Assembly: GCA_049968235.1 (NCBI GenBank)
Contig: JBMFRC010000002.1
Span: 64,001-128,000 of the forward strand
DNA: 64,000 nt
Reading direction: 5' to 3'
Source of the DNA: Candidatus Hydrogenedens sp.
GTDB lineage: Bacteria > Hydrogenedentota > Hydrogenedentia > Hydrogenedentales > Hydrogenedentaceae
In this document: one piece after another, positions 1 through 64,000 of the stretch
How the letters are laid out: each line of letters begins with the position of its first letter
How positions within the stretch are numbered: the first letter of the stretch is position 1
Notes under the pieces: model-generated
Databases searched by the model: none
Seen by the model: only the letters and a program-made list of their open reading frames with translations
Told to the model about the DNA's origin: nothing
Translations under genes and position numbers: made by a program

Positions 1-29
1 ACGGACCCCTCTTCTTCAATCTCTAAAAT

Positions 30-1772
30 TTATCGTGTAGATATGGGCTTGGATGTGTCGTTTATCTGTTTATTGTATTTCTCTATTTTCCGCTTTACTT
101 CTTCATTCTTAGGGTCAAGAATAATTGCTCGTTCCCATTCTGCAATTGCCCGTTTCAAATTCCCCTTTAATAAATAAGCATCTCCTAAGTGGTCACGAAG
201 CACTGCATCATCAGTATTCATCTTATAAATTGCCTTCCGTATATATTCAATCGCCTTTTCTGCATCCCCCCGACGGTAATATATCCAGCCTAAACTATCC
301 AGATAAAAAGGATTTTCCGGGTCAATCTTCAAAGCCCGTCGAATTAAATTTTCCGCTTCGGTTAGATTTACATTTTTATCTGCATATAAATATCCTAAGA
401 AATTAAGTAATTCTGCGTTTTCTGGGTCCAATTCAATACATACTTTTAAATATTTTTCGGTATTCTCAAATTGTTTTAATTTGTCATAACAAATAGAAAG
501 ATAGTAGTGAACCCATAAATTCTTATCATGTTCTTTTAATAAGGGAGTTAATATTTCAATGGCTTTTTCTTCCCGTTCTGCAACCATCAAAACTCGAGAC
601 CATATTAAGCATAACGCTAACGAATTTCCTTCTTTCACCAATGTTTCAATTTGGCTTTCAAACCAGCCCGAAACAATCCCTGTTCCGAAATTACTCCAGA
701 TTGCATTTATAAAATCATTACATTCGCTATCTATTGTTTCCGAAAAATCGTCTATTGTCTCTAAAATTCTTTGAAAATCATTATTTCCTGAAAGTTTTAA
801 GGTCAATACATATAGCAACTTACTCATCAAAGGATATTCATTTACAGGAAGCAATGACATTGCACGGGAATAATCAGCATTCCGTAAAAAGAAAAAAGAG
901 AGCAACATTTTCTGAAGAGGGGTTGTCTCTGTAGAAAGCATCATTTTTTGAGCAATCTCCCCTGCCTTTACCATTTCTCCTATACGGGCGTAGGCTCCTA
1001 ATAAAACTTCCCATGCTTTTATATCCTCAGGCTTTTTTTGCACATATTGTTCCAAAAACTGAATTGCATTTGACAATTGATTTTCATCAATATAGAGCAA
1101 TGCGAGTATATAATGAGCCCGTATCATACGCGGGTCTAATTTCAAAGATTTTTCTAATTCTGTTATGGCTAATGGATTATTTTTTATACGGGCATAGGTT
1201 AAACCTAACTGGTAATGCAATAACGCACTATTCGGTCTCTTTTCTATCATTTTCCGATAAATATCAATTGCTGCAACTAAATCATTGGTATCTTCTTGTA
1301 ATTCAAGCAAAGCACTATAACCAAGGACATCCTCAGGATTTAATTCGATGGCTTTTTGAAAAGATTCTACGGCATCATCAATTCTCCCTAAACGATGACA
1401 CAACTCACCCCGGATTAGATAAAGGGAAGGTAAATTTTTATCTTTTTGAATTACTTTATCCACACTAACCAGTGCCTGTTCATATTTTTCTGCCATAAGA
1501 TAAAGCCGGATAAGACGAACCCAAGGTGTCGTTGCTTCAGGGTCATATTTTAATGTCTCTTCCAATTCCTGTATTGCTCTTTCTGTATCTCCCTGTCGGT
1601 GATAGACCATAGCGGAAAGATAATGAGAAAGAGATTTCCCTTTGAGTTGTGTCGTTGGTTTATTAAACGTAGTTTTTATATCCATACCTAAATAAGAAGG
1701 AGATATCTGGCAATTTGCAATAAGAAATAAAAATGGTAATAAAAAAAATTTTTCTTTCTTAAAAAACTTCAT
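30..1772 (-). CDS. TPR-repeat lipoprotein (580 aa)
   Basis: N-terminal signal with a lipobox-like LIANC. Many 34-aa TPR-like repeats (A/Y/L periodicity, e.g. AIELNP, ALKIDPEN, YYRRGDAEKAIEY). Lies 21 nt downstream of rnhB on the same strand. Confidence 0.7.
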   Translation of the reverse strand: MKFFKKEKFFLLPFLFLIANCQISPSYLGMDIKTTFNKPTTQLKGKSLSHYLSAMVYHRQGDTERAIQELEETLKYDPEATTPWVRLIRLYLMAEKYEQALVSVDKVIQKDKNLPSLYLIRGELCHRLGRIDDAVESFQKAIELNPEDVLGYSALLELQEDTNDLVAAIDIYRKMIEKRPNSALLHYQLGLTYARIKNNPLAITELEKSLKLDPRMIRAHYILALLYIDENQLSNAIQFLEQYVQKKPEDIKAWEVLLGAYARIGEMVKAGEIAQKMMLSTETTPLQKMLLSFFFLRNADYSRAMSLLPVNEYPLMSKLLYVLTLKLSGNNDFQRILETIDDFSETIDSECNDFINAIWSNFGTGIVSGWFESQIETLVKEGNSLALCLIWSRVLMVAEREEKAIEILTPLLKEHDKNLWVHYYLSICYDKLKQFENTEKYLKVCIELDPENAELLNFLGYLYADKNVNLTEAENLIRRALKIDPENPFYLDSLGWIYYRRGDAEKAIEYIRKAIYKMNTDDAVLRDHLGDAYLLKGNLKRAIAEWERAIILDPKNEEVKRKIEKYNKQINDTSKPISTR

Positions 1773-1793
1773 AATTACTTCATTCCCATGTAT

Positions 1794-2435
1794 CTATTTT
1801 AATTCCGGAAATAAGGACGCTGTCATCGAATTTAAGGGAGCAAAACTTAATCGATGAATGGGAGATGGTCCGAATTTCTCAATAGCCTGAAGATGTTCTT
1901 TCGTTCCATAACCTTTATGCCTTGCAAATCCATATTCCGGATATTCTTTGTCAAATTCTTTCATAATTCTATCGCGTGTTACTTTCGCAACAATACTCGC
2001 TGCACCAATTGATATGGAGCGTTGGTCTCCCTTAATTATTTTCCATGCAGGACATGGAAAACCTTTTATCTCATAACCATCAATTAAAAGTAAATCGGGT
2101 TTGTTTTTTAAACGAGACACCGCTTCTGTCATTGCACAAATATTTGCCGATTGAATTCCTATTTCATCTATTATTTTGTTACTGATTATAGAGATACCAA
2201 TATCGTGTTCTCCGGACATTAGTATATCAAATAATTCTTCTCTTTTTCTTTCTGTCAATCTTTTTGAATCATCAATTCCATAGACAACGGAATATAGAAC
2301 CACTGCCGATGAAACAATAGGACCCGCCAGTGGTCCTCTACCTGCTTCATCCACCCCTGCTATATAAATAAAACCTTGTTCTTTCCCTTTATTTTCGAAA
2401 AACCACTTATCGGTGATACTCATTTCTTTACTCAT
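1794..2435 (-). CDS. rnhB: Ribonuclease HII
   Basis: IAGVDEAGRGPLAGPIV N-terminal catalytic motif and the overall 213 aa length are typical of RNase HII. Confidence 0.9.
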   Translation of the reverse strand: MSKEMSITDKWFFENKGKEQGFIYIAGVDEAGRGPLAGPIVSSAVVLYSVVYGIDDSKRLTERKREELFDILMSGEHDIGISIISNKIIDEIGIQSANICAMTEAVSRLKNKPDLLLIDGYEIKGFPCPAWKIIKGDQRSISIGAASIVAKVTRDRIMKEFDKEYPEYGFARHKGYGTKEHLQAIEKFGPSPIHRLSFAPLNSMTASLFPELK

Positions 2436-2497
2436 CTATAAATATATCCTTTAGAAATACATTCTAACTCAAACCAATTAACCCTTTAAAACAGTCA

Positions 2498-2528
2498 GGG
2501 CGAGCATGTCCTCCGGACATTCTCGCCC
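2498..2528 (-). terminator. Putative rho-independent terminator downstream of the 2557..3132 gene
   Basis: GC-rich hairpin gggcgagcatgtcc-tcc-ggacattctcgccc (about 14 bp stem). On the minus strand it is followed by UGACUGUUUUAAAG. It sits between two co-directional minus-strand genes. Confidence 0.45.
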
Positions 2529-2556
2529 CAAATTAAAACTGATTAAATTTCAAATA

Positions 2557-3132
2557 TTATATTCCTGGTGGCAATAAATGACCATAAGATAATGTCGTTC
2601 TGGAACCATCAGGATTAAATACTGTAATGAAGTTCACATTGGCACCCTGAACATCATTCGGTCCACCAATCCATTCGATAGTGCAGGAACCGTTTTTCTT
2701 GGTGTCAACGATACCGACACCCGGAATCGGTGTGCTGTCGTCAGGACTGATAGGTCTGTCAGGAACCAATACACCCTGTCCACCTTCTTGACCTCTTGGG
2801 GATCCACCTGGAACTGTGGAATCTGGGTCATAAACACATGGACGGAATGCTAATGCAGACTTCGGTGCAATGGTGAAACTGTTATTGGGTGGGAAAGGAC
2901 CCAAGCAAACACCATCTGCATTGTAATAGGTAATGTAGCATGTCAATGTAGTATCTACATTACTCTTCAGATAAATCAGGTTCATAGCGCCTGATTTCCC
3001 GACCGAAGGATTCACAGGTACACCTACATCTGCAGGAAGGTTGTCTGAGAACCATGGTACTGCCAATGAACTGGCGAATGCCACTCCGGTTCCTACTAAC
3101 ACTAACAATGCGGCGAAACTAAGTTTTCTCAT
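2557..3132 (-). CDS. Secreted small protein of unknown function (191 aa, Cys-containing)
   Basis: Signal peptide (MRKLSFAALLVLVGTGVAFASS). Strong RBS aggaggtg lies 7-8 nt upstream of the ATG. GC content is visibly higher (about 48-50%) than in neighbouring genes. No recognisable family. Confidence 0.6.
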   Translation of the reverse strand: MRKLSFAALLVLVGTGVAFASSLAVPWFSDNLPADVGVPVNPSVGKSGAMNLIYLKSNVDTTLTCYITYYNADGVCLGPFPPNNSFTIAPKSALAFRPCVYDPDSTVPGGSPRGQEGGQGVLVPDRPISPDDSTPIPGVGIVDTKKNGSCTIEWIGGPNDVQGANVNFITVFNPDGSRTTLSYGHLLPPGI

Positions 3133-3171
3133 CTTTTCACCTCCTCTCGTGGGGGTTTACCTAAACTTTTT

Positions 3172-3193
3172 GTCATGTTCACTGGAACATGAC
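3172..3193. repeat. Perfect inverted repeat GTCATGTTC-actg-GAACATGAC in a divergent intergenic region
   Basis: Seen directly: 9-bp arms with a 4-nt loop. On the plus strand a U-run (ctcgtttagttttttttatt) follows 3 nt later. On the minus strand it sits about 40 nt upstream of the RBS of the 2557..3132 gene. Confidence 0.5.
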
Positions 3194-3420
3194 CTCGTTT
3201 AGTTTTTTTTATTCAATTTTCACTATATAGTTTATACCACAAACCAGTTTGAGATGTCAAGTCAAATTTTCAAAATTTTAAAAAAATTTTATTCCCAAAA
3301 TATAACTGAAATTATTTTCACTATTCCACTACTTTTCATATATTACAAAAATAGAATACTCAACCATAACATTGAAAATAGTATAATAAAATACTACTAA
3401 ACATAGATTGGGATTCATTG

Positions 3421-4823
3421 ATGAAAAAATTATCAAGGAGAAATTTTCTTCTAAGTAGCACATTACCTCTGTTCCCATACATATATAAATCTACAAACAA
3501 GCAAAGCAATATAAATATTCTTCTTATCATTTCTGATGATTTGAACAATTACACTTCTTACTTAAATTGTGAACCTGAACTATTAACCCCGAACATTCAT
3601 TCACTGCAAAAACATTCTATTACCTTTGAAAATGCATATTGTCAGTATCCTCTTTGCCATCCATCAAGAACAAGTATGCTTACAGGACTTCATCCCTTCT
3701 CTACGGGCGTATACATGTCCGAACAGATTAATTCTGCAGAGTTGCCTATATTACCTCAGTATTTAAAGGAAACACATTACCTTACTGCTGGAATTGGAAA
3801 AGTATTTCATCCCAAATACAATATTGAAAATGTATGGGATTTTAACTTCGAAATATACGACAACCTTTACAATTTTATATACAAAAAAGATGACCCTTTA
3901 TCTGCACAAAATTTCTGTTATGGTCCTGTTGATATTTCCCTTGAAGATACTAATGACTACAAAATAGCCCAACAAGCAGTGGATTTTATTAAATCGAATA
4001 AAAATAATCCCTGGTTTCTTGCTATTGGTTTCCACACTCCTCATACCCCTCTTTTTGCACCCCGGGAGTTTTTCAAGAAAATCCCAAAAAATATTGTAAA
4101 AAAGCCTATCGTTCCCGACGATGATTTAAACGATATTCCAGAAGCAGGTATAAAATTAATAACGAAATACGATAAGGCAAACATACACCAACTTGTATTA
4201 GAAAGGAATATATGGGAAGAACTTATTTATGCCTATTTAGTTCGAATTGCATTCTTAGATGAACTTATTGGAAGCATATTAAAAAATCTTGAAGAAAGTA
4301 AGATATTTAACAATACTTGTATTCTTCTTTGCGGTGATAATGGATGGCATTTAGGGGAAAAGAAACGATGGCAGAAATTTACTCTATGGCAAGAAGCCAA
4401 TAAAGTCCCACTTATTCTGCATCTCCCTGATGGATATAAAGGAGGCTTAACCCTAAAAGAACCTGCTGGGCTTGTTGATATTTTCCCCACAATAACAGAC
4501 CTTCTCTCTTTAAATAAACCTGAAAATTAGAAGGTAAAAGTTTATTGCCTTCGATAAAAAAAGAAGTAATAGAAAATCCATATGTGGTAATTTCTCAGAT
4601 ATAAAATAACAATTTTGCCTTCCGTACGACACGATATTCGTATATTATTTATTATGATGGAAGCGAAGAACTATATGATTACCAATCAGACCCAGGAGAA
4701 TATCATAACATTGCTATGTTAGAAGAGAGTCAAGAAATAAAAAGGAATATCATTTCATTAATTCCCGATAATCAGCGGAAAAAGTTAGCCTCTATTATTA
4801 AAAAAGATATTTTCCAACCATAA
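3421..4823 (+). pseudogene. Cys-type (formylglycine) sulfatase with TAT signal, disrupted by a frameshift and an in-frame stop
   Basis: RRNFLL twin-arginine motif. Sulfatase signature CHPSRTSMLTG (C-x-P-S-R). Frame 1 ends at TAG 4528-4530 (..LSLNKPEN*). The conserved sulfatase C-terminus continues in frame 3 (GKSLLPSIKKEVIENPYVVISQI-TAA-NNNFAFRTTRYSYIIYYDGSEELYDYQSDPGEYHNIAM...QP*), ending at 4823. A TTG at 3418 is an alternative start. Confidence 0.6.
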
Positions 4824-4824
4824 A

Positions 4825-7482
4825 TCAATTCAAATAACCCAGATTTCTCAAAGTCTCCCTTGTTTCATCAGAGATATCCACTACCTTTCTTCCATCCTCT
4901 GTTCCTTTTGAATAGTACTCAACCCAGAAGAAAAATTCTTTTTTATCATTAGAATTGCCTGACTTCTGAACCTTCATATCTTCACTTGAGAAATAGAAAA
5001 ACTTTTCACCTTTTGACTGTAACAGATGATAACTAGAAGGATAACTTATTGCCCAACAATTTTGGATATGAATTTTCAACTCGCTTTTATCTTCTACCGG
5101 CATAATCTGAATTATTGCAGGTATAGAACTTTTTGGAAGAAATACATCTGCCTTCAAATCCATAGGTGTTGTTCTTTCATTTTTTGTCCGTAATACCCCT
5201 CCTTGAATTTTAGAAAATAGAATAGGCACAGAACATTGTATATTTACGGAACCTGTCCAGAAGGATACAGGATTCGAGAAACATAACCACCAACCTTCTT
5301 TTTTTAGTCCAAATTTTTGCATCAATAATATGGACATATCTTTAAATAATTCCGGTTGTTCTAAACTTACATCATAGTATTCTGCCATATTTTTTTGTAA
5401 ATCAAATAAAGATTTAACACCCTTAGGAATATCCTCCAAAAGTTTATACTGCTTTTTTACTAATGCCCTCATATCTCCTCTTAGACTTGATGAGAAAATA
5501 AGTCTTTCAGTCATTTTTTCTTTTGAAATAATATCTAACAAAGATACACCATCTAATGACACATCCTCTTTCTGATTTAATATTTCTAATATAGTAGGCA
5601 TTAAATCTTCCAGTATTACTCTATCTTTCACATGAAGTCCTGCATATTTGTTATTCGGGAATTTGATAATAGTTACATTCCTCATACTCTCCTCATACAC
5701 ATTATCATGTCCGTATAATCCATGTTCCCCTAAAGATTCCCCATGGTCAGAAACAACCGCTATAAAAGCAGAGTCATACAATCCAATGTCTTTTAAAAAA
5801 GCAAAAAAATCTCCTAAAGCATAATCTACTTTATAAACACAGTCATCATAAAGAGCATGAATATATGCAATCTCTTCCTCTGTTGGGTAAACATCCCCGG
5901 TTGCAAGATACTGAAGCAATAGCCCTAACGATGGGATATCTTCACAACCAATATAACCGTTTTCAGGTCTTACCATTCCTCGAGAAAACATTTTAAAATG
6001 TTCCTCACCCGCATCATAAATCAAATTTCCATACGCTTTTGAATGGACATCATAATTATGCATAAAGACAAATATTCGTTGATTTTGTTGATGGGCTATC
6101 CAATCTTTAGTTTCATTACAAACTTCCAATACAGTCCTCCGATTTCCTTCTCTTCCTTCTTCCGGTACAGAAAACAAATCCATTCCTCGTGCAAATCCAC
6201 GAGATGGAATAAACCACCATAAAAACCCCGCAAAACCTGCTGTTGTATATCCATAATCTCTCATCAGTTCAGGCAAGGTTCCCACATAAGGGTAAACATC
6301 TGTATTACGAGTTAAACCATGTCCTTCCGGAAATCGTCCTGTAAGCATGCTCATATGAGCCACAGGGGTAAATGTCTGGGTAGTATATGCATTTTCAAAA
6401 ACAACAGCATCCTTTGCAAAATTATCCAGATTTGGACTTGTAGGCAAATAATATCCATATGGTAGTAAATGGTCGGGTCTTAATGTATCGCAAGAAATAA
6501 TAAAAAAAGGGGGTCCCTTTTGGTTATTTTCAATTGTTGTATTTACAAGCATTGGATTTCCCCATACGCCGAAATCTCCAATGGAATTATTAATTGGGTT
6601 CATCTCAAAAATAAACTCTACCTCCTTACTTTCATATTTATCAAGACTTAATACACCTCTTTTCCATTTCCTATCTTCCTCTGTTACCTGTGGTCGCATT
6701 TCCGCATGATATATCGCATCTGTACTACCATCTGATACTATATGGATTGAAAAGGCTATTCCATCAGTCTGCCAATCTTGGCTTTCAGAAGTTTTCTTAT
6801 AAGCACCCAAAATAGGATTGTATATTCCAATATAAAAAATTAGTTTCATTCCCTGTTCAATTTTCCGAGTAAATATTACCTTTTCGTTCCATAAAACATC
6901 CATACACACACTACCTATTGTTAACTGTCGTGGATGTTTTTTTTCATAAGGCACAAAGTTTACTTTCTCTAAGTTTACTTCCTTCTCATCTGATATTCCT
7001 TGTATTTCTACCCATACCTTATCTACTGTATCAAATATAGGATTCTCTTTATCCGAAAATCTCAAAGCAAAGGAATATGTATGTATCTTCCCATCGTTAA
7101 TCAATCTCATCCCTTCGGAAGGGAAATAAATGTTATCATCCCATTTTTTACTTGACCAACCCCACCTTATTTCAGAACCCTTCTTACTGGATAAATATAT
7201 ATGAACAAATTGATACATTCCCATATCCATAGCGGATGACAGAGAAAATAACAGAATCTTTACATTTGGGTCCAAAGATTTTTTCCATTCTTTTCCCTCT
7301 AATATTAACTCTGGAAACTTTTCTCTTTTTTCCCAATATTCCTTCGAGAAACGGAATATGTCATCACCCCATGAGACACAACATATTGGTATAACAAACA
7401 TAAAAATAAAAACAATAAGAAGGGGAGTTTTCCTGTGAAAAAAAGAAACTATAGGTTTTTCTTTATATATATACTTATTCAT
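4825..7482 (-). CDS. Membrane-anchored sulfatase-fold (alkaline phosphatase superfamily) protein with novel N-terminal domain, paralog A (885 aa)
   Basis: N-terminal hydrophobic anchor followed by a roughly 300 aa domain with an IRWGWSS motif. Central sulfatase-like core FIISCDTLRPDHLLPYGY ... TFTPVAHMSMLTGRFPEGHG has Thr where FGly sulfatases have Cys and His where they have Arg. Metal/active-site-like blocks HGESLGEHGLYGH follow. The sulfatase-like C-terminus ends ..LRNLGYLN. Confidence 0.75.
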   Translation of the reverse strand: MNKYIYKEKPIVSFFHRKTPLLIVFIFMFVIPICCVSWGDDIFRFSKEYWEKREKFPELILEGKEWKKSLDPNVKILLFSLSSAMDMGMYQFVHIYLSSKKGSEIRWGWSSKKWDDNIYFPSEGMRLINDGKIHTYSFALRFSDKENPIFDTVDKVWVEIQGISDEKEVNLEKVNFVPYEKKHPRQLTIGSVCMDVLWNEKVIFTRKIEQGMKLIFYIGIYNPILGAYKKTSESQDWQTDGIAFSIHIVSDGSTDAIYHAEMRPQVTEEDRKWKRGVLSLDKYESKEVEFIFEMNPINNSIGDFGVWGNPMLVNTTIENNQKGPPFFIISCDTLRPDHLLPYGYYLPTSPNLDNFAKDAVVFENAYTTQTFTPVAHMSMLTGRFPEGHGLTRNTDVYPYVGTLPELMRDYGYTTAGFAGFLWWFIPSRGFARGMDLFSVPEEGREGNRRTVLEVCNETKDWIAHQQNQRIFVFMHNYDVHSKAYGNLIYDAGEEHFKMFSRGMVRPENGYIGCEDIPSLGLLLQYLATGDVYPTEEEIAYIHALYDDCVYKVDYALGDFFAFLKDIGLYDSAFIAVVSDHGESLGEHGLYGHDNVYEESMRNVTIIKFPNNKYAGLHVKDRVILEDLMPTILEILNQKEDVSLDGVSLLDIISKEKMTERLIFSSSLRGDMRALVKKQYKLLEDIPKGVKSLFDLQKNMAEYYDVSLEQPELFKDMSILLMQKFGLKKEGWWLCFSNPVSFWTGSVNIQCSVPILFSKIQGGVLRTKNERTTPMDLKADVFLPKSSIPAIIQIMPVEDKSELKIHIQNCWAISYPSSYHLLQSKGEKFFYFSSEDMKVQKSGNSNDKKEFFFWVEYYSKGTEDGRKVVDISDETRETLRNLGYLN

Positions 7483-7488
7483 ATCTGG

Positions 7489-10083
7489 CTATAAATATCC
7501 TGCATTCTTTATATTAGATATAGCATCTTCGGGTAGTTCAATTTCCTTCCGTTCATTTTCATTCGTTAATGGTTTTTGACGAATGAATATATATGTATTA
7601 CCATCGTTGAGAATATCAGGTATATTTTCCCAATACAAATTTTCTCCAGGTAATATAAATTCATACTCACTTACTAGTTCACTAATTCTATCTCGAGAAA
7701 CTACTTTAAATTTCTCCGGACTTCTAAAACCTATTCTTAATTCCTGTTTCATATCTTTCGGATATACATATAGGGAATAAGTATCTGCAATTTGTGGATA
7801 ACTTATGGTTCCATATAAACAATCCATTTTCTCCGCTTTCTTATACCAGAACATTATATTATCGGGTATCACCGAAATCAGATTGGGTCCGGGACATATA
7901 AATACCTCATCAGGAATATTTGTTTTTTTCCCTTTCATCTCGATAACCCAACCTTCTCCACTAAAAAATCTATAGGAACTCATTTCCGCTAAAAATTGTT
8001 TTACAAGGATATTTTCCTTTTCAAAAAGATTGACACATTCTGCCGGGTCCTGTAATAAATCAAAAAAACTCACCTTTGATTCTCTAAAAGAACAAATAAC
8101 CTTATGTTTATCCGATATGAGGGCTTCTTCATTCTGATATTGATTCTGAACGAAAATTTTCCTTGGAGTATTATATTCTCCTTCTATAATCTTAGACAGG
8201 GATACGCCATCCAGATTTTCATAGCTTATATTTAAATTATCCAGTATCGTAGGGACAATATCTTCTAAACAAACCAGATTTTCTATTCGTCTCCCGGCAT
8301 ATATAGCATTGGGGAACTTTATCATCATAGGAACTCGTGCAGTATGTTCATATACATCTACATGCTCATAACGACCATGTTCCCCTAATGCTTCTCCGTA
8401 GTCAGCAATCACTACAATAACAGATTTATCATACAAACCCTGTTCTTCCAAAAAATTAAACAGGTCACCTAACGCGTAATCTACTTTTGCAACGCAATCA
8501 TCATATAACGCATTGATATATAAATTTTCGTAAAAACCTAATTTCCCTAATGTTGCCTGTATGTGGTTAAAAAAACTTCTTGGATTAGGCATACATTCCG
8601 CTGTTAATAATTCAGGAACTTCGAGTATATCGCTGAAGAAAAAAAATCGAGCGTCTTCAGAACTATATATTGTCGCAGGGGGAAACATTCGGGTATGCAC
8701 ATCATAATTGTGTAAAAACACGAAAAGATTGTTATATTTCATCTTTTTTATTTCGTTCTTTAATATTTCTTGTGTAGAAAAAACATCGCGTAGATATTCT
8801 GGTGGATAAAAGAAACTATCCATCCCTCGCATATACCCTCTGGAAGGCAAAAACCATGTCGTTGCTCCTACCAATCCTATGGAATAGTACCCTAATTCTT
8901 TTAAATATTCTCCCAATAACTTAACATTATCATAAGCAGGAAGTTCTGCATTAACTCCATGGTTCTTCGGGAATAGCCCCGTTAAAAGACTCATATGAGC
9001 CACTGGAGTAAAGGTGCGTGTTGTATATGCTCGTTCAAATAATACTGCCTCCTTTGCAAATCTATCCAGATTTGGACTTGTTGGCAATGAATAACCATAT
9101 GGTAACAAATGGTCTGCTCGCATTGTATCGCAAGAAATAATAAATACGGGCGGATATTGCTTTGTTGTATCATCGTCATTTCGAATAATGATAGGATTAC
9201 CCCATAACCCATATTCTTCAGGAATATTTATCGCTGTTTTTTTGGTAAAAACAATTTGTACTTCTTTCCCTGCAAATTTTGATAGGTCTAATTCTGTAAA
9301 TCGCCATCCCTGGTCATCCTCTTTTTCCATCGGATTCATCTGATGTTCATATATATGTTCTTTTCTCTCATCACACGATACATCAATGGAAAAAGTATAT
9401 TTTTGTTTACTCCATTCTTGAACATACTTCTTCTGAGATAATGCTCCTACCTTTAGGTTATATATACCTGTATACAGTAGTAATCTATCCCCTGTTTGTA
9501 TTTTTGTAGTAAATGTCCAGATATCCTCAGGAATACAATTCATACATAATCCATTAAGCATAAATTGTCCCAATTCTGAAGGCAAATATCTAACTAATTC
9601 AACATTTTTCAATTGCAACCCATTATTAATCTTTTCTAAATTTGCAACTTCAATAATAAATTTATTGGCACTATCAACTATAGGGTTGATTTTATCAGGA
9701 TATTTAATTTCAAAAGTATATTGATGTAATTTGCCATCTGCAATCAGAGGAAGCTTATCTTCAGAAAAAGAATTCGGTCCTTCTTTATTTGCAGAACTCC
9801 ATCCCCATCGGATAAAAGCATTTTTGTCTGAAACCATCTCTATTTTTATTAGTTTGTATAAACTTAAATCTAAATGTATTTCATATTCAAAAAGAATCTT
9901 TCCTACCTCGCTTTGCTTCATCTGCCATTGTTCTCCGGAAATAGTTAAGTCAGTTCTCGGAAACTTATCATTCCAATATTTATCCGTTAGTCGAATGACC
10001 AATCCATAAGATTCCGACCACAAAAATACACTTATAAAGAGAACTTTTATTCCTATCTTGATATTTACATATCTGTTAAACAT
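7489..10083 (-). CDS. Membrane-anchored or secreted sulfatase-fold protein with novel N-terminal domain, paralog B (864 aa)
   Basis: Same architecture and motifs as paralog A: IRWGWSS, VFIISCDTMRADHLLPYGY, TFTPVAHMSLLTGLFPKNHG, YGEALGEHGRYEH, ends ..NAGYL. It lies 6 nt upstream of paralog A on the same strand. Confidence 0.75.
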   Translation of the reverse strand: MFNRYVNIKIGIKVLFISVFLWSESYGLVIRLTDKYWNDKFPRTDLTISGEQWQMKQSEVGKILFEYEIHLDLSLYKLIKIEMVSDKNAFIRWGWSSANKEGPNSFSEDKLPLIADGKLHQYTFEIKYPDKINPIVDSANKFIIEVANLEKINNGLQLKNVELVRYLPSELGQFMLNGLCMNCIPEDIWTFTTKIQTGDRLLLYTGIYNLKVGALSQKKYVQEWSKQKYTFSIDVSCDERKEHIYEHQMNPMEKEDDQGWRFTELDLSKFAGKEVQIVFTKKTAINIPEEYGLWGNPIIIRNDDDTTKQYPPVFIISCDTMRADHLLPYGYSLPTSPNLDRFAKEAVLFERAYTTRTFTPVAHMSLLTGLFPKNHGVNAELPAYDNVKLLGEYLKELGYYSIGLVGATTWFLPSRGYMRGMDSFFYPPEYLRDVFSTQEILKNEIKKMKYNNLFVFLHNYDVHTRMFPPATIYSSEDARFFFFSDILEVPELLTAECMPNPRSFFNHIQATLGKLGFYENLYINALYDDCVAKVDYALGDLFNFLEEQGLYDKSVIVVIADYGEALGEHGRYEHVDVYEHTARVPMMIKFPNAIYAGRRIENLVCLEDIVPTILDNLNISYENLDGVSLSKIIEGEYNTPRKIFVQNQYQNEEALISDKHKVICSFRESKVSFFDLLQDPAECVNLFEKENILVKQFLAEMSSYRFFSGEGWVIEMKGKKTNIPDEVFICPGPNLISVIPDNIMFWYKKAEKMDCLYGTISYPQIADTYSLYVYPKDMKQELRIGFRSPEKFKVVSRDRISELVSEYEFILPGENLYWENIPDILNDGNTYIFIRQKPLTNENERKEIELPEDAISNIKNAGYL

Positions 10084-10211
10084 TGTATAACTTCTATTTT
10101 TACTTCATGTATATTTCGTTATTTACATATATTATGATATAAAATTATATCCCAACATAGAAAAAACCGTTTTATACCCTGAAAGATATTCGTATAATAA
10201 TACTTCTTCTT

Positions 10212-11339
10212 TTGGTTGACGATGAAAAAGTAGATTATCCAATGTCCCCAATAAATAAAAAAACTATCATAAAAACAATTATTATAAACATCTCCGTTTT
10301 ATTGATTATATGTCTTTTTATTTGTTTCTTATTTTTACCTTTTGAAATATTCCTTCGCTTTAAGTATAAAGGAAATGAAAGAGTCATGTTAACCTCTCCC
10401 CCCATTATCGTCTGCTCTGAACAGGGGAGGGAAATCGCTAAGGGAGTTAAAGGAGAAGGCACAATAACTGTTAGAGACAATCCTCATATTTTTTATTTTG
10501 AAACCGACACAAAAGGAAGAAGAGTTACTCCTCAACCGAGCATTGATAATAAAGAATTTAATTGTTTATTTTTTGGCTGTTCTTTTACCTTCGGAACAGG
10601 TGTGAATAATGACCAGACCTTGCCTTATTATTTTGGGCAACTACATCCCGAAATAGAAGTATACAATTATGGAATTCCTGGAGGTTCTCCACAAGAAATA
10701 TATCTTCAATCTACTCATTCTGAAATTTTTGCAGATATCCCCACCAAACCCACAATTGTGATATATACTTTCATCTCTGACCATTTACGAAGATTGAAAG
10801 GCACAATAAATTTAATATTCAGAGCCCCTAAATGGGTTGGCTGTTTACCAGAATTGGAGATTGTTAATACCAAAGTGATTAATAAAGGCAAATTCGAGAA
10901 AACACATCCTTATTTGTTTTCTTTTGCCAATATAATAAGCAACTCTCTTGTAATAAAACAGATGATAAATTACACTCAGATGGATTATCCATCACCTTTT
11001 ACAAACGAAAATTATGACTTTTTATGTAACTTGCTAAATGAAACGAGAAATCAATTATCTATTCAGTTTCCTAATTTATATTTTGTGATATTTATCTATC
11101 CCGAACATTGTTTTACCCCTAACACCTGCCCTAATTTAGATTATTTCATAAATATCCTTAATATGAGAAAAGAGTTAATGTTAATTTCCTGCGAAGAAAA
11201 GAAAATGATAGAAAATTATTCCCAACTCAAATCCTCCGGAAAACATATAATTTTAGATGGACATCCCAGTCCGGAATGTTACAAATTATTTGCGGAATGG
11301 ATAAGTAATGGACTGAAAAATAAGGGAATTATTCCATAA
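10212..11339 (+). CDS. Membrane-anchored SGNH/GDSL-like hydrolase or acyl-esterase candidate (375 aa)
   Basis: N-terminal TM helix (IINISVLLIICLFICFLFLPF). Block I-like FFGCSFTFGTG (G-C-S in place of G-D-S). C-terminal ILDGHPSPECY resembles SGNH block V (DxxH). No other family signal. Confidence 0.45.
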   Translation: MVDDEKVDYPMSPINKKTIIKTIIINISVLLIICLFICFLFLPFEIFLRFKYKGNERVMLTSPPIIVCSEQGREIAKGVKGEGTITVRDNPHIFYFETDTKGRRVTPQPSIDNKEFNCLFFGCSFTFGTGVNNDQTLPYYFGQLHPEIEVYNYGIPGGSPQEIYLQSTHSEIFADIPTKPTIVIYTFISDHLRRLKGTINLIFRAPKWVGCLPELEIVNTKVINKGKFEKTHPYLFSFANIISNSLVIKQMINYTQMDYPSPFTNENYDFLCNLLNETRNQLSIQFPNLYFVIFIYPEHCFTPNTCPNLDYFINILNMRKELMLISCEEKKMIENYSQLKSSGKHIILDGHPSPECYKLFAEWISNGLKNKGIIP

Positions 11340-13760
11340 CTATTTTGATAAAACCTGCTGAATAATTTCCTTCAGATTTTCAAAACGATAGGGTTTTTGA
11401 ATATACCCTGAGAATAAATCTATTTTTACTTTATTGATAATTTGTTCGTGAGGGTAGCCACTGGTCAAAATAACCGGGATTTCTTCTCTCATTTTCTTCA
11501 TTTCCATACATGCTTCAACACCATCTGCATGAGGCATTGTTAAATCTAAAAAGACACACTTAATATCCTCTTTATGCTTTTTAAATAATTGAATTGCTTC
11601 TTTCCCATCAATAGCAGATAATACTTCAAAGCCTAAGTATTCCAACATCCGCTGAGTAATGGCTCGAACAGTATCTTCATCTTCAGCCAACAGGAGTTTC
11701 CCTTCATACCGAAACTCTTTTGCTTCTTCTGTAAAGATGGTCTCTTTCTCTTCCATCCATTCAATAGCTGGTAAAAATATCTTAAAAGCGGTTCCTCTCC
11801 CTTTCTCTGAATAAACCTTTATCCCGCCATGATGACTTTTTATTGTACCTAAAACAGAAACCAATCCAAGTCCACGACCTGTGAATTTCGTTGAATAAAA
11901 AGGTTCAAAAATACGTTTCCGAGTTTCTTCATCCATTCCACATCCGGTATCTACAACTTCCACAACCACATACAGACCTTCTTTCAATTCTCCGGGCAAA
12001 AAGAGGGTATCTAAATACTTACTATCACAAAAGGAAGCCGATGTCCGAACAATTATCATACCGCTTCTATTTCCAATCGCTTCATTGGAATTAATAACAA
12101 GATTCATGATAACCTGTGATAGTTGTGTAGCATCCCCTTCTACCATAGGTATCTGTTCCGCTAAATCCAATTTCAATACTACCTTTTTAGAAATAGAAGA
12201 TTTGATAATTTGTAGCATCTCTTCTATCATCTTATTTAAATTCACACGTTTCGTTAATAGTTTTCTTCTGCCCGCATAAGAAAGCATCTGTTGAGCAAGT
12301 TCAGACCCTTTTTTCCCTGCAATAATAATGCTATTCAAATATTCTCTTGCAGTAGAAATTTCTGGAAGTTCGTGAAGAGCAAGTTCTGCGCTACCTATCA
12401 TTGCCATTAATATATTATTAAAATCATGAGCCACTCCCCCTGCCAATGTCTCTAAACTCTGAATTTTCTGCACCTGGTGCATTCGTTCTTGCATTTGTTT
12501 TCGCTGTTGTTCTAATTTTTTCTGTTCACGAATATCAATAATTCCCCCAATAATCCCATCTTCCGGGCATTGTGGGTTTCTCAACGCTGCATTAATACGA
12601 ATGTCGATAAATTCCCCATTCTTATCTTTCCATCGAGTATCAACCCAATTCATATTATTATCCGTTAATCCTTCATATAACTCTTTCTCCACACGATTAA
12701 ATTCTTCGTCCGTCTCATAATATTTCCTTGTTGAACTACCTATCATCTCTTCCTTTGAATATCCTAGAATTTGACACATCCGGTCATTACACCACTCTAT
12801 TACCCGATTCCTGACAAAAACTACACCAAAAGGTGTTGTTTGCATCATACTATTTAATAATTGTTCATCCCTTTCTATTATCTCCTGGGCTCTTTTTATT
12901 TCCGTTATATCACCATAAGTCCCCAATATACCAATAATATTATTATCCCTATCTCGTAAAGGTACCTTACTTACATATAACCATCTCACTTCTCCAGAAG
13001 CACGTGTATGTTTTTCCTCAAAATTTAATAGGGGTTCCCCACTTTCCATAATTCTACGGTCTATTTCACGGAAGCCATCTGATTCTTCCTTTGTCCATGG
13101 CAGGTCATAATCCGTTTTACCGATTACCTCCTCGGGTGAGGAACAATTTGCATCCTTAGCAAATTGTAGATTACAACCTAAAAACACTCCATTTTTATCC
13201 TTCCAGAAAACTGCTTGAGGAATATTTTCAATAATTGTTTTTGTCAGCGAGACCTGAGTATCTCTATCTTTTTGAATATTGACAAGTCGGTCTATATTAA
13301 TGGCAATCTCAATTCTTGCCATCTTTCCATTTTCCCACGGAATTGCAAAATCAACACATTGGAAAAAAGAACCCGTTCGTGTATTCTGGAATAACCAAAC
13401 ATAGGGAGCATTCGGTTCTCCTTTCTCATTAAGTAACCGGTCGTTCGTACAAAAACTACACGGTGCTATTTGCCCCTTTTGTAATATTTCGTAACATTTT
13501 TTCCCTACGATTCCTTCTCCAAACGTTTTTTCTAAATACTCATTTACAGCCAATATTTCATAAGTATCCATATCCGATACATATACTGCTGTATCTATAG
13601 CACTCATACTTTGAAATAATGGCTTTAAATCTGACCGGGTATAAAAATTTTTTTCTTGACCCATTAAGATATTTTTTATCTCTTCCGCCTGTGATTTCCA
13701 ATGAAGTATTTCTTTTATCAGTTCTTCTTTTGTTTTTTTAAAAAACTCTTCTATTTCCAT
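11340..13760 (-). CDS. Hybrid sensor histidine kinase with PAS domains and C-terminal receiver domain (806 aa)
   Basis: H-box HDFNNILMAMIGSAELAL. HATPase_c G-boxes DTGCGMD ... GRGLGLVSV ... GRGTAFKIFLP. Receiver domain LLLAEDEDTVR ... VFLDLTMPHADG. Upstream PAS/PAC-like repeats. No TM segments, so it is cytoplasmic. Confidence 0.85.
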   Translation of the reverse strand: MEIEEFFKKTKEELIKEILHWKSQAEEIKNILMGQEKNFYTRSDLKPLFQSMSAIDTAVYVSDMDTYEILAVNEYLEKTFGEGIVGKKCYEILQKGQIAPCSFCTNDRLLNEKGEPNAPYVWLFQNTRTGSFFQCVDFAIPWENGKMARIEIAINIDRLVNIQKDRDTQVSLTKTIIENIPQAVFWKDKNGVFLGCNLQFAKDANCSSPEEVIGKTDYDLPWTKEESDGFREIDRRIMESGEPLLNFEEKHTRASGEVRWLYVSKVPLRDRDNNIIGILGTYGDITEIKRAQEIIERDEQLLNSMMQTTPFGVVFVRNRVIEWCNDRMCQILGYSKEEMIGSSTRKYYETDEEFNRVEKELYEGLTDNNMNWVDTRWKDKNGEFIDIRINAALRNPQCPEDGIIGGIIDIREQKKLEQQRKQMQERMHQVQKIQSLETLAGGVAHDFNNILMAMIGSAELALHELPEISTAREYLNSIIIAGKKGSELAQQMLSYAGRRKLLTKRVNLNKMIEEMLQIIKSSISKKVVLKLDLAEQIPMVEGDATQLSQVIMNLVINSNEAIGNRSGMIIVRTSASFCDSKYLDTLFLPGELKEGLYVVVEVVDTGCGMDEETRKRIFEPFYSTKFTGRGLGLVSVLGTIKSHHGGIKVYSEKGRGTAFKIFLPAIEWMEEKETIFTEEAKEFRYEGKLLLAEDEDTVRAITQRMLEYLGFEVLSAIDGKEAIQLFKKHKEDIKCVFLDLTMPHADGVEACMEMKKMREEIPVILTSGYPHEQIINKVKIDLFSGYIQKPYRFENLKEIIQQVLSK

Positions 13761-13852
13761 TCACATCCCTTTACTTTTTGTTTACCAAATCTCTACTAAT
13801 TATAGTTATTATATATGTAATCTATCGAAATAACAACCCGACATAAATACAA

Positions 13853-15985
13853 ATGCTTGTAAATATTTTATTACTATTAAACACACTTATTCATGGTACT
13901 AATATCTGGATAGAACCGTCGTGGGTATCTACCAACCTTCCCCAACCATCTCCCAATTCTCATTATGAAGCACAAATTTTTTCTGCAAAAGGCGAAGCAG
14001 AATCTATTCATGTCCATATCGTTGCCGATAAAGACGACCTGAATAATTTATCCTGTGTTTTTGATAAAATGCCTGAAAATTTCCCCAATCCATTGTTATA
14101 CCAGGTATTACCTATACAGGGAGTTCCTCTTCCACAGGGGGGTATGGACCGAAGTCTTATATTTTTAGATATTCTAAAACCTTTCCAACCATTTAATCTC
14201 CTAAAAGGGCAAAAAGCAGTCTTCTGGATAACATTTCAAACCCCACGAACCATAAAAACAGGAATATATAAGACAGAATTGCAAATTAATGTGGAAGAAA
14301 AGAAACTGAAACGTATTCCTATTACCATTGAGGTTTTTGATTTTGAAATTCCGCGAACACCTTCTCTACCTGCTATTAGTTTTTTGGATTGGCAAATATT
14401 ACTACGAACAAATCCTCAATCTAAGTTATCCGATGATTTCTGGAAAAATCTTTTTAATTTTGTATATGACAAACGGCTTCAACTTTCATTAGGATCCTAT
14501 CTACAAAATCTCAACACGGATACTTTCACTATTCCTGAAAATTTGTGGAGAAACTATGTTAATTATATAAAAGAATACCATTCGCAGAATATCATAGACA
14601 TAACACCTCTACTATTACCTCCGGGTCCTCTGGAAACCGTTCGCACACTTTCAAAAAATGAAGAAAATATGATAAATGACATAAGGGGTATAAATAATGT
14701 CGCTATGGGAGCCCTTTTTTTTATGCCAAAAGATACCGGAGAAAATGACGCTTTACGACGATATTTAAGTTCCCTTTCCGAACAACTTCCTCTTGTCACA
14801 AGGATTTTTTGTGGTATTCCCTTACCCCAGTTTAATTTTTTTACAGACATCTGGGCTTTGCCTTTTTCTTCATTTGCCCCGGGATTAATGGAACGATTCG
14901 CAAAAGGTCTATCTATTGCAGATGAAATTACGTTTCCTATTAAGTCTATTTCTTCTTCCACTACCGGATTCATTCCCGGTTCTTATCCTCCTATTTTAAG
15001 TTCTCCATGGCAAGCCATAGATGCATGTATCTATACGGGATGGCTATCCTACCCGGCAGAAAAAGAGGGCAAAAAGGAATGGATAGAGATACAATTGAAA
15101 GAAAAAGTAATTGGTAATAAAATAGCCATTATTTGGGGTCCTGCCCAAATTCCCCAATCTATCGATATTCTAACTTCAAGAGATGGTATTCACTTTCTAA
15201 CATCCTCCGTAAATTGGAAACATATATCAGGGACTCTTTTTGACCCTGCTATATCATACGGAACTTTTAAATACAATCCCGACTTTTCTGCTATCCGTTT
15301 TGAATTTTCCCGAATTAAGAAAGGTGAATTTGTATATATTAAAGAGATACGGCTAAACCCAGATGAACAGAGTAAAGAACCTCGCACGGCTCCTGTAATT
15401 ACCCCGTGGTTATGGATTAATCCAGAGCAATATCCCTCACTTCGCTATGATTCCGCATCCATAGAACCCCGTATTATTCCATGGATATGCTGGAATTATG
15501 GCTTTAGAGGTATTATTCTCACTCCTCTGATTTCATGGGGCAATATTGTTACAAGACCCCAAAACATGGAAACTTTCCTATTTCAACCTCAAGACACATT
15601 ACAAATGTCTACTTTGCTTTATCCTGCAAAAGATACCTATCTACACTCTATTCGTTTAGAACGGCTCCGTGATGGATTGGAAGATTTTGAATATCTATTA
15701 CTTCTCGCTCAAAAAGCACAATCCCAAAAAATAATTAATAAAGAATGCTACAATTATCTAACTATGCAACTTGAAAAATTTGTTCCATGGAATGTTGTTC
15801 AGGAGGATTTTGCAAAAGAATTGATGATGAAAAGACTTTCTATTGGATATGAATTAAGCAACAGAGAATCCCCTTATAAACACGAAAAAAAAGAATTCTC
15901 ACCTAAAAAAGACAACGGAGAAATGGTTCGCATTTCCCCAAAAGTACAAAAAAACTTTTCTATCCGTCAAAAAACCACAGAATAA
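13853..15985 (+). CDS. Secreted hypothetical protein (710 aa), possibly a glycan-active enzyme with a discoidin-like segment
   Basis: N-terminal signal-like hydrophobic stretch. Segment EWIEIQLKEKVIGNKIAIIWGPAQIP..DILTSRDGIHF resembles an F5/8-type-C carbohydrate-binding fold. No catalytic motif recognised with confidence. Confidence 0.4.
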   Translation: MLVNILLLLNTLIHGTNIWIEPSWVSTNLPQPSPNSHYEAQIFSAKGEAESIHVHIVADKDDLNNLSCVFDKMPENFPNPLLYQVLPIQGVPLPQGGMDRSLIFLDILKPFQPFNLLKGQKAVFWITFQTPRTIKTGIYKTELQINVEEKKLKRIPITIEVFDFEIPRTPSLPAISFLDWQILLRTNPQSKLSDDFWKNLFNFVYDKRLQLSLGSYLQNLNTDTFTIPENLWRNYVNYIKEYHSQNIIDITPLLLPPGPLETVRTLSKNEENMINDIRGINNVAMGALFFMPKDTGENDALRRYLSSLSEQLPLVTRIFCGIPLPQFNFFTDIWALPFSSFAPGLMERFAKGLSIADEITFPIKSISSSTTGFIPGSYPPILSSPWQAIDACIYTGWLSYPAEKEGKKEWIEIQLKEKVIGNKIAIIWGPAQIPQSIDILTSRDGIHFLTSSVNWKHISGTLFDPAISYGTFKYNPDFSAIRFEFSRIKKGEFVYIKEIRLNPDEQSKEPRTAPVITPWLWINPEQYPSLRYDSASIEPRIIPWICWNYGFRGIILTPLISWGNIVTRPQNMETFLFQPQDTLQMSTLLYPAKDTYLHSIRLERLRDGLEDFEYLLLLAQKAQSQKIINKECYNYLTMQLEKFVPWNVVQEDFAKELMMKRLSIGYELSNRESPYKHEKKEFSPKKDNGEMVRISPKVQKNFSIRQKTTE

Positions 15986-15999
15986 CGAACACGGTAAAA

Positions 16000-17112
16000 T
16001 TATTCCAAATTCATTTCCAACTGTAAATTTGTCCCTGTCTTTACCCAGGCATTTGTTACGATGACTTTTGTATTTCCCTCTCCTCTTGTCCGAACCAGCA
16101 ACGAAGAACGAGGTTCCAATCGGTATGTTCCTCCTGCCACAGGACCTATTAGTTTCAATGACCATGGGATATCCGATACATTTTCTATTTGCATTTGTCC
16201 TTCTTTCTTTTTGGGATTGGTTATCCGTATTTTTCCGAAATGGACACAGGAAAGAAATAACTTTGAAACCCATTCTTCCCTGCCATTAATCAAATCCGCT
16301 ATCCATACAACAGTCCGTTTATTGTCTAAGGCTTCACGAATTCCCTGCTCTGTTTTTTCCTTAGCAAACACTAAAGTCATGGGTCTTTGAAATTTATCCA
16401 ATTGAAATTCTCCCATAATTAACCCATGCAAGTCACTGTTACCCATCATTGTAAGGTTATTTTCCAAAGCCCAATCTATTACATGCGGATACCAATCCGA
16501 ACCATTGGATATTTCCACTCCGTGCAGGTACCCTTTTTCTAACAATTTCTTCTGAAATTTAAATTGATTCCTGGTTGCAGAATTCCAATCCGGATGATTC
16601 CATTGAATAAAAGCGCCCTGTTTAACTGCATTCTCAATTGCTGTAAATGGGTCTTCATTATCAACAAGGTTTACATCTTTCAGAAATAAAGCATTATAAT
16701 GTCCATAAGGTTCGTCGCGTGTGATTTCCCCACCTTTGATTAAAATAATTCCATACCATTCTCCCGCACTTTGTGCTACTTCATACGATGAATTATCATC
16801 TCCCGTTAAAAATGGTCTGGACCTACCGTTTTCTATATGGTCTGTAATAGCAATCGCATCTAAACCTGTTGCCCACGCTTCTATAACCCGTAAATCGGGC
16901 CAAACACGACCATCAGAAAAAACGGTATGCATATGGAAATCACATTTTAATGTTATAAATTCCTCTACATTAGGAACCATCACCTCGTGTCGAATTATAG
17001 GTCGTTCCAACTGTGTAATAGTGATAGGAGAGATATTGGCCGCAAAAATCATTAACGACATCGTTACAAGAAAAATTACCAAAATAGCTATTTGCTTTAC
17101 CTGTTTAATCAT
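16000..17112 (-). CDS. PHP-domain metal-dependent phosphoesterase (CehA/McbA-like), membrane-anchored or secreted (370 aa)
   Basis: CDFHMHTVFSDGRVWPDL..AIAITDH PHP motifs (HxH and a distal His). N-terminal hydrophobic segment. Confidence 0.7.
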   Translation of the reverse strand: MIKQVKQIAILVIFLVTMSLMIFAANISPITITQLERPIIRHEVMVPNVEEFITLKCDFHMHTVFSDGRVWPDLRVIEAWATGLDAIAITDHIENGRSRPFLTGDDNSSYEVAQSAGEWYGIILIKGGEITRDEPYGHYNALFLKDVNLVDNEDPFTAIENAVKQGAFIQWNHPDWNSATRNQFKFQKKLLEKGYLHGVEISNGSDWYPHVIDWALENNLTMMGNSDLHGLIMGEFQLDKFQRPMTLVFAKEKTEQGIREALDNKRTVVWIADLINGREEWVSKLFLSCVHFGKIRITNPKKKEGQMQIENVSDIPWSLKLIGPVAGGTYRLEPRSSLLVRTRGEGNTKVIVTNAWVKTGTNLQLEMNLE

Positions 17113-17321
17113 TCGTTGTCTCCTTATGGTAAAGAATTTAAAAATACTCCTGTGATTAGACTGTAAAAAAATTTTTATGTTTCAAATAAGAAATAATAGC
17201 ACATACAAAAATAAAAAAAAATTTACTTATTTATCCCAGCTATCTTATCCGCTTTACCACCCGTCAGATGGGCATCCATCTATTCTATTCCTTTATCAGA
17301 AACAACTCTAATTTCGATTTT

Positions 17322-19058
17322 TCAATTCTTCGTATACCTTAAAAGACTACCTGCACTTAATCCTTTCTGAAAAACTCCTTCTCTGACAACCCGTTTTCCA
17401 TTAATAATTACCTCATCCACCCCGGATGGCGATTCTTTCGGCGACTTAAAACATGCTTTTGAATCTATCTTATCCATATCAATTACAAGCACATCTGCGT
17501 AATATCCCTCTTTAAGCAGTCCACGCTGCTTTAAGTTAAAATGTTCTGCCGACAATGATGTGCATTTACGAACAGCCGTTTCTATGTCCACCAGTTTTAA
17601 TTCTTTACAATACCGGCGCAAATATCGTGGATAGCAACCGTAAAACAAAGGCGACGGCATACCGAAGCCCATCAATATTGCATCTGTGGAAATCATTACC
17701 TTTGGATGTGCCATTGAAGGGAAAGTTGTGCGTTCTGTAAATAAATCATCTGGTTCCGTAATACTTTCAAACACGAGCACATGCCCTTCCTCTTCAAGCA
17801 GTAAATCGCAGGCAGTATCAAATGGATGCTGTTTCCGTTCTCTTGCAATTTCTATAAGATTCATACCTTCATATCGTTTGTTCTTTTTAGATTGAACTGC
17901 CATTATGTGTGCACATTCCCAACCCATAAGACAGAATAAGTTCAATGTCCACGAATCGGGACCTGTATGTGGCCACTCCATTTTACCGTGTTCGATACTA
18001 TTTAACATTTTCTTTCTCAAATCATGGTCTTTTAACCGATTCAGAACCTGTGTCCTATCTCCTTCTAAAGCCCATGGCGGGAAAAACGCTAAAAGATGGG
18101 TAAAACCAGTTGTCGTTGGCATAACATCCACACTTATATCAATTCCTTTCTCTTGATTCCCCACAATCCTTTCGATGGCTTGTTCAATAGGTTTCCCTAA
18201 TGGAACAGGAATAGGCATCCATTGGGCTAAACTTGCCATCATACGAATTAATGACCGAACAAAGGGACCCATAAACCCCATATCCGGCACCCAGAATAAA
18301 TGAGAAACCTGAGCCCTTATCTGATTTTCACACGCAACAGTTGCTACCTCATCTATCGCTTTATCCAAAGTATTACTATAACTCCGCAAATGACTTGTGA
18401 AAATCCCTTCATACTTCTTCAGAACTTTTCCAAGTTCCACCAATTCTCGCGTATCACTTTGACTACCCGGATAATATTGCAGTCCTGTGGACATACCTAT
18501 GCCACCTGCATCCATAGATGCTTCTAAGGCTCCTGCCATTTTCTGTATCTCTTCATCTGTAGCATATCGGTTTTCGGTACCAACCCCATGTAGTCTTAGT
18601 AACCCATGAGGTATTAAAATAGCTGTATTCAGTGGAATACCTTTATGCTCTAAAAAATCAAAATACTCACTCGTGGTTCGCCATTGGAATTCCTTTTCCG
18701 GGTCAAAACTGGAAAAAACCTCAATATATGTAAATATAGCTTCCTTCCCAGACTCCAATACAGGAGAAAGACCCATTCCACAATTTCCACCGACAAAAGT
18801 AGTAATCCCTTGTTTAATTAATGGCATTAGCAATTCTTCTGCGTTCTCTTTGTGCAAACTTATATCTGCATGAGAATGAGGGTCTATAAAGCCAGGACAG
18901 ACCATCCTTCCCTTAGCATCAATTTCCTCCTTCGCCTCTGCTTCTTTCAAGTTACCGATAGCAACGATTTTACCTTGTTCAATTGCAAGGTCGCCGGCAT
19001 ATGCCTTTTCTCCACTACCATCTACAATTTTCCCATTCCGAATAAGAACATCAAACAT
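17322..19058 (-). CDS. N-acyl-D-amino-acid deacylase (D-aminoacylase) family amidohydrolase (578 aa)
   Basis: N-terminus MFDVLIRNGKIVDGSG...GFIDPHSHADI (HxH metal site), typical of the D-aminoacylase / amidohydrolase-3 family. The length fits. Confidence 0.8.
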   Translation of the reverse strand: MFDVLIRNGKIVDGSGEKAYAGDLAIEQGKIVAIGNLKEAEAKEEIDAKGRMVCPGFIDPHSHADISLHKENAEELLMPLIKQGITTFVGGNCGMGLSPVLESGKEAIFTYIEVFSSFDPEKEFQWRTTSEYFDFLEHKGIPLNTAILIPHGLLRLHGVGTENRYATDEEIQKMAGALEASMDAGGIGMSTGLQYYPGSQSDTRELVELGKVLKKYEGIFTSHLRSYSNTLDKAIDEVATVACENQIRAQVSHLFWVPDMGFMGPFVRSLIRMMASLAQWMPIPVPLGKPIEQAIERIVGNQEKGIDISVDVMPTTTGFTHLLAFFPPWALEGDRTQVLNRLKDHDLRKKMLNSIEHGKMEWPHTGPDSWTLNLFCLMGWECAHIMAVQSKKNKRYEGMNLIEIARERKQHPFDTACDLLLEEEGHVLVFESITEPDDLFTERTTFPSMAHPKVMISTDAILMGFGMPSPLFYGCYPRYLRRYCKELKLVDIETAVRKCTSLSAEHFNLKQRGLLKEGYYADVLVIDMDKIDSKACFKSPKESPSGVDEVIINGKRVVREGVFQKGLSAGSLLRYTKN

Positions 19059-19139
19059 AACTTCTTCCTTCTCTCTTCACTAAAATAAACGGGGAAAGAT
19101 TCCTTTCCCCGCACTGTGTTGAATATTGTCTTGATATTT

Positions 19140-22100
19140 TTAATTTGCCGGACCTACACCAAAGCCATCTTCTCCAACAGAATCGATATGATAACCGCCA
19201 GCATTAAAGAATTGAATTAATCGCAATAATTCAGTAAAGTCTATTTTCCAATTCTTAGGATTATAATCGGATGTGTGATAATTACAACTATGATTTACCC
19301 CATCACCAACATCATATCCATCTTCTGTAGATGTCGATACATCCGCACAGTGATATCCGAATGAATTAAAGAACTGAATTACACGCAATAACTCACGGAG
19401 TTCTATCTTCCAATTCCCGTTTACATCCGCACTATGTCGGGAAGGAGGTTCTCCTTCAGATACACCTTCTACAGTTCCTTCTCCCTCAGGCACACCTTCA
19501 GGACTTCCTTCTTCATTCGAAATCACAGTTGCAACCACAGGATAGACGAGCATATTGGGTCCACCTGTAAACGATACAATAGCAAGGTATTCCCCTGAAG
19601 AAAGGTCATTTGCACAGAATCTCACAACTATGGACTGGCTTTCTCCCGGAGCAAGATTATAATTATAATCAGAGGTAATTTGGAACACATCTGCTGATAA
19701 CTCTGGAGCACTTATTATCGCATTTCCTATCAAAGCAGATGTACTCAATTCAGAATTCATTATAGCAAATGTCCCTTCCACGCACTCACCCGCATTTACC
19801 TCACCTAGATCCAATACATAAGGATTAATAACTGGAACAACAATACTTTGTTCCCCCTCAGTTACTCCTTCGGGTTCGATAGGAAGAAACATTGCTTTTA
19901 GAACTGTATTTTGACTAATACTGAATGTTACAGGATTAGCTGTCCCAGCAAACTGCCCATTAATCGTCCAGCCCTGCCAGATATCTTTCGACGAATTATA
20001 AGTAGCCTGTGCGGTTACTGTGGTTCCAAAATAATAATACCCGGGCTGTAAACCTTCACTACTTTCAGGTGATACCTGAACTGAAACAGGAGCGGTATTC
20101 CCCTCTGTTACCACAGATAATTGATACATCGGTAAAATCTCACCTTCATTTGTCTCACTAAAGCATGGAGCACCACAGCCACCTCCATTACTCTTTGCCG
20201 TTGGGTCAACTGCAGAAACTACAAAGGTGATAATACTTTCTCCACTTTCATTGAAGGTAGCATTATATTCCGCTAAATTACAAACCCTATCTCCATCCGC
20301 ATCACCAAACGCACCTAAATACTGACTTGCAGAAGTATCCACCTGGTTTACTATGAAAGATATCCCTACCTGTCCTGCTATTTGAGAAAGCATTGATAAT
20401 GAAATACCTTCTCCCAATGTGGCTATTCCTGTAAATAATGCCTTCAACTGATTTACATCCACTTTTGATAAAATATTTTGAGGGATTACTCCCTGTGATA
20501 CCGCAGTATCAATTATATTCGTAAACAAGGCATAATTGCTTTGCCATGCAGACAATACACAACAACGGTTCTGAACACCCGGGTTCGCCAATATAATATC
20601 CAGAAGTTGCAATTGAGCAGACTCCACCATTTGATTACCATCGAAATCTGTTGTAATCGAATTAATACTCATCATTGAACAATATGCTTCCCACGCATTC
20701 CGGGCATTCCCTTGAACTCCAATATTACCACATGAGGTAATAGCACACGGTACTGGACAACCTTCAGGAATTTCTCCTTCACCCTCTACAATACCTTCAG
20801 TAGATCCTTCAGCGGAACCTTCTCCTTCAAAATTACCTTCGGGGAGCCCTTCAACAGTTCCCTCAGGTTCAATACACGGAGCATAACGGGACAGGTCACT
20901 TTCCTTATATTCAGAAGGAACTCCCTTTCCTGCTGAAATACCTGCTAATCCATCATACGCTTCTATATTTAACCACGTTATCGCAATCCGACCATCAAAG
21001 AACATCTCTATCTGGAAACTGGCTGTATCATTTGTAAAGTTACCATCAACCTTAACCTCATGATAGGTCACAACGAAACGGTCATCCAACTGCTTCCACC
21101 AGATTTGTCCGCCATCATTCGGTTTCAGATTATCAAACAGACCTGAAACACGCGGTATACGGAAATGATTTTCCGGTGATTCCTTATTCTCGGTATCCCC
21201 TTCTGTAAACGTTAAATAACCATTACTACCTATAAATACACGGTCATAAGCCACTCCATAAAGAATAACCTGTTTCCCGTCTGCCAGAGGTACCTCGACA
21301 TAGGCATCATCACCTAAACTGACCGGTGTTGAAAGTATCGAATCTACCGGGTAATCTGTAATCCCCGTAATAGTGCATGCAAAATAACCGTTAGCATTAT
21401 TCGCCGGAGTTAAAAGTAACCGTTTATTATCCAAGTCATTGTCAACAACAAAGTCTTCTGTAAACCAATCCGTTGCAGGTTGAGAGGGTGGACCGGAGGT
21501 AAAATTCACCTCACAAGGACGGAATTCTAAATCTAAGGGTCCGTTAAACGGGGACCAGGGTATCGTCATAATGGGTAAATCCCACCGACCTCCAAAAATA
21601 CTAATAAATACATTCGGATAAAACTTAACCGTTAAAATAAGGTTACAAATTTCATTATAGTTCATCACAGAGCGATAGCCATCTTCACCTACTTGTACGG
21701 GTACGGATTGTCCCTCCTCCCAGAATAATAAACCTTCCTGTAAACTTATAGTATCACATTCCAGGGAACCATTTGCATCCGCTGAAACATCAATACCTGC
21801 CCCTGATGAAAAAGGAATCCACTTTAACCAGTCCGGTAAAGTAACACCTACTAAGTTCAATATTACTTTTACAAGGTCCACATCAAACAAATGCGTTTTA
21901 GGTGTATTATCTTGAATCGTAGAGGCAGTATCTAACAAAAAACTATTAAAATAATCATATGCAGTTGTACGAAATTCCACATCAGGAATGTAAGGAACAT
22001 CTACTGTAAACGGAGGAATAATTCCTATATCAAACCCCGCTTTCATGAGCAATTCCGCTCCGAAATCATACCCCCAGAAGCCACTGGCATTACCTGCTGT

Positions 22101-22943
22101 TAACCATGGCGGATTTAAATGGAAAAAGCCCTGCACATCCGCCTGGTAATTAGCAACTGCTGCAGCGCGAATACGCACCTGAACTGGAAATCCTCCCGGA
22201 TTTTCCTCAAATCCACCCTCTCCTTTACCATTAGGCCACCAGCCTGAATCAAAACTTAGGTTTAACCCTTTCATTGGTGCGGTAAACTGGACAGGTTGCG
22301 TTTCTACTGCTTTACCTAAGTCTCCCTTTACATCAACCTTAACTATCTCTTCAACACCACCTGTAACAGTATATTCTGTATTAATTGATTTCATACCCGA
22401 ACAGGGTTCTAACACTTGTACAATAACTCCAGACTTCCCATCCTGTTGATAATCCCAGCGAATTAAAACGGGACGAACCCCATTTTCCGAATAAATCTCT
22501 TTCCTCTGCTCTACATATAAAAGTTTATCTTTCAAAAAACATTTCGTCTCACTTACACCTTCATTCCCTTTCGTTTGAACAATAGACCATTCTAAAGAAA
22601 TGTTTTCTAATTGCAATCGAAAATTCTTGCTACCATCGTTTGACATTATCTTTTCCGTCTTATCAAAATATTTCTCTAATAATGCACGATTCATTGAAGT
22701 AAAGCCAGGAAAGCCAACTCCTTGTTTACCGAATTGCATTATACTTCGACGAACAACGCCATCTTCGCTGAATTCCACATATTCCAGAGAACCCTCTTCT
22801 CTTGCTAACAACTGAAGTTTTGCATCAGGAGGAATATTATCTCCTTCCCAGCGTGCTGAATATACCCAGTATGATTCTGTAAAACCAACAGCAGAAATAC
22901 ATACAATAAGAATTAATGCAAACATTAACTTCTTGTATTCCAT
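19140..22943 (-). CDS. Giant secreted multidomain protein (1267 aa) with (P)EG-rich linkers and C-terminal dockerin/EF-hand-like tandem repeats
   Basis: Signal peptide MEYKKLMFALILIVCISAVGFT. Low-complexity linkers EPEGTVEGLPEGNFEGEGSAEGSTEGIVEGEGEIPEG and EEGSPEGVPEGEGTVEGVSEGEPP. Two C-terminal repeats: DVNGNWKIELRELLRVIQFFNSFGYHC and DYNPKNWKIDFTELLRLIQFFNAGGYHI. An internal GDADGDRVCNLAEY Ca-loop-like motif. Confidence 0.7.
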   Translation of the reverse strand: MEYKKLMFALILIVCISAVGFTESYWVYSARWEGDNIPPDAKLQLLAREEGSLEYVEFSEDGVVRRSIMQFGKQGVGFPGFTSMNRALLEKYFDKTEKIMSNDGSKNFRLQLENISLEWSIVQTKGNEGVSETKCFLKDKLLYVEQRKEIYSENGVRPVLIRWDYQQDGKSGVIVQVLEPCSGMKSINTEYTVTGGVEEIVKVDVKGDLGKAVETQPVQFTAPMKGLNLSFDSGWWPNGKGEGGFEENPGGFPVQVRIRAAAVANYQADVQGFFHLNPPWLTAGNASGFWGYDFGAELLMKAGFDIGIIPPFTVDVPYIPDVEFRTTAYDYFNSFLLDTASTIQDNTPKTHLFDVDLVKVILNLVGVTLPDWLKWIPFSSGAGIDVSADANGSLECDTISLQEGLLFWEEGQSVPVQVGEDGYRSVMNYNEICNLILTVKFYPNVFISIFGGRWDLPIMTIPWSPFNGPLDLEFRPCEVNFTSGPPSQPATDWFTEDFVVDNDLDNKRLLLTPANNANGYFACTITGITDYPVDSILSTPVSLGDDAYVEVPLADGKQVILYGVAYDRVFIGSNGYLTFTEGDTENKESPENHFRIPRVSGLFDNLKPNDGGQIWWKQLDDRFVVTYHEVKVDGNFTNDTASFQIEMFFDGRIAITWLNIEAYDGLAGISAGKGVPSEYKESDLSRYAPCIEPEGTVEGLPEGNFEGEGSAEGSTEGIVEGEGEIPEGCPVPCAITSCGNIGVQGNARNAWEAYCSMMSINSITTDFDGNQMVESAQLQLLDIILANPGVQNRCCVLSAWQSNYALFTNIIDTAVSQGVIPQNILSKVDVNQLKALFTGIATLGEGISLSMLSQIAGQVGISFIVNQVDTSASQYLGAFGDADGDRVCNLAEYNATFNESGESIITFVVSAVDPTAKSNGGGCGAPCFSETNEGEILPMYQLSVVTEGNTAPVSVQVSPESSEGLQPGYYYFGTTVTAQATYNSSKDIWQGWTINGQFAGTANPVTFSISQNTVLKAMFLPIEPEGVTEGEQSIVVPVINPYVLDLGEVNAGECVEGTFAIMNSELSTSALIGNAIISAPELSADVFQITSDYNYNLAPGESQSIVVRFCANDLSSGEYLAIVSFTGGPNMLVYPVVATVISNEEGSPEGVPEGEGTVEGVSEGEPPSRHSADVNGNWKIELRELLRVIQFFNSFGYHCADVSTSTEDGYDVGDGVNHSCNYHTSDYNPKNWKIDFTELLRLIQFFNAGGYHIDSVGEDGFGVGPAN

Positions 22944-23165
22944 TGCAACTCTCCTTTATATTTTTTATTGATTTGTATTAAATTTCTTAATCCCTCAAAC
23001 ATAATTCTAAAACCACAAAACCATAAATACCATAAAAATTGACCTTTTATATAATCTTACCATTATTTTATACAAATTTCAATTTTTTTATGACAAATTT
23101 TTATTTTGATAAAAGAATAAAATAAGGTGTATGATAAATTAAACAGAAAAAGAAGGAGTACTGCA

Positions 23166-23498
23166 ATGATTAAAGATAGAATTGTTCGTATAAAGATGAA
23201 AAAGAATTTCAAGGAACAAAAGCCCTTTTCTTTCGTTGGGAAAATAACCCTCTGGTCTGAAAATTGGATAGCCTTAGAAGGAAAAGGAATTATGTTAACC
23301 CGTCAGCAGTCCAGTGGGGTACAAATAGATGAAGGAATTAAAGTTCTTTTAATCCCTCGTGAAAGCATTGACCATATACAGGTATTGCCAGATAATTTTG
23401 ATATAACCCAATTAAAAGTTACCACTGAAGGACAACAATTAGTTTTAGTAATTGATGGGAAACGCGATTCTATCCTTGGAGAAATGGGAGAAGGATAA
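23166..23498 (+). CDS. Hypothetical small protein (about 110 aa)
   Basis: ORF with a good RBS aaggag 7 nt upstream of ATG 23166 (MIKDRIVRIK...). The six-frame track extends it to a GTG at 23127. No family recognised. Convergent with efp. Confidence 0.4.
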   Translation: MIKDRIVRIKMKKNFKEQKPFSFVGKITLWSENWIALEGKGIMLTRQQSSGVQIDEGIKVLLIPRESIDHIQVLPDNFDITQLKVTTEGQQLVLVIDGKRDSILGEMGEG

Positions 23499-23518
23499 CG
23501 CACTTTTCTGTAATAATA

Positions 23519-24085
23519 TTAACCAGTAGACACACGCTCGATATACTTACCTGTTCGAGTATCTATTTTTATAACATCACCTTCTTTAATAAAGAGGGGA
23601 ACCTGTATTTTTGCACCACTTTCCAGAGTACAGAATTTTAATACATTTGTAGCGGTATCTCCACGCACAGCAGGTTCCGCAGAAACAACTTTTAATTCAA
23701 CAAACGGTGCCATTTCCGCAATAATAGGTTTATCTTCCAGAAAGTAAATAGAGCATAAATCGGACTCTTTCAAAAATTTCTTCTGCTCACCTAACATTTC
23801 TTCAGGAATAAAGGTCTGTTCATAAGTTTCTAAGTCCATAAAATAAAGGAGACCTTCCGACTCATAAAGATATTGCATCTTCCGCTCCAGCAACATTACT
23901 TCCTCCACTTCATCGGACATGCGAAAAGTTACATCCATTGTCCTTCCTGTTTTTACATTCTTTAATTTCGTTTTTAACATGGCTCGCCAATTACCGGGAG
24001 TAATATGTTGGAACTCCACAACTACCCAGATATCTCCTTCATAACGAATTGCCATTCCTCTGCGAAAACCAGAAACAGAAATCAT
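23519..24085 (-). CDS. efp: Elongation factor P family protein with atypical beta3-beta4 loop (188 aa)
   Basis: Length and overall sequence are EF-P-like (three-domain, ..GDTATNVLKFCTLESGAKIQVPLFIKEGDVIKIDTRTGKYIERV). The conserved KPGKGQA loop reads TPGNWRAM. Confidence 0.8.
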   Translation of the reverse strand: MISVSGFRRGMAIRYEGDIWVVVEFQHITPGNWRAMLKTKLKNVKTGRTMDVTFRMSDEVEEVMLLERKMQYLYESEGLLYFMDLETYEQTFIPEEMLGEQKKFLKESDLCSIYFLEDKPIIAEMAPFVELKVVSAEPAVRGDTATNVLKFCTLESGAKIQVPLFIKEGDVIKIDTRTGKYIERVSTG

Positions 24086-24209
24086 CCTTTCATTCCTTTC
24101 TTTGGGTTTCAGTTGAATCTTTTTTGCCTCTATTCATACTATATTATAAATTATTATAAATAGTTTATAATCCCTTTGTAAAAAAAACTTTTTAATATAA
24201 GGTAGACTT

Positions 24210-27047
24210 ATGAATTTTATAGTCTTCATTCCGTTGCTACTTCATCTCCTTCATTTCCCACAAATAAACAATCCTTTTGAAAATGCACATTTAATCATAG
24301 ACCCACGTATGAAAGATGTTATCCCTAATAACAATTTCATGACGAACACAAAAAATGACTGGATAAAAGACAGTCCCCACCAGATACATACACTATTCAG
24401 AAAAATTTTTGTTGTTGAAAAATTTCCTAAATTGGCAGAGATATATATTACTGCAGATGACTATTTTAAACTCTATATAAATGGTGAACATATTTTAGAA
24501 GGTCCAACAAACGGTTATCCTTTTGCCTACCCTTATTTTAAGTTTAACCTGACCCCATTCATTAGGACAGGGACAAATATACTGGCTATTCACACATATT
24601 ACAGAGGGTTAATAAATCGTGTTTGTGTCAGTGGTGATAATCGTTCCGGGCTTATCTTGAAACTTATACTTACCGATATGGAGGGACGAAAAACAGAGAT
24701 TGTATCTGATACAACATGGAAATGCTTCCCTCTGGATGCATTTATTACGACTGACACTATAGGTTATAAAACACAATTCATTGAGAATATAGATATGCTA
24801 AAATACCCAAAAGACTGGCAATCCCTTGATTTCGATGATAGCCACTGGATAAACCCCGAATTAGGAAAAAGTGACTACACTTTTGTTGACTTACCTGCAA
24901 AACCATTAGAAATAAAAAATGTTTTCCCCAAAGAAAAGAAAAAAATTAATTCAGGACATTTCATTTTTGATTTCGGTCGCGAAGTCGTTGGATACACGAG
25001 AATAAAAACTAGGGGTGAAAGAGGACAAAAAATGATAGTTTATCATGGGGAAGAACTGGATGAAAACGGATATGTCCGCTGGCAAATGCGAGCATACTGT
25101 GATTACAAAGAAGAAATCATTTTATCCGGTGAAGAAGATATTTCTCCTTTCTATGAATACCGTGCCTTTCGATATATTGAATTGGATAATGCTCCCGAAG
25201 AAACCTCCGTATGGGTTGAAGAACGCCATTACCCATTTGACACCACAAAAGTTCTCTTTTATTCTTCAGATAAGGATTTAACAAATATATGGGATATTTG
25301 TCAATTGGGAGTTCGACTTTGCTCGCAAGAAGGCTTTTTGGATTGTCCTTCCCGTGAAAAAGGACAATATTTAGGAGATGCAGTTATTACATCTCGTTCC
25401 TTTATGTGGCTTACAGGAGATACTTCATTAACAAAAAAATCATTAATAGATTTTTCTCTTTCAACAAAAATAGATCCTGGTCTAACAGCGGTTGCACCTT
25501 CCGGGTTTATTCAAGAACTTGCCGAATACTCCCTTCAATATCCATTAATGCTATGGGAATACTATCGTCATTCCGGTGACAAAGATTTTCTAAAAGCAAT
25601 GGCAACAGAATGTTTACCATCACTCCTATACTATTTTGCACAGTTTGAAAATGAATCCGGCTTATTAAACTCTACCGGGAAAAAACCTATTTTGATTGAT
25701 TGGCCCAAAAACCTTCGTGATAATTTCGATTATGATTATGCCCAGAACAAACCTAATGCGGTCGTTAATGCTTTTTATTACGGAGCCGTTACAACAACAC
25801 TGGAAATACAAAAGACGCTCGGCATAGAAGACACTGCACTCAAAGAAAAAGCAGAAAAAATATGGAATGGCTATCAAAAAATCTTTCTGGACTCTGAAAA
25901 GAAACTTTATAAAGATGCTCCAAACTCGAAACATTATGCTCTGCATAGCAATGCTCTACCTCTCTACTTTGGATTGGTAAAAGATGAAAAAGTAAAAGAA
26001 AATATTTTCTCTTTAATTGAACAAAAAGGACTTTACTGTGGTGTTTATATCGCATCTTACATCATTGAAGCATGCTTCAAAGAAGGAAATCCCGAATTAG
26101 GATGGAAACTATTAACAAACAACACAGAATATTCATGGAAGGAAATGCTTCGCAATGGGGCTACTTCCTGCCTTGAAGTGTGGAAACCCGAAATGAAATC
26201 AAATATGAGTTGGTGTCATGCATGGAGTAGTTGCCCTATTTATCTCTTATCGGAATATGTATTAGGTCTAAAAATCGGCAAACCCGGCTGGGAAGAAATC
26301 CACTTCTCCCCAGCAAAAATAAACGATTTACCCGATATGTTTCTCATTAAACCCTTACCTGATGGAGGTTATTGCTCTGTGAATATAAAAAACAATAACT
26401 ATAACCTGACCGTTCCTGAGAATATTCATGTAATAACAGATGGTGTGCAGTGTGGAAATATTTCTGTTCATACTGTTTTATCTCACCAAAGTCCGACAGA
26501 ACTATCCGAAGAAGAAAAGACACTACTGAAAAATTATCAGTGGGACATAAAGACAGAAAACACTCGAGGAATTTGGGTTTCTATCAAAAAACAAAAATTA
26601 TATGTAATTGAAAAAAACAAAGTAGTATGGCAAACTCTTTGTTCCACTGGGATAAAAGGAATAGGTGAAAAATTAGGTTCCGAACAAACCCCCAGAGGGT
26701 GGCATCAAATTGTTGAAAAAATTGGTGACAATGCCCCATGGGGACAAATCTTTCGCAATCGTCAACCCGTAGGGATATGGGATAAAAGTCAGATTACAGA
26801 TGAATCCCTTGTCCTAACTCGAATACTGCGTCTTGATGGCTTGGAAGAAACAAAGAATAAAGGTATTAATAACGAAGGAGAAATTGTAGATTCGTATCAA
26901 CGATTCATTTACATTCATGGCACCAATAAAGAAGAACTTATAGGCACTCCTTTTACACGTGGTTGTATCGGTCTAACTAATAATGATGTGATTATGCTCT
27001 ACAACATTGTTCCCCTCAACACGAAAGTTCTTATTACAGAAGAATAA
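24210..27047 (+). CDS. GH78 alpha-L-rhamnosidase-like glycoside hydrolase fused to a C-terminal L,D-transpeptidase (YkuD) domain (945 aa)
   Basis: N-terminal Bac_rhamnosid_N-like YITADDYFKLYINGEHILEGP. Six-hairpin catalytic-region motif LDCPSREKGQYLGDA. C-terminal YkuD-like block ..IYIHGTNKEELIGTPFTRGCIGLTNND (His ... Cys catalytic pair). Confidence 0.7.
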   Translation: MNFIVFIPLLLHLLHFPQINNPFENAHLIIDPRMKDVIPNNNFMTNTKNDWIKDSPHQIHTLFRKIFVVEKFPKLAEIYITADDYFKLYINGEHILEGPTNGYPFAYPYFKFNLTPFIRTGTNILAIHTYYRGLINRVCVSGDNRSGLILKLILTDMEGRKTEIVSDTTWKCFPLDAFITTDTIGYKTQFIENIDMLKYPKDWQSLDFDDSHWINPELGKSDYTFVDLPAKPLEIKNVFPKEKKKINSGHFIFDFGREVVGYTRIKTRGERGQKMIVYHGEELDENGYVRWQMRAYCDYKEEIILSGEEDISPFYEYRAFRYIELDNAPEETSVWVEERHYPFDTTKVLFYSSDKDLTNIWDICQLGVRLCSQEGFLDCPSREKGQYLGDAVITSRSFMWLTGDTSLTKKSLIDFSLSTKIDPGLTAVAPSGFIQELAEYSLQYPLMLWEYYRHSGDKDFLKAMATECLPSLLYYFAQFENESGLLNSTGKKPILIDWPKNLRDNFDYDYAQNKPNAVVNAFYYGAVTTTLEIQKTLGIEDTALKEKAEKIWNGYQKIFLDSEKKLYKDAPNSKHYALHSNALPLYFGLVKDEKVKENIFSLIEQKGLYCGVYIASYIIEACFKEGNPELGWKLLTNNTEYSWKEMLRNGATSCLEVWKPEMKSNMSWCHAWSSCPIYLLSEYVLGLKIGKPGWEEIHFSPAKINDLPDMFLIKPLPDGGYCSVNIKNNNYNLTVPENIHVITDGVQCGNISVHTVLSHQSPTELSEEEKTLLKNYQWDIKTENTRGIWVSIKKQKLYVIEKNKVVWQTLCSTGIKGIGEKLGSEQTPRGWHQIVEKIGDNAPWGQIFRNRQPVGIWDKSQITDESLVLTRILRLDGLEETKNKGINNEGEIVDSYQRFIYIHGTNKEELIGTPFTRGCIGLTNNDVIMLYNIVPLNTKVLITEE

Positions 27048-27274
27048 AAATAGAATAGGTAGCCATTTTACGAAAATAATTCATCAAATTTAATCACTAC
27101 TCATTGTTAAATACCCTTTTATACTTATCAGGATGCTTTGCTAAAGTTTTTTAGTTAATTGACGATAATAAGAACAGACAGTTGAATATAGTGATGTAAA
27201 TCCTCCATGAGTTATGAGTGTTCGTCCCAACTCTCATAAATTTATTTGAGTTCCATAGTTATATACTTCCTTGA

Positions 27275-27317
27275 GTGACGCCATAAAAGACCCAATATTA
27301 TGGCGTCCTTCTTTTTA
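27275..27317 (+). terminator. Rho-independent terminator
   Basis: Perfect 10-bp stem gacgccataa / ttatggcgtc with an 11-nt loop, followed by cttctttttatg. It lies in the 330-bp gap after the GH78-LDT gene. Confidence 0.6.
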
Positions 27318-27379
27318 TGCCTTTCAATTCATATATCCTTTATAATTTCAATATTATCTAAATACAGACCATTTAAACT

Positions 27380-27892
27380 ATGATAAGAACAAAATATTTC
27401 CTTTATTTCTTGATATTAATACTCCTGTTCAGTTCGTGTGCTCGACAAAGGCACAGAGTTACCTTTCAGTCTCCTTTTCAAGGTAGAGAACAGGAAACCT
27501 GGGGTTATCCCCTACCCGAAACATCTTTACAGATTACCTCTCCTTTTGGAGAAATTCGTAAAAAAAGAAACTTATCTTACTGGCATCAAGGAATTGACAT
27601 AAAAGCCAGGAAAGGAACTCCTGTGCTGGCAGTACAAAAAGGTATTGTAACTTTTGCCGGAAAGTCAAAAAACTATGGGTTATTGGTTTGTATAGAACAT
27701 TCAGGACTATGGGAATCCAGATATGCGCATCTCAACACTATTGAAGTGAAAAAAAATAAAAAAGTGAAGAAAGGAGAGGTCATCGGAAGAGTTGGAGAGA
27801 CCGGAAATGCAACGGGTCCCCACCTTCATTTTGAACTAAGGAAAAATGGAGTACCTGTTAATCCTGCTTCCTTGCTTCCAATAAAATACTGA
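27380..27892 (+). CDS. M23 family (LytM-like) peptidoglycan endopeptidase, lipoprotein (170 aa)
   Basis: Lipobox LLFSSCA. M23 motifs HQGIDI ... HLHFEL (HxxxD and HxH zinc ligands). Confidence 0.85.
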   Translation: MIRTKYFLYFLILILLFSSCARQRHRVTFQSPFQGREQETWGYPLPETSLQITSPFGEIRKKRNLSYWHQGIDIKARKGTPVLAVQKGIVTFAGKSKNYGLLVCIEHSGLWESRYAHLNTIEVKKNKKVKKGEVIGRVGETGNATGPHLHFELRKNGVPVNPASLLPIKY

Positions 27893-27893
27893 A

Positions 27894-30380
27894 TTATAAA
27901 AAGTCTCCATATAGTTCTTTTGCACATTGCGGACAAATTCCATGGCTAAATTCTGCTTCTGTATGCTGGCGAATATATACCTCCACCTCATGCCAGTAAC
28001 CTGTATCATCACGAATTCTCTTACAGCGTGCACATATCGGTAACAAACCATGAAGTTTTTTGACAGTATTCAATGCCTCCTGTAATTTTTCTACAGTCTC
28101 TTCTAACTCTTTTGTCTTTTGTAAGTTCTTTTTTTCCAATCGGATGCGTTCCAGAGCCTGAGCATACACAGAAGTTATCCACTCAATAGATTCCCAATGC
28201 GACGGGGTATAATTATCCTCTGAATTTACTGCTATGACGAAAACTAATTCATGAGAAGGGGTATAAGAAGGATAACATAATAATCTATTTACAGGAACTT
28301 TCCCAAAAAGTAAATGTTCTTTATCCTGAACATCATTTATAAGCAAAGGTATACCTGCCTCAATAAAACGGCGCAAAATTTTTTCTTTTTTAACCAATTC
28401 CTTCATATTGAAAGAGATTTCAAATTTATTTATTTTCTTTTTGTCTATACCATAAAAGAAATACATAGCCCTGTCAGAGTCAAAATATCCAGTAAAGCAA
28501 AATGCACTATTGAGTATATCTACACCTGTTTGACATACCATTTGCGTTAGTTCTCCTTCGTCTCGCAAATTCAAAAGCGAACGAGCAAACCCTGCATATA
28601 AAGAACTGATAACAACCTCATTTGCTAATTGTTTCTCTAATCTCTTTTTATCTGTAATGTCTATATGTGTTCCGGAAAAACGGATAGGATTCCCTTTTGA
28701 ATCTCTTGCCGAAACTCTTCCATAAGTATGTATCCATTGTTTATACATACCTCTATAGTAAATCTGATATTGGACATTAAAGACGCCGTCTTCTTTTGCA
28801 AGTGCTTCTCCCAATTCTTTTCGAATTAATTCTCTATGCACAGGAACAATACAATTGAACCAATCTTCTAATGTATAAAACTTCTTTGGGCTTATTCGAA
28901 ACATATCTAAAGCAGACTGATTCATTGTATATTCATTCTTCAAAATATCCCATGACCATAAACCGATACTTCCCAATTCTGAAGCAACACGGAGGTTTTC
29001 TTTTACATTTTTTAATTTCTCTTCCGATTCCATAAAAGCGGTTATATCCATTCCAATACCTACAAGTTTTTGGGCATATTTCCCCTGTCGCGAGATACAT
29101 TCCCCAATAGTGCGCACCCAAACCAATCTATCTCCGGGTAAAAGCAACCGATGGTCAACAGCAAAACTATTTGTTGCCCCATGAATACAAGGCTTGACTG
29201 CATGCCAAAAATTTACACGGTCTAAGGGATGTATATATTTCCACCACTCTGTTAATTCATCCGGAACCCTTAAATACGGGAATAAGGTTTGTAAACCAGA
29301 TGATATTATCTTTCGCGTATCTACTTCATATTCCCAAACACCAATATGCCCCGTCTTTAAGGAAATTTGATGAAGATTTAATAATGCCTTTTCTTGCCAG
29401 TATTGTTCCAAATAAGAAATGGTCCCTGTTAAAAAAGGTATTTTCTCTTCCAGATAACGGCAAATCTCTTCTGTATCTTTATTATCATTCCTATCTGCAA
29501 AAAGAAATAGCCATTTCCGCTGTCCCGCAGTATTTAATGGAAGGAAAATTAACGAACGATACCCCAATAAATGACACAGTCCACAATATTCTGTATCTTT
29601 AAAACAATGAACAAGTATCCGTGCTTTTTCCGGTGTTGCATTAAACCGCAAAAAGTCTTTATACCTAAGTTCGGATGGAATATAAATAGCACGACCTTCA
29701 AGAAAATCTTCACATACCCTTGTAATATTTTTATCGGAACAAAGTAATGAACAAAAATCTACTTCTTTATCATTCTTGAACACCTGTATATGATTTTTAC
29801 CTTCCTTCATCAATGCACATACTACTTTAAAATCAAATAGATTACTTAAACCAGATAACAACCGTGACATGCCTTCTTCCAACCGATATACACTATTATT
29901 AATCGTTAAACCTATTATAAATTCATCAAACAACTTATCAAATAAGTTTCGTAAATATCGACGATTTCTTAAAATATGATTCCGAATAATTCTCAAAGAA
30001 CAATTTAAGTGGCGGGTATTTTTTGACCCTAATGGCACACAATACACATTGTCTCTTGCTAATTGAGGCTCTATAATCTCCGGAATTTTAGAACTGACTG
30101 TAAAAAGAATAATGTTGTCATAATTATCTAAAATCCTCTTATAAGAACCCCACTTTGGTATATTTTCTATATAATCAAAAACCATCAATTCATAATTAAT
30201 TTCACCGTTTAATAAACGAGTTAAACTTTGAGTAGTAGCACAGTAATGCATCTTTACTTTCTGATCCCAAAATCTTTCATTTAAAAGAATCTTATCTCTC
30301 TCTTCTTGGGGTTGTCCTACCACTAATATATTCAGACAGGAAAAGGAAGGAAACTTATTTATTTTCTTTTCAGATAACAT
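27894..30380 (-). CDS. Multidomain PAS/GAF signalling protein with C-terminal CxxC...CxxC module (828 aa)
   Basis: Two PAS/PAC-like segments (e.g. GVWEYEVDTRKI..., GLWSWDILKNEYTMNQ...YGRVSARDSKGNPIRFSGTHIDITDKK). Coiled-coil stretch. C-terminus HGLLPICARCKRIRDDTGYWHEVEVYIRQHTEAEFSHGICPQCAKELYGDFL. No kinase, GGDEF, EAL or HD-GYP domain recognised. Confidence 0.7.
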   Translation of the reverse strand: MLSEKKINKFPSFSCLNILVVGQPQEERDKILLNERFWDQKVKMHYCATTQSLTRLLNGEINYELMVFDYIENIPKWGSYKRILDNYDNIILFTVSSKIPEIIEPQLARDNVYCVPLGSKNTRHLNCSLRIIRNHILRNRRYLRNLFDKLFDEFIIGLTINNSVYRLEEGMSRLLSGLSNLFDFKVVCALMKEGKNHIQVFKNDKEVDFCSLLCSDKNITRVCEDFLEGRAIYIPSELRYKDFLRFNATPEKARILVHCFKDTEYCGLCHLLGYRSLIFLPLNTAGQRKWLFLFADRNDNKDTEEICRYLEEKIPFLTGTISYLEQYWQEKALLNLHQISLKTGHIGVWEYEVDTRKIISSGLQTLFPYLRVPDELTEWWKYIHPLDRVNFWHAVKPCIHGATNSFAVDHRLLLPGDRLVWVRTIGECISRQGKYAQKLVGIGMDITAFMESEEKLKNVKENLRVASELGSIGLWSWDILKNEYTMNQSALDMFRISPKKFYTLEDWFNCIVPVHRELIRKELGEALAKEDGVFNVQYQIYYRGMYKQWIHTYGRVSARDSKGNPIRFSGTHIDITDKKRLEKQLANEVVISSLYAGFARSLLNLRDEGELTQMVCQTGVDILNSAFCFTGYFDSDRAMYFFYGIDKKKINKFEISFNMKELVKKEKILRRFIEAGIPLLINDVQDKEHLLFGKVPVNRLLCYPSYTPSHELVFVIAVNSEDNYTPSHWESIEWITSVYAQALERIRLEKKNLQKTKELEETVEKLQEALNTVKKLHGLLPICARCKRIRDDTGYWHEVEVYIRQHTEAEFSHGICPQCAKELYGDFL

Positions 30381-30580
30381 TATTTTTTACCCATGTCCGA
30401 ACATACCTGATAATTCCCGAAAATTTCAATTATATATATTATCTACACTTATAGTACAATACAAAATAAAATAAAATCAAAAAAAAATAATAATTATATC
30501 TCGTATTATTATAATAAAAATTAATACAAAACAACCCCTTTAATTATTTTTAAATATTATATTTTTTATTATATCGAAAA

Positions 30581-31660
30581 CTAACTGTATTTTACACCTA
30601 ATAGGTTGCAAAGTATATATCGGTCTAACTCTTCATAATCCCGTTCTGCAATAAATTTTGAAACTAATTTTGCATCCATGGCTCTTACTTTTTCAACTAA
30701 TAACTTAAAAGTAGCTAGACTGTTTCTTAAGTGTTTTGTATTCACTGCTTGTTTTTGAGTTCTCATCGTTTTTACATCAAGACCTATCCATTCCCCATTC
30801 CTACCATAGCCATATTCTTCAAGGACCCGGACCTGATTAAACGCTCTTCGGATATTATAAGAGCCAAAGGATTTATCCTGGTCAAACTTTAACCCCCCCT
30901 GGTCATTTAGATGGACACTTTTCAGTTTATTATGAGCCAGTGCATATGCCATATCATCAGCAGGGTCTAAACCCGCGAGAACAGAATGTGCCGTTTCCAC
31001 GAGACAACAAACACGAGCAGGGTCATCTGTGATATAGGACAAGCCAATGGCATGCCCTATCGTAGGTATAATGGCACTATCTACAGGCTCATTGGGTTTC
31101 GGTTCGATAAGAACGATAACTTCTTTATCATAGGCTAACATTTCATTTATAGCATCACGAATCTGAAGTACCGCCAACCGGACATTCTTGCTCTCGCGAA
31201 TGTAAGTCCCTTCTCTTGCTAACCATAAAACCATATTGTGCGTGCCTAAAATATTCATAATATCTATCGCCTTTTTTGTCCTTTCAATAGCATATTTACG
31301 GCACGCTGGGTCATTACTGGTGTATGCACCATCTATCGTTTTTGGGGAAAACCACAAACGCGGGGCAACAAATTCAGCCACCAGTCCTTCATTATCTAAC
31401 ATTTTCTTTACTTTTTTGGCTTCTTTCTCTATCTCTGCACTTGATTTTTCATCCAAATCAGGGACCGCATCATCATCATGAAATTGCATTCCATCAAATC
31501 CCAATTGTTTTGCTACTTTCATTTTCTTCGCTAACGGTTCCGGTTTACGAACCGTAGGTCCAAAAGGGTCTGCTCCTTCATCAATATTCCACGGACCGAA
31601 AGAAAAACGATACACTGCTTTAGGTTTGTTGCTGTCTGAACTATTTTTCTTTGTAGCCAT
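30581..31660 (-). CDS. Xylose isomerase (class I-like) family TIM-barrel protein (359 aa)
   Basis: Close block-wise resemblance to class I XylA: RFSFGPWNIDEGADPFG, FHDDD, IEPKPNEP, PTIGHAIG, ETAHSVLAGL, VHLNDQGGLKFDQD. The WGGREG block reads WLAREG. Confidence 0.6.
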   Translation of the reverse strand: MATKKNSSDSNKPKAVYRFSFGPWNIDEGADPFGPTVRKPEPLAKKMKVAKQLGFDGMQFHDDDAVPDLDEKSSAEIEKEAKKVKKMLDNEGLVAEFVAPRLWFSPKTIDGAYTSNDPACRKYAIERTKKAIDIMNILGTHNMVLWLAREGTYIRESKNVRLAVLQIRDAINEMLAYDKEVIVLIEPKPNEPVDSAIIPTIGHAIGLSYITDDPARVCCLVETAHSVLAGLDPADDMAYALAHNKLKSVHLNDQGGLKFDQDKSFGSYNIRRAFNQVRVLEEYGYGRNGEWIGLDVKTMRTQKQAVNTKHLRNSLATFKLLVEKVRAMDAKLVSKFIAERDYEELDRYILCNLLGVKYS

Positions 31661-31744
31661 ATCCTTATCTCCTTATTATATTTTTGTATAATTAAAAGGC
31701 TTATTTTTTGTAGAATATATCTTTTAAATAACAAAAGACAAACG

Positions 31745-32695
31745 ATGATGACACAAGAAGAACCTGATTACAAATCATTATTATCTTCCTTTTCTTTTTT
31801 CCAGTCAGCCTATATACTGGCTCCACATACCTATTACAAAATAGGAGGCCCTGCCGATTTTGCCCTTATCCCCCAAAATGAAACGGAATTAAAACAATCC
31901 TACCAAATACTCCAACAAATCTCACTCCCTTATTTCATTTTAGGTGGAGGAACTAATGTTTTAATTTCAGATAAAGGCTTTCGGGGAGTCGTTCTTATTA
32001 CCTCGCATCACAAAGAATTCAAATCCTTAGGGAATGACCGATATTTTATTAGCGGAGGAGTTGAACTTGATTGGGTAGTAAGAGAAGTATTACTAAAAAA
32101 CAACTATGAAGGTGTCGGTGCTTTAACTGGCATTCCCGGAACCATAGGTGGTGCTTTATTTATGAATGCAGGAACAGTAAACGGTTCTATTTGTGACTGG
32201 GCAGAAAAAGTTTTCCTATTTTCTCGCGATGGTGAAAAAGAAATAGAAATAAAACCAGAATTGTATGGTTATCGTTTGCAAAAATTCTGTTCAATGTATG
32301 AATTAATATACGGTGCCATTTTCCACTTTCGAAAATCAGATAAGAACCAACTATCTGTTTACGAACATTACATAAATCGTAGGAAAGAAAAACAACCTCA
32401 GGGCTATTGTTGTGGAAGTGTATTTAAAAACCCTGCAGGTTATCATGCTGGCAAATTAATTGAAGAATGTGGATTAAAAGGCATACGAAAAGGAGGAGCG
32501 GTCATAAGCCCCATTCATGCAAATTTTATTATCAATGAAAACAATGCTACTTTTGATGATGTCCTGTTCTTAATTCAACTCATTCGAGAAAAAGTATACG
32601 AGAAATTTAATATAAAACTGGAAGAGGAAGTCCACATCCTATTTGAAGATGGTTGCCTTCAATCCTGTAAGCACACAAAAAGTCAAGAAGGATAA
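31745..32695 (+). CDS. murB: UDP-N-acetylenolpyruvoylglucosamine reductase
   Basis: FAD-binding N-terminus YYKIGGPADF..ILGGGTNVLISD and C-terminal MurB blocks (GSVFKNP). 316 aa. Confidence 0.85.
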   Translation: MMTQEEPDYKSLLSSFSFFQSAYILAPHTYYKIGGPADFALIPQNETELKQSYQILQQISLPYFILGGGTNVLISDKGFRGVVLITSHHKEFKSLGNDRYFISGGVELDWVVREVLLKNNYEGVGALTGIPGTIGGALFMNAGTVNGSICDWAEKVFLFSRDGEKEIEIKPELYGYRLQKFCSMYELIYGAIFHFRKSDKNQLSVYEHYINRRKEKQPQGYCCGSVFKNPAGYHAGKLIEECGLKGIRKGGAVISPIHANFIINENNATFDDVLFLIQLIREKVYEKFNIKLEEEVHILFEDGCLQSCKHTKSQEG

Positions 32696-32700
32696 TTATC

Positions 32701-33744
32701 ATGTCAAAAAAACTTCTTTATGTGGTTAATGCTACTGCACCCATTCGCATCTGTGATTTAGGAGGCTGGACTGATACCTGGTTTGCTGAATACGGTGCAG
32801 TTCTTAATATAGGGGTTTATCCCTATGCTGAGGTACAAATTTACGTTTATGAAACCTCTACAGACGAAAAACCTAAAATTGTACTGGATGTCGAAAATTT
32901 TGGAGAACGATATACCCTTCAAACAACCTTTACAGAATATGACAAACATCCTTTATTGGAAGCATGTATTGATATTATGGAACTCCCTCCCAATTTATCT
33001 TTTGAGGTTAACCTTTTTTCTGAGGCACCTGCAGGCTGTTCCACAGGCACATCCGCATCTATCAGTGTTGCTTTATTAGGGGCTCTTGACATGTTAACCC
33101 CTGGACAACGAACCGCTCATGAAATTGCAACTCTTGCTCACCGCGTTGAAACCGAAAAATTGGGACTACAATGTGGAATTCAAGACCAAATTTGTGCAAG
33201 TTATGGGGGAATATGTTTTATTGAAATGTTTCAGTATCCTCATGCTTCGGTTTCGCCCGTTATGCTACCGAATTCTATATGGTGGGAGTTAGAAAGTCGA
33301 CTTATGCTGGTTTATCTTGGCAAAACACATTCCTCCAGCGATGTGCATAAACAGGTTATCACGCGATTGGAACAGCCTAACAGTGATAAAAGTGTTTTAG
33401 ATATATTAAGGAACTCTGCTCATACAGGGAAAAATGCTTTACTGGAAGGTAACTTTAATCTGTTTGCGAAATCCATGATACAAAACACCGAAGGACAGAT
33501 GGCTTTACATCCATCACTGGTATCGGATACAGCCAGAGAAGTTATTGATTTAGCAAAACAACACGGTGCTATAGGCTGGAAAGTAAACGGTGCCGGCGGA
33601 GAAGGAGGTTCTTTAACACTACTTTTTGATGAACATAATAAAAACAAAAGAAATTTTAAAAGAGCACTGGCAGAATTTAATACACAGTTACAAATTATCC
33701 CCATTTATCTTTCTCGCATGGGCTTACGAAAGTGGCTACACTAA
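32701..33744 (+). CDS. GHMP-family sugar kinase (heptose-7-phosphate kinase HddA-like)
   Basis: N-terminal APIRICDLGGWTD motif. GHMP ATP-binding loop PAGCSTGTSASISVALLGAL. 347 aa. Confidence 0.7.
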   Translation: MSKKLLYVVNATAPIRICDLGGWTDTWFAEYGAVLNIGVYPYAEVQIYVYETSTDEKPKIVLDVENFGERYTLQTTFTEYDKHPLLEACIDIMELPPNLSFEVNLFSEAPAGCSTGTSASISVALLGALDMLTPGQRTAHEIATLAHRVETEKLGLQCGIQDQICASYGGICFIEMFQYPHASVSPVMLPNSIWWELESRLMLVYLGKTHSSSDVHKQVITRLEQPNSDKSVLDILRNSAHTGKNALLEGNFNLFAKSMIQNTEGQMALHPSLVSDTAREVIDLAKQHGAIGWKVNGAGGEGGSLTLLFDEHNKNKRNFKRALAEFNTQLQIIPIYLSRMGLRKWLH

Positions 33745-33766
33745 ATACACTTTACTCTTATACGGA

Positions 33767-34348
33767 TTATCGATTATCTTCCGTTGGTAACTTCTTGTTG
33801 GCATGTTCACATATCGCCTTAAAAAGTTGCCGGGTTATCTCTACATCATAATCTTTAAAATTTTTTGGATTTTTCCAGAATTCCGTCAAATCTCCCTGAT
33901 GCTCCCGCTCATAGTTTAGTACTTTCAACATCATTTGCACTTTATCTAAACCCCGTACTAATTTCGCTTCCGGTGAGGATACTTCGTGAAACTCACGATG
34001 CAACTCCGAAAACTTTACAGGGAAATCTTCCATTAACTTATCAAAAACTGCCTGCTCTGCTTGCGTTTTCTCCTCTGAGAAATATTTCTGAGCAATGGGC
34101 ATAGGCATATCCATCATTTTTGCCTCTGCTAAGTCATGAATAATAGCCATTGACAAAACCTTTTCTCCATCCCACCGTCCTGGATATTCTTCAAGAACTA
34201 ACAACGCCAATAAGCTTAAAAAATGGGTATGGGCAGATACAGATTCCGGAACAGAAACACCTCGTAATAAAAATCCTGCACGCGGAACACGGTCTAATGG
34301 GTGTATTTCTCGGAACAAAGATAACACTCTTTCACAAAAATCTACCAT
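33767..34348 (-). CDS. HD-domain phosphohydrolase (YfbR-like 5'-deoxynucleotidase family)
   Basis: SAHTHFLSLLAL ... IIHDLAEAKMMD HD motif. About 190 aa. Confidence 0.65.
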   Translation of the reverse strand: MVDFCERVLSLFREIHPLDRVPRAGFLLRGVSVPESVSAHTHFLSLLALLVLEEYPGRWDGEKVLSMAIIHDLAEAKMMDMPMPIAQKYFSEEKTQAEQAVFDKLMEDFPVKFSELHREFHEVSSPEAKLVRGLDKVQMMLKVLNYEREHQGDLTEFWKNPKNFKDYDVEITRQLFKAICEHANKKLPTEDNR

Positions 34349-34378
34349 TTTCTATATTTCCTTCCACTTTCCTTATTA

Positions 34379-34843
34379 TCAACTCAGATTTTGGATTTCT
34401 TCTGCCAACAAGGTTATCATCTTATTAAACTGCATACTAAATACAAAATATGCAGCAATATTTGAAAAAATCATAAATATAGCAATAGGAACCAATATTT
34501 GACGATTAGGAATAAAATAAAATATAAACAACAAGAACAATATATCTACTACAGGAATAACAAAGAGGATTAGATACCGAAACCATACAAAATTCTTCAC
34601 AGAACAATTAATGACAACCCCACCACTTTTCCATTGAATATAGACTTTATCTATCCATGGGTACATAAAAATTTCTCCCTGCTTCCCACAAGATACAGGT
34701 TGCTTTAGTTCTATGTTATCTTCCCATTCCCGTTCAACAATAAACCCCTTTCCTAAAAACAAACTCCTCAATTTCTCAAGATAATTTTTTCTTTCTGCTT
34801 CCTCCACTTCAACTTCTATCACAAAATTCTTTTCCATATTCAT
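34379..34843 (-). CDS. Hypothetical membrane protein (154 aa)
   Basis: Two or three predicted TM helices in the C-terminal half (LILFVIPVVDILFLLFIFYFI, IAIFMIFSNIAAYFVF). No family recognised. Confidence 0.4.
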   Translation of the reverse strand: MNMEKNFVIEVEVEEAERKNYLEKLRSLFLGKGFIVEREWEDNIELKQPVSCGKQGEIFMYPWIDKVYIQWKSGGVVINCSVKNFVWFRYLILFVIPVVDILFLLFIFYFIPNRQILVPIAIFMIFSNIAAYFVFSMQFNKMITLLAEEIQNLS

Positions 34844-34934
34844 GCTCCTCTATATCTATTGCCTAAAATATCGAAATGCTTTATATAATATTACAAATAT
34901 TTAGCAACTAAATAAAACTTATATTACATATAGT

Positions 34935-35759
34935 ATGAATAAACTAATTGTATTTTTTGGGGCTATTGGCGACACAATATTACTTTCTCCTGCAATTCAA
35001 AAATTATCAGAAAATGGAATTATTAGTGCAGTAGGCTATCCTGAACGGATGGCTTTATTAGAACAAGTGGGTTGGCTACAAAAAGTATATGATGCAGATA
35101 TTGTTGATTTCACTTCTATTTTCTCAACACCTTCAAAAAGATTGTGCAATTTTCTAATACAATTTGATACAGTTTATTTCTTTTTTCAGGATGGAGAATC
35201 ATTGATACAAAAAACAAAGGTTATCGGAGTCCCAAATACCTATTATTTTCCGGGCAAACCACCGAATAACTGGAAAATGCATGCTTCGACTTATTATCTA
35301 CAATGCTTTGGATTTTCCCCAATTAGAAATTTTACTTTACCTATTTCACCCAAAAAGAAACACAACGAAGTCATTATCCATCCCGGGAGTGGAAGCAAGG
35401 ACAAAAATTATCCTATTGATTTATTTTTAGAAATTACCGAACTATTGCTTAATAATCATTTTAAGGTTCGTTGGTGTTTGGGGCCCGCCGAAGAAAAACT
35501 ATCTGTACCTCATGGAATCCCCATACTTCAAATAAAACCCCTTACCCAATTGGCAGAATATATTGCAGGTGCAAGTGTATATATTGGCAATGATAGTGGA
35601 ATTTCTCATCTTGCTGGAGCATTGGGTGTTAAAACTATCACTCTCTTTTACTCCACAGACCCTAAAATATGGGCACCTCTAGGACTTCGTGTTTTCACAT
35701 TTACACGCGAGACTCTTTGCTTAAAAGAAATTTTTAGAATTATCGATGCTGAAAATTGA
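34935..35759 (+). CDS. Glycosyltransferase family 9 (heptosyltransferase-like), short form (274 aa)
   Basis: N-terminus FGAIGDTILLSPAIQKL and C-terminal IGNDSGISHLAGALGVKTITLF are typical of GT9 ADP-heptose:LPS heptosyltransferases. Confidence 0.65.
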   Translation: MNKLIVFFGAIGDTILLSPAIQKLSENGIISAVGYPERMALLEQVGWLQKVYDADIVDFTSIFSTPSKRLCNFLIQFDTVYFFFQDGESLIQKTKVIGVPNTYYFPGKPPNNWKMHASTYYLQCFGFSPIRNFTLPISPKKKHNEVIIHPGSGSKDKNYPIDLFLEITELLLNNHFKVRWCLGPAEEKLSVPHGIPILQIKPLTQLAEYIAGASVYIGNDSGISHLAGALGVKTITLFYSTDPKIWAPLGLRVFTFTRETLCLKEIFRIIDAEN

Positions 35760-35848
35760 TACTAATCCCAATCTTTGTAAAATATGGTGAATATGAATTA
35801 AAATATATACAAATCTCCACAAATTTAACTTAATCAAAGGTTTTTAAT

Positions 35849-37663
35849 ATGAATAAGGAAGAAGTTGAACAGCAGGAATATTTATATAAAATTCGGCATT
35901 CATTAGCACATGTATTGGCACATGCCGTTTTAGAAATACGACCAGACACAAAATTAGCATTTGGTCCCCCTGTGGAAAATGGCTTTTACTATGATTTTGA
36001 TTTTAACGGCAATCCTATTGGAGAAGCAGATTTACCGGAACTTGAAAAAAGAATGAGAAAAATTATCAAGGACAAATATACCTTTGAACAAAAATTTTTA
36101 AAGATAGAAGATGCCATTGCCTATCTCGAACAAAGTGGTCAAACTTACAAAGTAGAATATGCCAAAGAGTTAGCAGAAAAAGGGGAAATAGACCCTCGTG
36201 GACTATCATTTTATCAACATGGACCGTTTACCGACATGTGCGAAGGTCCTCATGTAAATAACACGGGAGAACTTCCCAAAGATGGCTTTAAATTAGACCG
36301 TATTTCTGGAAGTTATTGGCGGGGAGATGAAAAAAAACCCATGTTAACTCGTATCTATGGATTTGCCTTTTTAACAAAAGAAGAATTAGAGGACTTTCTT
36401 CATCGTCGTCAGTTGGCTATGGAACGAGACCATCGCAAATTAGGTGAAGAATTGGACTTATTCATTCAAGACTCCGAAGTAGGTGTGGGACTTCCTTTAT
36501 GGACACCCAACGGAACTATTATTCGTGAAGAATTAGAAAAATGGGCAAAAGAAGAAGAATTCAAAGCCGGTTATTTAAGGGTTTCTACTCCCTGTATCAC
36601 TCGAGCGGATTTGTATTATCGTTCCGGTCATCTCCCTTATTACGCGGAAAGCATGTATCCACCTATGACATTAGATGAAAACGACCAATATTATCTTCGC
36701 CCTATGAACTGCCCACATCATCACAAAATTTATGCTTCCCGATTACGCAGTTATCGAGACCTACCCCTTCGATTAGCAGAATACGGCAATGTATTTCGAT
36801 ATGAGAAACATGGGTCTCTCTCGGGATTGCTTCGTGTGCGAGCCATGTGTATGAACGACGCACATATTTATTGTGCCCCTGAACAGGTTGAAAGTGAATT
36901 TGTCGCTGTGATGCAAATGTATAACGATTATTATCAACACCTTCGTTTGGGTAATTTCCGTGTCCGTCTATCCCTTCATGACCCCAATAGCGACAAATTC
37001 GTTTCAGACGAAGAATTGTGGAATCGCAGTGAGGATATGGTTCGGCAGGTGTTAAATAATTTAGGGATACAATATGAAGAAGAAAAAGGGGAAGCCGCTT
37101 TTTATGGACCTAAGGTAGATGTGCAGGTAAAAAATCTTATGGGCAGAGAAGAGACCGTTTCTACATGCCAACTCGATTTTGTAATGGCAGAACGATTTAA
37201 TTTAACCTTTATTGACCGTGATGGACAGCCCAAACGACCTTTTATTGTCCATAGAGCACCACTGAGTACTCATGAACGCATCATTTCGTTTCTGATTGAA
37301 TTTTATGGAGGTGCTTTCCCTACATGGTTATCCCCAATCCAGATTATGATAGTTCCTGTAAACCCGGCTTTACTAGAATATGCCCATGCAATAAAAAAAG
37401 AACTGCACGACCAACTATTCCGTATTGAAATTGATGATAGTACTGAGACATTTAACAAGAAAATACGCAGTGCAGTCGTTCACAAAATCCCTAATATCTG
37501 GGTATTGGGTGAACGCGAAAAACAAGACCAAACAATCACATGGAGAAGATACTCTGTAAAAGAACAAATTACCATCCCACTAAAACAAGCTATTGAAACC
37601 CTTAAACAATTGCGTGAAAAACGAATTATGGATAATTTTTCAGATACTCCATTGCCTTTTTAA
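35849..37663 (+). CDS. thrS: Threonine--tRNA ligase (lacking N-terminal TGS domain)
   Basis: Editing-domain HSLAHVLAHAV. Class II motifs (FRYE, GLLRVR..ND..HIY). Anticodon-binding C-terminus. 604 aa, starting in the N2 region. Confidence 0.9.
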   Translation: MNKEEVEQQEYLYKIRHSLAHVLAHAVLEIRPDTKLAFGPPVENGFYYDFDFNGNPIGEADLPELEKRMRKIIKDKYTFEQKFLKIEDAIAYLEQSGQTYKVEYAKELAEKGEIDPRGLSFYQHGPFTDMCEGPHVNNTGELPKDGFKLDRISGSYWRGDEKKPMLTRIYGFAFLTKEELEDFLHRRQLAMERDHRKLGEELDLFIQDSEVGVGLPLWTPNGTIIREELEKWAKEEEFKAGYLRVSTPCITRADLYYRSGHLPYYAESMYPPMTLDENDQYYLRPMNCPHHHKIYASRLRSYRDLPLRLAEYGNVFRYEKHGSLSGLLRVRAMCMNDAHIYCAPEQVESEFVAVMQMYNDYYQHLRLGNFRVRLSLHDPNSDKFVSDEELWNRSEDMVRQVLNNLGIQYEEEKGEAAFYGPKVDVQVKNLMGREETVSTCQLDFVMAERFNLTFIDRDGQPKRPFIVHRAPLSTHERIISFLIEFYGGAFPTWLSPIQIMIVPVNPALLEYAHAIKKELHDQLFRIEIDDSTETFNKKIRSAVVHKIPNIWVLGEREKQDQTITWRRYSVKEQITIPLKQAIETLKQLREKRIMDNFSDTPLPF

Positions 37664-37677
37664 TACGGGGCTATCTC

Positions 37678-38433
37678 GTGAATCCAACCACTAACAAAGA
37701 AAACAATAATAAATGGATTACAATCCATCATGAAACCGAAAAAAATTATTGGTGGTTTATATTAAAGAGAGGGATTATCACATATTTTATACAATCTCTT
37801 CTAAAAAAAACCGATTCTATTTTAGAAATTGGATGTGGTGGAGGACGATTATCATGCGAACTTCAACAATTGGGATATAAAGTAATAAGTACAGACTTTG
37901 AACCTTCCGCAGTCTTTTATACAAAAAAATCGGGAATAACCCATGCTTTTGTCAGCAACAGTGGAGAAGGGATTCCTATAAAAAATGAAACTATAGACCT
38001 TATTGTAATGACCGATGTTCTGGAACATATCAAGGACCATAGTCTAACCATTCAAGAGTGCCATCGTGTATTAAAAAAAGAAGGATATATTGTAATTACT
38101 GTCCCTGCCTATCCCTGTCTTTTTTCTTCCTGGGACCGTTGGAATAAGCATTATCGGCGATACACAAAAGAACAACTTATATATCTTGCAAAAACTTCCC
38201 ATTTGAAAATAAAAAAACTAACTTTCTGGAATATTCCCGGTATTCCTTTCGCCATTTTTCGAAAAATAAAAGACTTATTTAACCCATCACAAAATTATGA
38301 AGGCTTCCCTTCGGTTCCTACTTTGATTGAGATACCCTTAAAATGTTTTATTTCTATGGAAAATAAATGGCTTCGTAGATTCTCATTGCCTGTAGGATTA
38401 TCTCTGATTTGTATTTTTGAAAAAATAGAGTGA
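37678..38433 (+). CDS. Class I SAM-dependent methyltransferase
   Basis: Motif I ILEIGCGGGRLSCEL. Motif post-I/II VMTDVLEHI. Confidence 0.7.
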   Translation: MNPTTNKENNNKWITIHHETEKNYWWFILKRGIITYFIQSLLKKTDSILEIGCGGGRLSCELQQLGYKVISTDFEPSAVFYTKKSGITHAFVSNSGEGIPIKNETIDLIVMTDVLEHIKDHSLTIQECHRVLKKEGYIVITVPAYPCLFSSWDRWNKHYRRYTKEQLIYLAKTSHLKIKKLTFWNIPGIPFAIFRKIKDLFNPSQNYEGFPSVPTLIEIPLKCFISMENKWLRRFSLPVGLSLICIFEKIE

Positions 38434-38434
38434 A

Positions 38435-39691
38435 ATGAATATGACGGAACAAACAATTACAAAAATCTGTCCTCATTTTGGAATATGTGGTGGATGTGAG
38501 TATCAAGATATCCCCTATGAAAATCAATTACAAAAGAAAGAAGTGAGAATTGCAGAACTTTTTAAAGGATTCATTACAACTCCTATTCCCATTCAACCCT
38601 CCCCTGAAATCTGGCATTATCGTAATAAAATAGACCCGGTATTCTCACCTGAATACTTTGAGAAGCCACCTCCAAAATATATAAAGAGAGAAACGGTACT
38701 GGGCTTTAAAAGGTATAAACGATGGTATGATACTTTCCAATTAAAAGACTGCCTTATAGGTCCTCCAGAATTACCCAACTTAATTCATGCTCTTTCCCAA
38801 TGGCGAAAAGAAAATCATTATGAGGCTTATGACCGAAGAACAGGAAACGGCATTCTACATGCCCTTTTATTACGCCAGGGTAAAAGAACTGGAGAAAGAA
38901 TGATTGGCATCCTGACACGAAAAATAGATTTAAATTGGAATTCTTTGATTGATTGGCTTCACCAGTATTTTCCTTATAAAAGTTTATATGCAGGTGTTTA
39001 TACACGAACGGCAGAAGTCTCTCAAGCAGAGGAATGGCATCTCATAGATGGAGAACCTCATATTTGCGAAAAACTTATATTGCACTCCGTTGAAAAACAC
39101 CTCGAATATAGTTTCCAGATTTCTCCTTCCAGTTTCTTTCAGGCAAATACACTATCTGCGGAAAACATGTTTTCACAGGTATATAACTGGACAAAAGAGA
39201 TTTCCCCTTTATACATTTACGACCTTTATGGGGGAATGGGAACTTTTGCAATTCTTTTATCCCAACTTGCCCGGGAAGTTTATTCTGTTGATTGTGTCTC
39301 ATCCTCCCTTGAAGATGGGAAAAAGAATTTGCTACTAAATAATACCTCCAATGTCCATTTTGAACTCAACACCGTTCGCAAATTCCTTTCCGAAAAAATA
39401 AAAAACTCCAATAATCTCTTCGCACAGGATACTCTTGTTATTGTTGACCCTCCTCGTGAGGGATTAACCGAAAATGTTATAAAAAAACTTGTCCAGTGGG
39501 GTCCTTTTCATCTCTTTTATGTATCCTGTAACCCTGATGCCCTTGCTCGGGAATTACCTTATTTGTTAGAACATTATAAATGTATTCAGAGTAAACTTTA
39601 TGATTTCTTTCCCCACACACCCCATATCGAAACGCTACTCTGGCTAACAAAAAAAATAAATTTGAGCTTATCTTATCCTGTAACAAAATAA
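38435..39691 (+). CDS. RNA (uracil-5-)-methyltransferase, RumA/TrmA family
   Basis: N-terminal Fe-S Cys cluster CPHFGICGGCEYQ. SAM-binding fold with VDPPREGL. Catalytic-region SCNP. Confidence 0.8.
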   Translation: MNMTEQTITKICPHFGICGGCEYQDIPYENQLQKKEVRIAELFKGFITTPIPIQPSPEIWHYRNKIDPVFSPEYFEKPPPKYIKRETVLGFKRYKRWYDTFQLKDCLIGPPELPNLIHALSQWRKENHYEAYDRRTGNGILHALLLRQGKRTGERMIGILTRKIDLNWNSLIDWLHQYFPYKSLYAGVYTRTAEVSQAEEWHLIDGEPHICEKLILHSVEKHLEYSFQISPSSFFQANTLSAENMFSQVYNWTKEISPLYIYDLYGGMGTFAILLSQLAREVYSVDCVSSSLEDGKKNLLLNNTSNVHFELNTVRKFLSEKIKNSNNLFAQDTLVIVDPPREGLTENVIKKLVQWGPFHLFYVSCNPDALARELPYLLEHYKCIQSKLYDFFPHTPHIETLLWLTKKINLSLSYPVTK

Positions 39692-39751
39692 CTACCTGTT
39701 TGTAATACCTATTTAGATGATTAGCAACCCATTTGAAAGGAGGTGAATGGT

Positions 39752-39880
39752 ATGTTAAATATCCTATTAGAAGGTATTGAGACTTTTGTAAATGCTATTC
39801 TTAAAGCCGTCCAGGGCTTTCTGGGTATCCTTGGCATCAATGTTAATTTAGGACAGATTGACATCGATGGAAATGAATAG
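39752..39880 (+). CDS. Unannotated small ORF (42 aa) MLNILLEGIETFVNAILKAVQGFLGILGINVNLGQIDIDGNE
   Basis: Consensus RBS aaggaggtgaa ends 7 nt before the ATG. Weak hairpin plus T-run 39892..39925 downstream. Amphipathic, hydrophobic-rich peptide. Confidence 0.35.
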   Translation: MLNILLEGIETFVNAILKAVQGFLGILGINVNLGQIDIDGNE

Positions 39881-39944
39881 CAATTGTAGTAGGAAGGAAA
39901 TTGAAAACCTTTCCATTGTTTTACTATATTAGGGATAGTAAACA

Positions 39945-39980
39945 ATGGAAAATAATGGAGAAAAGTAAGTGCGCACTTAC
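39945..39980 (-). terminator. Rho-independent terminator for the 40114..40938 gene
   Basis: Perfect 16-bp palindrome gtaagtgcgcacttac. On the minus strand it is followed by UUUUCUCCAUUAUUUUCC. Confidence 0.55.
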
Positions 39981-40113
39981 CAACCTATACCCATAGAATG
40001 CATCGAAGATTTAGGTTATTTCCTTTATGCCTTAGTAAACAGTTTCGTCTCTGTTTTTAATGAAATATTTGATAAGTTGGGTTGCAGTTTACGGATTATA
40101 CCGTGGGAATAAC

Positions 40114-40938
40114 CTAAACATATCTCAAGTAAGCATCTTTTATCCGCAGGATATATTGCTTTGGATCTACTTTCCAATATCGTTCTGAAAAAATTTCTAC
40201 CTCAACAAAACCCCGAAAACCTGCCTGTTCTGCCCATGCCCGAATCTGTCGAATATTGATACATCCTTCACCCATTAATCCACGGTCAGTTAATATATGA
40301 TTTGTTGGAGTTTTCCAATCAGATACATGAAATGCCATAATTTTCCGTCCTGCTCGCACAATTTCTGATTGTAAACAGGCTTCCCACCATACATGATAAA
40401 CATCCAGAACAACACCCACCCATTCTGAGTGTAACGCACTTACAGTATTATTCGCCTGTTCCATTGTATTTATCGCAGAACGATTATCGGCATACATAGG
40501 ATGCAAGGGTTCAACCCCCAAACAAACCTGTGCAGATTTTGCATGAGGTAATATTTTTTGTATTCCGTCCAGAATGTGCTGTCTTGCTTCATGTAAAGGC
40601 AGTCGAGGTTCTGCTCCACATACCAATACCACCAGCGGAGCACCAATTTCGTGTGCTTCATCTATCGCCTTCATTGTTTCAATACATGCGCGTTCTCGCT
40701 CTTGAACACTGGCACTGGGGAAAAATCCCCCTCTACATAAACTTACTACTTTCAATCCACTATCTTTTAAAATTTCTTTACTCTCCTTTAATCCGGTATC
40801 GTGAATATGTTCCCGCCAAACGGTTATTCCGGGGATGCCTTCTGCCTGGAATAATTTTACAATCTGGGAGAGTTTTAACGGTTTGAATGTCATTGTATGA
40901 ATAGCAAGACGGCTGTAATCTGTCAAATGCTCAACCAT
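40114..40938 (-). CDS. Sugar phosphate isomerase/epimerase (xylose isomerase-like TIM barrel, AP-endonuclease-2 fold)
   Basis: 274 aa. Metal-binding-like blocks LVVLVCGAEP, FHVSDW and EVEIFSE are typical of the family. Confidence 0.6.
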   Translation of the reverse strand: MVEHLTDYSRLAIHTMTFKPLKLSQIVKLFQAEGIPGITVWREHIHDTGLKESKEILKDSGLKVVSLCRGGFFPSASVQERERACIETMKAIDEAHEIGAPLVVLVCGAEPRLPLHEARQHILDGIQKILPHAKSAQVCLGVEPLHPMYADNRSAINTMEQANNTVSALHSEWVGVVLDVYHVWWEACLQSEIVRAGRKIMAFHVSDWKTPTNHILTDRGLMGEGCINIRQIRAWAEQAGFRGFVEVEIFSERYWKVDPKQYILRIKDAYLRYV

Positions 40939-40980
40939 ATAGATATCTTTCTAATCCTTTACATATTTGTTTATATTTCC

Positions 40981-43662
40981 CTATTTTCCTACAGATTTTT
41001 CTCCCAATTTTGAGCGATATGATTGGATATATTCTGCAATTTCTGGATAATTTAATGTTTCCGCAAGTTCTTGAGGTGTTCTGCCTCGTGTATCTCGGGC
41101 ATCTATATCAGCACCTGCTTTCAGTAGAATATCCACAATGTTAATTTGTCGCTCTTGAACTGCCAGATGAAGTGGAGTAAAACCATCAATCCCCAATCCT
41201 CTTACATTTAAGTCAACTTTGCAATTAACCAGAACTGATGTCATTTCCGGAGAGTGTTTTATTATAGTCCTGTGAATTGGTGCTTTGCCGAAATAAAAAA
41301 TTTCAGCGAAATTAGGATAATATTCAACAATTTTTTTAAGTCCTTCTATATCATTTCTTTCAATTCTCTGTAAATATTCTTCACAAATAACCGCATAGAA
41401 CAAACGAACTACCCCTTGTAATCCTTCAAACAGACGTATTTGAGACATTGTTGCTCCTGCTACAAGAACTGTTTTTTCAAGTCGTTCTTCCGCTTCATCC
41501 AGGGGTGTTTTGCCTGAATTATTACGGACACATATTTCTGCTCGTTTCGTAAGGATAAGTTGCACAAAACGCTCCTGTCCATTCATACACGCATGATGAA
41601 GGGGGGTATTCCCGGAAGTATCCGGTAGATTGGGGTCAACACCTTTTAATATTAAAATTTGGGCAGGACCCCAATGTCCTCTCGCGGAACAGAGATGAAT
41701 AGCGGACTGCCCTGTTTGTGAAGGCTTTTTATAATCAACACCCAAATCAATCAATTCTTTAACTATTATGATATGTCCTCTAATACAAGCTAGATGAATA
41801 GGTGCATAACCATCTTTATTCAGTTCATCCATAGGCAATTTTTTACCCGCAAGCCATATTACTGTATCCACAGCACCACTCTGACATGCATAATGTAAAG
41901 CAGAATTTCTTTTTGCATCAAGCGCAAATAAATCCAGTCCAAATCCCTCTAACCAGCGAATCATTTCTGAGTTTTCCGAACATGCCCCCACATGAATCAG
42001 TGTTCGTTGTTCACGGTCAATTACATCTGTTCTGGCTCCATGCTCAACAAGATATTTTGCAATAGTAAGACTATCCACTTCTACAGCAACAAATAAAGGC
42101 GTTTTCCCCACTGCATTTGCATAATTAACATCGGCTCCCTGTTGCACAAGAAATTCAACCGCATCCTGTTCTTTTGCCTCTACAGATAAATGCAATGGAG
42201 TGTTTCCAGAACGCTCTGTTTCATTAATATCCAGTCCTTTTTCAATAAATAACTGCATCAAAGGAATCAATCCCAATGAAGATGCAAGATGTAAAATCGT
42301 TTTACCACTTTTATCCCGTGCATGGATATTGGCTCCCTTATCTACCAACCATCTCGCCATTTCTTCATTCTTCTTTTCAACTGCAATAAACAACGGCGTA
42401 TATCGAGAACGGTCTGTTATCTCAAGGTCAGCACCCTGTCGTATCAAATCTTCCGCTATCTCTCTTTCGCCCATTTCCACTGCTAAAAAAAGAGGGGATT
42501 TCCCATCTTTATTTCGCAAATTAAGATTGGCACCTCTCTCAACAAGAATTTGAACAATTTCCTTCTTTTTCTGTTCAACTGCAAAATGGAGTGGTGTTTC
42601 AGAATTCCGAACAACATTTACACAGTTCACATCCGCTCCCAAATCCAGCAAAAACTTAACAATATCCGCATCGGATTTTTCTATAGCATATTCAATAGGA
42701 TAGGTATCCTTTCTTACACTTCCCAACCCATTAATATTTACTCCCAAATCGACCAGGAACCGTATCATATCTTTATTTTTGTGTAATATGGCAACACTTA
42801 AAGGTCTATCTCCTTCAATCGTTGATACATCCAGACTTGCTCCTCTTTGAAGTAGATATAAAAGAACCTCTTTTTGGTTAGAGGCTATTGCATCAATTAC
42901 AGGGGGCGTCGAATAACGAGTAGGTGCAGAAACAAGCCATTCCGGATGTTCTTTTAAATATGCGTCTATAGTCTCAATATCCCCAAAACCAATAGCATGG
43001 GACAATGAATAATGAGCATCATAACCTCTCAACACATGAACCACTTCAAAATTTTTCTTCTTTCCTGCCAATAAAGAGGGGCTACTATAAACACTTCCAT
43101 CCGGGACTAAGGGTAATATAGGATTTGCTCCTTTGATTATTAACATGCGTGCGACATCGCCAGTTCCGGACTCTGCGCAAATATGAAGTGGCGAGTAATT
43201 TTCCTTGTTCCGGGAATTCGGATTTAATCCAAGATTTATCAGATGTTCTATTACATATACACTTTGTGCCGATGATGCCAGATGAAGTGAATTATTTCCT
43301 TTTTCATCTGTGCAAAACACATCTCCACCCCATGAAATCCAAATATCGGACATATAGGGAAAGCCTAACCCGGCAGACATTAAATAATATTTATTCTTCT
43401 CCTCCGTTGAAATGGAATCCTTTTCGGAGGAACAATATAACAGGGCATAAATATCTCCTGCTTTTATCAATTCTTCCAGCGAAGAATATCCCCATTTTTG
43501 AAGATTTTCCAAAATAGAACCTGTTTGTTTTTCATCTGCATATACAAAATTTTGAATTACAGATTGAATATACATATGAGTTTTAAAAGATAACATTACA
43601 AAAAATATAATCATTAAAAATATAACAATATAAAGTGACCTCATAACTTTCTTTCTTAGCAT
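40981..43662 (-). CDS. Membrane-anchored ankyrin-repeat protein (893 aa, more than 20 ANK repeats)
   Basis: N-terminal TM LYIVIFLMIIFFVMLSF. Reiterated 33-aa ANK consensus (..G.TPLH.A...G....V..LL..GA.VN..). The orphan ORF set 42200..43517 on the plus strand lies inside this gene. Confidence 0.8.
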   Translation of the reverse strand: MLRKKVMRSLYIVIFLMIIFFVMLSFKTHMYIQSVIQNFVYADEKQTGSILENLQKWGYSSLEELIKAGDIYALLYCSSEKDSISTEEKNKYYLMSAGLGFPYMSDIWISWGGDVFCTDEKGNNSLHLASSAQSVYVIEHLINLGLNPNSRNKENYSPLHICAESGTGDVARMLIIKGANPILPLVPDGSVYSSPSLLAGKKKNFEVVHVLRGYDAHYSLSHAIGFGDIETIDAYLKEHPEWLVSAPTRYSTPPVIDAIASNQKEVLLYLLQRGASLDVSTIEGDRPLSVAILHKNKDMIRFLVDLGVNINGLGSVRKDTYPIEYAIEKSDADIVKFLLDLGADVNCVNVVRNSETPLHFAVEQKKKEIVQILVERGANLNLRNKDGKSPLFLAVEMGEREIAEDLIRQGADLEITDRSRYTPLFIAVEKKNEEMARWLVDKGANIHARDKSGKTILHLASSLGLIPLMQLFIEKGLDINETERSGNTPLHLSVEAKEQDAVEFLVQQGADVNYANAVGKTPLFVAVEVDSLTIAKYLVEHGARTDVIDREQRTLIHVGACSENSEMIRWLEGFGLDLFALDAKRNSALHYACQSGAVDTVIWLAGKKLPMDELNKDGYAPIHLACIRGHIIIVKELIDLGVDYKKPSQTGQSAIHLCSARGHWGPAQILILKGVDPNLPDTSGNTPLHHACMNGQERFVQLILTKRAEICVRNNSGKTPLDEAEERLEKTVLVAGATMSQIRLFEGLQGVVRLFYAVICEEYLQRIERNDIEGLKKIVEYYPNFAEIFYFGKAPIHRTIIKHSPEMTSVLVNCKVDLNVRGLGIDGFTPLHLAVQERQINIVDILLKAGADIDARDTRGRTPQELAETLNYPEIAEYIQSYRSKLGEKSVGK

Positions 43663-43682
43663 AGAAAATTTCTCTGCCTATT

Positions 43683-45056
43683 TTATTTTATTAAACATGT
43701 AATAACTGTTTTTGATGGAATGCTCAAACGAAAGTATTTATCCCTACAATGAACAGCCACCTTTTTTTCTTGTGTTTCTGCATTGGCTATAACTAAAACA
43801 ATATTTCCATCCGGGTTAAGAAATGCCACATTGTTAAAATAACGGTCACCGGAAGTGGAAGAAATACGATAAGCACCACGTTTTACAAATTTCATAAATT
43901 GTCCATACATATAATAGTCATACCGGTATTCAATTGTATTATCTTCCTTTAATACAATCATTGTAGGACTGGCATTATGAGGACCACGGTTCGGCTTTCT
44001 TTGCCAATCCAAACATATCACCCACAAATTGTATGACCGCGACCAATTTCGAAATATCTCTATTATTTTAACAGCACCTCGGGATAAAAATGTGGAACCT
44101 TCTGTAAAATAAATATGTTTATCCGGAAACTCATTATGCAAAATACTTTGTGCATCTACTTTGCCTTCATATAAATGGAAACCTGTTCCCTCTACATATT
44201 TAGAGGCATTAACATCTGTAAAAATGCTACGGGGAAAATCCAGAAAATTCCAGTTGTGGTCCCAACACCATATTTTCGTTGAAATCCCTGCTTTTTCGAA
44301 ACAAGGACCTAAAAAATCACGAATAAAATCCCTTTGCTGTTCAGCAGTCCATAGACAAGTTGGGTAATCTTTATCATTCATTCGTGGTTCATTCTGCGCG
44401 GTAATAGCATAAATAGGAATTCCTTCCGCTGTATACGACTCAATAAATTTTTTGAGATAATTCGCATAAGCAGGATAATATTCTTCTAACAACACACCTC
44501 CATTCATTGTTTTTGTGTCTTTCATCCATCCCGGAGGGCTCCAGGGTGAAGCAAAGAAAAGCACTTCCGAATTTTTCTCCTGCACCATTTTAATAATGGG
44601 GATTACATATACTCGGTCTTTATCAATTGAAAATCGGTTGAGTTCTGGGTCTATTTCTCCTTCCGGACAATCATTATAAGAATAATATGCTTCACCAACA
44701 AAATCCGATGTTCCTATACATAAACGGATAAGATTCATTCCAATCCCCTTTTCCGGGTCAACCAATTTTGTAATAACTTCTTCTCGTTTGTCGGGGGATA
44801 ACTTCATCAGGTTGAAACAGGTCGAATGCTCTAAAGAACCTCCCATACCTAATATCGTTTGATACTTCTCCTCCGGATTTATTTCTATTAAAATATCCCT
44901 CGTCTTCTTAGGTTTTTCTATCCGAACTGCCTGTTCCGTTAATAAATACTTACCATCTTCTGAACTCATCCACACTTGAACTGTTTCTCTCTCCAGAGAA
45001 AAAGCATTTACAAACACAAATAATATACAAAAAACAATTATAAGGGTTCTTCTCAT
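43683..45056 (-). CDS. Glycoside hydrolase family 30-like protein, secreted (457 aa)
   Basis: Signal peptide. GH30 N-terminal signature ILGMGGSLEHS..GIGMNLIRLCIGTSDF. TIM-barrel and beta-sandwich length. Confidence 0.7.
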   Translation of the reverse strand: MRRTLIIVFCILFVFVNAFSLERETVQVWMSSEDGKYLLTEQAVRIEKPKKTRDILIEINPEEKYQTILGMGGSLEHSTCFNLMKLSPDKREEVITKLVDPEKGIGMNLIRLCIGTSDFVGEAYYSYNDCPEGEIDPELNRFSIDKDRVYVIPIIKMVQEKNSEVLFFASPWSPPGWMKDTKTMNGGVLLEEYYPAYANYLKKFIESYTAEGIPIYAITAQNEPRMNDKDYPTCLWTAEQQRDFIRDFLGPCFEKAGISTKIWCWDHNWNFLDFPRSIFTDVNASKYVEGTGFHLYEGKVDAQSILHNEFPDKHIYFTEGSTFLSRGAVKIIEIFRNWSRSYNLWVICLDWQRKPNRGPHNASPTMIVLKEDNTIEYRYDYYMYGQFMKFVKRGAYRISSTSGDRYFNNVAFLNPDGNIVLVIANAETQEKKVAVHCRDKYFRLSIPSKTVITCLIK

Positions 45057-45122
45057 ATCATTTACCTCTTTTGTTTAATTGATTTATATTTACCTGTTGT
45101 ATAATTAAAATGTAAAAATAAT

Positions 45123-46811
45123 TTGTCAAACGAAATGATGAAACCATGTAAAGAAATTATATACAATTACCACGAACAAACGAAACATAGACCCTATCGT
45201 TATGCCCGTTCATTAGGCTATTTAGACTGGAACAATGAACCCAACCCTTTCCGAAGGTTTCAGAAAACAGAACAAATCAATCTTCCCATTTTACCCCTAA
45301 ATTCATCTCCACCTTTCCATGAAGTATTATTTCAGCCCCAACGCATTACTCCACAGCCCATTCATATTGAAACAATATCTCAATTTTTACTTTTTTCTAT
45401 GGGAATATCTGCATGGAAAGAATATAGCGGTTCTCGTTGGGCAGTGCGATGTAATCCTTCAAGTGGAAATCTACATCCCACAGAAACATACCTCATCTTT
45501 CCACCTCAATTACTTGATAATAACTCTGCTCTTCTTTTACATTACGACCCAGCAGGACACCAATTAGAAAAAAGAGCCATAATGGCTCAAAGCAATTGGG
45601 AAAAACAGGGACTCCCATCCTTTACAGAATATCCCTGTTTTTTCGTCGCACTTACTTCGATAATCTGGCGTGAAGCATGGAAATATGGTGAACGTGCTTT
45701 ACGGTATTGTCTTTTAGATGCAGGACATGCTATAGCATCTCTTACATTTTCAGCCTTATCTCTTGGGTGGAATATCCAATATATAGGAACGAGTTTGCAA
45801 AACTTATCCCTCTCTCTCGGATTAAAACGCTCTGAATATGCACATGTAGAAAAGGAATTTCCTCAAATTCTTCTCATGGTTACTCCTAACAATATAAAAC
45901 AAGAATCACAACTATCCTTTGGGAAAGAATATTATTTTCTTTTCGATAAATGGTTTGGCATCCCTGAAAAGATAAGTCATCAGACAATAGACTGGGATAT
46001 TATTGATAAAACAGTCTCTGCAATAATAGAAAGTTCGAAAAATTTTTATTCATCCAATTTTTGCACTTTTGTTTCTTCTGACAATCAAGAAAAAAACTTA
46101 CCGTATATGTTAGGTTCTACTTCCTCCCCACCGAGTTTCAAATTGTTTCGGCAACGGAGAAGTGCTCATGCTTTCGATGTAAATGCTGTGCTAAACCAGG
46201 ATGATTTTTTTCAAATATTAATAGTAATTAACTATATCTCGCATCACCTTCTAAAAAAAGTCATTCCTCTTGCTCCCCGGATTTCTTTACTGTTTTTCAT
46301 TCATCATGTCGAAAATCTTACACAGGGAATTTATGTATATCCACTAAACCAAAAACATTTCGACAAAACAATCCCATCATTTTTCAATAAAATATACAGA
46401 ATAGAAACGAAAGGAAACTTACCACTTTTCTTATGTAAAAAAGGTAATATGCGTCAGCAAGCAGAATACCTTTGTTGCGGTCAGGAAATAGCTCGCGATG
46501 GAGTTCTATGCACCGGTATATTTACCCATTTAGAAGAAGAATTACAATATGATAACGGGTTTTCTTATGCGACACTTCATTGGGAAGCAGGATTTTTGGG
46601 ACAACTAATTTATCTTGAATCTGAGATTTTCAATCTAAGAGGAACAGGCATCGGTTGTTTTTTCGATGATGAAATCATTAAAATAATGGAGGGGAGCCAA
46701 CAACATAAGATTTTAATAGATTTATTGTATTATTTTGCAATGGGCAAACCTATTTATGATGAAAGAATCAAAACATATCCTCCTTATCCTGAAAAAGAAA
46801 TGAGTATCTAA
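45123..46811 (+). CDS. SagB/ThcOx-type dehydrogenase (tandem nitroreductase-like domains), stand-alone (562 aa)
   Basis: Family-typical start YNYHEQTKH..LDWNNEPNPFRRF..LP. RRSAHAF nitroreductase-like motif in the second half. C-terminal GTGIGCFFDDE. Confidence 0.6.
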   Translation: MSNEMMKPCKEIIYNYHEQTKHRPYRYARSLGYLDWNNEPNPFRRFQKTEQINLPILPLNSSPPFHEVLFQPQRITPQPIHIETISQFLLFSMGISAWKEYSGSRWAVRCNPSSGNLHPTETYLIFPPQLLDNNSALLLHYDPAGHQLEKRAIMAQSNWEKQGLPSFTEYPCFFVALTSIIWREAWKYGERALRYCLLDAGHAIASLTFSALSLGWNIQYIGTSLQNLSLSLGLKRSEYAHVEKEFPQILLMVTPNNIKQESQLSFGKEYYFLFDKWFGIPEKISHQTIDWDIIDKTVSAIIESSKNFYSSNFCTFVSSDNQEKNLPYMLGSTSSPPSFKLFRQRRSAHAFDVNAVLNQDDFFQILIVINYISHHLLKKVIPLAPRISLLFFIHHVENLTQGIYVYPLNQKHFDKTIPSFFNKIYRIETKGNLPLFLCKKGNMRQQAEYLCCGQEIARDGVLCTGIFTHLEEELQYDNGFSYATLHWEAGFLGQLIYLESEIFNLRGTGIGCFFDDEIIKIMEGSQQHKILIDLLYYFAMGKPIYDERIKTYPPYPEKEMSI

Positions 46812-46910
46812 AATTTTTCCTATGAATAAATCAGGTTATAAAATTGTTATCGATAACAGGAGTGAACTAAATTATTCACATTACTAAAAAATAATAAAGA
46901 AAGGTCCATT

Positions 46911-48146
46911 ATGAAAAAATTTTTATCAGCAAAGATTATTGTTTTTTTAGTAATTCTAATATCCACATTTTATTTATTAGGAGGATGTGCTCTTCATTCT
47001 ACACATGTTTATTTAACATGGCAGGGAGACCCTCATACTACAATGACTATCAATGTTCAGTCCTTAGGTAAAGATTATCCTGTAGAAGTTCTTTACGGAG
47101 ATAAAAGTTGTGAAAAAAATCCACAATTATATCCACATCAGGTAAAGGGAGTCTCTAAAGCCATACCAGAAGTAGAACCTAAACGGTGTATTCACACTTT
47201 TGAACTAACCAATTTAACTCCAGGGGCTTTGTATTTTTTCTCTCTCAAAACAATTCAAGGGAAATATTCAAAGGAATATAAATTCCGCACAATTCCTAAT
47301 GACGGTTCAACACTTCGATTTGTTATCGGAGGAGACATGGGAATACTTCCCTCTGCACCTCGTCTCCTTTCTTATGCCGGACAAAAAGACCCCCAATTTT
47401 TAGTTATAGGCGGAGATATTGCATGTGCAAACGGGGATATTAAAAACGATTGGATTTGGGATATATGGTTTAATAACTGGGAAAAGAACATGAAAACCAG
47501 CGAAGGATGTCTTATCCCTGTGATAGCAGGCATTGGCAATCATGAAGTAAATAAAAAAGATGCTACTTTCCCTCCTGAAGAACGCTCACCCTTCTATCTT
47601 GGTTATTTTGCTCAAGGAGGGAAAACCTTCTTTTCAAGAACTTTTAATCCCTATCTTTCTCTTATTGTTTTAGATTCAAATTATGTTACTTCTCTTTCTG
47701 AACAGGTCGAATGGTTGAAAAATACATTACAGTCCTCAACAAGTTACCCCTATATTATTCCTGTATATCATGTGCCTCTGTATCCCAGCCATCGCTCCTT
47801 TGATGGAGACATATCTGTTAATGAAAGGAAATTATGGCTTCCTCTTTTTGATGAATATAAAGTCAATGTATGCTTTGAAAACCATGACCACACATTCAAA
47901 CGGACCAAACCCTTGCGTAATGGGCAGGTAGTCGAAAATGGAACCATATACTTAGGTGATGGATGTTTTGGGGTAAATCCACGAACCATAGAAAACTTTT
48001 CACTGGGCTATCTTGAAAAAGCAGATAGTAAGAGACATTTCTGGTACATCGAAATAAATGCCAGAGAACTAAAGGCACAGGCTATTGATGATAATGGTAA
48101 TCTTTTTGATGAAATAACCATACTCCCCAGAGAAATAAGTTCGTAA
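46911..48146 (+). CDS. Purple acid phosphatase-like metallophosphoesterase, lipoprotein (411 aa)
   Basis: Lipobox LLGGCA. N-terminal FN3-like segment. Calcineurin-like motifs GDMG, GGDIACANGD, GNHE, NHDHTFKR. Confidence 0.75.
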   Translation: MKKFLSAKIIVFLVILISTFYLLGGCALHSTHVYLTWQGDPHTTMTINVQSLGKDYPVEVLYGDKSCEKNPQLYPHQVKGVSKAIPEVEPKRCIHTFELTNLTPGALYFFSLKTIQGKYSKEYKFRTIPNDGSTLRFVIGGDMGILPSAPRLLSYAGQKDPQFLVIGGDIACANGDIKNDWIWDIWFNNWEKNMKTSEGCLIPVIAGIGNHEVNKKDATFPPEERSPFYLGYFAQGGKTFFSRTFNPYLSLIVLDSNYVTSLSEQVEWLKNTLQSSTSYPYIIPVYHVPLYPSHRSFDGDISVNERKLWLPLFDEYKVNVCFENHDHTFKRTKPLRNGQVVENGTIYLGDGCFGVNPRTIENFSLGYLEKADSKRHFWYIEINARELKAQAIDDNGNLFDEITILPREISS

Positions 48147-48225
48147 AATTTACAAGAAACTATCTTTTATCTCATTTTCAATTTAACCCCATTTAACATT
48201 AATAAGAAATCTGTTTTTCATAACT

Positions 48226-48984
48226 TTATTCTTCACACTGTATATAATGGTATAGGTGAAACTGTTTCCCATCCCATTTTATATATGTTTTGTTCTCTAT
48301 CCAATCGCCAGAATTGATATACCAACATTGGCGATTATTAATTTGTATTGTAGAACATTCCGGTCTATGGCAATGTCCCGCTATAACTGCATCACATACA
48401 GATTCTTTTAACTTTTCCATCGCATAAGATTTTATAATTTCAGCCTCTCGATAGTGACCTGACACATTATTTTCTTGTAATCTTCGACTACCTCTGCTAA
48501 GAAATTGTGCCAGACCTATTGCCCAATCAGGATGAATTAAGCGAAAAGCAAAAATGAGAAACGGATTTCTTGCTAAGGTTTTAAATAATCGATACCCCCA
48601 GTCCTTTTTATTAAGACCATCTCCATGAATTAGCATGGTTTTGCATCCATCAAAATCCAATATCGCCCCGGATTGTAAAATCTGGAAGCCAATTTTTTTC
48701 AGATTTTTTCCTGCCCAAAAATCATGATTACCCCCGATAAAGAATAAATTCACACCTCTGCGATTCAGTTCATAAAAAGCACTTAATATCCCAAGATAAT
48801 CGGAAAATACTACATATTTATATTCAAACCAGAAATCAAAGATATCCCCCAAACAAATAATCCGTCGGGGAGGATTATCTATTAGACTAAGCAAGAAAAT
48901 TTCAAATTGTTTACGATGAGATAAATACTTTTCCCCGACTTTTAAGTGGATATCCGATAATATAATATCAAAATTCACAGCCAA
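48226..48984 (-). CDS. lpxH: UDP-2,3-diacylglucosamine diphosphatase
   Basis: ILSDIHL ... LGDIFDFW ... GGNHDFW ... LIHGD ... GHCHRP matches LpxH metallophosphoesterase blocks. About 250 aa. Confidence 0.75.
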   Translation of the reverse strand: MAVNFDIILSDIHLKVGEKYLSHRKQFEIFLLSLIDNPPRRIICLGDIFDFWFEYKYVVFSDYLGILSAFYELNRRGVNLFFIGGNHDFWAGKNLKKIGFQILQSGAILDFDGCKTMLIHGDGLNKKDWGYRLFKTLARNPFLIFAFRLIHPDWAIGLAQFLSRGSRRLQENNVSGHYREAEIIKSYAMEKLKESVCDAVIAGHCHRPECSTIQINNRQCWYINSGDWIENKTYIKWDGKQFHLYHYIQCEE

Positions 48985-49643
48985 CCTATCTTATTTAAGG
49001 GCCAAAAACGAAATACCGCTTTACCTATAATCTGGTCCTCGTTAATAGGACCAAAATAACGGCTATCTTTACTAATTCTTCGGTTATCCCCCAATACATA
49101 GTATTCTCCTGGATGCAAAAATACGATATCCTCTTCAACAGAATTTTTATTTTCTGCCTCCAGATAGGGTTCTTCCAGAAGATTGTTGTTTACATAAACC
49201 CTATTCTTTGAATATTCTACTTTTTTCTGATGCATTTCTTGGGATGCATTTTCAGATGCACTTACTATTTTATTTGATAAGTCCGATGGGAGCATTGCTA
49301 TAACTCTTTTTATATATCTTCGGTCATCCTCACCTTTTCCTTCAAATACGATAATATCCCCTTCGTGTATTCTCCATCGTTCAGGCAATAAAGGAAAGTG
49401 TTTTAAGACACATGGCAGTTTAAACACCAAAATACGGTCTCCTTCATTTAATGTACCTCTCATAGATGGTCCCCAGACCTCATAACCCTCAACAATAAAA
49501 GAATGTGTAAACCAAACACAAAATATAAATAAAAGAAGTAATTTAACAAAAGCGACTATTTCACTTAAAATAGAATCGCCATTATTTTTAGAACTTTCTT
49601 GCGGATTTGAATTATTTTGTATTTCTTCAGTTTCGCTACTCAT
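48975..49643 (-). CDS. lepB: Signal peptidase I
   Basis: TM anchor. S26 boxes GPSMRGTLNEGDRILV (Ser nucleophile), the KRV..GD Lys box, and GDNRRISKDSRYFGPI. Overlaps lpxH by 10 nt. Confidence 0.85.
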   Translation of the reverse strand: MSSETEEIQNNSNPQESSKNNGDSILSEIVAFVKLLLLFIFCVWFTHSFIVEGYEVWGPSMRGTLNEGDRILVFKLPCVLKHFPLLPERWRIHEGDIIVFEGKGEDDRRYIKRVIAMLPSDLSNKIVSASENASQEMHQKKVEYSKNRVYVNNNLLEEPYLEAENKNSVEEDIVFLHPGEYYVLGDNRRISKDSRYFGPINEDQIIGKAVFRFWPLNKIGWL

Positions 49644-49644
49644 T

Positions 49645-50283
49645 TTACAGATAATTTTTAATGGTTTTATTAGGCGACCCCATACGAAATCGCTTGTTTT
49701 TTAAAGCTGATATAAAATCTATCTTATCGGGCTTTTCCATTTCAACCTCTATCCAATATCTGCCCACATAAATTGCTCGATGGGCATCACTCGCACAGAT
49801 TTGCACGCGATTAAGTTTATTTGCCCAGAGACTTGCTTTTTCTTGTTCTGCTACATTCATATTTACACTCATTACCTCCATAGCAGGAATAGGTAATGTT
49901 TCCAAACGATAGTCAAAATGGTGATAGTCTCGTGTTGGATGTGCAGCGATACAAAATCCATCATGTCGTTTTACCTCAGCAATTACTTCTTCCACAGAAA
50001 CAAAACTTTTCCATTGCGAAATTGTTTTTTCCTTCAATCCAAAAACAAGTAAATCACCTGCATCGGTAGTTATCTCTGCTCCTGAGAAAATCGTCAATCC
50101 ATTAACAAATACTTTCTTTTTCAGTTCCTCAATTTCTTTTTCTGTCCATTGATAATGATGTTCTGTAATAACAATCCCATCCAAACCCGTAGATATAGCA
50201 CTTTCCACCATTTCCTCCGGCTCCATCAAACTACATGGGGAATAAACATTAGTATGTAAATGTATATCGAACTTTAAACGCAT
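49645..50283 (-). CDS. PHP-domain phosphoesterase (212 aa)
   Basis: IHLHTNVYSPCS ... IVITEHH ... AAHP PHP motifs. Confidence 0.65.
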   Translation of the reverse strand: MRLKFDIHLHTNVYSPCSLMEPEEMVESAISTGLDGIVITEHHYQWTEKEIEELKKKVFVNGLTIFSGAEITTDAGDLLVFGLKEKTISQWKSFVSVEEVIAEVKRHDGFCIAAHPTRDYHHFDYRLETLPIPAMEVMSVNMNVAEQEKASLWANKLNRVQICASDAHRAIYVGRYWIEVEMEKPDKIDFISALKNKRFRMGSPNKTIKNYL

Positions 50284-50328
50284 AAAAATCCCTTTATTGT
50301 ATTTTAAAAATAATCTTTTCTAAATCCA

Positions 50329-51513
50329 TCAAGATATAAGACTACTTATTCCGTTTAAAAGAATTTGTTCTTCTCTTTGCCAATTATACCTCATTTCTAC
50401 TGCTTTTCGCCCATTTTTTCCTAAACGATTTGCTTCTTCTGGATTTCTGAGGAGAAAAATAATAGCATCTGCAATATCTTTTGGTCTGGTAACATCCACA
50501 CACAAACCGCAATCACTTTCACGAACAATTTTTGATACCTCCACGGCAAAATCAGGAACTATAACGGGTATTTCTTCTCGCATATAATCAAAAAGTTTAT
50601 GGGGCATTGCTAAAGTATGATTTAAAAACCCAGGTTGAAATAGGATTAAACCTATTTTTGATACTCGTATGTATTTAGGCACCTCTTCAAAAGGAACTAC
50701 TCCTAACAGATGCATATTCTCTTCCAATTTCTTGTCTCGTATAGCCTGACGATACTCTTCTTCACTTCCATATACATATTCTCCAAGGATAATACAACGC
50801 AAGTTGGGGATTTCTTTAACAACCTTTTCAACGGCGTCTAATAACTGATAAGAACCCCGTATTGTTCCAAATACACCCTGGTGAATAATTGTAGGTACAT
50901 GGGCATATTTTTCTGTTAATGACATGGGTATATTCGAGCAAATAGGTTGTAAATGATTCGTATTAAGGATAGTAATTTGTGGCGTTTTTATCCCTTTCCA
51001 TAAAGGTCCAAAACTTTCTCGTGTTAGAATTATCATATCTGTCCAGCGGGCGAAAAGTCTCATTATTTTAAGCGTGAAATATTCTACCGGTTTATGCAAA
51101 AATTTTGGGAAAAATTGAGCCATTTTATTTGGATTATGTTCATGCATGTCAAATATCACTTTACTGCCCTTAAGTAACTTAAGCACAAGGGCAGAAACCC
51201 ATGATTCGGGCTCGGGTGCAACATAAATATCCGTAGGGATTTTTCTACCTAATTTCACCAGAGTGTAAACCGATTTTATACGACCCCACCACCCTTTCTT
51301 GTTGGGATAGATAACAAATTGAACTCCTATATCGCTCTCAGGAGGTTCTGTACCGGAATAGGGACAAACAGAACTGACTTTATATCCATTTAACACAAAA
51401 CTGCGTGCCAATTTATGATACATCCTTTTATCATAAGGCTCATGCAAAACATTTAAAAGTGTTATTCTTGCTTTAGGTTTAGACATTCTTCTAATTATTC
51501 CTGATAAGGACAA
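50329..51513 (-). CDS. Glycosyltransferase family 4 (GT-B, group 1)
   Basis: 394 aa. C-terminal GT4-like EX7E region (EEVPKYIRVSKIGLILFQPGFLNHTLAMPHKLFDYMREEIPVI). Confidence 0.65.
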   Translation of the reverse strand: MSLSGIIRRMSKPKARITLLNVLHEPYDKRMYHKLARSFVLNGYKVSSVCPYSGTEPPESDIGVQFVIYPNKKGWWGRIKSVYTLVKLGRKIPTDIYVAPEPESWVSALVLKLLKGSKVIFDMHEHNPNKMAQFFPKFLHKPVEYFTLKIMRLFARWTDMIILTRESFGPLWKGIKTPQITILNTNHLQPICSNIPMSLTEKYAHVPTIIHQGVFGTIRGSYQLLDAVEKVVKEIPNLRCIILGEYVYGSEEEYRQAIRDKKLEENMHLLGVVPFEEVPKYIRVSKIGLILFQPGFLNHTLAMPHKLFDYMREEIPVIVPDFAVEVSKIVRESDCGLCVDVTRPKDIADAIIFLLRNPEEANRLGKNGRKAVEMRYNWQREEQILLNGISSLIS

Positions 51514-51516
51514 TTT

Positions 51517-52242
51517 TTATTGATTACCTGTTTTTTCCAATATAGCGAGAATTTCTTTTATAGCAGAGTCCAATCCAATAAAAAGAGCACGGGCTATAAT
51601 ATCATGACCTATATTTACCTCTTTAAGGCCGGGGATTTTTGCCACAGGTTCTAAATTGCGTATGGTTAAACCATGTCCCGCATGGAGAGATAATCCTAAT
51701 TGCATTGCTACTTTACCGGCTTCATAAAGTCGCTTTAATTCTTTAGCAATTTGCTCTCCTTCTGCGTTTGCATATGCTCCAGTGTGTAATTCAACACTAT
51801 CTGCACCTATCTCCGCACTGGCATGTATTTGTTCAATATCCGGGTCAACAAACATACTTACTTTTATGCCTTTTTCATGCATCCCGTCCACAACTTTTTT
51901 TAATTCATCTTTTTGCACTGCAACATTCAGACCGCCTTCTGTGGTAACTTCCTGACGGTTCTCTGGGACAAGACATACCGTATAAGGGACAATACGATGT
52001 GCAATTTTTATAATTTCAGGGACTCCTGCCATTTCTAAATTCATACGTACCAATAATACTTCTTTCAGTTTTTCCACATCTTTATCCTGAATATGTCGTC
52101 TATCCTGACGCAGATGCACTGTAATTTGATGAGCACCTGCAACTTCACATATCTTGGCTGCAGTTATAACATCCGGCACTTTTCCTTTTCGTGCTTCTCT
52201 CAATGTCGCAACATGGTCTATATTTACACCCAACTCAATCAT
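51517..52242 (-). CDS. pdxJ: Pyridoxine 5'-phosphate synthase
   Basis: LGVNIDHVATLREAR N-terminus, ...HLRQDRRHI, EVNIGH. 241 aa. Confidence 0.9.
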   Translation of the reverse strand: MIELGVNIDHVATLREARKGKVPDVITAAKICEVAGAHQITVHLRQDRRHIQDKDVEKLKEVLLVRMNLEMAGVPEIIKIAHRIVPYTVCLVPENRQEVTTEGGLNVAVQKDELKKVVDGMHEKGIKVSMFVDPDIEQIHASAEIGADSVELHTGAYANAEGEQIAKELKRLYEAGKVAMQLGLSLHAGHGLTIRNLEPVAKIPGLKEVNIGHDIIARALFIGLDSAIKEILAILEKTGNQ

Positions 52243-52263
52243 ATCGAATACCTCCAGATTCGT

Positions 52264-53616
52264 TTAAGGCTTAAGCATTATAGTAATTTTTTCAATCAAT
52301 TTTTTACAATAAATCTCGGCTTTTCTCAGTTCTTCATGCTGTACCATAACCCGAATAATAGGTTCTGTTCCTGAATAACGAATAACTACTTTTCCCTCTC
52401 CATTTAATTCCTTTTCTGCTTCTTCTGAAATTTTATCTAATTGTTCTTTTAGCAATCTTTCTTTCCCTTCACAGGGAATTTTACCATGTTGCTCTGGTAA
52501 AGGCTGGTAAATCTTGCCCAATTCCGAAAGAGGTTGGTCTGTTCGTATCATAATAGATAATACCTGCAAGGCGGAAATCATCGCATCACCTGTTACATTA
52601 TAGTCTAAAAGAACAATATGCCCGGAAGGTTCACCACCTAAATTGGAATTTTCTTTTTTTAACGTCTCTAAAACAGTTCTATCTCCGACACCAGTCCGTA
52701 TTACACGCCCACGATAGGGTTTTATTGCCCGCTCTAATCCTGCATTTGCCATTACTGTAGTTACGAGGGTTTTATTGCCCAATACATCTCTTTGTAAATA
52801 ATCCACTCCTAAAATGGCAAGAATAGCATTTCCATCCAATAATCTTCCATGAGCATCTGCCATCACCAACCTATCTCCATCGCCATCGAAAGCAATGCCT
52901 ACATCTGCTTTTTCACGAATAACCTGTGCTCTCATCTCTTCAGGATATACGGAACCGCAATTATCGTTAATATTTACACCATTGGGCTTATCACCAATGG
53001 GAATTACTTCTGCTCCTAATTCCGATAAAGTATCAGGTCCTACCCGATACATCGCACCATTGGCACAGTCAACAACAATCCGCAAACCATCTAACCGCAT
53101 ACCCTTAGGAAAAGTCGCTTTTACAAACTCAATGTATCTGCCAACCGCATCATCAATTCGCTTCGCAGTCCCGATTTTTTCCCCTGTGGGTCGGAGTTGG
53201 TCCACCTCACCTGTTTGTATTAATCGTTCAATCTCATCTTCAACTTCATCAGGAATTTTGTATCCATCCGGACCGAAAATTTTTATCCCATTATCATAAT
53301 ACGGGTTATGAGAAGCACTTATCATAATTGCTCCATCACAACGTAAACTCCGCATAATATAAGAGACACCCGGTGTCGGCAGAGGACCCGTAAGTAACAC
53401 CCGAACCCCTACGGAACATAACCCTGCGGTTAATGCATTTTCAAGCATATAACATGAACGTCGTGTATCTTTACCAATAAGAATTGTATGCTGGCGGTCT
53501 TCTCGCTGAAAAATAGTACCCGTAGCCCGCCCAATTTTTAAAGCCATCTCGGTAGTCATCGGATAAACATTGGCTACTCCGCGAACACCATCCGTTCCGA
53601 ACAATCGTTTTTTCAT
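52264..53616 (-). CDS. glmM: Phosphoglucosamine mutase
   Basis: LFGTDGVRGVAN. Active-site ISASHNPYYDNGIK. DGDGDRL metal loop. 450 aa. Confidence 0.9.
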   Translation of the reverse strand: MKKRLFGTDGVRGVANVYPMTTEMALKIGRATGTIFQREDRQHTILIGKDTRRSCYMLENALTAGLCSVGVRVLLTGPLPTPGVSYIMRSLRCDGAIMISASHNPYYDNGIKIFGPDGYKIPDEVEDEIERLIQTGEVDQLRPTGEKIGTAKRIDDAVGRYIEFVKATFPKGMRLDGLRIVVDCANGAMYRVGPDTLSELGAEVIPIGDKPNGVNINDNCGSVYPEEMRAQVIREKADVGIAFDGDGDRLVMADAHGRLLDGNAILAILGVDYLQRDVLGNKTLVTTVMANAGLERAIKPYRGRVIRTGVGDRTVLETLKKENSNLGGEPSGHIVLLDYNVTGDAMISALQVLSIMIRTDQPLSELGKIYQPLPEQHGKIPCEGKERLLKEQLDKISEEAEKELNGEGKVVIRYSGTEPIIRVMVQHEELRKAEIYCKKLIEKITIMLKP

Positions 53617-53622
53617 ATTTCT

Positions 53623-54453
53623 TCATCCTTCATCCATTCCATAAATTATAGCCTCGCTCATACGCACAACTCGAACCATTTCTTTTACCTGATGAACCCT
53701 TACCGCATGAACACCTTGAAATACCGCCCATGCAACTGTAGCAGAGGTCCCTTCTATCCTCTGGGTAACAGGCAAATCCAAAACCGCCCCTATTGTGGAT
53801 TTGTTAGAAGTCCCCACCAAAATAGGTAGACCGAATTGAAAAAATTCTCGAATTCGTCGGAGTAAAGTTAGATTTTGTTTCACCGTTTTTCCAAACCCAA
53901 ACCCCGGGTCAAGCCATATCTGATTTCTTTTTATCCCGTGCTTTTCCGCAAAATTTAATCGTTCCTCGAAAAAGGCACATATATCCGAAACGACATCGTT
54001 ATAACGAGGTTCTAATTGCATCGTTTTGGGAGTTCCTTGCATATGCATTAAAACATATTCACAACCTGCTTCCGCGACAACTTCTGCCAGTTCTGGGTCC
54101 AGTCGAAAAGCAGATATATCATTAATCATTGTAACACCATATTTCAAGGCTTTACGAGCTGTATCTGCACGATAAGTATCCACAGAACGTGGAACTGTAA
54201 TATCCTGGAGTTTTTCCAACACGGGCAAAACCCTTCGTTGTTCCTCTTCCAATCCCACAGGTTCGGAACCTGGACGAGAAGATTCGCCACCAATGTCTAT
54301 ATAATCACATCCTTCTTTAATCATCTGAATAGCATGGGCATATGCTTTCTCTATTGAAAAATAATGTCCCCCATCGTAAAATGAGTCCGGCGTAACATTT
54401 AAGATACCAATAACTTTTGTATGTTTTGACATTTTAATCTTTTCCCATCCCAC
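53623..54453 (-). CDS. folP: Dihydropteroate synthase
   Basis: VIGILNVTPDSFYDGG ... DIGGESSRPG pterin-binding motifs. 276 aa. Confidence 0.9.
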   Translation of the reverse strand: MGWEKIKMSKHTKVIGILNVTPDSFYDGGHYFSIEKAYAHAIQMIKEGCDYIDIGGESSRPGSEPVGLEEEQRRVLPVLEKLQDITVPRSVDTYRADTARKALKYGVTMINDISAFRLDPELAEVVAEAGCEYVLMHMQGTPKTMQLEPRYNDVVSDICAFFEERLNFAEKHGIKRNQIWLDPGFGFGKTVKQNLTLLRRIREFFQFGLPILVGTSNKSTIGAVLDLPVTQRIEGTSATVAWAVFQGVHAVRVHQVKEMVRVVRMSEAIIYGMDEG

Positions 54454-54465
54454 TATAAACAGAAA

Positions 54466-56421
54466 CTAAGCAAGGTCAGGTAAAGGGGGTTGAGAAGGTG
54501 CAGGCACCTCGGGCAATTCACCGGTCCTGGGTTCTTGAGGTTTTACCTCTTCTGTTATTTTTTTCTGTCTGTCTTTCTTCCATCGTTCAGGGAGAACATG
54601 TTCACCTCCGACAGAACAAATTATATCATCAATTTCATAGGATTCTAATGTTTCTTTTTCATTTAATGCTTTTGCTAATGCATCCAATATATCTCTATAC
54701 TTTTCCAAAAGTTCTTTTGTATCTTTATAAGCATCTTCAATAATTTTATGGACTTCTCGGTCAACGGATGCTGCGGTCTCCTCACTAAATTCTCGCATTC
54801 GGACAAAATCGCGACCCAAAAACACTTCATCGTTTTTACCGAAAGCAATCGGACCCAAAGAGCTCATTCCCCATTCACAAACCATTGAATGGGCTAAACG
54901 CGTGGCTTGTTGCAGGTCATTCGCACAACCACTTGTAAATTCATTAAAGACAATTTCTTCTGCGGCGCGTCCACCCATAGTAACCCGTATTGTTGCTAAA
55001 CACCACTTTTGCGTAAGATTGTGTCTATCTTCCTCAGGCAAGAAACTTGTAACACCTAAGGAAGGACCGCGTGGAATAATCGTCGCTTTGTGTATGGGGT
55101 CGGCATCTGGCAATAACCGACCTATTAAAACATGTCCCGCTTCATGATATGCAGTTTGTAATTTCTCCTTCGCACTTAAAACCAAACTTTTCCGAGCAGG
55201 ACCCATTAGAACTCGGTCTTTAGCATCCTCGAAATCAATCATACTTACTTTTTCTTTATTCCGTCTTGCTGCAAGTAGCGCAGCTTCATTTACCATATTT
55301 GCAAGGTCGGCTCCTGAAAATCCCGGGGTACTTCTTGCTAATACCTCAAGGTCAACATCATCGTCCATAGGAACTTTCTGATTACGTATATGCACCTCTA
55401 ATATCTGTTTTCTACCCCGAATATCCGGATTCGCTACAACAATCTGACGGTCAAATCGTCCCGGACGAAGTAACGCTCTATCCAGGACATCCGGTCGATT
55501 TGTTGCTGCCATCAAAATAACGCCTTCATTACTATTAAAACCATCCATCTCTACCAATAACTGATTTAAGGTTTGTTCTCTTTCATCATGTCCACCACCC
55601 AATCCAGCACCTCTTTGTCTACCTACTGCATCAATTTCATCTATAAAAATAATACAAGGGGCATTTTTATATCCCTGCTGGAACAAATCCCGAACACGAC
55701 TTGCACCTACACCTACAAACATTTCTACAAAATCCGAACCACTGATACTAAAAAATGGGACATTGGCTTCACCTGCCACAGCACGGGCTAATAAAGTTTT
55801 TCCGGAACCCGGTGGACCTACTAACAGAACACCTCTCGGGATTCTGCCACCCAATCGTGAAAACTTTTTGGGGTCTTTTAGATATTCTACAATTTCTTTT
55901 AATTCCTCTTTCGCTTCATCTACACCCGCCACATCATTAAAAGTTACCACCTTATCACTCTGATTAACCAATCGTGCCCGACTTTTCCCAAACGATAATG
56001 CTTTATTACTACCCCCCTGAACCTGTCTAAACATCAAAAACCAGAACAACCCCATAATAATAAGCAAAGGAAGAACATTAATTAAAATGCCCTGCCACAA
56101 TGGATTATCCGTCTCATATTTATATACCACCCCTTGTTGTTCTAACTGTTCTTTCCATTCTTCCTTAAAATTATCTGTATTAAACTGTATCTTTTTCTGT
56201 CCTTCAACTTCATTTTTCAATTCCGCATATACCTGTTTAAGGTTATTCCCTGATTCTCGAATAGTTACTGTTTTAATATTCCCCTGTTGGAGTTGTTGGA
56301 CGAAATCCGGTTCAAGAAGTTCTTTGTGAGGCCCTCTGACCTTTGAAAAATTGGATAACACAAGCACCATAATAATCAAAAAAACTACCCATAACGATAT
56401 TTGCTTCAAAAAACTATTCAT
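54466..56421 (-). CDS. ftsH: ATP-dependent zinc metalloprotease FtsH
   Basis: N-terminal TMs. Walker [12 protein letters not shown] region. Zinc site HEAGHVL. 651 aa. Confidence 0.92.
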
Positions 56422-56775
56422 TCGAATGTGAAACCTTCGTAAATCTTTAATTATTTTAATATAAAACGAAAATTCTCAATGAATTAATGACGAAATATTA
56501 AACTTCACATCTTAAAAATAACCATTATATAACTTACTTATATGATAATATGATAACAAATATAACCCGGTAAAACAATTCTCTAAAATTCGTTCCTTTC
56601 TCTTTTAGGTATAAATTGCTTTAACAAAGTAGTTTATTATCAATATTCATTTGTTGGATACATTAAATTGAAAATGCAATTACAAAAAACTTCACAATTT
56701 TGTTATAATAAAACATCAAATTTTATAGTCCCTATTCCCTATATATCGTAGTTTTCAGTAGAACAATAAAATTAG

Positions 56776-57816
<1,041 letters not shown>

Positions 57817-57901
57817 TCTTGTTTATATCGTTTCTATAATACTGAATTTGAAGTGAGAAGAGGGTAAAAAGTTTTAATATATATTAAAATCTAATAAAAA
57901 A

Positions 57902-58831
57902 ATGAATACACTGGATACATCAAAAGCATATCGGTCAAACATCATTTTTGTGCTAATATGCTTATTATGTATTATTTCCCTCCTTACAGACACTCCTTCA
58001 ACACCTATTCGTAATATTCTTAAACAAGCCATTTACCTAACAACCTATCCTTTAATAAATATAAAATCACAAACAGGGAAAATTTTAGACTATATTGTTG
58101 CGGTTCTTTTTGAAACTGATTATTTGAAAAAAGAAAATCAAACATTGAAGGAAGACATCCTTCGATTACGATTAGCAATTATTGAAAAAGGAGAAAAAAA
58201 TTATCAATTAGAGAAAAAACTAAAAATGGCGATTCTTCCAGAGGAATGGAAACCCTTAAAATTATTACAGGCAAATGTTTTAGAAACTTATCAGGGGGCA
58301 TTACGAATTGACCGTGGCTCTCGGGATGGTATTTCTATATCACAGCCTGTAGTGGTCCCGGAAGGGGTTGTTGGAATCATAATAGAGACTTCTTTATTCT
58401 CCTCTGTCGTTGCGACACTACACCATCGTGAATGTCGAATAGGGGCAATGATACAACGAGAAAGGTTACGTCCCTATGATGGTGTAATTTATCCTTCCGG
58501 AGATTTACGCAAAATTTGCACCATGAATTATATTGATATATATGATAAAGTTCGCGTTGGAGATTTTGTGGTAACCAGTCCTGAAAGCACATTCCCACCG
58601 GGATTGCCTATTGGAATTATTCAGGCAATTCATGAATCAGGAACACTCTGGAAAAGTGCAGACATAACACCCATTGTTGACCCATATAAATTAGATTATG
58701 TTTTTATTATCCTTGATAAAATAGAACCACTAAATATGGCAGACTATAACAATGCCCATATTTCTGAAGATAAAATATATAATGAGAAAACAGAATATCA
58801 AACACCTATACAGGAATTATTAGCACCGTAA
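57902..58831 (+). CDS. mreC: Rod shape-determining protein MreC
   Basis: N-terminal TM, coiled-coil region, and hallmark GDFVVTSPESTFPPGLPIGII motif. Immediately downstream of mreB. Confidence 0.8.
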   Translation: MNTLDTSKAYRSNIIFVLICLLCIISLLTDTPSTPIRNILKQAIYLTTYPLINIKSQTGKILDYIVAVLFETDYLKKENQTLKEDILRLRLAIIEKGEKNYQLEKKLKMAILPEEWKPLKLLQANVLETYQGALRIDRGSRDGISISQPVVVPEGVVGIIIETSLFSSVVATLHHRECRIGAMIQRERLRPYDGVIYPSGDLRKICTMNYIDIYDKVRVGDFVVTSPESTFPPGLPIGIIQAIHESGTLWKSADITPIVDPYKLDYVFIILDKIEPLNMADYNNAHISEDKIYNEKTEYQTPIQELLAP

Positions 58832-58846
58832 TACGAGTTTTAATTC

Positions 58847-59362
58847 ATGAATATCAATCATATTATCTGGATAATAATTATTTTAATTCTCACTGTGTTA
58901 CAAACCGCCTGGCCGGATATCCTTAGGGTTCAGGGAGTTACTCCTGACCTTGGATTGATTATGGTCATTTACTTTGCTCTATTCTATAGCGAAGAGAAAG
59001 CCATGTTTACAGGTTTATTTGCTGGAATATATCAGGATATTGCAAGTAATACCACATTGGGGCATCATATTCTTTGCCTTGTAATTACAGGCTTTATTTT
59101 TGGCAAATTGTCCGGGCGATTGATTAGTGAACATCCTGCTATTAAATCCGCTTTAGTCTTTGGTGGGGCTGTTTTACACGGTATCTTATTTAATATTATC
59201 GTTTATCTGCAGGACCCTTACACAAATCTGATTTATGTAATTTTTATTAACACAGTGCCATCTGCTTTTTATAGTGCATTAATGACCCCTTTTGTTTTCT
59301 GGTTATTACAACAAATTTTCCGATTTGTAGATTTTTTCTCTGCATATTCTCCAGGCAAGTAA
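58847..59362 (+). CDS. mreD: Rod shape-determining protein MreD
   Basis: 171 aa polytopic membrane protein in the canonical position between mreC and mrdA. Confidence 0.6.
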   Translation: MNINHIIWIIIILILTVLQTAWPDILRVQGVTPDLGLIMVIYFALFYSEEKAMFTGLFAGIYQDIASNTTLGHHILCLVITGFIFGKLSGRLISEHPAIKSALVFGGAVLHGILFNIIVYLQDPYTNLIYVIFINTVPSAFYSALMTPFVFWLLQQIFRFVDFFSAYSPGK

Positions 59363-59363
59363 T

Positions 59364-61310
59364 ATGGGTATGATTCAGACAACACAAAAGAATTTCTTTT
59401 ATCGCTTTTCTCTGGTTATATTCCTTGTGATTTTAAGTATGGCAATTCTCCTATTCCGTTTGTGGACAATACAGGTACGGGATGCAGAACTCTATCGTGA
59501 GAAAGCAGAAAATAACCGCATTTGGCCCCAACGGATGAAAGCCGACCGGGGAAAAATAGTTACAAAGGATGGAACCATTCTGGCTGATAATCGTCCTTCT
59601 GCAGATGTCATATTTGTTCCCGGAGATTGTCCATCAAACCGATACAAAAATGTCGCGGAAACATTAGAAAAACTCGTTAATATCCCTTCTTTCTGGATTT
59701 TAGAACAAATTGAGAATTTCAAAACTGAACCTTTTACACAAATAACACTTAAAAGAGATATATCTCGTTCCGATTGGATACGAATTGAAGAAAATAATTT
59801 TCAACTTCCGGGGGTGTATGTTACCGTTCAACCCCAGAGAAGATACCCGTTGGGAAACACTGCTGGACAAATTATCGGATATATTAACGAAACAAACAGT
59901 GATGAACTGGTTCTATATGAAGGTAAATATTTTCCCGGTGATTTCATTGGAAGAAGCGGAATTGAACGGTATTATGAAAATATTCTCAAAGGAACCGATG
60001 GCTATATGACGGTTACAAAATATGCATCCGGAAGACCTCAACTACGCACAGACCGCTATGGGAATCTACTCCTTGTAAGGAAAGATACACGTGGACATTT
60101 ATTAACTGAAGAAAAAGAACTCCGTCAATTGCCCACACCCGGTAAAAATCTTGTTCTAACACTGGATATTGAATTGCAAAAACTTTGTGAAGATTTACTT
60201 GCCAGTCAACCAGGTTCCATTGTTGTTTTAGACGCGGACACAGGAGCCGTTTTAGCAATGGCAAGTAGTCCTAATTATGACCCGAATATATTTGTTACCA
60301 AAGGGAAAGATAGTGAAAGAATTGAATTGTTGCAAAATAAGCGACCCAATCGAATGACAAATCGTGCGATAAGTGAACAATATCCCCCTGGCTCTGTATT
60401 TAAAGTATTTCTTGCTGCAACAGCCCTTGAAAAAGGGGTTATTACTCCAAAAACAACTTTTTTCTGTCCAGGCTCATTTAAAATTGGAGGAACAGGTAGA
60501 GAATGGAAATGCTGGCAGAAGTATGGGCATGGTTCGGTCACTGTTCGTGAAGCACTTGCTTACTCCTGTGATGTGTTTTTTTATAATGTTGGGCTTAAAT
60601 TAGGAGTAGATACTATATCTGAATATTGTCATAAAATAGGGCTAGGCGAAAAAACAGGCATTGATTTACCGGGTGAAGTTTCAGGACTTATTCCAGACCG
60701 TATATGGAAAGCAAAAACAAATGCACAAAAACCTATATGGGAACAAAAATGGTATCCCGGGGATACAGTAAATTTGAGTATTGGACAGGGAAGTTGTGCC
60801 ACAACACCTTTACAAAATGCCGTATTGATGGCAACTATTATTAATGGGGGACATCGAGTTTATCCCCATTTAAATGCTGATTTTGTCCCTCCCCAACCTG
60901 AGGAGCAAATTTTTTCAAAAAAAACATTAGAGACAGTTATCGATGGAATGAGACTTTGTGTTGAATCTATAGGAGAAGCACGCGCAGGAACAGGAAAACT
61001 TGCTAAAGTTGATGGAATTACTGTTATTGGTAAAACAGGTTCCGCTCAAATTATGTCATTAGAACACCATAAAAAATACAAAACAGAAGAAGAAATCCCA
61101 TGGGAAATTAAAGACCATGCATGGTTCATAGCAGGAGTTACCGACAAAACGCCTAAAATAGCCATGTGTATACTTGTGGAACATGGACATCACGGTTCTT
61201 CTGTAGCAGCACCTTTAGCACAAAAAATTATCCATTTCTTCTATAATCGGGAAACAAAACAAGACATTCCATTGATAGCACGGGAAACAACAGGAGGAAT
61301 TCAACATTGA
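59364..61310 (+). CDS. mrdA: Penicillin-binding protein 2 (elongasome transpeptidase)
   Basis: N-terminal TM. SxxK (GSVFK). SxD/N (SCDV). KTGS (GKTGSAQ). Located between mreD and rodA. Confidence 0.85.
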   Translation: MGMIQTTQKNFFYRFSLVIFLVILSMAILLFRLWTIQVRDAELYREKAENNRIWPQRMKADRGKIVTKDGTILADNRPSADVIFVPGDCPSNRYKNVAETLEKLVNIPSFWILEQIENFKTEPFTQITLKRDISRSDWIRIEENNFQLPGVYVTVQPQRRYPLGNTAGQIIGYINETNSDELVLYEGKYFPGDFIGRSGIERYYENILKGTDGYMTVTKYASGRPQLRTDRYGNLLLVRKDTRGHLLTEEKELRQLPTPGKNLVLTLDIELQKLCEDLLASQPGSIVVLDADTGAVLAMASSPNYDPNIFVTKGKDSERIELLQNKRPNRMTNRAISEQYPPGSVFKVFLAATALEKGVITPKTTFFCPGSFKIGGTGREWKCWQKYGHGSVTVREALAYSCDVFFYNVGLKLGVDTISEYCHKIGLGEKTGIDLPGEVSGLIPDRIWKAKTNAQKPIWEQKWYPGDTVNLSIGQGSCATTPLQNAVLMATIINGGHRVYPHLNADFVPPQPEEQIFSKKTLETVIDGMRLCVESIGEARAGTGKLAKVDGITVIGKTGSAQIMSLEHHKKYKTEEEIPWEIKDHAWFIAGVTDKTPKIAMCILVEHGHHGSSVAAPLAQKIIHFFYNRETKQDIPLIARETTGGIQH

Positions 61311-62530
61311 GTTTTATGGAACAATATATAACTCATCCTCCTAAGATACAATTCGAAATTGAGGATAGTGGCATACATATTATAAACTGGCGTAGATTAA
61401 ATCGCATTGACCCCATTCTCTTCTTGTTAATGCTAATTTTGGTCGTCATAGGTTGGATAAATATGTATAGTGCCAGTCAGAATGAAGATTATTCCTATTT
61501 TATGAAACATCTTTTGATTTTCTTTATAAGTCTTCCTATCTTGTTTTTCATTACTATGATTGATTATCGAATCATAGTTGCTTCTGCACCCCTTCTTTAT
61601 TCTTTTTCCATTCTACTTCTTGTTATTGTGTTATTTTTCGGTGTTCAGGCAAAAGGAAGTGAACGATGGATACCCGTAGGACCTATGCGATTCCAACCTT
61701 CGGAAATAAATAAAATTATAATCGTTCTTATGCTCACCTGGTATCTGGGAAAAATTGGTGATAATATAAAAAAATTACATTGGTATATATTAACATTCGT
61801 AATTTCCGGCGTCCCTATTATGCTAATTTTTCTACAACCGAACCTTGGTACTGCAATGTGTATTGTTCCTATCACAATGATAATGTTATGGATTGCAGGC
61901 TGTCGGGTGTGGCACTGGTTGGCAACTATTCTGGCTAGTATTATATTAATTGGCTTTATCTTCTTTGAAGTGAATAGTCTTACTCCCGAACAAATACAAG
62001 CAGGGAAACATCCTGACTTTTTACCCCTCAAACCTCACCAACTGATGAGAATTTATACATTCTTTAATCCTGAAGCAGATATACAGGGAGGAGGATGGCA
62101 AACTTATCAAAGTAGAATTACTATCGGAAGCGGTGGAATTCACGGAAAAGGATTCCGTCAGGGGACCCAAACCCGATTAAAATATCTGCCTGAACATCAT
62201 ACAGACTTCATTTTTTCATTATTTGCCGAAGAACACGGTTTTTATAAATCTGCATTATTAATTATTTTATATGGATTGTTTCTTCTTCGATGTTTACATC
62301 TGGCAATATATGCCACAGAATTGAAAGGAAAGTTATTAATTACAGGAATTACTATCATATTCTTGTTCCATGTTTTCATAAACATTGCTATCACTATGGG
62401 ACTTCTTCCTGTAACTGGATTGCCTTTGCCTTTTTTTAGTTGGGGCCGTTCTTTTTATCTTACCTGTATAACAGGTATAGGTTTAATATATAGTGTCCCT
62501 CGGGAAAAATCATATTTATTTTCAGGATAA
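61307..62530 (+). CDS. rodA: Peptidoglycan glycosyltransferase RodA (SEDS family)
   Basis: About 10 TM helices and conserved FtsW/RodA blocks (QPNLGTA, PEHHTDFIFS). TTG start overlapping the mrdA stop by 4 nt, with ggagg RBS. An alternative ATG lies at 61316. Confidence 0.85.
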   Translation: MSFMEQYITHPPKIQFEIEDSGIHIINWRRLNRIDPILFLLMLILVVIGWINMYSASQNEDYSYFMKHLLIFFISLPILFFITMIDYRIIVASAPLLYSFSILLLVIVLFFGVQAKGSERWIPVGPMRFQPSEINKIIIVLMLTWYLGKIGDNIKKLHWYILTFVISGVPIMLIFLQPNLGTAMCIVPITMIMLWIAGCRVWHWLATILASIILIGFIFFEVNSLTPEQIQAGKHPDFLPLKPHQLMRIYTFFNPEADIQGGGWQTYQSRITIGSGGIHGKGFRQGTQTRLKYLPEHHTDFIFSLFAEEHGFYKSALLIILYGLFLLRCLHLAIYATELKGKLLITGITIIFLFHVFINIAITMGLLPVTGLPLPFFSWGRSFYLTCITGIGLIYSVPREKSYLFSG

Positions 62531-62536
62531 AATACT

Positions 62537-64000
62537 ATGAAAGAATTAGTAATCAATGTGGAACCATTAGAAACTCGTATCGCCTTATTGGAAAATCAAA
62601 AATTAACTGAATTGATGATAGAACGGGTTGAAACTCCATCTATTGTGGGAAATATTTACAAAGGGAGAGTAGACTCTATTATCCCTGGGATTCAGGCAGC
62701 TTTTATAGATATAGGAACCAACAAAAATGGCTTTTTATATGTTTCGGATATATCGACAGATTTTGATGATATTATCATTGACGAAGGAATGGTTCCTCGT
62801 CCACTTCACCGGAAAGCAGTAACAGGACCAGCCCGAATTCAAAATATACTCCATACAAACCAAAATCTTATGGTTCAGGTAGTTAAAGACCAGATAGGTA
62901 ATAAAGGAGCAAGACTTACGACATTTATAACTATACCCGGAAGGTATGTAGTCCTTTTTCCTACTATTAATGCTACTGGTATTTCGAGAAAAATTGAATC
63001 TGAAAAGGAACGCGAACGACTACGGAAAATTATGCATCAAATAAAGCCCCAGGGAATGGGGATTGTTTTTAGAACTGCAGCAGATGGTAAACCCCGGGAA
63101 GATTTAGAAAATGATGTTATGTATTTATTACGCGTGTGGGAAGGAGTTAATGAAAAATACCGGACATTAAAAGGAACCGGACTTATACGAGAAGATTTAA
63201 ATCCTATATTACGAATTGTTCGAGACCGGTTTACAAAAGAAATTCAACGATTAACAATAGATAATCCTTTTCAGTATGAAAAAATTATTAATTTCCTCGA
63301 CATACTTGAACCTCCACTTAAAAAAAGGGTGCGTCTTTACAAATTAAAAACACCTATATTCGAAAAAATGAATATTGAACGGGAAATTGATAAAATTCTT
63401 CAACGCAATGTTCAACTTAAATCGGGCGGGTATATTACCATTGATTTAACAGAAGCATTAGTTGCTATTGATGTAAATACAGGGAGTTTTACAGGGAAAA
63501 AAGAATTAGAAGAAACAATCCTTCAAACCAATCTTGAAGCAGCCGAAGAAATCGCAAGGCAGGTACGTCTTCGTGATTTGAATGGAATTATTGTAATAGA
63601 CTTCATTGATATGGCATTAGAACAAAACCGAAAGAAACTACTGAACCATTTTATAAACTTACTAAAAAATGACCGTGCACGAATCACTGTATCTGAAATT
63701 AGTGAACTCGGTATGATTGAAATGACCCGACAGCGATTAAAGCAAAATGTGATTAAAACATTATCACAACCCTGTCCCTATTGTTATGGACGCGGACATA
63801 TAAAATCCATTACAACCGTTTTATTAGACATACTTCGTAAGTTGAAAAACATGTTTGTGGTTAATAAAGAGAAAAAATTTATTCTCCAAACACACTTCGA
63901 TATTGCTAAAAGATTACGAGAGGAAAATGAATTTCTTATCAAAAATTTACAAAAGGAATTTAATAAAGAGATTCTCATCGAGTCGGTGTCTGATTTTCAC
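62537..64000 (+). CDS. rng: Ribonuclease G/E family endoribonuclease (3'-truncated by window end)
   Basis: N-terminal S1 domain IVGNIYKGRVDSIIPGIQAAFIDIG..GFLYVSDI. Catalytic region DFIDM. Zn-link-like CPYCYGRG. Continues past 64000. Confidence 0.8.
   Translation, partial: MKELVINVEPLETRIALLENQKLTELMIERVETPSIVGNIYKGRVDSIIPGIQAAFIDIGTNKNGFLYVSDISTDFDDIIIDEGMVPRPLHRKAVTGPARIQNILHTNQNLMVQVVKDQIGNKGARLTTFITIPGRYVVLFPTINATGISRKIESEKERERLRKIMHQIKPQGMGIVFRTAADGKPREDLENDVMYLLRVWEGVNEKYRTLKGTGLIREDLNPILRIVRDRFTKEIQRLTIDNPFQYEKIINFLDILEPPLKKRVRLYKLKTPIFEKMNIEREIDKILQRNVQLKSGGYITIDLTEALVAIDVNTGSFTGKKELEETILQTNLEAAEEIARQVRLRDLNGIIVIDFIDMALEQNRKKLLNHFINLLKNDRARITVSEISELGMIEMTRQRLKQNVIKTLSQPCPYCYGRGHIKSITTVLLDILRKLKNMFVVNKEKKFILQTHFDIAKRLREENEFLIKNLQKEFNKEILIESVSDFH

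Follow-up and report, generated by a model that had tools for sequence, protein, structure and literature searches.

The alkaline-phosphatase superfamily includes Thr-nucleophile, metal-dependent phosphatases, and in YejM/PbgA it offers a precedent for pseudoenzymes. S1 sulfatases carry the signature (C/S)-x-(P/A)-x-R, and in these enzymes and the phosphonate monoester hydrolases (PMHs) the nucleophile is a Cys- or Ser-derived formylglycine (FGly), with a sulfate-binding Lys (LysB) following the D-(N/H)-G motif of S1 sulfatases. EptA/MCR-1, EptC, LtaS, and OpgB have a Thr nucleophile in an extracytoplasmic catalytic domain accompanied by a 5-TM lipid-binding module, and in MCR-1 the residues D465, H466, and H478 are metal ligands beside phospho-Thr285 (PMC5153839). 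NPP phosphodiesterases (PF01663) also have a Thr nucleophile, set in the motif T-x-x-x-H-x-x-x-x-T-G, and a D-x-x-R-x-D first strand. Within PF00884 itself, 30 of the family's 59 Pfam seed sequences have Thr instead of Cys/Ser, as noted by the SulfAtlas authors, who point out that oxidation of Thr would yield a ketone and not formylglycine, and that a sulfatase assignment of the Thr-containing proteins needs experimental evidence (PMC5066984). The substitution is thus not the oddity that an earlier, sequence-only reading of this DNA had taken it for; Thr in PF00884 is already documented, and the present locus touches no long-standing open question.

We analyzed two neighboring genes in a window of 64,000 nucleotides from Candidatus Hydrogenedens sp.:

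4825..7482, (-) strand: gene p1, an 885 aa ORF encoding a Thr-type sulfatase-fold protein
7489..10083, (-) strand: gene p2, an 864 aa paralogue with p1-like architecture

Both ORFs were found as first described, adjoining and co-directional, with p2 directly upstream of p1 across a 6-base spacer, and they probably form one operon; scanning for promoters and terminators gave no useful signal (19 promoter-like sites vs. 29.7 expected). The p1 product is 100% identical to the NCBI entry 'MAG: sulfatase, partial [Candidatus Hydrogenedens sp.]' (P0002), and that of p2 is identical to P0019, 'MAG: sulfatase [Candidatus Hydrogenedens sp.]'. The proposal that the pair had recently duplicated does not hold, as p1 and p2 align over their full length at only 34% identity (E = 4e-164) and belong to two separate orthologue clades, both of which recur in several Hydrogenedens genomes. 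Their orthologues are in tandem in L001, a relative locus found on three contigs, and share one contig in at least three relatives; the relative also has a third paralogue. The duplication is old, and the two paralogues presumably act on different substrates.

From its N-terminus, p1 is made up of a signal or anchor helix, two beta-sandwiches (N1 and N2), the catalytic domain, a C-terminal beta-sandwich, and an LGY tail (AF2 model: mean pLDDT 82.4, pTM 0.83):

7378..7452, (-) strand: hydrophobic N-terminal helix, p1 residues 11-35, an AF2 helix of low confidence
6943..7359, (-) strand: N1 beta-sandwich, p1 residues 42-180, holding IRWGWSS and DGKIH.Y.F
6541..6927, (-) strand: N2 beta-sandwich, p1 residues 186-314, holding FY.GIYN and the invariant W307-G308-x-P310
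5368..6507, (-) strand: catalytic domain, p1 residues 326-705, on an S1 sulfatase/PMH scaffold (PF00884 + SGSH_C)
4912..5295, (-) strand: extra C-terminal beta-sandwich, p1 residues 730-857, AF2 strands with pLDDT mostly 75-89
4828..4869, (-) strand: terminal helix and ...LRNLGYLN tail, p1 residues 872-885, with G882 and Y883 invariant in a 23-sequence alignment

The catalytic scaffold belongs to the sulfatase branch of the alkaline-phosphatase superfamily, as suspected from the sequence, with Pfam, Foldseek, and a PDB profile search all in agreement. Both proteins score well above the Pfam gathering cut-off of 25 for PF00884 (111.0 bits for p1, 109.8 bits for p2), and together with a PF16347 match this describes a two-lobed alpha/beta sulfatase fold with an SGSH_C-type lobe at its C-terminus. 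When the catalytic domain was compared with the PDB by Foldseek, the best matches were S1 sulfatases, choline sulfatase, and PMH (E 1e-22 to 1e-18), with the best 50 all being S1 sulfatases or PMHs at TM-scores of 0.56-0.70 normalized to the target; the profile search gave the same ranking, with E values down to 1.7e-55. The closest proteins in both sequence and fold are S1 sulfatases and PMHs, for example BT1918 (7oz8), choline sulfatase (6g5z), and PMH (2vqr/4upk), which have in common with p1 the first metal Asp, the D-(H/N)-G-E motif, the LTG-x-x-P-x-x-HG helix cap, and an equivalent of His480. Unlike these enzymes, p1 and p2 have Thr in place of the FGly precursor, His376 for the Arg, and His592 for the Lys, and add the two N-terminal beta-sandwiches, the C-terminal beta-sandwich, and the LGY tail.

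The position of the Thr is central to this comparison, and the relevant codons and the neighboring Cys-type sulfatase gene lie as follows:

6367..6369, (-) strand: Thr372 codon of p1, at the sulfatase Cys/FGly nucleophile position
9007..9009, (-) strand: Thr359 codon of p2, at the nucleophile position
3418..4784, (+) strand: canonical sulfatase of the Cys type (C-H-P-S-R), a convergent neighbor with a Tat-like signal

The motif TFTPVAHMS(M/L)LTG starts at residue 370 of p1 and residue 357 of p2, where it reads TFTPVAHMSLLTG, and a motif scan recovered it in both proteins along with every other motif quoted earlier. Three independent alignments agree on Thr at the FGly position and His at that of the Arg: Thr372 and His376 fall on the FGly/Cys and Arg positions of the PDB sulfatases 7oz8 and 4upi; T372-P-V-A-H376 aligns to C-H-P-S-R of the neighboring sulfatase, which serves as a control inside the window; and hmmalign of 241 relatives gives the same placement, with p2 Thr359 as the equivalent of residue 372. 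His592 aligns to the sulfate-binding Lys of the same canonical neighbor, so that the Cys/FGly, Arg, and Lys have changed together to Thr372, His376, and His592, while the metal ligands Asp332 and Asp579/His580, plus His480, are kept in p1. This coupling recurs among 38 catalytic-domain relatives, where all five Cys members have both Arg and Lys, the Thr members mostly have His376 and all have His592, and a Lys at the latter position is restricted to relatives also having Cys and Arg. Among 63 relatives that carry the N-terminal domain, Thr is found in 62, H480 in 61, and H376, D579, H580, and H592 in 60 each. Thr372 is invariant in alignments of 23 and 43 sequences; a second word-indexed homologue search, run with the larger alignment, largely reproduced the earlier set and brought in no new names. 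Across these 43 diverse full-architecture members (~25% identity), D332, R335, T372, H376, H388, H480, D579, E582, and H592 are all invariant, which argues for an active enzyme.

It is highly improbable that p1 and p2 are genuine sulfatases with an unconventional nucleophile, as the database annotation has it. The NCBI protein name, the adjoining canonical sulfatase gene, and the best sequence and fold matches, including PF00884 and SGSH_C together, speak for such an assignment. However, the (C/S)-x-(P/A)-x-R signature is missing from both proteins (T-P-V-A-H), the sulfate-binding Lys is His, formylglycine is unobtainable from Thr (PMC5066984), and the NCBIfam arylsulfatase model scores 123-148 bits vs. 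a cut-off of 481. The Mn-dependent arylsulfatase EfAS, also an NCBIfam match, was rejected as a model since it uses Cys61/FGly. Sulfo-transferase or sulfatase chemistry, which the sequence-only reading had kept as an option, is judged unlikely given the replacement of the sulfatase Cys/Arg/Lys by Thr/His/His. With Thr and His in these places, p1 and p2 are most likely enzymes that handle phosphate esters.

The ligand set of pEtN/phosphoglycerol transferases (Thr nucleophile, Asp-His, and distal His) is present in p1 as T372, D579/H580, and H592. Positions 431-529 of the NCBIfam MCR-1 profile align to p1 545-638, and within this stretch the p1 segment S-D-H-G-E-S-L-G-E-x-G...H is aligned so that D579, H580, and H592 correspond by offset to D465, H466, and H478 of MCR-1. 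The Thr nucleophile and extracytoplasmic catalytic domain are likewise features of EptA/MCR-1, EptC, LtaS, and OpgB; unlike them, p1 and p2 bear the sulfatase C-terminal lobe, and the 5-TM module is absent, as had been noted, a single N-terminal hydrophobic helix or signal peptide leading directly into beta-sandwiches in the AF2 secondary structure. The matches to the transferase families cover ~60-100 residues, only the D-H-G-E...H stretch, and stay far below the NCBIfam cut-offs (15-35 bits vs. 500-1250 overall; EptA, the best, 34.7 bits vs. 561; MCR 15-32 vs. 1100-1250; LtaS 19 vs. 970). The NPP phosphodiesterases share their Thr motif and first strand with p1 and p2, whose whole-protein PF01663 scores are 48-50 bits (best 49.9) vs. 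a cut-off of 23, with the best stretch spanning only profile positions ~1-70 (3-70) of 342. Unlike in NPP, the remainder of the catalytic domain is sulfatase-like, and NPP matches in the PDB are weak (E about 3e-7). By its sequence, H475-N-Y-D478-x-H480 of p1 could be an analogue of the NPP zinc site, which comprises D-x-x-x-H and a distal His.

Broad-specificity phosphate monoesterases of the PafA/PhoK kind, which use a Thr nucleophile and would scavenge phosphate instead of acting as glycan-directed diesterases or transferases, deserve consideration here. Thr-nucleophile phosphatases are known in the same superfamily, the predicted export of p1 and p2 would suit such a role, and PF01663 also aligns to the first ~70 residues of the catalytic domain, where the pattern D-x-x-R-x-D ... 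T-x-x-x-H-x-x-x-x-T-G-x-x-P-x-x-H-G resembles that of NPP. Three accessory beta-sandwiches and tandem arrays of two to four paralogues are nevertheless a better fit to substrate diversification on polymers, and no Pho-regulon neighbors were seen within the window, leaving this role unlikely.

We therefore consider it probable that p1 and p2 are exported multidomain metalloenzymes of a Thr-nucleophile PF00884 clade that carry out phosphoryl transfer on a glycan and are not sulfatases, the sequence pointing most likely to a secreted, metal-dependent phosphodiesterase or transferase. In such a mechanism, a metal ion would activate Thr372 for attack on a phosphate ester, the likeliest target being a phosphodiester group attached to a glycan or to the head group of a glycolipid, and a covalent phospho-Thr intermediate would result. 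This intermediate would then be resolved either by water (phosphodiesterase) or by an acceptor hydroxyl (transferase, as in EptA/LtaS/OpgB). By analogy with MCR-1 H395/H478, His480 and His592 may be ligands of a second metal or act as proton donors to the leaving group. Outside the cytoplasm, the CBM-like pair of jelly rolls at the N-terminus and the beta-sandwich at the C-terminus would serve to hold a carbohydrate polymer as substrate, and the envelope-modifying role put forward by the sequence-only reading is plausible. No characterized or crystallized member was found among NCBIfam models or by the PDB profile search, in keeping with the description of the family as uncharacterized, and a literature search found no characterized Thr-type member of the sulfatase branch.

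The p2 protein of this genome departs from the family at one metal ligand:

8398..8400, (-) strand: p2 Tyr562 codon (TAC), replacing the metal-ligand His of D-H-G-E

This column holds His in 230 aligned relatives, Asn in two, and Tyr in p2 alone, and the change may impair the enzyme. Together with the YejM/PbgA precedent, it raises the prospect that one or both proteins, mainly p2 of this genome, are non-catalytic pseudoenzymes for glycan binding or scaffolding, which we regard as distinctly improbable: the remaining catalytic positions of p2 and all of those of p1 are intact and family-invariant, p2 orthologues retain the His, and the Tyr might reflect an error in the assembly or a mutation confined to this strain.

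The hydrophobic segment at residues 11-35 of p1 is a putative Sec signal peptide, for which cleavage is predicted, or a signal anchor; in orthologues it closes with small-residue sites (for example SWG, SMG, and SYG). With this one N-terminal hydrophobic segment, p1 is taken to be extracytoplasmic. The region that follows had been described as a novel IRWGWSS domain, and this stands insofar as the N-terminal ~283 aa have no Pfam hit at a threshold as loose as E <= 10 and no NCBIfam match. The region is, however, two CBM-like jelly-roll beta-sandwiches, and its profile matches 1,147 representative clusters. These modules are alike in fold to CBM51, MAM, and CBM6-type galactose-binding-like beta-sandwiches at sequence identities of <= 14%, and by sequence they do not belong to a CBM51-like family. 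IRWGWSS (residue 105 of p1, 91 of p2) was rejected as a family signature, since outside the close Hydrogenedens subfamily W109 alone remains conserved. The other motifs are DGK(I/L)H (residues 130 and 116), GIYN (219 and 206), and (V/L)WGNP (306 and 293). The catalytic domain also occurs in 63 of the 145 newly found representatives of the N-terminal profile (P0065-P0209), and the N2 module is found in many relatives and also at the C-terminus of GT-C (PMT_2)+TPR proteins. A cluster look-up of ten representatives yielded names for Hydrogenedens members only.

At the other end, the C-terminus is not sulfatase-like as previously suggested, since the last ~180 aa, which in both proteins lack a Pfam hit at E <= 10 as well, consist in the AF2 model of p1 of the extra beta-sandwich (730-857), a helix, and the LGY tail. 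The pair end in ...LGYLN and ...AGYL, and in 90 of the 122 complete relatives the chain finishes with [LIVMFA]-G-[YF] and at most 7 further residues, making the LGY ending a hallmark of the Thr-type clade. Because relatives without the tail bear a fused TPR array instead, it could be a docking peptide for a TPR module. A TPR protein is encoded nearby, at 30-1772. A tentative reading sees in the clade a new class of secreted enzymes, guided by CBMs, that attach phosphodiester decorations to extracellular or envelope glycans or take them off, with the conserved ...L-x-x-LGY tail docking to TPR modules.

The Thr-type clade is large, widespread, and uncharacterized, and databases label it "sulfatase". 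It is abundant in Hydrogenedentota, Acidobacteriota, Planctomycetota, and Myxococcota, often in tandem arrays, and such arrays of two to four diverged paralogues occur across many phyla. This Thr/His/His clade takes in hundreds of proteins from environmental genomes that go by the name "sulfatase" or "arylsulfatase A-like", and cleavage of sulfate esters is almost certainly absent from it. The misnaming therefore inflates sulfatase counts in Hydrogenedentota, Planctomycetota, and Acidobacteriota, and it is these counts that are used to infer sulfated-glycan degradation. The clade is also a natural case of a coordinated three-residue switch in reaction chemistry on one scaffold, relevant to studies of promiscuity in the alkaline-phosphatase superfamily, and if the substrates are phospho-decorated glycans, its members would be unrecognized players in the turnover of envelope and extracellular polymers.

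Signals from the gene neighborhoods are weak and mixed, being degradative in Hydrogenedens and biosynthetic elsewhere. In Hydrogenedens, the pair is accompanied by the canonical sulfatase, a GH123-like protein, and an SGNH-like protein, while neighbors in other phyla include GT4, ArnC-like GT2, NDP-sugar epimerases, and ABC exporters. Nearby GT genes were not accepted as proof of a biosynthetic role because GT4 genes are common, and their presence in 15 of ~80 loci may approach background. The neighboring sulfatase is apparently frameshifted near 4527, with the tblastn match resuming in another frame at 4527-4784; its orthologue in L001 is 477 aa long. On the other side of the pair lies the following gene:

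10212..11339, (+) strand: divergent neighbor encoding a membrane-anchored protein with weak SGNH/GDSL-esterase similarity and GCSFTFG and DGHPS motifs

Its product matches NF047474 at E = 2.4e-7, under the cut-off of that model, and PDB 4rsh at E = 0.004, and the gene is syntenic in relatives (L001).

Two adjacent genes encode the Thr-type sulfatase-fold paralogues p1 and p2, which lie in the following setting.

7489-10083, minus strand: ORF of p2 (864 aa), 6 bases before p1
4825-7482, minus strand: ORF of p1 (885 aa), following p2
3418-4784, plus strand: canonical Cys-type sulfatase, probably frameshifted, adjoining the pair
11340-13760, minus strand: PAS/HisKA/HATPase/receiver hybrid histidine kinase, flanking the pair

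The window comes from a Candidatus Hydrogenedens MAG. The NCBI proteins P0002 and P0019 are 100% identical to p1 and p2, which align with one another end to end (34% identity, E = 4e-164) and carry, at equivalent positions, all of the motifs quoted in the sequence-only reading. In Pfam, PF00884 is matched at 111 bits in p1 and 110 bits in p2 (cut-off 25 bits), as is the sulfatase C-terminal lobe SGSH_C, with a short PF01663 match where the catalytic domain begins in each protein, while the N-terminal ~283 aa and C-terminal ~180 aa have no Pfam match at a threshold as loose as E <= 10. AF2 models p1 at full length with confidence (mean pLDDT 82.4, pTM 0.83), dividing it as follows.

Residues 11-35: single hydrophobic helix
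Residues 42-180: beta-sandwich N1, holding IRWGWSS
Residues 186-314: beta-sandwich N2
Residues 326-705: catalytic domain
Residues 730-857: third beta-sandwich
Residues 872-881: terminal helix, then the LGY tail

The N-terminal region, proposed to be a novel domain, thus indeed lacks a named sequence family, but its fold and architecture are those of a familiar CBM-like pair. The hydrophobic segment preceding it may be a cleavable signal peptide instead of an anchor, because it ends in SWG, SMG or SYG-type sites in orthologues. The top Foldseek matches in the PDB are exclusively S1 sulfatases, choline sulfatases and phosphonate monoester hydrolases (E 1e-22 to 1e-18); searching PDB sequences with a profile reproduces this ranking and finds no Thr-type structure.

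Thr occupies the nucleophile position, as had been claimed, with Thr372 on the Cys/FGly and His376 on the Arg in three independent alignments: phmmer alignments to the PDB sulfatases 7oz8 and 4upi, a BLASTP comparison with the convergent neighbouring canonical sulfatase (FT372PVAH376 opposite LCHPSR), and an hmmalign of 241 relatives. The in-window comparison also places His480 on the sulfatase His, Asp579/His580 on Asp/Asn, and His592 on the sulfate-binding Lys. Across relatives the nucleophile, Arg and Lys positions covary, every Cys-bearing protein having both Arg and Lys, and Thr-bearing proteins having His376 in most cases and His592 in all. A genuine sulfatase, the class of the best-matching folds, is unlikely; the SulfAtlas authors report Thr at the catalytic position in 30/59 PF00884 seed sequences, and hold that, short of experimental proof, such proteins cannot be counted as working sulfatases (PMC5066984).

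Positions 431-529 of the NCBIfam MCR-1 profile (541 positions) align to p1 545-638, and by offset D579/H580/H592 fall on MCR-1 D465/H466/H478. In MCR-1 these three residues, with E246 and H395, coordinate zinc beside phospho-Thr285 (PMC5153839). His480 and His475, which lie outside this alignment, are putative counterparts of MCR-1 H395 and H390, because both proteins share H-x4-H spacing, and a second metal may sit at His480/His592. The evidence best supports a secreted, metal-dependent enzyme of phosphoryl transfer on a sulfatase-derived scaffold, in which Thr372 would act as the covalent nucleophile, the family would act on phosphate esters, and the accessory beta-sandwiches would direct the enzyme to a glycan.

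Among 43 full-architecture members (~25% identity), D332, R335, T372, H376, H388, H480, D579, E582 and H592 are invariant, by sequence the signature of an active enzyme and not of a decayed one; a pseudoenzyme is unlikely for p1. It is possible for p2 because of residue 562 (8398-8400), a Tyr (TAC) where the D-H-G-E motif has its metal-ligand His. At this position 230 aligned relatives have His and 2 have Asn, with His kept in all p2 orthologues, and Tyr562 could be a genuine inactivating change or an assembly error.

The duplication had been thought recent. Neighbour-joining of 23 family members puts p1 and p2 in separate clades, with 13 further members (43-79% identical to p1) and four further members (60-81% identical to p2), respectively. 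Gene order is also conserved in a relative with a 59%-identical p1 orthologue (GH123-like, third paralogue, SGNH-like, p2, p1, then canonical sulfatase, 191-aa protein, RNase HII and TPR protein); the duplication is therefore not recent. In the related Hydrogenedens locus L001, the third paralogue (875 aa, 3143-5770) stands in place of the histidine kinase. The neighbouring sulfatase ends at 370 aa, with similarity resuming in a different frame (4527-4784), and its orthologue in the relative has 477 aa, which probably reflects a frameshift, a pseudogene or an error in sequencing.

The pair is also flanked by a weakly SGNH/GDSL-like membrane protein and a GH123-like protein, with GH78 and GH30 genes at greater distance in the window. 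Recurrent neighbours in other phyla (raw counts) are GT4 glycosyltransferases (15 loci), membrane NPP-family proteins (7), ABC exporters (6) and ArnC-like GT2s (6), and two NDP-sugar epimerase/dehydratases, a GT2 and a methyltransferase lie downstream of one full-architecture member. These neighbourhoods all indicate extracytoplasmic glycans and are compatible with either decoration or degradation. As to activity, a general monoesterase scavenging phosphate is a possible rival reading.

The sequence-only reading had spotted a real feature, though its interpretation stands only in part: the pair belongs to a big clade, already sequenced, uncharacterised and mis-annotated. Searched against 1.84 billion representatives, an N1-N2 profile matched 1,147 clusters at E <= 1e-3, of which 180 reach E <= 1e-10. 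The catalytic domain is also present in 63/145 newly found representatives (P0065-P0209), 62 of these 63 bearing Thr; other matches have the N2 module alone. Among these, P0099 and P0105 (~1,100-1,200 aa) join an N-terminal GT-C domain (PMT_2, ArnT-like) and TPR repeats to a C-terminal N2 (W..x.LDLS.Y.GK.V...F ... VWGNP), linking the module to envelope-glycoconjugate-modifying enzymes. Species-representative genomes hold at least 463 relatives, mostly from Acidobacteriota, Planctomycetota, Myxococcota, Binatia and related MAGs, often with two to four genes in tandem. Such arrays of diverged paralogues occur in Acidobacteriota and other phyla (L006, L083, L015, L016, L026-L028), and tandem paralogy is therefore general to the family and not specific to the window.

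An [LIVMFA]-G-[YF] motif plus <=7 residues ends 90/122 relatives complete at the C-terminus and is absent from canonical Cys-type sulfatases found by the same searches; by sequence, this LGY tail is characteristic of the Thr-type clade. In p1 the terminal helix and tail span residues 872-885 (4828-4869), the tail consensus across loci L004-L083 being ...L-(R/K)-x-LGY-x. A fused C-terminal TPR array replaces it in 7/8 tested tail-less relatives, and the tail may act as a peptide that docks on TPRs. Three genes downstream of the pair is a TPR protein (30-1772), which is syntenic in relatives.

Elsewhere in the window, a 1,267-aa ORF (19140-22943, minus strand) has no Pfam family, a weak choice-of-anchor D domain (E = 5e-4) being its single match. 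The GH30 gene (43683-45056) adjoins an 893-aa protein made up almost entirely of ankyrin repeats (40981-43662, minus strand; Ank_2 E = 7.5e-133), uncommon in bacteria. A 945-aa protein (24210-27047, plus strand) is unusual in fusing a YkuD L,D-transpeptidase domain, at its C-terminus, to a GH78 alpha-L-rhamnosidase comprising N-terminal, concanavalin-like and six-hairpin domains.

What the first reader, a model, noticed from the sequence alone, without database searches (positions are those of the whole stretch)
19140..22943. 1267-aa secreted giant protein with PEG/EG linkers and two C-terminal dockerin/EF-hand-like repeats
The C-terminal 100 aa contain two copies of D-x-N-x-(N/K)-NWKI-(E/D)-x-x-ELLR(V/L)IQFFN-x-x-GYH. 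The D-x-N-x-N..K.E....E spacing mimics a Ca-binding F-hand loop followed by a helix, as in dockerin modules (DVNGDGKVNSTDLTLLKRY). A single similar loop (GDADGDRVCNLAEY) occurs mid-protein. Linker regions are reiterated (P)EG/(V)EG tracts. Together this suggests a large cell-surface, possibly Ca-dependent, protein-docking or adhesin system whose partner (a cohesin-like protein) is not in this window.
Basis: partly seen in the sequence, partly recalled or inferred. Interest (0 to 1): 0.6.

Follow-up and report, generated by a model that had tools for sequence, protein, structure and literature searches.

The report
Dockerin-like calcium tag on secreted protein
The last 100 residues of this secreted 1267-residue protein form a previously undescribed, calcium-loop-containing, dockerin-like module that thousands of unrelated secreted proteins of the uncultured phylum Hydrogenedentota carry at their C-terminus, most likely as a common docking or anchoring tag whose receptor is still unknown.

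Summary
ORF 19140-22943 (-) encodes a 1267-aa protein with an N-terminal signal-like segment, EG-rich linkers and two C-terminal repeats (internal alignment z = 22).

The window is syntenic with Candidatus Hydrogenedens terephthalaticus (84% nt identity).

The two repeats form one ~100-aa module. A profile of it finds 3019 protein clusters. In 123 of 128 single-copy top hits it ends within 6 residues of the C-terminus. The cargo domains are unrelated (proteases, LRR, Ig-like, beta-helix). At least 14 copies occur per genome.

Loop 1 is a canonical 12-residue EF-hand loop. Loop 2 is a conserved 13-residue variant. Each is followed by an almost invariant helix, ELLR(V/L)IQFFN, and a hairpin that is disulfide-linked in most members.

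This protein scores below threshold for Pfam Dockerin_1 and EF-hand. No NCBIfam sorting-signal model matches. No cohesin is in the window, and no paper found describes the module.

Verdict: a new variant of the dockerin/F-hand kind. It is probably a Ca-dependent docking tag. The partner and the Ca binding are untested.

The parts
19140..22943 (-). Whole gene, 1267 aa plus stop. A conserved orthologue group in Hydrogenedens-like genomes.
   Evidence: ORF. (12 full-length orthologues, 49-88% identity, no Pfam domain). (synteny with Ca. Hydrogenedens terephthalaticus at 84% nt identity).
22872..22943 (-). aa 1-24: signal-peptide-like N-terminus (MEYKK + hydrophobic core). No conserved lipobox Cys.
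   Evidence: Sequence. Orthologue alignment. Helix 2-18 in the model. Cleavage site not predicted with a tool.
22404..22877 (-). aa 23-180: first cargo domain, tentatively a LolA-like open beta-barrel.
21486..22304 (-). aa 214-486: second cargo domain with very long beta-strands and the invariant FDSGWWPNGK...GGFPVQVR motif. Function unknown. It shuffles independently into other module-bearing proteins.
   Evidence: shared with P0079 and P0080. Low-confidence model.
20874..21476 (-). aa 490-690: third cargo domain (beta-rich, invariant GSNGYLTFT). Unassigned.
   Evidence: No Pfam hit.
20760..20873 (-). aa 691-728: EG-rich linker 1 (IEPEGTVEGLPEGNFEGEGSAEGSTEGIVEGEGEIPEG).
   Evidence: Its length varies among orthologues.
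20154..20759 (-). aa 729-930: Cys-rich middle domain with two EF-hand-type loops.
   Evidence: Invariant Cys 729, 733, 738, 794, 795, 888, 923, 927.
20613..20648 (-). aa 766-777: DFDGNQMVESAQ, an EF/dockerin-like loop with Q at position 12.
   Evidence: D766, D768 and N770 invariant in 13 sequences.
20265..20303 (-). aa 881-893: DADGDRVCNLAEY, the mid-protein EF-hand loop.
   Evidence: Exact PS00018 match. Invariant in orthologues.
19563..19847 (-). aa 1033-1127: Ig-like beta-sandwich, weakly choice-of-anchor-D / HYDIN-VesB-like.
   Evidence: NF012200 E 5e-4, 20.5 bits (cutoff 45). PF22544 E 0.023. Both are below threshold.
19452..19520 (-). aa 1142-1164: EG-rich linker 3, directly upstream of the module.
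   Evidence: Across the family the 50 aa upstream of the module have a median of 54% E+G.
19143..19439 (-). aa 1169-1267: the C-terminal dockerin-like module (two F-hand repeats).
19284..19436 (-). aa 1170-1220: repeat 1. Order: HSAD, 12-residue loop (aa 1173-1184, nt 19392-19427), helix ELLRVIQFFN, YHC strand, EDGY hairpin, Cys1220. Probable disulfide Cys1199-Cys1220.
   Evidence: The disulfide is inferred from the conserved Cys pair.
19143..19277 (-). aa 1223-1267: repeat 2. Order: HTSD, 13-residue loop (aa 1226-1238, nt 19230-19268), helix ELLRLIQFFN, YHI strand, EDGF hairpin. It lacks the second Cys pair that most family members have.
19089..19112 (-). Terminator-like hairpin (10-bp stem, T-rich tail) 28 nt after the stop codon.
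   Evidence: A consensus match only.
23054..23082 (-). Promoter-like site (TTGAAA-17-TAAGAT with TG) upstream of the ATG.
   Evidence: The number of such sites is not above the shuffle expectation.

Best explanation
The protein is exported through Sec and consists of several cargo domains strung on flexible acidic EG linkers. It ends in an autonomous ~100-residue module built from two F-hand units.

Each unit is a Ca-binding loop followed by an amphipathic helix, ELLR(V/L)IQFFN, and then a small hairpin. In most family members, but only in repeat 1 here, that hairpin is pinned by a disulfide. The two helices pack against each other as in a dockerin.

The most likely role is a shared, Ca-dependent docking tag. 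The same module, with almost invariant helix residues in both repeats, is appended to many unrelated secreted proteins of each Hydrogenedentota genome. It would tether them to one conserved receptor on the cell surface, or to each other. That receptor could be a cohesin-like or other protein, or a surface glycan.

Shown: the repeat, its family, its C-terminal position, its diverse cargo, the EF-hand-type loop conservation and the dockerin-like predicted topology.

Inferred: Ca binding, the disulfides, export, and the docking function. The receptor is unknown.
For: 1. The repeat is real (z = 22).
2. Loop 1 across 111 modules reads D98%-x-N/D93%-x-D/N97%-x-x-I/V98%-x-L97%-x-E100%, a textbook EF-hand loop. 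Loop 2 is a conserved 13-residue variant, S-D98-Y96-N62-P79-Q72-D/N95-W97-x-I/V-x-L-x-E100.
3. Of 66 members, 30 hit EF-hand_6 (best 4e-8), 21 hit EF-hand_1 and 10 hit Dockerin_1 (best 4.4e-6). The profile against PDB sequences returns only EF-hand proteins, and weakly.
4. The AlphaFold model has pLDDT 90.4 and pTM 0.79. Its only helices are 25-36 and 79-90, each starting at loop position 10. There is no entering helix, so these are F-hands, not EF-hands.
6. There are 3019 clusters with E <= 1e-3 and 1501 with E <= 1e-30. In 123 of 128 single-copy top hits the module ends within 6 aa of the C-terminus, and protein lengths range from 97 to 2552 aa.
7. Cargo is diverse: 67 proteins carry 67 different Pfam families, typical of extracellular proteins.
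8. Many copies occur per genome: at least 14 and at least 12 within only the best 80 of 402 loci.
9. The two helices are nearly identical to each other and invariant across the family (E, L, R, I, Q and N at 100%). This fits one conserved binding partner and dockerin-like internal symmetry.
10. Some proteins carry the module N-terminally or in tandem (P0212, P0221, P0083, P0087, P0090), as expected of an autonomous binding module.
11. Cys pairs are conserved (2+2 in 106 of 120) and 44 of 67 full-length members have N-terminal hydrophobic segments. Both fit an extracytoplasmic location.
Against: - This protein scores below Pfam thresholds: Dockerin_1 16.1 vs 22.9 bits, EF-hand_6 15.2 vs 25.
- hhalign against two genuine dockerins aligns only the Ca loop (probability 13%).
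- Position 6 of loop 1 is Trp here, not Gly. Loop 2 has an extra residue, and its position-3 Asn is only 62% conserved.
- No cohesin was found in the window, and no recurrent neighbour gene at 80 loci.
- Ca binding, the disulfides and surface location were not tested.
- The strong C-terminal bias would also fit a secretion signal.
Confidence: 0.55

Rival explanations
1. The module is a folded C-terminal secretion or sorting domain, analogous in logic to the T9SS C-terminal domain. An outer-membrane translocon or sorting enzyme peculiar to Hydrogenedentota would recognise it, and it might then be cleaved off or used for covalent attachment.
For: It is C-terminal in 123 of 128 single-copy cases. 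It is attached to many unrelated exported proteins per genome. The sequence is extremely conserved, suggesting one recognition machine. A weak choice-of-anchor-D-like domain sits just upstream, and domains of that family are named for preceding alternative C-terminal anchors (the naming logic is established knowledge of NCBIfam).
Against: No known sorting-signal model matches. There is no C-terminal transmembrane helix. The fold is not the beta-sandwich of T9SS CTDs. The module also occurs N-terminally, internally and in tandem, which a positional signal would not tolerate. Ca loops and disulfides suggest a stable, functional extracellular domain.
Confidence: 0.2
2. The module is simply a Ca-binding stabilising or sensing domain, with no specific receptor. 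It could be an extracellular EF-hand-like pair that promotes Ca-dependent folding after export, or that binds Ca-bridged polymers such as EPS or LPS non-specifically.
For: EF-hand family hits are more frequent than Dockerin hits (30 vs 10 of 66). PDB sequence matches are all EF-hand proteins. The same protein has two further EF-type loops in its middle domain. No partner was found.
Against: A pure stability or Ca-buffer role does not explain invariant, surface-capable polar helix residues (R, Q, N) in both repeats across thousands of unrelated cargos. It also does not explain the near-exclusive terminal position behind a flexible linker.
Confidence: 0.15
3. This is a canonical type I dockerin of a cellulosome-like system, with a classical cohesin scaffoldin elsewhere in the genome.
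For: Top structural hits are type I dockerins. Some members pass Dockerin_1. The window encodes glycoside hydrolases and sulfatases.
Against: The Pfam threshold is not met here. hhalign finds no similarity beyond the loop. The module is ~100 aa rather than ~60-70 aa, with extra hairpins, disulfides and a 13-residue loop. Cargo is mostly non-cellulolytic: proteases, LRR, Ig-like. No cohesin was found in the window.
Confidence: 0.07

Closest known systems
Type I dockerin modules (Pfam PF00404; e.g. C. thermocellum CelS 2mte/1daq, C. cellulolyticum Cel5A 2vn5)
   Same: Both have a tandem duplication of a Ca-loop plus helix (F-hand) with no entering helix, and two near-identical helices giving internal symmetry. 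Both are mostly C-terminal, sit behind a flexible linker, and are attached to many different secreted proteins of one organism. Dockerins are the best structural matches.
   Different: This module is ~100 aa rather than 60-70 aa. Each repeat has an added GYHC...EDGY hairpin and usually a disulfide. The second loop has 13 residues. The helix motif ELLR(V/L)IQFFN is unlike dockerin helices. The sequence is below the Pfam threshold and hhalign probability is 13%. The partner is unknown. The host is the poorly characterised candidate phylum Hydrogenedentota, not a clostridial cellulosome producer, and the cargo is not cellulolytic.
Non-cellulosomal dockerin-like modules (Peer et al. 2009, cited in PMC9012536 and PMC6487960; ANME archaea, PMC9012536)
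   Same: Dockerin-like modules on diverse non-cellulolytic extracellular proteins, in organisms without classical scaffoldins. Their function is unclear.
   Different: Those were found with standard dockerin models. This family is largely invisible to them and has its own conserved architecture. It appears nearly confined to one phylum.
EF-hand Ca-binding motifs (PF13405, PF00036, PF13202; PROSITE PS00018)
   Same: Loop 1 has the canonical ligand pattern at positions 1, 3, 5, 8 and 12, and many members pass EF-hand models.
   Different: The model has no entering (E) helix. The module is extracellular and disulfide-bonded. Loop 1 of this protein has Trp at position 6 and fails PS00018.
Atypical dockerins of Ruminococcus flavefaciens (e.g. 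ScaA dockerin, PMC3821032)
   Same: They are a precedent for dockerins with an unusual second F-hand loop and extra stabilising elements (an intramolecular clasp).
   Different: There is no sequence relationship, and the stabilising elements differ (hairpins and disulfides here).
T9SS C-terminal domains and other C-terminal sorting tags (PEP-CTERM, LPXTG)
   Same: The genomic logic is the same: one conserved C-terminal element on many unrelated exported proteins.
   Different: The fold is different, there is no TM helix, and no model matches. The module is not strictly C-terminal.

Membership tests
Dockerin type I (PF00404) | Score at or above the Pfam gathering threshold (22.9 bits) | tested here: not met
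   16.1 bits, E 0.013, for the last 110 aa (15.6 bits). 10 of 66 family members match at E < 0.1, best 4.4e-6.
Dockerin type I (PF00404) | Two tandem segments, each a Ca-binding loop followed by a helix (F-hand), without an entering helix | tested here: met
   Internal repeat z = 22. The model has helices 25-36 and 79-90 only, each beginning at loop position 10.
Dockerin type I (PF00404) | 12-residue loops with D/N ligands at positions 1, 3, 5, 9 and 12 in both segments | tested here: inconclusive
   Loop 1 fits (D-V-N-G-N-W-K-I-E-L-R-E; family conservation 93-100% at positions 1, 3, 5, 12). Loop 2 has 13 residues.
Dockerin type I (PF00404) | Dockerin fold (structural superposition) | tested here: inconclusive
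   [not shown]
Dockerin type I (PF00404) | Profile-level sequence homology to genuine dockerins | tested here: not met
   hhalign of A5 against CelS + CelD dockerins: probability 13%, 15 aligned columns. The template profile had only 2 sequences.
Dockerin type I (PF00404) | Binds a cohesin partner encoded in the same genome | not testable with these tools
   No cohesin among the 44 ORFs of at least 150 aa in the window. No recurrent neighbour at 80 loci. Whole genomes could not be scanned.
Dockerin type I (PF00404) | Binds two Ca2+ ions, which are needed for folding | not testable with these tools
   No model coordinates and no ion modelling were available. Sequence evidence only.
EF-hand (PF13405 / PF00036 / PS00018) | Score above threshold or pattern match in the C-terminal module | tested here: not met
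   EF-hand_6 gives 15.2 bits against a cutoff of 25. PS00018 does not match loop 1 (Trp at position 6) but does match the mid-protein loop 881-893. 30 of 66 family members hit EF-hand_6.
EF-hand (PF13405 / PF00036 / PS00018) | Helix-loop-helix with an entering helix | tested here: not met
   Residues before both loops are coil in the pLDDT-90 model.
T9SS C-terminal domain / PEP-CTERM / other NCBIfam sorting signals | Match to a curated sorting-signal model; for PEP-CTERM or LPXTG, a C-terminal TM helix plus basic tail | tested here: not met
   0 NCBIfam families for the last 119 aa at E <= 1. Only spurious hits for 40 modules. The protein ends ...GEDGFGVGPAN with no hydrophobic stretch. The model is helix plus hairpins, not a beta-sandwich.
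Choice-of-anchor D (NF012200) | Score at or above the curated cutoff (45 bits) | tested here: not met
   20.5 bits, E 5e-4, at aa 1033-1111.
LolA superfamily (N-terminal cargo domain) | Open beta-barrel fold with helical plug | tested here: inconclusive
   [not shown]

The most novel reading that the evidence does not exclude
The module is the address tag of a phylum-specific surface-display or secretion system that does not use cohesins. In this reading a single conserved receptor or translocon in Hydrogenedentota recognises the invariant, internally duplicated ELLR(V/L)IQFFN helix pair and so organises a large part of the exoproteome (more than 10 cargos per genome). The rare membrane-anchored or tandem-module proteins such as P0090 and P0083 could serve as hubs.
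Probability: 0.3. Interest if true: 0.7.

Novelty: new variant of a known kind. Interest (0 to 1): 0.5.

Why it matters
Hydrogenedentota is a globally distributed phylum known essentially from metagenome-assembled genomes. How its cells present enzymes, adhesins and proteases to the outside is unknown.

A single, easily recognised tag on thousands of its secreted proteins would do three things:
- define the phylum's surface or exo-proteome directly from sequence;
- point to a missing receptor or machine that could be found by co-occurrence analysis or pull-down;
- add a structurally distinct, disulfide-braced branch to the dockerin/F-hand family, which is of interest for protein-assembly engineering.

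There is also a practical consequence. The tag and its EG linkers break metagenome assemblies and leave many 'partial hypothetical protein' fragments, some of them misnamed. A curated model would improve annotation.

Tried and rejected
- Pfam and NCBIfam on the whole protein and on its last 119 aa gave only sub-threshold hits.
- A PDB sequence search with the module profile gave only weak EF-hand matches, E 0.14-2.5. With the full-length orthologue profile it gave nothing.
- The afdb50 fold library was unavailable.
- hhalign against a two-sequence dockerin profile gave 13% probability. The template was very shallow, so this is a weak negative.
- A search for a recurrent neighbour gene at 80 loci found only antisense-ORF artefacts and local synteny.
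- All ORFs of at least 150 aa in the window were scanned for cohesin or secretion components. None was found; the region is ordinary chromosomal housekeeping plus sulfatases and glycosidases.
- Literature searches for Hydrogenedentes/Hydrogenedentota with dockerin or EF-hand, and three phylum-focused papers, do not mention the module.
- Peer et al. 2009 could not be read.
- The N-terminal 700 aa modelled poorly (pLDDT 60.5). The LolA-like and lipovitellin/porin-like matches are therefore only hints.
- The word-index homologue searches returned mainly short contig-end fragments. Family size and position come from the exhaustive representative search instead.
- RTX/T1SS was considered and rejected: no GGxGxD repeats, and an N-terminal signal-like segment is present.
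- A chance or low-complexity origin was rejected (z = 22, plus the family).


Full report
**1. Observation**

The ORF at 19140-22943 on the minus strand is real: ATG start, 1267 aa.

- It begins with a basic plus hydrophobic segment, MEYKKLMFALILIVCISAVGF, typical of a Sec signal peptide. This is an inference, because no predictor was available.
- It contains EG-rich linkers at aa 691-728 and 1142-1164.
- The last 100 residues hold two copies of H-x-x-D-x-N-...-NWKI-x-x-x-ELLR(V/L)IQFFN-x-x-GYH. This motif occurs nowhere else in the six-frame translation of the window.
- The two units align with a score of 117, against 21.5 +/- 4.3 for shuffles (z = 22).
- The mid-protein loop DADGDRVCNLAEY (aa 881-893) fits the PROSITE EF-hand pattern exactly (the pattern was written from memory). 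It is invariant in 12 orthologues.

**2. Organism and context**

- Window positions 13-25.5 kb are collinear with contig AWNW01000051 of Candidatus Hydrogenedens terephthalaticus at about 84% nucleotide identity. They are also collinear with three further MAG contigs.
- Full-length orthologues of 1267-1307 aa and 49-88% identity exist in related metagenomes. None has a Pfam domain or a name.
- All 44 ORFs of at least 150 aa in the window were scanned against Pfam.
- Neighbours include an amidohydrolase, a PHP-domain protein, EF-P, a rhamnosidase-YkuD fusion, three sulfatases, sensor kinases, FtsH, MurB and mreBCD-pbp2-rodA.
- There is no cohesin and no recognisable secretion-system gene.
- The gene has a terminator-like hairpin 28 nt after its stop codon, so it is probably a transcription unit of its own.

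**3. The C-terminal 100 aa are a widespread module**

- A search with the 100 aa returned 65 proteins. All are short, and most are labelled 'partial' from Hydrogenedentes MAGs, several per MAG.
- They are short because contigs break in or next to the repetitive EG linkers. Many fetched loci start inside an EGEGEG run.
- An exhaustive HMM search of 1.84 billion cluster representatives with the module alignment found 3019 proteins at E <= 1e-3 and 1501 at E <= 1e-30.
- Among the best 150, lengths range from 97 to 2552 aa. The module ends within 6 residues of the C-terminus in 131 of them, and in 123 of the 128 with a single copy.
- A few proteins carry it right after the signal peptide (P0212 with a sulfatase-like body, P0221 with LRRs) or in tandem (P0083 and P0090 with three copies, P0087 with two, P0081 with four).
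- A DNA-pattern scan of species-representative genomes confirmed 402 copies. The best 80 come from 19 assemblies, with at least 14 and at least 12 copies in two of them.
- In those loci, 77 of 84 module ORFs that reach a stop codon end 28-45 aa after the last ELLR motif.
- Named hits are almost all Hydrogenedentes or Hydrogenedens. There is one Kiritimatiellae MAG and one Paceibacterota MAG; the latter is named 'EF-hand domain-containing protein'.

**4. Cargo**

- Sixty-seven full-length module proteins carry 67 different Pfam families.
- These include InlB B-repeat (11 proteins), bacterial surface Ig-like (8), PASTA, LRR, CHRD, P-domain, beta-helix, peptidases M4, M14 and C1, FG-GAP and cadherin-like. 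All are typical extracytoplasmic domains.
- By a crude test, 44 of the 67 have an N-terminal hydrophobic segment.
- The 50 aa upstream of the module have a median of 54% Glu+Gly.
- The N-terminal domains of the window protein also recombine. P0080 shares aa 9-486 and adds a P-domain. P0079 shares aa 214-691. Both end in the same module.

**5. Anatomy of the module**

Loop statistics come from 111 modules.

- Repeat 1: H89%-S/T-A-D98-x-N/D93-x-D/N97-x-x-I/V98-x-L97-x-E100-L-L-R100-V-I100-Q100-F-F-N100. This is the canonical 12-residue EF-hand loop, with ligands at positions 1, 3, 5 and 12 and a hydrophobic residue at position 8.
- Repeat 2: S88-D98-Y96-N62-P79-Q72-D/N95-W97-x-I/V-x-L-x-E100-LLR-L-IQFFN. 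This is the same frame with one extra residue between positions 3 and 5.
- Each helix is followed by G-G-Y-H-C ... E-D-G-Y/F-x-P-G ... C.
- The Cys pattern is 2+2 in 106 of 120 modules. The window protein and its orthologues belong to a rare 2+0 subtype that lacks the second pair.
- Loop 1 of this protein reads DVNGNWKIELRE. The ligand positions are intact, with Trp at position 6.

**6. Relationship to known families**

- Pfam on this protein gives Dockerin_1 at 16.1 bits (cutoff 22.9) and EF-hand_6 at 15.2 bits (cutoff 25). Both fall on repeat 1.
- Across 66 members, 30 hit EF-hand_6 (best 4e-8), 21 hit EF-hand_1, 20 hit EF-hand_5, 12 hit EF-hand_7 and 10 hit Dockerin_1 (best 4.4e-6).
- The module profile against PDB sequences returns only EF-hand proteins, at E 0.14-2.5.
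- NCBIfam has no model for the module and no sorting-signal hit.
- AlphaFold2 with the 66-sequence alignment gives pLDDT 90.4 and pTM 0.79.
- In that model each repeat is coil (the loop), then a 12-residue helix that starts at loop position 10, then a two-stranded hairpin. There is no helix before either loop. This is the F-hand arrangement of dockerins rather than the helix-loop-helix of EF-hands (term as used in PMC3821032).
- Foldseek also ranks dockerins first, but with E 1.9-9 and TM normalised to the target of 0.45-0.56.
- hhalign of the module profile against CelS and CelD dockerins aligns only 15 loop columns, probability 13%.
- Conclusion for this section: the module works like a dockerin in topology and in genomic usage. 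It is not a member of PF00404 by the family's own criteria. It has features dockerins lack: ~100 aa, two hairpins, disulfides, a 13-residue second loop and a distinct invariant helix motif.

**7. Mechanism**

The best-supported reading is a Ca-stabilised docking tag. After Sec export the loops would bind Ca2+ and the Cys pair(s) would oxidise. The two helices would then present a conserved, internally duplicated surface to a common receptor.

- This would tether diverse cargo, held at the end of flexible acidic linkers, to the cell surface or to each other.
- The near-identity of the two helices, and their invariance across unrelated cargos and genomes, argue for one conserved partner.
- The occasional N-terminal or tandem placement argues for an autonomous binding module rather than a positional signal.
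- What is shown: the repeat, the family, its position, its cargo diversity, the loop conservation and the predicted topology.
- What is inferred: Ca binding, the disulfides, export, docking, and the existence of a receptor.
- No partner was found. There is no cohesin in the window and no recurrent neighbour at 80 loci. Whole genomes could not be scanned.

Rivals, in order of weight:
- a secretion or sorting domain in the manner of a T9SS CTD, which fits the strong C-terminal bias but not the fold, the lack of model hits, or the non-terminal copies;
- a generic Ca-binding or stabilising domain, which fits the EF-hand hits but not the invariant helix surface;
- a classical cellulosomal dockerin, which is disfavoured by thresholds, hhalign, architecture and cargo.

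**8. The rest of the protein**

- The model of aa 1-700 is poor overall: mean pLDDT 60.5, and 70-87 for aa 23-180.
- This hints at a hydrophobic-ligand-binding cargo, but it is tentative.
- aa 729-930 is a Cys-rich domain with two EF-type loops.
- aa 1033-1127 is weakly Ig-like and choice-of-anchor-D-like.
- aa ~938-1020 resembles by eye the InlB B-repeat that is common in the family, but it gave no Pfam hit.

**9. Novelty**

- Non-cellulosomal dockerin-like modules are known in many bacteria and archaea (Peer et al. 2009, as cited in PMC9012536; ANME archaea in PMC9012536). The kind is therefore known.
- This family, however, has no Pfam or NCBIfam model. Its public names are 'hypothetical protein', 'LRR domain-containing protein' or, wrongly, 'YbcJ S4-like'.
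- It is not mentioned in the Hydrogenedentota papers that could be searched.
- I rate it a new variant of a known kind, of moderate interest. It would be higher if the receptor proves to be something other than a cohesin.

Noticed in passing
window 40981-43662 (-): An 893-aa protein made almost entirely of ankyrin repeats (Ank_2 E 7.5e-133, 12 stretches). This is a eukaryote-like repeat protein, unusual in size for a bacterium.
   Followed up: no
window 24210-27047 (+): A 945-aa fusion of an alpha-L-rhamnosidase (N, concanavalin-like and six-hairpin domains) with a C-terminal YkuD L,D-transpeptidase domain. This is an odd combination.
   Followed up: no
window 3418-10083: Three sulfatase-family genes in a row (370, 885 and 864 aa). 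The two long ones have ~310-aa N-terminal extensions without a Pfam hit. GH30 (43683-45056) and a weak GH123-like protein (13853-15985) lie nearby. Together these suggest degradation of sulfated glycans.
   Followed up: no
window 20613-20648 and 20265-20303 (-), aa 766-777 and 881-893: The Cys-rich middle domain of the same protein has two EF/dockerin-type loops ~115 residues apart, both invariant in orthologues. They may form a third Ca-binding unit.
   Followed up: partly
[not shown]
   Followed up: partly
L007, L012, L024-L026, L028, L030, L042, L051, L072 (starts of loci): Many public MAG contigs begin inside the EGEGEG linker just upstream of the module. The linker and module evidently break short-read assemblies, which explains the many 'partial' 80-170-aa proteins in databases.
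   Followed up: partly
P0008, P0028: JGI names two module fragments 'ribosome-associated protein YbcJ (S4-like RNA binding protein)'. Pfam S4_2 and NCBIfam YaaA hit the module only weakly (E 0.03-0.055). This is probably an annotation artefact.
   Followed up: partly
L004, L008-L010, L012 and other loci: Several MAGs titled 'uncultured Nitrospirales bacterium' carry many copies of the module. One of them (L004) also carries a syntenic orthologue of this Hydrogenedens gene at ~71% nt identity. Their taxonomic labels are probably wrong.
   Followed up: partly
P0083, P0087, P0090, P0081: Some proteins consist largely of 2-4 tandem modules. One (P0090) has a C-terminal transmembrane helix. In several of these copies the first helix is degenerate (e.g. 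ELNYAASLQK) while the second keeps ELLRLVQFYN. They are candidate hubs or adaptors of the putative docking system.
   Followed up: no
window 56788-62530 (+): A complete mreB-mreC-mreD-pbp2-rodA rod-shape operon. This is ordinary and supports a rod-shaped cell with peptidoglycan.
   Followed up: no

What the first reader, a model, noticed from the sequence alone, without database searches (positions are those of the whole stretch)
23519..24085. EF-P homologue lacking the modifiable Lys34 loop (TPGNWRA instead of KPGKGQA)
EF-P activity on polyproline stalls normally depends on a post-translationally modified Lys or Arg at the tip of the beta3-beta4 loop (beta-lysyl-Lys, rhamnosyl-Arg, 5-aminopentanol-Lys). 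Here the canonical KPGKG reads TPGNWRAM. The tip is therefore Asn/Trp/Arg in an unusual context, resembling neither the EpmA-, EarP- nor YmfI-type signatures. It is closest in spirit to unmodified EfpL/YeiP-like paralogs. This implies either a novel or absent modification system.
Basis: partly seen in the sequence, partly recalled or inferred. Interest (0 to 1): 0.5.

Follow-up and report, generated by a model that had tools for sequence, protein, structure and literature searches.

The report
Asparagine-tipped elongation factor P (PGNWRA loop)
This gene is a genuine elongation factor P in which an invariant Asn-Trp-Arg replaces the usual modifiable lysine at the loop tip; such Asn-tipped EF-Ps occur in many phyla and are already catalogued, but nobody has shown how they work.

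Summary
Window 23519-24085 (- strand) encodes a 188-aa, three-domain EF-P. Its seven-residue beta3/beta4 loop reads T29-P30-G31-N32-W33-R34-A35. Asn32 aligns without gaps to E. coli Lys34 and S. aureus Lys32.

It is not a decayed gene and not an EfpL/YeiP paralog. It passes NCBI's efp equivalog model and fails both EfpL models. PGNWRA was invariant in all 120 best database homologues (57-97% identity) and in 63 of the 80 best GTDB genome loci. These span Hydrogenedentota, KSB1, Calditrichota, Kryptoniota, Ignavibacteria, Bacteroidota MAGs and Chloroflexota. Synonymous codons at the motif are scrambled.

In many relatives the gene sits in the classic efp-accB-accC slot. Published tables list Asn-tipped EF-Ps (PGN[W/L/K]R[A/G]) as the only EF-P in complete genomes of Chloroflexus, Chlorobium, Acidobacterium and Kuenenia, without EpmA, EarP or YmfI. 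They co-occur with a deoxyhypusine-synthase-like gene.

So this is a new member (Candidatus Hydrogenedens MAG) of a catalogued but uncharacterised class. The most likely role is the housekeeping EF-P, with Trp33 and Arg34 supplying the contacts normally made by the modified Lys. A novel modification is not excluded. I could not test whether this MAG has a second efp or a DHS-like gene.

The parts
23519..24085 (-). efp coding sequence, 188 aa, Asn-type EF-P (NCBI MGC8737412.1, Candidatus Hydrogenedens sp. MAG)
   Evidence: ORF. Pfam three-domain match. TIGR00038 230 bits against a cutoff of 185.8. PDB EF-P sequence hits to E=6e-48. Foldseek top hits are all EF-P. Identity of the record.
23906..24076 (-). 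Domain I (KOW-like EFP_N), residues 4-60
   Evidence: PF08207, E=8e-21.
23981..24001 (-). beta3/beta4 loop T29-P30-G31-N32-W33-R34-A35, the position of the modified Lys/Arg in characterised EF-Ps
   Evidence: Sequence read. Ungapped alignments. AF2 DSSP loop 29-35. P, G, N, W, R and A invariant.
23990..23992 (-). AAT codon of Asn32, the tip residue equivalent to E. coli Lys34 and B. subtilis/S. aureus Lys32
23723..23884 (-). Domain II (OB fold, EFP), residues 68-121
   Evidence: PF01132, E=2e-20.
23534..23701 (-). Domain III (Elong-fact-P_C), residues 129-184
   Evidence: PF09285, E=5e-26.
24094..24099 (-). Putative Shine-Dalgarno AAAGGA, 8 nt upstream of the ATG
   Evidence: Read directly from the sequence. 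Inference only.

Best explanation
This is most likely the housekeeping elongation factor P of a Candidatus Hydrogenedens bacterium. It belongs to the asparagine-tip EF-P subfamily, whose loop consensus is PGN[W/L/K]R[A/G] and here reads TPGNWRA.

Shown: it has the complete three-domain tRNA-shaped EF-P fold, a loop of canonical length (7 residues), and the Pro(-2) and Gly(-1) scaffold of lysine-type loops. In my comparison of N-type against Lys/Arg-type sequences, only loop positions 32-34 passed the class-discrimination filter, and position 29 is never Lys in the N-type.

[quoted passage not shown] In place of a long modified Lys/Arg side chain, the co-varying triad does the job. Asn32 makes the tight turn. 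Trp33 (Leu in Chlorobi and Acidobacteria) packs or stacks against C74/C75 or 23S rRNA. The invariant Arg34 contacts the sugar-phosphate backbone. On this reading the factor works without any of the three known modification pathways, in analogy to the unmodified PGKGP subfamily and to EfpL Arg33.
For: EF-P membership:
- Efp equivalog passed and EfpL models failed.
- Three Pfam domains, PDB sequence hits and structural hits.

Selection on the loop:
- PGNWRA invariant in 120/120 homologues down to 57% identity.
- Present in 63 of the 80 best GTDB loci, at 45-89% identity and across several phyla.
- All synonymous codons are in use, which indicates strong purifying selection on the loop.
- Only residues 32-34 passed my filter for positions that discriminate N-type from K/R-type. 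Position 29 is N/S/T in 64/64 N-type sequences but K in 18/19 others.

Orthology rather than paralogy:
- efp-accB-accC(-gcvH-gcvP) synteny is shared by 21 N-type and 5 K-type loci.
- With the loop masked, N-type proteins still mostly cluster together.

Published tables:
- N-type loops are the only EF-P ('1 protein') and lack EpmA, EarP and YmfI in complete genomes of Chloroflexus, Chlorobium, Acidobacterium, Alloacidobacterium, Kuenenia and Chloroherpeton.

Need for EF-P in this organism:
- Window proteins keep Pro-Pro motifs at near-random frequency (39 observed, 44.8 expected).
- FtsH keeps its GPPGSGK Walker A motif.

Precedent: unmodified EF-Ps exist, namely the PGKGP subfamily and EfpL, whose Arg33 is modelled to stack between the C bases.
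Against: - No experiment exists on any Asn-type EF-P.
- E. coli EF-P K34N alone is inactive, and G35N and Q36S are strongly impaired (Volkwein 2019). Activity of the triad is therefore an inference from co-variation.
- All 7 Asn-type genomes I inspected in Volkwein's table carry a deoxyhypusine-synthase-like gene, against 128 of 1137 genomes overall. This could point to an unknown modification instead.
- The Trp is not universal in the class (Leu or Lys occurs in some lineages), which weakens a stacking role.
- The loop pLDDT is only about 76.
- Only 64 kb of this genome was searched, so a second efp or a modifier elsewhere is not excluded.
Confidence: 0.55

Rival explanations
1. The Asn-type loop is activated by a so-far undescribed post-translational modification on Asn32, Arg34 or Trp33. 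A possible modifier is the deoxyhypusine-synthase-like protein that co-occurs with Asn-type EF-Ps.
For: Most characterised EF-P and IF5A types need a modification. In Volkwein's table, 7 of the 7 Asn-type genomes I inspected are DHS-like positive, against 128/1137 overall. The authors themselves raised this link. E. coli K34N is inactive.
Against: Deoxyhypusine synthase chemistry needs a Lys epsilon-amine. N-type loops have no Lys at positions 29-35. The 7 genomes represent only 3 phyla, so the co-occurrence may be phylogenetic. No DS-domain gene was found in the 64-kb window. tblastn with a recalled human DHPS found none within 10 kb of efp in 80 related loci. No conserved candidate modifier lies beside efp.
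Confidence: 0.25
2. It is an auxiliary EfpL-like paralog, and a canonical Lys- or Arg-type efp elsewhere in the genome does the main job.
For: The rest of the MAG could not be searched. Some genomes do carry two EF-Ps, for example Chloracidobacterium with an N-type plus an A-type and one MAG with two N-type copies (L017 and L022).
Against: It fails both EfpL/YeiP models and passes the efp equivalog. The loop has 7 residues with no Arg tip. N-type proteins are listed as the single EF-P in all seven N-type complete genomes I saw in Sieber's table. Relatives occupy the canonical efp-accB-accC slot. All 120 nearest homologues are N-type.
Confidence: 0.08
3. The factor has lost polyproline-rescue activity. 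It either serves another ribosome-associated role or is functionally decaying.
For: Loss of the catalytic Lys. Single K34N, G35N and Q36S substitutions cripple E. coli EF-P.
Against: The loop is absolutely conserved across phyla with saturated synonymous sites, which excludes decay. The ORF is full length and scores well above the equivalog cutoff. Pro-Pro motifs are not depleted in the window proteome and conserved PP motifs are retained.
Confidence: 0.1

Closest known systems
Asparagine-type EF-P as tabulated by Volkwein et al. 2019 (PMC6544042) and Sieber et al. 2024 (PMC11611912 Suppl. Data 1), e.g. Chloroflexus aurantiacus APGNWRA, Roseiflexus APGNWRA, Ca. Kuenenia TPGNWRG, Chlorobium and Acidobacterium TPGNLRA
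   Same: Seven-residue loop with Pro at -2, Gly at -1, Asn at the tip and Arg at +2. No EpmA, EarP or YmfI. The same PGNWRA string as in Chloroflexus and Roseiflexus.
   Different: A different phylum (Hydrogenedentota), with Thr at position 29 and Met at position 36. DHS-like co-occurrence and single-copy status are not verified for this genome.
Lysine-type EF-P (EpmA/EpmB beta-lysylated E. coli type; YmfI 5-aminopentanol type of Bacillus and Staphylococcus)
   Same: Overall sequence (35% identity to E. coli, about 45% to C. thermocellum and S. aureus, ungapped), loop length, the Pro-Gly scaffold and synteny with accB/accC in relatives.
   Different: Tip Lys replaced by Asn, Gly(+1) by Trp, Gln/Ala(+2) by Arg, and Lys(-3) by Thr. 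No modification genes found nearby.
Unmodified PGKGP subfamily (Actinobacteria; Pinheiro 2020, Tomasiunaite 2024)
   Same: A possible functional analogy: the loop sequence itself, not a modification, confers activity.
   Different: That family keeps the tip Lys and has a second Pro at +2 (PGKGP). Here there is no Lys and no second Pro.
EfpL / YeiP
   Same: Three-domain EF-P fold. An unmodified loop in which an Arg is modelled to contact or stack on the CCA end.
   Different: EfpL has an extended loop (SPTARGAAT, more than 7 residues) with Arg at the tip, and co-occurs with an EpmA-type EF-P. The query fails the EfpL and YeiP HMM cutoffs.

Membership tests
EF-P (TIGR00038 / PRK00529) | Three domains: KOW-like EFP_N, OB EFP and Elong-fact-P_C | tested here: met
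   (all three above Pfam cutoffs). AF2 model and Foldseek top hits are all EF-P.
EF-P (TIGR00038 / PRK00529) | Score above the curated equivalog cutoff | tested here: met
   TIGR00038 230 bits vs 185.8. NF001810 231 bits vs 161.
EF-P (TIGR00038 / PRK00529) | Seven-residue beta3/beta4 loop with a basic Lys or Arg at its tip | tested here: not met
   Loop length is 7 but the tip is Asn32. Volkwein 2019 reports Lys or Arg tips in 95.9% of EF-Ps and Asn in 2.23%.
EF-P (TIGR00038 / PRK00529) | Primary or only efp of the genome | not testable with these tools
   Only the 64-kb window is available and it has no second efp. Class relatives in complete genomes are listed as '1 protein'.
Asn-type EF-P class (Volkwein 2019 / Sieber 2024 tables) | Asn at the tip together with Pro at -2; core PGNxR | tested here: met
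   T-P-G-N-W-R-A. Identical PGNWRA core in Chloroflexus and Roseiflexus in the published alignments.
Asn-type EF-P class (Volkwein 2019 / Sieber 2024 tables) | Absence of EpmA, EpmC, EarP and YmfI | tested here: inconclusive
   None among all window ORFs of at least 120 aa. The rest of the genome was not seen.
Asn-type EF-P class (Volkwein 2019 / Sieber 2024 tables) | Co-occurrence with a deoxyhypusine-synthase-like (Pfam DS) gene | not testable with these tools
   No DS domain in the window. No tblastn hit with a recalled human DHPS in the window or in 80 loci. A whole-genome scan is needed.
EfpL / YeiP | Score above the NF003392 / TIGR02178 cutoffs | tested here: not met
   101 vs 216 bits and 85 vs 264 bits.
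EfpL / YeiP | Loop extended beyond 7 residues with Arg at the tip | tested here: not met
   Ungapped against canonical EF-Ps. DSSP loop 29-35. Tip is Asn.
EpmA/EpmB (beta-lysyl) type | KPGKGQA-like loop with tip Lys; epmA/epmB present | tested here: not met
   No Lys in the loop. No tRNA-synt_2 or lysine aminomutase ORF in the window.
EarP (rhamnosyl-Arg) type | Arg at the tip, no Pro at -2, earP present | tested here: not met
   Tip is Asn and Pro30 is present. No EarP domain in the window. The neighbouring GH78 rhamnosidase is a hydrolase, not EarP.
PGKGP unmodified subfamily | Pro-Gly-Lys-Gly-Pro palindrome | tested here: not met
   The loop is PGNWR.

The most novel reading that the evidence does not exclude
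Asn-type EF-Ps, this one included, are activated by a chemically new modification of the N-W-R loop, made by an unrecognised enzyme such as the co-occurring bacterial deoxyhypusine-synthase-like protein. That would be a fourth bacterial EF-P activation pathway. Alternatively, they use a Trp/Arg-based way of holding the CCA end that needs no modification and has no structural precedent.
Probability: 0.25. Interest if true: 0.75.

Novelty: new member of a known kind. Interest (0 to 1): 0.36.

Why it matters
EF-P and IF5A are universal, and each characterised version relies on a Lys or Arg at the loop tip, usually with an elaborate modification. The Asn-tip class is widespread: 2.2% of EF-Ps in one survey, and here seen in Hydrogenedentota, KSB1, Calditrichota, Kryptoniota, Ignavibacteria, Bacteroidota MAGs and Chloroflexota.

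It appears to be the only EF-P in its hosts, yet it has never been studied biochemically, and the E. coli K34N mutant is dead.

This analysis shows that N-W-R is an invariant, co-varying triad under strong purifying selection. That gives a concrete and cheap hypothesis to test: a K34N/G35W/Q36R triple mutant, MS of native protein, and a DHS-like knockout. The result would define either a new unmodified mechanism or a new modification.

The window itself adds only another member, so the gene is not a discovery in its own right.

Tried and rejected
- The look-up of encoding contigs with the exact protein returned nothing. The organism was identified instead through the listing of cluster members.
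- A literature search for the string 'PGNWRA' gave 0 papers. Two recent reviews and the 2026 BMC Biology paper do not mention asparagine tips. Supplements of Brewer & Wagner 2024 are not held. Hummels & Kearns 2020 is not held.
- The search for known modifiers in the window found no EpmA, EpmB, EpmC, EarP, short-chain dehydrogenase or DS domain.
- A conserved-neighbour search for a candidate modifier found only housekeeping genes (accB, accC, gcvH, gcvP, guaA, ybeY, galE, an M24 peptidase, a THUMP-like methyltransferase), identified by eye.
- A link between the adjacent GH78 rhamnosidase and EarP-type rhamnosylation was considered and rejected. It is a glycoside hydrolase fused to a YkuD domain, and it is conserved next to efp only in the closest relative.
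- The pseudogene or sequencing-error reading is rejected by conservation.
- The EfpL reading is rejected by HMM cutoffs and loop length.
- The tRNA scan of the window found nothing.
- I could not find a way to test the rest of the MAG for a second efp or a DHS-like gene.

Full report
**Observation**

The ORF at 23519..24085 on the minus strand is real. It is 188 aa and starts with ATG. The loop codons at 23981-24001 read ACT CCC GGT AAT TGG CGA GCC, which is T-P-G-N-W-R-A.

Pfam finds the three EF-P domains: EFP_N at 4-60, EFP at 68-121 and Elong-fact-P_C at 129-184. NCBIfam places the protein above the curated cutoffs of the efp equivalog TIGR00038 (230 vs 185.8 bits) and of PRK00529. It falls far below the cutoffs of EfpL NF003392 (101 vs 216) and YeiP TIGR02178 (85 vs 264).

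HMMER alignments to solved EF-Ps are ungapped through the N-terminal domain. They put HITPGNWRAM opposite HVKPGKG(A/S)AF of C. thermocellum and S. aureus. A BLASTP alignment to E. coli EF-P has no gaps over 179 columns. The equivalences are T29/K31, N32/K34, W33/G35 and R34/Q36.

An AlphaFold2 model built with a 41-sequence family alignment has mean pLDDT 84.4. Strands run 18-28 and 36-43 and the loop is 29-35, so Asn32 is the centre of a canonical seven-residue loop. All top Foldseek hits in the PDB are EF-Ps.

**Conservation: a family trait, not an accident**

All 120 best homologues among 5.8 billion proteins carry PGNWRA followed by Met or Phe. Their identity to the query runs from 57% to 97%. 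In a 41-sequence alignment, H27, P30, G31, N32, W33, R34 and A35 are invariant.

Of the 80 best loci, 63 carry PGNWRA, at identities from 45% to 89%. They fall into three loop variants:
- TPGNWRAM in Hydrogenedentota, KSB1/Zhuqueibacter and Calditrichota.
- NPGNWRAF in Kryptoniota, Ignavibacteria, MAGs labelled Bacteroidota and MAGs labelled Chlorobiaceae.
- SPGNWRAF in Ktedonobacteria, including cultured Ktedonobacter robiniae and Dictyobacter species, and in Caldilineae.

Across the 64 N-type genes, all four Pro codons, all four Gly codons, six Arg codons and both Asn codons are used. The amino acids are therefore held by purifying selection rather than by recent common descent.

Comparing the 64 N-type sequences with 19 Lys/Arg-type sequences, only positions 32-34 passed my discrimination filter. 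Position 29 is never Lys in the N-type but is Lys in 18 of 19 others.

A neighbour-joining tree with the loop columns masked still groups most N-type proteins together. There are exceptions. L040 has an N-type loop on a backbone closer to Lys-type proteins (60% vs 52%). L023 has a TQSRGRA loop on an N-type backbone (63% vs 54%). This tree is crude and has no bootstrap support.

**Organism and context**

The exact protein is NCBI MGC8737412.1, 'MAG: elongation factor P [Candidatus Hydrogenedens sp.]', on a 279-kb contig. The window has 36% GC.

All window ORFs of at least 120 aa were scanned against Pfam. There is no second EF-P. There is also no class II lysyl-tRNA-synthetase-like EpmA, no aminomutase, no EarP, no short-chain dehydrogenase and no DS (deoxyhypusine synthase) domain.

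The immediate neighbours are a GH78 rhamnosidase-YkuD fusion, a 123-aa ORF without a Pfam match, and a 1267-aa protein without a Pfam match. Only the first is shared with the closest relative, L001.

In 21 N-type loci and 5 Lys-type loci the gene is followed by accB and accC. In the Bacteroidota-like group gcvH, gcvP and guaA follow as well (gene identities assigned by eye from the sequences). N-type efp thus occupies the classic efp slot in many lineages, which argues for orthology with canonical efp rather than a paralog. No conserved candidate modifier sits beside it.

**What is already known**

Volkwein et al. 2019 (PMC6544042) analysed 1166 EF-Ps. Tip residues were Lys 81.1%, Arg 14.75%, Asn 2.23%, Met 0.77%, Gln 0.6% and Ala 0.51%. 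Asn always co-occurred with Pro at -2. E. coli K34N was inactive, and G35N and Q36S retained 3.8% and 21% of activity.

Their alignment contains 4 PGNW and 22 PGNL loops. Examples are Chloroflexus aurantiacus QHVAPGNWRAF, Roseiflexus YHHAPGNWRAM and Chlorobaculum tepidum HRTPGNLRAF.

I inspected seven N-type genomes in their table: C. tepidum, Pelodictyon, C. phaeobacteroides, C. aurantiacus, Roseiflexus, A. capsulatum and Chloracidobacterium. All seven are negative for EpmA, EpmC, EarP and YmfI and positive for a DHS-like protein. DHS-like proteins occur in only 128 of their 1137 genomes. The authors noted this link but left it untested.

Sieber et al. 2024 list N-type loops as the single EF-P ('1 protein', 7 residues, no EpmA/EarP/YmfI) in the following complete genomes:
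- Acidobacterium capsulatum and Alloacidobacterium dinghuense (TPGNLRA)
- Chlorobium phaeobacteroides (TPGNLRA)
- Chloroflexus aggregans and C. aurantiacus (APGNWRA)
- Ca. Kuenenia stuttgartiensis (TPGNWRG)
- Chloroherpeton thalassium (TPGNKRG)

Their Discussion also mentions Asn tips. The common core of the class is therefore PGNxR.

The string PGNWRA appears in no paper text. Recent reviews do not discuss the class. I found no functional study.

**Mechanism**

Shown: the fold, the loop length, the retained Pro-Gly scaffold (both residues are essential in E. coli), the invariance of N-W-R, and the absence of known modifiers nearby.

Inferred: the protein is the working EF-P. The concerted change of K-G-Q/A to N-W-R, together with loss of Lys at -3, builds a loop that stabilises the CCA end by itself. 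Asn favours the tight turn. Arg34, which is invariant across the whole PGNxR class, would contact the sugar-phosphate backbone. Trp33 (or Leu) would pack or stack against C74/C75 or rRNA. This is analogous to EfpL Arg33 in the published docking model and to the rigidified PGKGP loop.

Pro-Pro motifs in the window proteome are not depleted (39 observed, 44.8 expected). FtsH keeps GPPGSGK. This fits an organism that still resolves such stalls, although the evidence is weak.

The main rival is an unknown modification, for which the DHS-like co-occurrence is the only lead. Against it, DHS chemistry needs a Lys amine and the N-type loop has none.

The EfpL-like paralog reading and the loss-of-function reading are both unlikely.

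**Limits**

- I could not search the rest of this MAG. Single-copy status and presence of a DHS-like gene are unverified for this organism.
- The tree is neighbour-joining without support values.
- Neighbour gene names in related loci were assigned by eye.

**Verdict**

It is a new member of a known but mechanistically uncharacterised kind.

Noticed in passing
window 24210-27047 (+): A 945-aa fusion of a GH78 alpha-L-rhamnosidase (Bac_rhamnosid_N, Bac_rhamnosid, 6-hairpin domains) with a C-terminal YkuD L,D-transpeptidase domain. It is transcribed divergently from efp. A homologue also sits next to efp in the closest relative, L001. No link to EF-P rhamnosylation is indicated.
   Followed up: partly
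window 19140-22943 (-): A 1267-aa ORF with no Pfam match, a hydrophobic N-terminus, several Glu/Gly-rich 'EGxxEG' linker stretches, and two similar C-terminal repeats (…NWKI(E/D)…ELLR(V/L)IQFFN…).
   Followed up: no
window 23127-23498 (+): A 123-aa ORF convergent with efp, its stop codon 20 nt from the efp stop. It has no Pfam match and no homologue next to efp in any of the 80 related loci.
   Followed up: partly
window 40981-43662 (-): An 893-aa protein made almost entirely of ankyrin repeats (12 Ank_2 stretches, 434 bits). This is unusually large for a bacterial ankyrin protein.
   Followed up: no
window 3418-10083: A cluster of three sulfatase genes. Two are about 870 aa, with roughly 310-aa N-terminal extensions and SGSH_C domains. 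GH30, a weak GH123-like match and GH78 genes lie elsewhere in the window, which suggests a lifestyle degrading sulfated glycans.
   Followed up: no
L023 7607-8161 (candidate division KSB1 bacterium 4484_87): An EF-P whose backbone is N-type (62.6% to L003, against 53.8% to the best non-N-type) but whose loop reads TQSRGRA: Arg at the tip and no Pro at -2. This looks like a switch of loop type inside the N-type clade. No EarP-like gene was obvious by eye among the ORFs within about 5 kb.
   Followed up: partly
L040 10001-10564 (MAG labelled delta proteobacterium, MFD03899.bin.1.233): An NPGNWRAF loop on a backbone closer to Lys-type EF-Ps (60.3% to L056, against 52.3% to the best N-type). It has the M24 aminopeptidase-efp synteny seen here mostly next to Lys/Arg-type efp loci. 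The N-type loop may have arisen or been transferred more than once.
   Followed up: partly
L017 10001-10564 and L022 1732-2295 (same MAG, CAWFAD01): Two different PGNWRA efp copies (58% and 54% identical to the query) on two contigs of one MAG. This is either a real duplication or bin contamination.
   Followed up: no
L024, L041, L061, L062, L063, L068 (MAGs labelled Spirochaetota or Leptospirales): EF-Ps with a KPARG loop: Arg at the tip together with Pro at -2. Volkwein 2019 found this combination in only 2.3% of Arg-type EF-Ps.
   Followed up: no
window 45123-46811 (+): A 562-aa protein with only a weak nitroreductase-family match (36.6 bits) covering about 120 residues. The rest is unannotated.
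   Followed up: no

What the first reader, a model, noticed from the sequence alone, without database searches (positions are those of the whole stretch)
24210..27892. Fusion of a GH78 rhamnosidase-like enzyme with an L,D-transpeptidase domain, followed by an M23 endopeptidase
One polypeptide combines a complete GH78-type alpha-L-rhamnosidase architecture (Bac_rhamnosid_N-like block plus LDCPSREKGQYLGDA six-hairpin motif) with a C-terminal YkuD L,D-transpeptidase domain (HGT...RGCIGL). This is an unusual pairing of glycan hydrolysis with peptidoglycan cross-linking chemistry. The next gene encodes a lipoprotein M23 peptidase. The arrangement suggests a cell-wall remodelling module that couples removal of a rhamnose-containing wall glycan with 3-3 cross-link formation or lipoprotein attachment.
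Basis: partly seen in the sequence, partly recalled or inferred. Interest (0 to 1): 0.6.

Follow-up and report, generated by a model that had tools for sequence, protein, structure and literature searches.

The report
Rhamnosidase fused to cell-wall peptide enzyme
One gene of this uncultured Hydrogenedens bacterium does join an intact rhamnose-cleaving enzyme to a peptidoglycan-peptide (YkuD) enzyme, a pairing kept across its phylum and absent from the searched literature. The neighbouring M23 peptidase gene is only a chance neighbour.

Summary
ORF 24210-27047 (945 aa) carries a complete GH78 alpha-L-rhamnosidase architecture plus a C-terminal YkuD domain, and ORF 27380-27892 is an M23 peptidase with a lipobox-like N-terminus.

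The fusion is real. More than 100 protein clusters (40-79% identity) carry it, and every named one is from Hydrogenedentota. The GH78 residues D378, E383, D390 and E656 and the YkuD residues H903 and C919 are conserved. The AlphaFold model is compact (pLDDT 93, pTM 0.92).

The interpretation needs three corrections.
- **M23 is not a partner.** In five related genomes (62-79% identity) the downstream gene is GH42-like, and a terminator-like hairpin separates the two genes here.
- **The YkuD domain is not a canonical L,D-transpeptidase type.** It belongs to a clade sister to ElsL, a cytoplasmic L,D-carboxypeptidase, so trimming of stem peptides is at least as likely as 3-3 cross-linking.
- **YkuD is the constant part across the family.** Relatives with a dead, truncated or deleted GH78 body all keep an intact YkuD site. 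Some species split the gene in the linker.

Most family members have classic signal peptides. The window protein's N-terminus is hydrophobic but atypical. This is a new domain architecture built from known parts, and its substrate is unknown.

The parts
24210..27047 (+). Whole GH78-YkuD fusion gene (945 aa plus stop)
   Evidence: ORF; four Pfam domains; 100% identical NCBI protein P0001; AlphaFold2 pLDDT 93.3 and pTM 0.92.
24210..24275 (+). N-terminal hydrophobic segment (aa 1-22), a likely export signal or signal-anchor but atypical: no K/R and no AXA cleavage site
   Evidence: Kyte-Doolittle 10-residue maximum of 2.64, no basic residue. Low-confidence helix 6-13 in the model. Most homologues have classic signal peptides such as ..PLWA|DVF...
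24429..24860 (+). Bac_rhamnosid_N beta-domain (aa 74-217)
   Evidence: Pfam PF08531, 6e-13.
24939..25205 (+). GH78 concanavalin-like domain (aa 244-332)
   Evidence: Pfam PF05592, 6e-18.
25254..26261 (+). GH78 (alpha/alpha)6 catalytic domain (aa 349-684)
   Evidence: Pfam PF17389, 3.7e-40. The top 11 Foldseek PDB hits are all GH78 rhamnosidases.
25341..25379 (+). GH78 acid motif DCPSREKGQYLGD (D378, E383, D390). E383 aligns with the proposed general acid, RhaB E572
   Evidence: phmmer alignment to 2OKX. Conserved 78/80, 79/80 and 78/80. Codons given.
26175..26177 (+). E656, aligned with the general-base candidate RhaB E841
   Evidence: alignment. Tabulated 80/80 in alignment A1, but the E of the two dead-GH78 members is an alignment artefact; BLAST shows that stretch deleted in them.
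26265..26474 (+). GH78 C-terminal beta-sandwich (aa 686-755)
   Evidence: Strands 687-755 in the model. PF17390 was detected in many homologues.
26475..26567 (+). Variable linker with two short helices (aa 756-786). This is where the gene is split in some relatives
   Evidence: Helices 767-775 and 778-782. Only 29.5% mean pairwise identity. dN of 0.55 against L092. Splits seen in L001 and L093-96.
26568..27035 (+). YkuD catalytic domain of the ElsL-sister clade (aa 787-942)
26916..26972 (+). YkuD active-site stretch, H903 to C919. The window reads TRGCIG where the family consensus is SHGC[IV]R
   Evidence: H903 and C919 are 80/80. R921 is 73/80, replaced by Cys in the Hydrogenedens genus and by Gly only here. 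H917 is 68/80 and is Arg here.
27277..27320 (+). Terminator-like hairpin (10-bp stem, 11-nt loop) followed by a T-rich run, between the fusion gene and the M23 gene
   Evidence: Sequence. RNA fold -15.8 kcal/mol, z = -3.5. The scanner missed it because it only allows loops of 3-8 nt.
27380..27892 (+). M23 metallopeptidase with a lipobox-like N-terminus. It is a neighbour only, not part of the fusion's system
   Evidence: Pfam PF01551, 2e-36. Absent downstream of the fusion in every related locus examined.

Best explanation
This is a self-contained, single-gene, two-enzyme protein specific to the phylum Hydrogenedentota. An ordinary RhaB-like GH78 alpha-L-rhamnosidase body (N, concanavalin-like, six-hairpin and C domains) has acquired a C-terminal YkuD cysteine enzyme. 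The two pack into one rigid particle.

Shown here:
- Both catalytic residue sets are intact and under purifying selection.
- The fusion is conserved across the phylum.
- The M23 gene is not a conserved partner.

Inferred mechanism:
1. The protein is exported by Sec. This is clear for most family members and less clear for the window copy.
2. The GH78 domain removes terminal alpha-L-rhamnose by the inverting GH78 mechanism, with E383 as acid and E656 as base.
3. In the YkuD domain, the C919 thiolate, assisted by H903, attacks the mDAP carbonyl of a peptidoglycan tetrapeptide stem, releases D-Ala and forms a thioester.
4. The thioester is then most probably resolved by water (L,D-carboxypeptidase trimming, as in ElsL) rather than by an amine (cross-linking).

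The YkuD reaction is the evolutionarily constant function of the family. The rhamnosidase activity is an add-on that several lineages have lost. The likeliest role is periplasmic processing of wall-derived or envelope glycopeptide material, not a dedicated cross-linking module.
For: Domains and fold:
- Pfam domains.
- The top Foldseek hits are all GH78 rhamnosidases (2okx 6.6e-50, 6i60, 3w5n, 6gsz).

Catalytic residues:
- RhaB D567, E572, D579 and E841 align with D378, E383, D390 and E656.
- These are tabulated as conserved in 78-80 of 80 fusions, and H903 and C919 in 80 of 80. The 80/80 for E656 overstates it, because BLAST shows that stretch deleted in the two dead-GH78 members.
- The proposed roles of the RhaB residues are from PMC3663046. 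For SaRha78A, acid Glu636 and base Glu895 are named in PMC7263609, but I did not align them to the window residues.

Selection and packing:
- Mean pairwise identity is 62.9% for the six-hairpin domain, 59.3% for YkuD and 29.5% for the linker.
- dN against L092 is 0.057 for YkuD, the lowest of any domain.
- The model has pLDDT 93.3 and pTM 0.92.

Phylum restriction:
- In the scan of GTDB species representatives (best 80 loci kept), every hit covering both halves is titled Hydrogenedentota, apart from one 'uncultured bacterium' and two titled Nitrospirales/Nitrospiraceae, which I take to be mislabelled.
- The GH78 part alone has 37-42% identical homologues in Paenibacillus, Clostridia, Kiritimatiellae, Lentisphaeria, Planctomycetes and Omnitrophota, and the four checked carry the same catalytic motif.

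YkuD subtype:
- The domain scores 118 bits on the ElsL model and 21-25 bits on Ldt models.
- Its nearest leaderless relatives (41-48% identity) score 143-200 bits on ElsL.
- ElsL is a demonstrated L,D-carboxypeptidase that converts M4 to M3 (PMC8649774).
- A neighbour-joining tree separates the fusion-associated clade from the leaderless clade with 91/100 bootstrap support.

YkuD as the constant element:
- The 923-aa forms with a dead GH78, the roughly 580-aa truncated forms and the 250-aa forms with the body deleted all keep R.IYIHGTN...SSHGC[IV]R.

Export and substrate:
- Classic signal peptides are seen in most homologues.
- Hydrogenedentota are predicted to be diderm with mDAP-type peptidoglycan (PMC11406978).

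M23 is not linked.
Against: - No substrate is known for either domain, and no rhamnose biosynthesis or wall-glycan genes were found among the window genes scanned (six ORFs beyond 54.4 kb were not scanned).
- The fold cannot separate carboxypeptidase from transpeptidase. Ldtfm, LdtMt2, Csd6 and Pgp2 all score alike.
- The domain is well below the ElsL family cut-off (118 against 270 bits), and ElsL itself is cytoplasmic and single-domain.
- The window copy has the unique variant TRGCIG, lacking the Ser-His and Arg of the motif, so its chemistry may differ or be weakened.
- Its N-terminus has no basic residue and no AXA site.
- In sister species the gene is split, leaving a leaderless YkuD. That fits a cytoplasmic location at least as well as a periplasmic one.
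Confidence: 0.5

Rival explanations
1. This is a cell-wall remodelling module in which the fusion protein removes a rhamnose-containing wall glycan and makes 3-3 cross-links or attaches lipoproteins, working together with the downstream M23 endopeptidase.
For: The YkuD fold and the His/Cys pair are those of L,D-transpeptidases. M23 is a peptidoglycan endopeptidase family. murB and a GT9 gene lie within 8 kb. Most family members are exported into a compartment containing mDAP-type peptidoglycan.
Against: The M23 adjacency occurs only in this genome. The 79%-identical relative L092 and also L086, L087, L001 and L093-96 have a GH42-like gene there instead. Synteny breaks exactly after the fusion gene. 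A terminator-like hairpin lies between the two genes. Canonical Ldt models score only 21-25 bits against 118 for ElsL. The window copy lacks the conserved Arg and Ser-His.
Confidence: 0.12
2. The YkuD enzyme is the real effector, and the GH78 body serves mainly as a scaffold or glycan-recognition platform, analogous to the large scaffold domain of YcbB/LdtD. Rhamnosidase catalysis is ancestral baggage that is retained in many lineages but is not needed for the family's core role.
For: At least two lineages have lost the GH78 acid motif and deleted the E656 region while keeping a perfect YkuD motif: the 923-aa P0113/P0119/P0259 group (also L018 and L019) and the roughly 580-aa forms. P0283 and P0251 keep the signal peptide, the mature N-terminus and YkuD, with the GH78 body deleted. 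These forms nest among the fusions in the YkuD tree. A pTM of 0.92 indicates rigid packing.
Against: In 78 of 80 full-length fusions, including the window protein, all four GH78 carboxylates are strictly conserved. The six-hairpin domain is the most conserved part of the protein. That level of conservation argues for continuing catalysis there.
Confidence: 0.2
3. In the Hydrogenedens genus, including the window protein, the protein is cytoplasmic or membrane-tethered. It acts in salvage as an intracellular RhaB-like rhamnosidase plus an ElsL-like recycling L,D-carboxypeptidase acting on imported fragments.
For: The genus N-termini have no K/R, and the window copy has no AXA site. Split genes leave an intact leaderless YkuD in 19 contigs of one species and in two other clusters. 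ElsL relatives are cytoplasmic.
Against: A strongly hydrophobic N-terminal segment is retained in all 80 proteins. Deeper-branching members have canonical cleavable signal peptides. No SignalP-type predictor was available.
Confidence: 0.15
4. The YkuD domain is only a peptidoglycan-binding or self-anchoring tag that retains a nutrient-scavenging rhamnosidase at the sacculus through a long-lived thioester.
For: The genomic contexts lean towards glycan degradation: GH42-like neighbours, sulfatases and GH30 in the window, and dockerin/FGE-sulfatase proteins in L002.
Against: It does not explain the dead-GH78 and GH78-deleted derivatives that keep the YkuD catalytic site, nor the leaderless split copies.
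Confidence: 0.05

Closest known systems
GH78 alpha-L-rhamnosidases, closest solved structure RhaB of Bacillus sp. GL1 (PDB 2OKX); also DtRha 6I60, SaRha78A 3W5M/N and AtRha 6GSZ
   Same: The multi-domain fold is the same (Foldseek E of 1e-46 to 1e-50). The catalytic carboxylates are aligned. The subfamily motif DCP[ST]REKGQY.GD is shared with GH78-only enzymes of Paenibacillus, Kiritimatiellae, Planctomycetes and Omnitrophota.
   Different: Sequence identity to solved structures is only about 18-22%. The protein carries a C-terminal YkuD domain that is absent from every solved GH78 structure matched here and from every GH78 homologue outside Hydrogenedentota in the scan. Most members are exported.
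ElsL (LdtK) of Acinetobacter baumannii, a cytoplasmic YkuD-family L,D-carboxypeptidase of peptidoglycan recycling (PMC8649774)
   Same: It is the best family-model match (118 bits over 154 of 164 model positions). Signature blocks GSEQTPRGWH..KIG, LTRIL.L.GLE and R.IYIHGT are shared. There is 41-48% identity to leaderless ElsL-like proteins.
   Different: The score is below the curated cut-off of 270. The domain forms a separate sister clade (91/100 bootstrap). It is fused to a 750-aa glycosidase behind a signal sequence. It has extra N-terminal linker helices. The window copy has TRGCIG in place of SHGCIR.
Canonical periplasmic L,D-transpeptidases (B. subtilis YkuD, E. faecium Ldtfm, M. tuberculosis LdtMt2, E. 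coli LdtA-E, YcbB)
   Same: The catalytic fold and the His-(15 residues)-Cys geometry are the same. Like YcbB, the catalytic domain sits on a large non-YkuD body.
   Different: Sequence similarity is weak: 18-25 bits. There are no LysM, PG_binding_1 or Big domains. The partner is a glycoside hydrolase.
Csd6 / Pgp2 / Bd1075, periplasmic YkuD-fold L,D-carboxypeptidases
   Different: These were not detected at the sequence level. They carry an NTF2-like partner domain, not a GH78 body.

Membership tests
GH78 alpha-L-rhamnosidase | Multi-domain architecture with an (alpha/alpha)6 catalytic domain flanked by beta-domains | tested here: met
   Pfam N, concanavalin-like and 6H domains are above cut-off. 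The C domain appears in homologues. Foldseek top hits are all GH78.
GH78 alpha-L-rhamnosidase | General acid Glu and general base Glu (RhaB E572/E841; SaRha78A E636/E895) plus flanking Asp residues | tested here: met
   RhaB residues align with E383, E656, D378 and D390. These are tabulated as conserved in 78-80 of 80 fusions; the E656 count overstates it for the two dead-GH78 members. The SaRha78A residues are from the literature and were not aligned here.
GH78 alpha-L-rhamnosidase | Hydrolysis of alpha-L-rhamnosides | not testable with these tools
   This needs an enzyme assay.
YkuD / L,D-transpeptidase superfamily | YkuD beta-sandwich fold | tested here: met
YkuD / L,D-transpeptidase superfamily | Catalytic His and Cys in H-x(15)-C | tested here: met
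   H903 and C919 are present in 80 of 80 sequences.
YkuD / L,D-transpeptidase superfamily | Full (S/T)-H-G-C-h-(R/N) motif | tested here: not met
   The window protein reads T-R-G-C-I-G, while the family consensus is S-H-G-C-[IV]-R. Gly at 921 occurs in 1 of 80 sequences, and the Hydrogenedens genus has Cys there.
YkuD / L,D-transpeptidase superfamily | Formation of 3-3 cross-links or protein-peptidoglycan links | not testable with these tools
   This needs muropeptide biochemistry.
ElsL-class recycling L,D-carboxypeptidase | Score above the NCBIfam NF040925 cut-off (270 bits) | tested here: not met
   The score is 117.9 bits. It is nevertheless the best-matching family by a wide margin.
ElsL-class recycling L,D-carboxypeptidase | Leaderless, single-domain, 105-200 aa cytoplasmic protein (criteria of PMC8649774) | tested here: not met
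   It is the C-terminal domain of a 945-aa protein with an N-terminal hydrophobic or signal segment. Only the split copies P0121-P0123 meet this criterion.
ElsL-class recycling L,D-carboxypeptidase | Membership of the leaderless clade in a tree | tested here: not met
   The fusion-associated clade is separated from the leaderless clade with 91/100 bootstrap support.
Operon or functional module with the M23 peptidase | Conserved adjacency and co-transcription | tested here: not met
   M23 is absent downstream in L092, L086, L087, L001, L093-96 and L002-L004. There is a 332-nt gap with a terminator-like hairpin.
Peptidase M23 (neighbouring gene) | HxxxD and HxH zinc ligands | tested here: met
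   H69-D73 and H148-H150 were read from the sequence. Pfam 2e-36.

The most novel reading that the evidence does not exclude
The rigidly packed GH78 body and the ElsL-sister YkuD domain form one composite site for a glycopeptide. An example would be a rhamnose-bearing peptidoglycan fragment or a wall polymer linked to peptidoglycan in Hydrogenedentota. This would reveal an undescribed wall modification and a new class of exported enzyme that reads the sugar and the stem peptide together. The dead-GH78 relatives would then be lectin-guided versions of the same enzyme.
Probability: 0.12. Interest if true: 0.75.

Novelty: new variant of a known kind. Interest (0 to 1): 0.45.

Why it matters
- **A new lead on exported YkuD enzymes.** ElsL showed that a leaderless YkuD protein is a cytoplasmic recycling carboxypeptidase. 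Here a sister clade of ElsL is exported and, in a whole uncultured phylum, welded to a glycosidase. That identifies a large and uncharacterised group of exported YkuD enzymes, with 70 clusters at E below 1e-30, whose chemistry is unknown.
- **A natural experiment in domain loss.** The series runs from active GH78, to dead GH78, to truncated, to deleted, plus the split genes. It shows which half carries the selected function.
- **An annotation gap.** For genome annotation, the NCBI label 'family 78 glycoside hydrolase catalytic domain' hides the second enzyme.
- **Possible insight into the phylum.** If the two activities share a substrate, this would say something new about the envelope or the feeding habits of Hydrogenedentota.

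Tried and rejected
- **Artefactual fusion.** Rejected because of an identical NCBI protein and more than 100 independent clusters.
- **M23 partnership.** Rejected by synteny.
- **Relocated neighbours.** I first thought the GH42-like and PAS-kinase genes of relatives had simply moved to 11.3-16.0 kb in the window. tblastn showed no GH42-like homologue in the window and only a 34%-identical kinase, so I withdrew that idea.
- **Link to the divergent efp gene.** I considered a link through EF-P rhamnosylation. I dropped it because the adjacency holds only within the genus, the enzyme has an N-terminal hydrophobic signal-like segment, and GH78 enzymes cut O-glycosides (own knowledge).
- **Secreted stand-alone YkuD next to GH78-only genes.** P0126 and P0124 are not adjacent to GH78 genes, and P0111 (GH78-only) has no YkuD neighbour.
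- **Missing fusions in one search.** The word-indexed search with the YkuD domain unexpectedly did not return the fusion proteins at all. The exhaustive HMMER search did.
- **Fold comparison.** It could not separate carboxypeptidase from transpeptidase.
- **Distance between active sites.** Model coordinates are not exposed, so this could not be measured.
- **afdb50.** The library was unavailable.
- **Signal-peptide prediction.** No SignalP-type predictor was available, so only hydrophobicity and charge heuristics were used.
- **Paralogues.** Neither domain has a second copy in the window.

Full report
**What is there**

The window has low G+C (33-42%). Its genes match MAGs of Candidatus Hydrogenedens. 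ORF 24210-27047 (+) encodes 945 aa. After a 332-nt gap, ORF 27380-27892 (+) encodes 170 aa.

Pfam places four domains on the large protein: Bac_rhamnosid_N (74-217), the GH78 concanavalin-like domain (244-332), the six-hairpin catalytic domain (349-684, 3.7e-40) and YkuD (787-942, 9e-21). The small protein is Peptidase_M23. The small protein has HxxxD, HxH and a lipobox-like LFSSC (read).

**The GH78 half is a competent, ordinary rhamnosidase**

- phmmer against the PDB finds only GH78 enzymes, with RhaB 2OKX best at 1e-36. RhaB D567, E572, D579 and E841 fall on D378, E383, D390 and E656. For SaRha78A, names the acid Glu636 and base Glu895, but I did not align those to the window residues.
- A full-length AlphaFold2 model is very confident (pLDDT 93.3, pTM 0.92). 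Its 11 best Foldseek PDB hits are all GH78 rhamnosidases.
- In 80 aligned fusion proteins the four carboxylates are tabulated as present in 78-80 of 80. The 80/80 for E656 overstates it, because BLAST shows that stretch deleted in the two dead-GH78 members.
- The GH78 part alone has 37-42% identical homologues, with the same DCP[ST]REKGQY.GD motif in the four checked, in Paenibacillus, Kiritimatiellae, Planctomycetes and Omnitrophota. Homologues also occur in Clostridia and Lentisphaeria. None of these carries a YkuD domain.

**The YkuD half is real but is not a textbook L,D-transpeptidase**

- H903 and C919 are invariant. The family consensus is R.IYIHGTN-(x8)-SSHGC[IV]R[LM].
- At the sequence level the domain scores 118 bits on the NCBIfam model for ElsL and only 21-25 bits on enterobacterial Ldt models.
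- ElsL is a leaderless cytoplasmic YkuD protein shown to be an L,D-carboxypeptidase that converts M4 to M3 (PMC8649774).
- Leaderless proteins of about 160 aa with 41-48% identity score 143-200 bits on that model.
- A neighbour-joining tree puts all fusion-associated domains in one clade, sister to the leaderless clade, with 91/100 bootstrap support.
- The window copy is unusual. It reads TRGCIG, and the Arg after the Cys is Gly only here and Cys in the rest of the genus. Even so, the domain has the lowest dN of the whole protein against the closest relative (0.057). dS is near saturation, so the ratios are only rough.

**Distribution**

The fusion is found in more than 100 clusters at 40-79% identity. 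In the scan of GTDB species representatives, of which the best 80 loci were kept, every hit covering both halves is titled Hydrogenedentota, apart from one 'uncultured bacterium' and two titled Nitrospirales/Nitrospiraceae, which I take to be mislabelled. No paper in the library mentions rhamnosidase together with YkuD, and the GH78/transpeptidase and Hydrogenedentes/rhamnosidase searches gave nothing relevant.

**The M23 gene is not part of it**

- The five related loci at 62-79% identity have efp upstream (L092, L086, L087, L001, L093-96), and the four that extend further also have the 110-aa and roughly 1270-aa genes. All have a convergent GH42-like gene downstream.
- More distant loci have unrelated neighbours on both sides.
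- Against L092, upstream proteins are 85-89% identical, but synteny stops exactly after the fusion gene.
- Between the fusion gene and M23 lies a 10-bp hairpin followed by a T-run (-15.8 kcal/mol, z = -3.5).

**Family anatomy**

This is the most informative result. An exhaustive HMMER search with the YkuD part recovered the fusions and also a graded series of relatives.

- Some are 923-aa proteins in which the GH78 acid motif is degenerate (FRKYPSVDMSQHLGE) and the E656 region is deleted.
- Others are proteins of 866, 796, 699 and about 580 aa that lack N-terminal GH78 domains and the catalytic residues (P0255, at 699 aa, still keeps the E656-region Glu).
- Others again are roughly 250-aa proteins that keep the signal peptide, the conserved mature N-terminus and YkuD, with the GH78 body gone.
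- All retain a perfect YkuD active site.
- At least one truncated form is named Hydrogenedentes.
- These forms nest among the fusions in the tree.
- In the other direction, GH78-only exported proteins also exist, at least one of them named Hydrogenedentes (P0108-P0117).
- In three clusters close to the window's lineage the gene is split in the variable linker, leaving a leaderless YkuD. L001 has a 35-nt spacer. L093-96 have a 20-nt frame-shifted overlap that is identical in four independent assemblies, in a species seen on 19 contigs.

**Location**

All 80 aligned proteins have an N-terminal hydrophobic core, and 39 have a basic n-region. Many show textbook ..A-x-A|D-V-F sites. The window protein and its genus lack K/R, and the window copy has no AXA site. 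Export is very likely for the family and only probable for this copy. Hydrogenedentota are predicted to be diderms with mDAP-type peptidoglycan, so the canonical YkuD substrate exists in their periplasm.

**Interpretation**

The best-supported reading is a single-gene bifunctional enzyme. It combines an active inverting rhamnosidase with a YkuD cysteine enzyme acting on the mDAP-D-Ala bond of stem peptides. By nearest-relative reasoning, and because leaderless split copies persist, it is more probably a hydrolase (L,D-carboxypeptidase) than a cross-linker.

The YkuD reaction is the conserved core of the family, and rhamnosidase catalysis is dispensable in some lineages. Whether the two sites share one glycopeptide substrate is open.

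**Verdict**

This is a new domain architecture (a new variant of known kinds), of moderate interest.

Noticed in passing
L090:6432-7991 and L091:332-2092 (upstream of the truncated pseudo-GH78-YkuD genes at L090:8001-9731 and L091:2599-4344): Both truncated, GH78-dead YkuD proteins sit directly downstream of a polytopic membrane protein. That protein has a 'Sulfatase'-fold (alkaline-phosphatase superfamily) domain and no CxPxR sulfatase motif. The two copies are 31% identical, and the gap in L090 is 9 nt. This looks like an envelope-modifying transferase pair. No homologue is present in the window.
   Followed up: partly
L093-L096:1735-4576; L001:1985-4824: In sister Hydrogenedens species the fusion gene is split in the linker. 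A GH78 ORF of 761 aa overlaps, by 20 nt and in another frame, a leaderless 191-aa YkuD ORF. The junction is identical in four independent assemblies of a species seen on 19 contigs. Another species has a 35-nt spacer with a GAGG upstream of the ATG.
   Followed up: partly
window 26955-26972 (aa 916-921): The window's YkuD active-site stretch reads T-R-G-C-I-G, against the family consensus S-H-G-C-[IV]-R. Gly at 921 is unique among 80 homologues, and the rest of the genus has Cys there, as does a leaderless Chitinivibrionales-like subgroup (SHGC[IV]C).
   Followed up: partly
window 27277-27320: There is a strong hairpin with an 11-nt loop followed by CTTCTTTTTAT. The consensus terminator scan missed it because of its loop-length limit.
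   Followed up: yes
window 3418-10083: Three sulfatase-family genes sit in a row. Two of them (885 and 864 aa) have N-terminal extensions of about 310 aa and an SGSH_C domain. Together with GH30 (43683-45056) and a weak GH123-like ORF (13853-15985), they point to a glycan-degrading lifestyle.
   Followed up: no
window 19140-22943 (-): This 1267-aa protein has no Pfam hit. It has Glu/Gly-rich linkers (EGEGSAEGSTEG...) and two C-terminal repeats (..NWKIELRELLRVIQFFN.. and ..NWKIDFTELLRLIQFFN..). It is 88.6% identical in L092 and syntenic across the genus.
   Followed up: no
window 23519-24085 (-): The efp gene is divergent from the fusion gene. By my reading, its loop sequence ITPGNWRAM puts Asn where E. 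coli EF-P has the modified Lys34 (alignment from memory, not tested). The efp adjacency holds only within the genus.
   Followed up: no
window 27894-30380 (-): This 828-aa PAS/GAF protein ends in a Cys-rich motif, CARCKRIRDDTGYWHEVEVYIRQHTEAEFSHGICPQCAKE. Like M23, it is absent from this position in relatives.
   Followed up: no
window 40981-43662 (-): This is an 893-aa protein made almost entirely of ankyrin repeats (Ank_2 score 434 bits, 12 stretches).
   Followed up: no
window 23127-23498 (+): This small ORF (123 aa from a GTG start, called as 110 aa in relatives) has no Pfam hit. It is 84.5% identical in L092 and conserved between efp and the 1267-aa gene.
   Followed up: no
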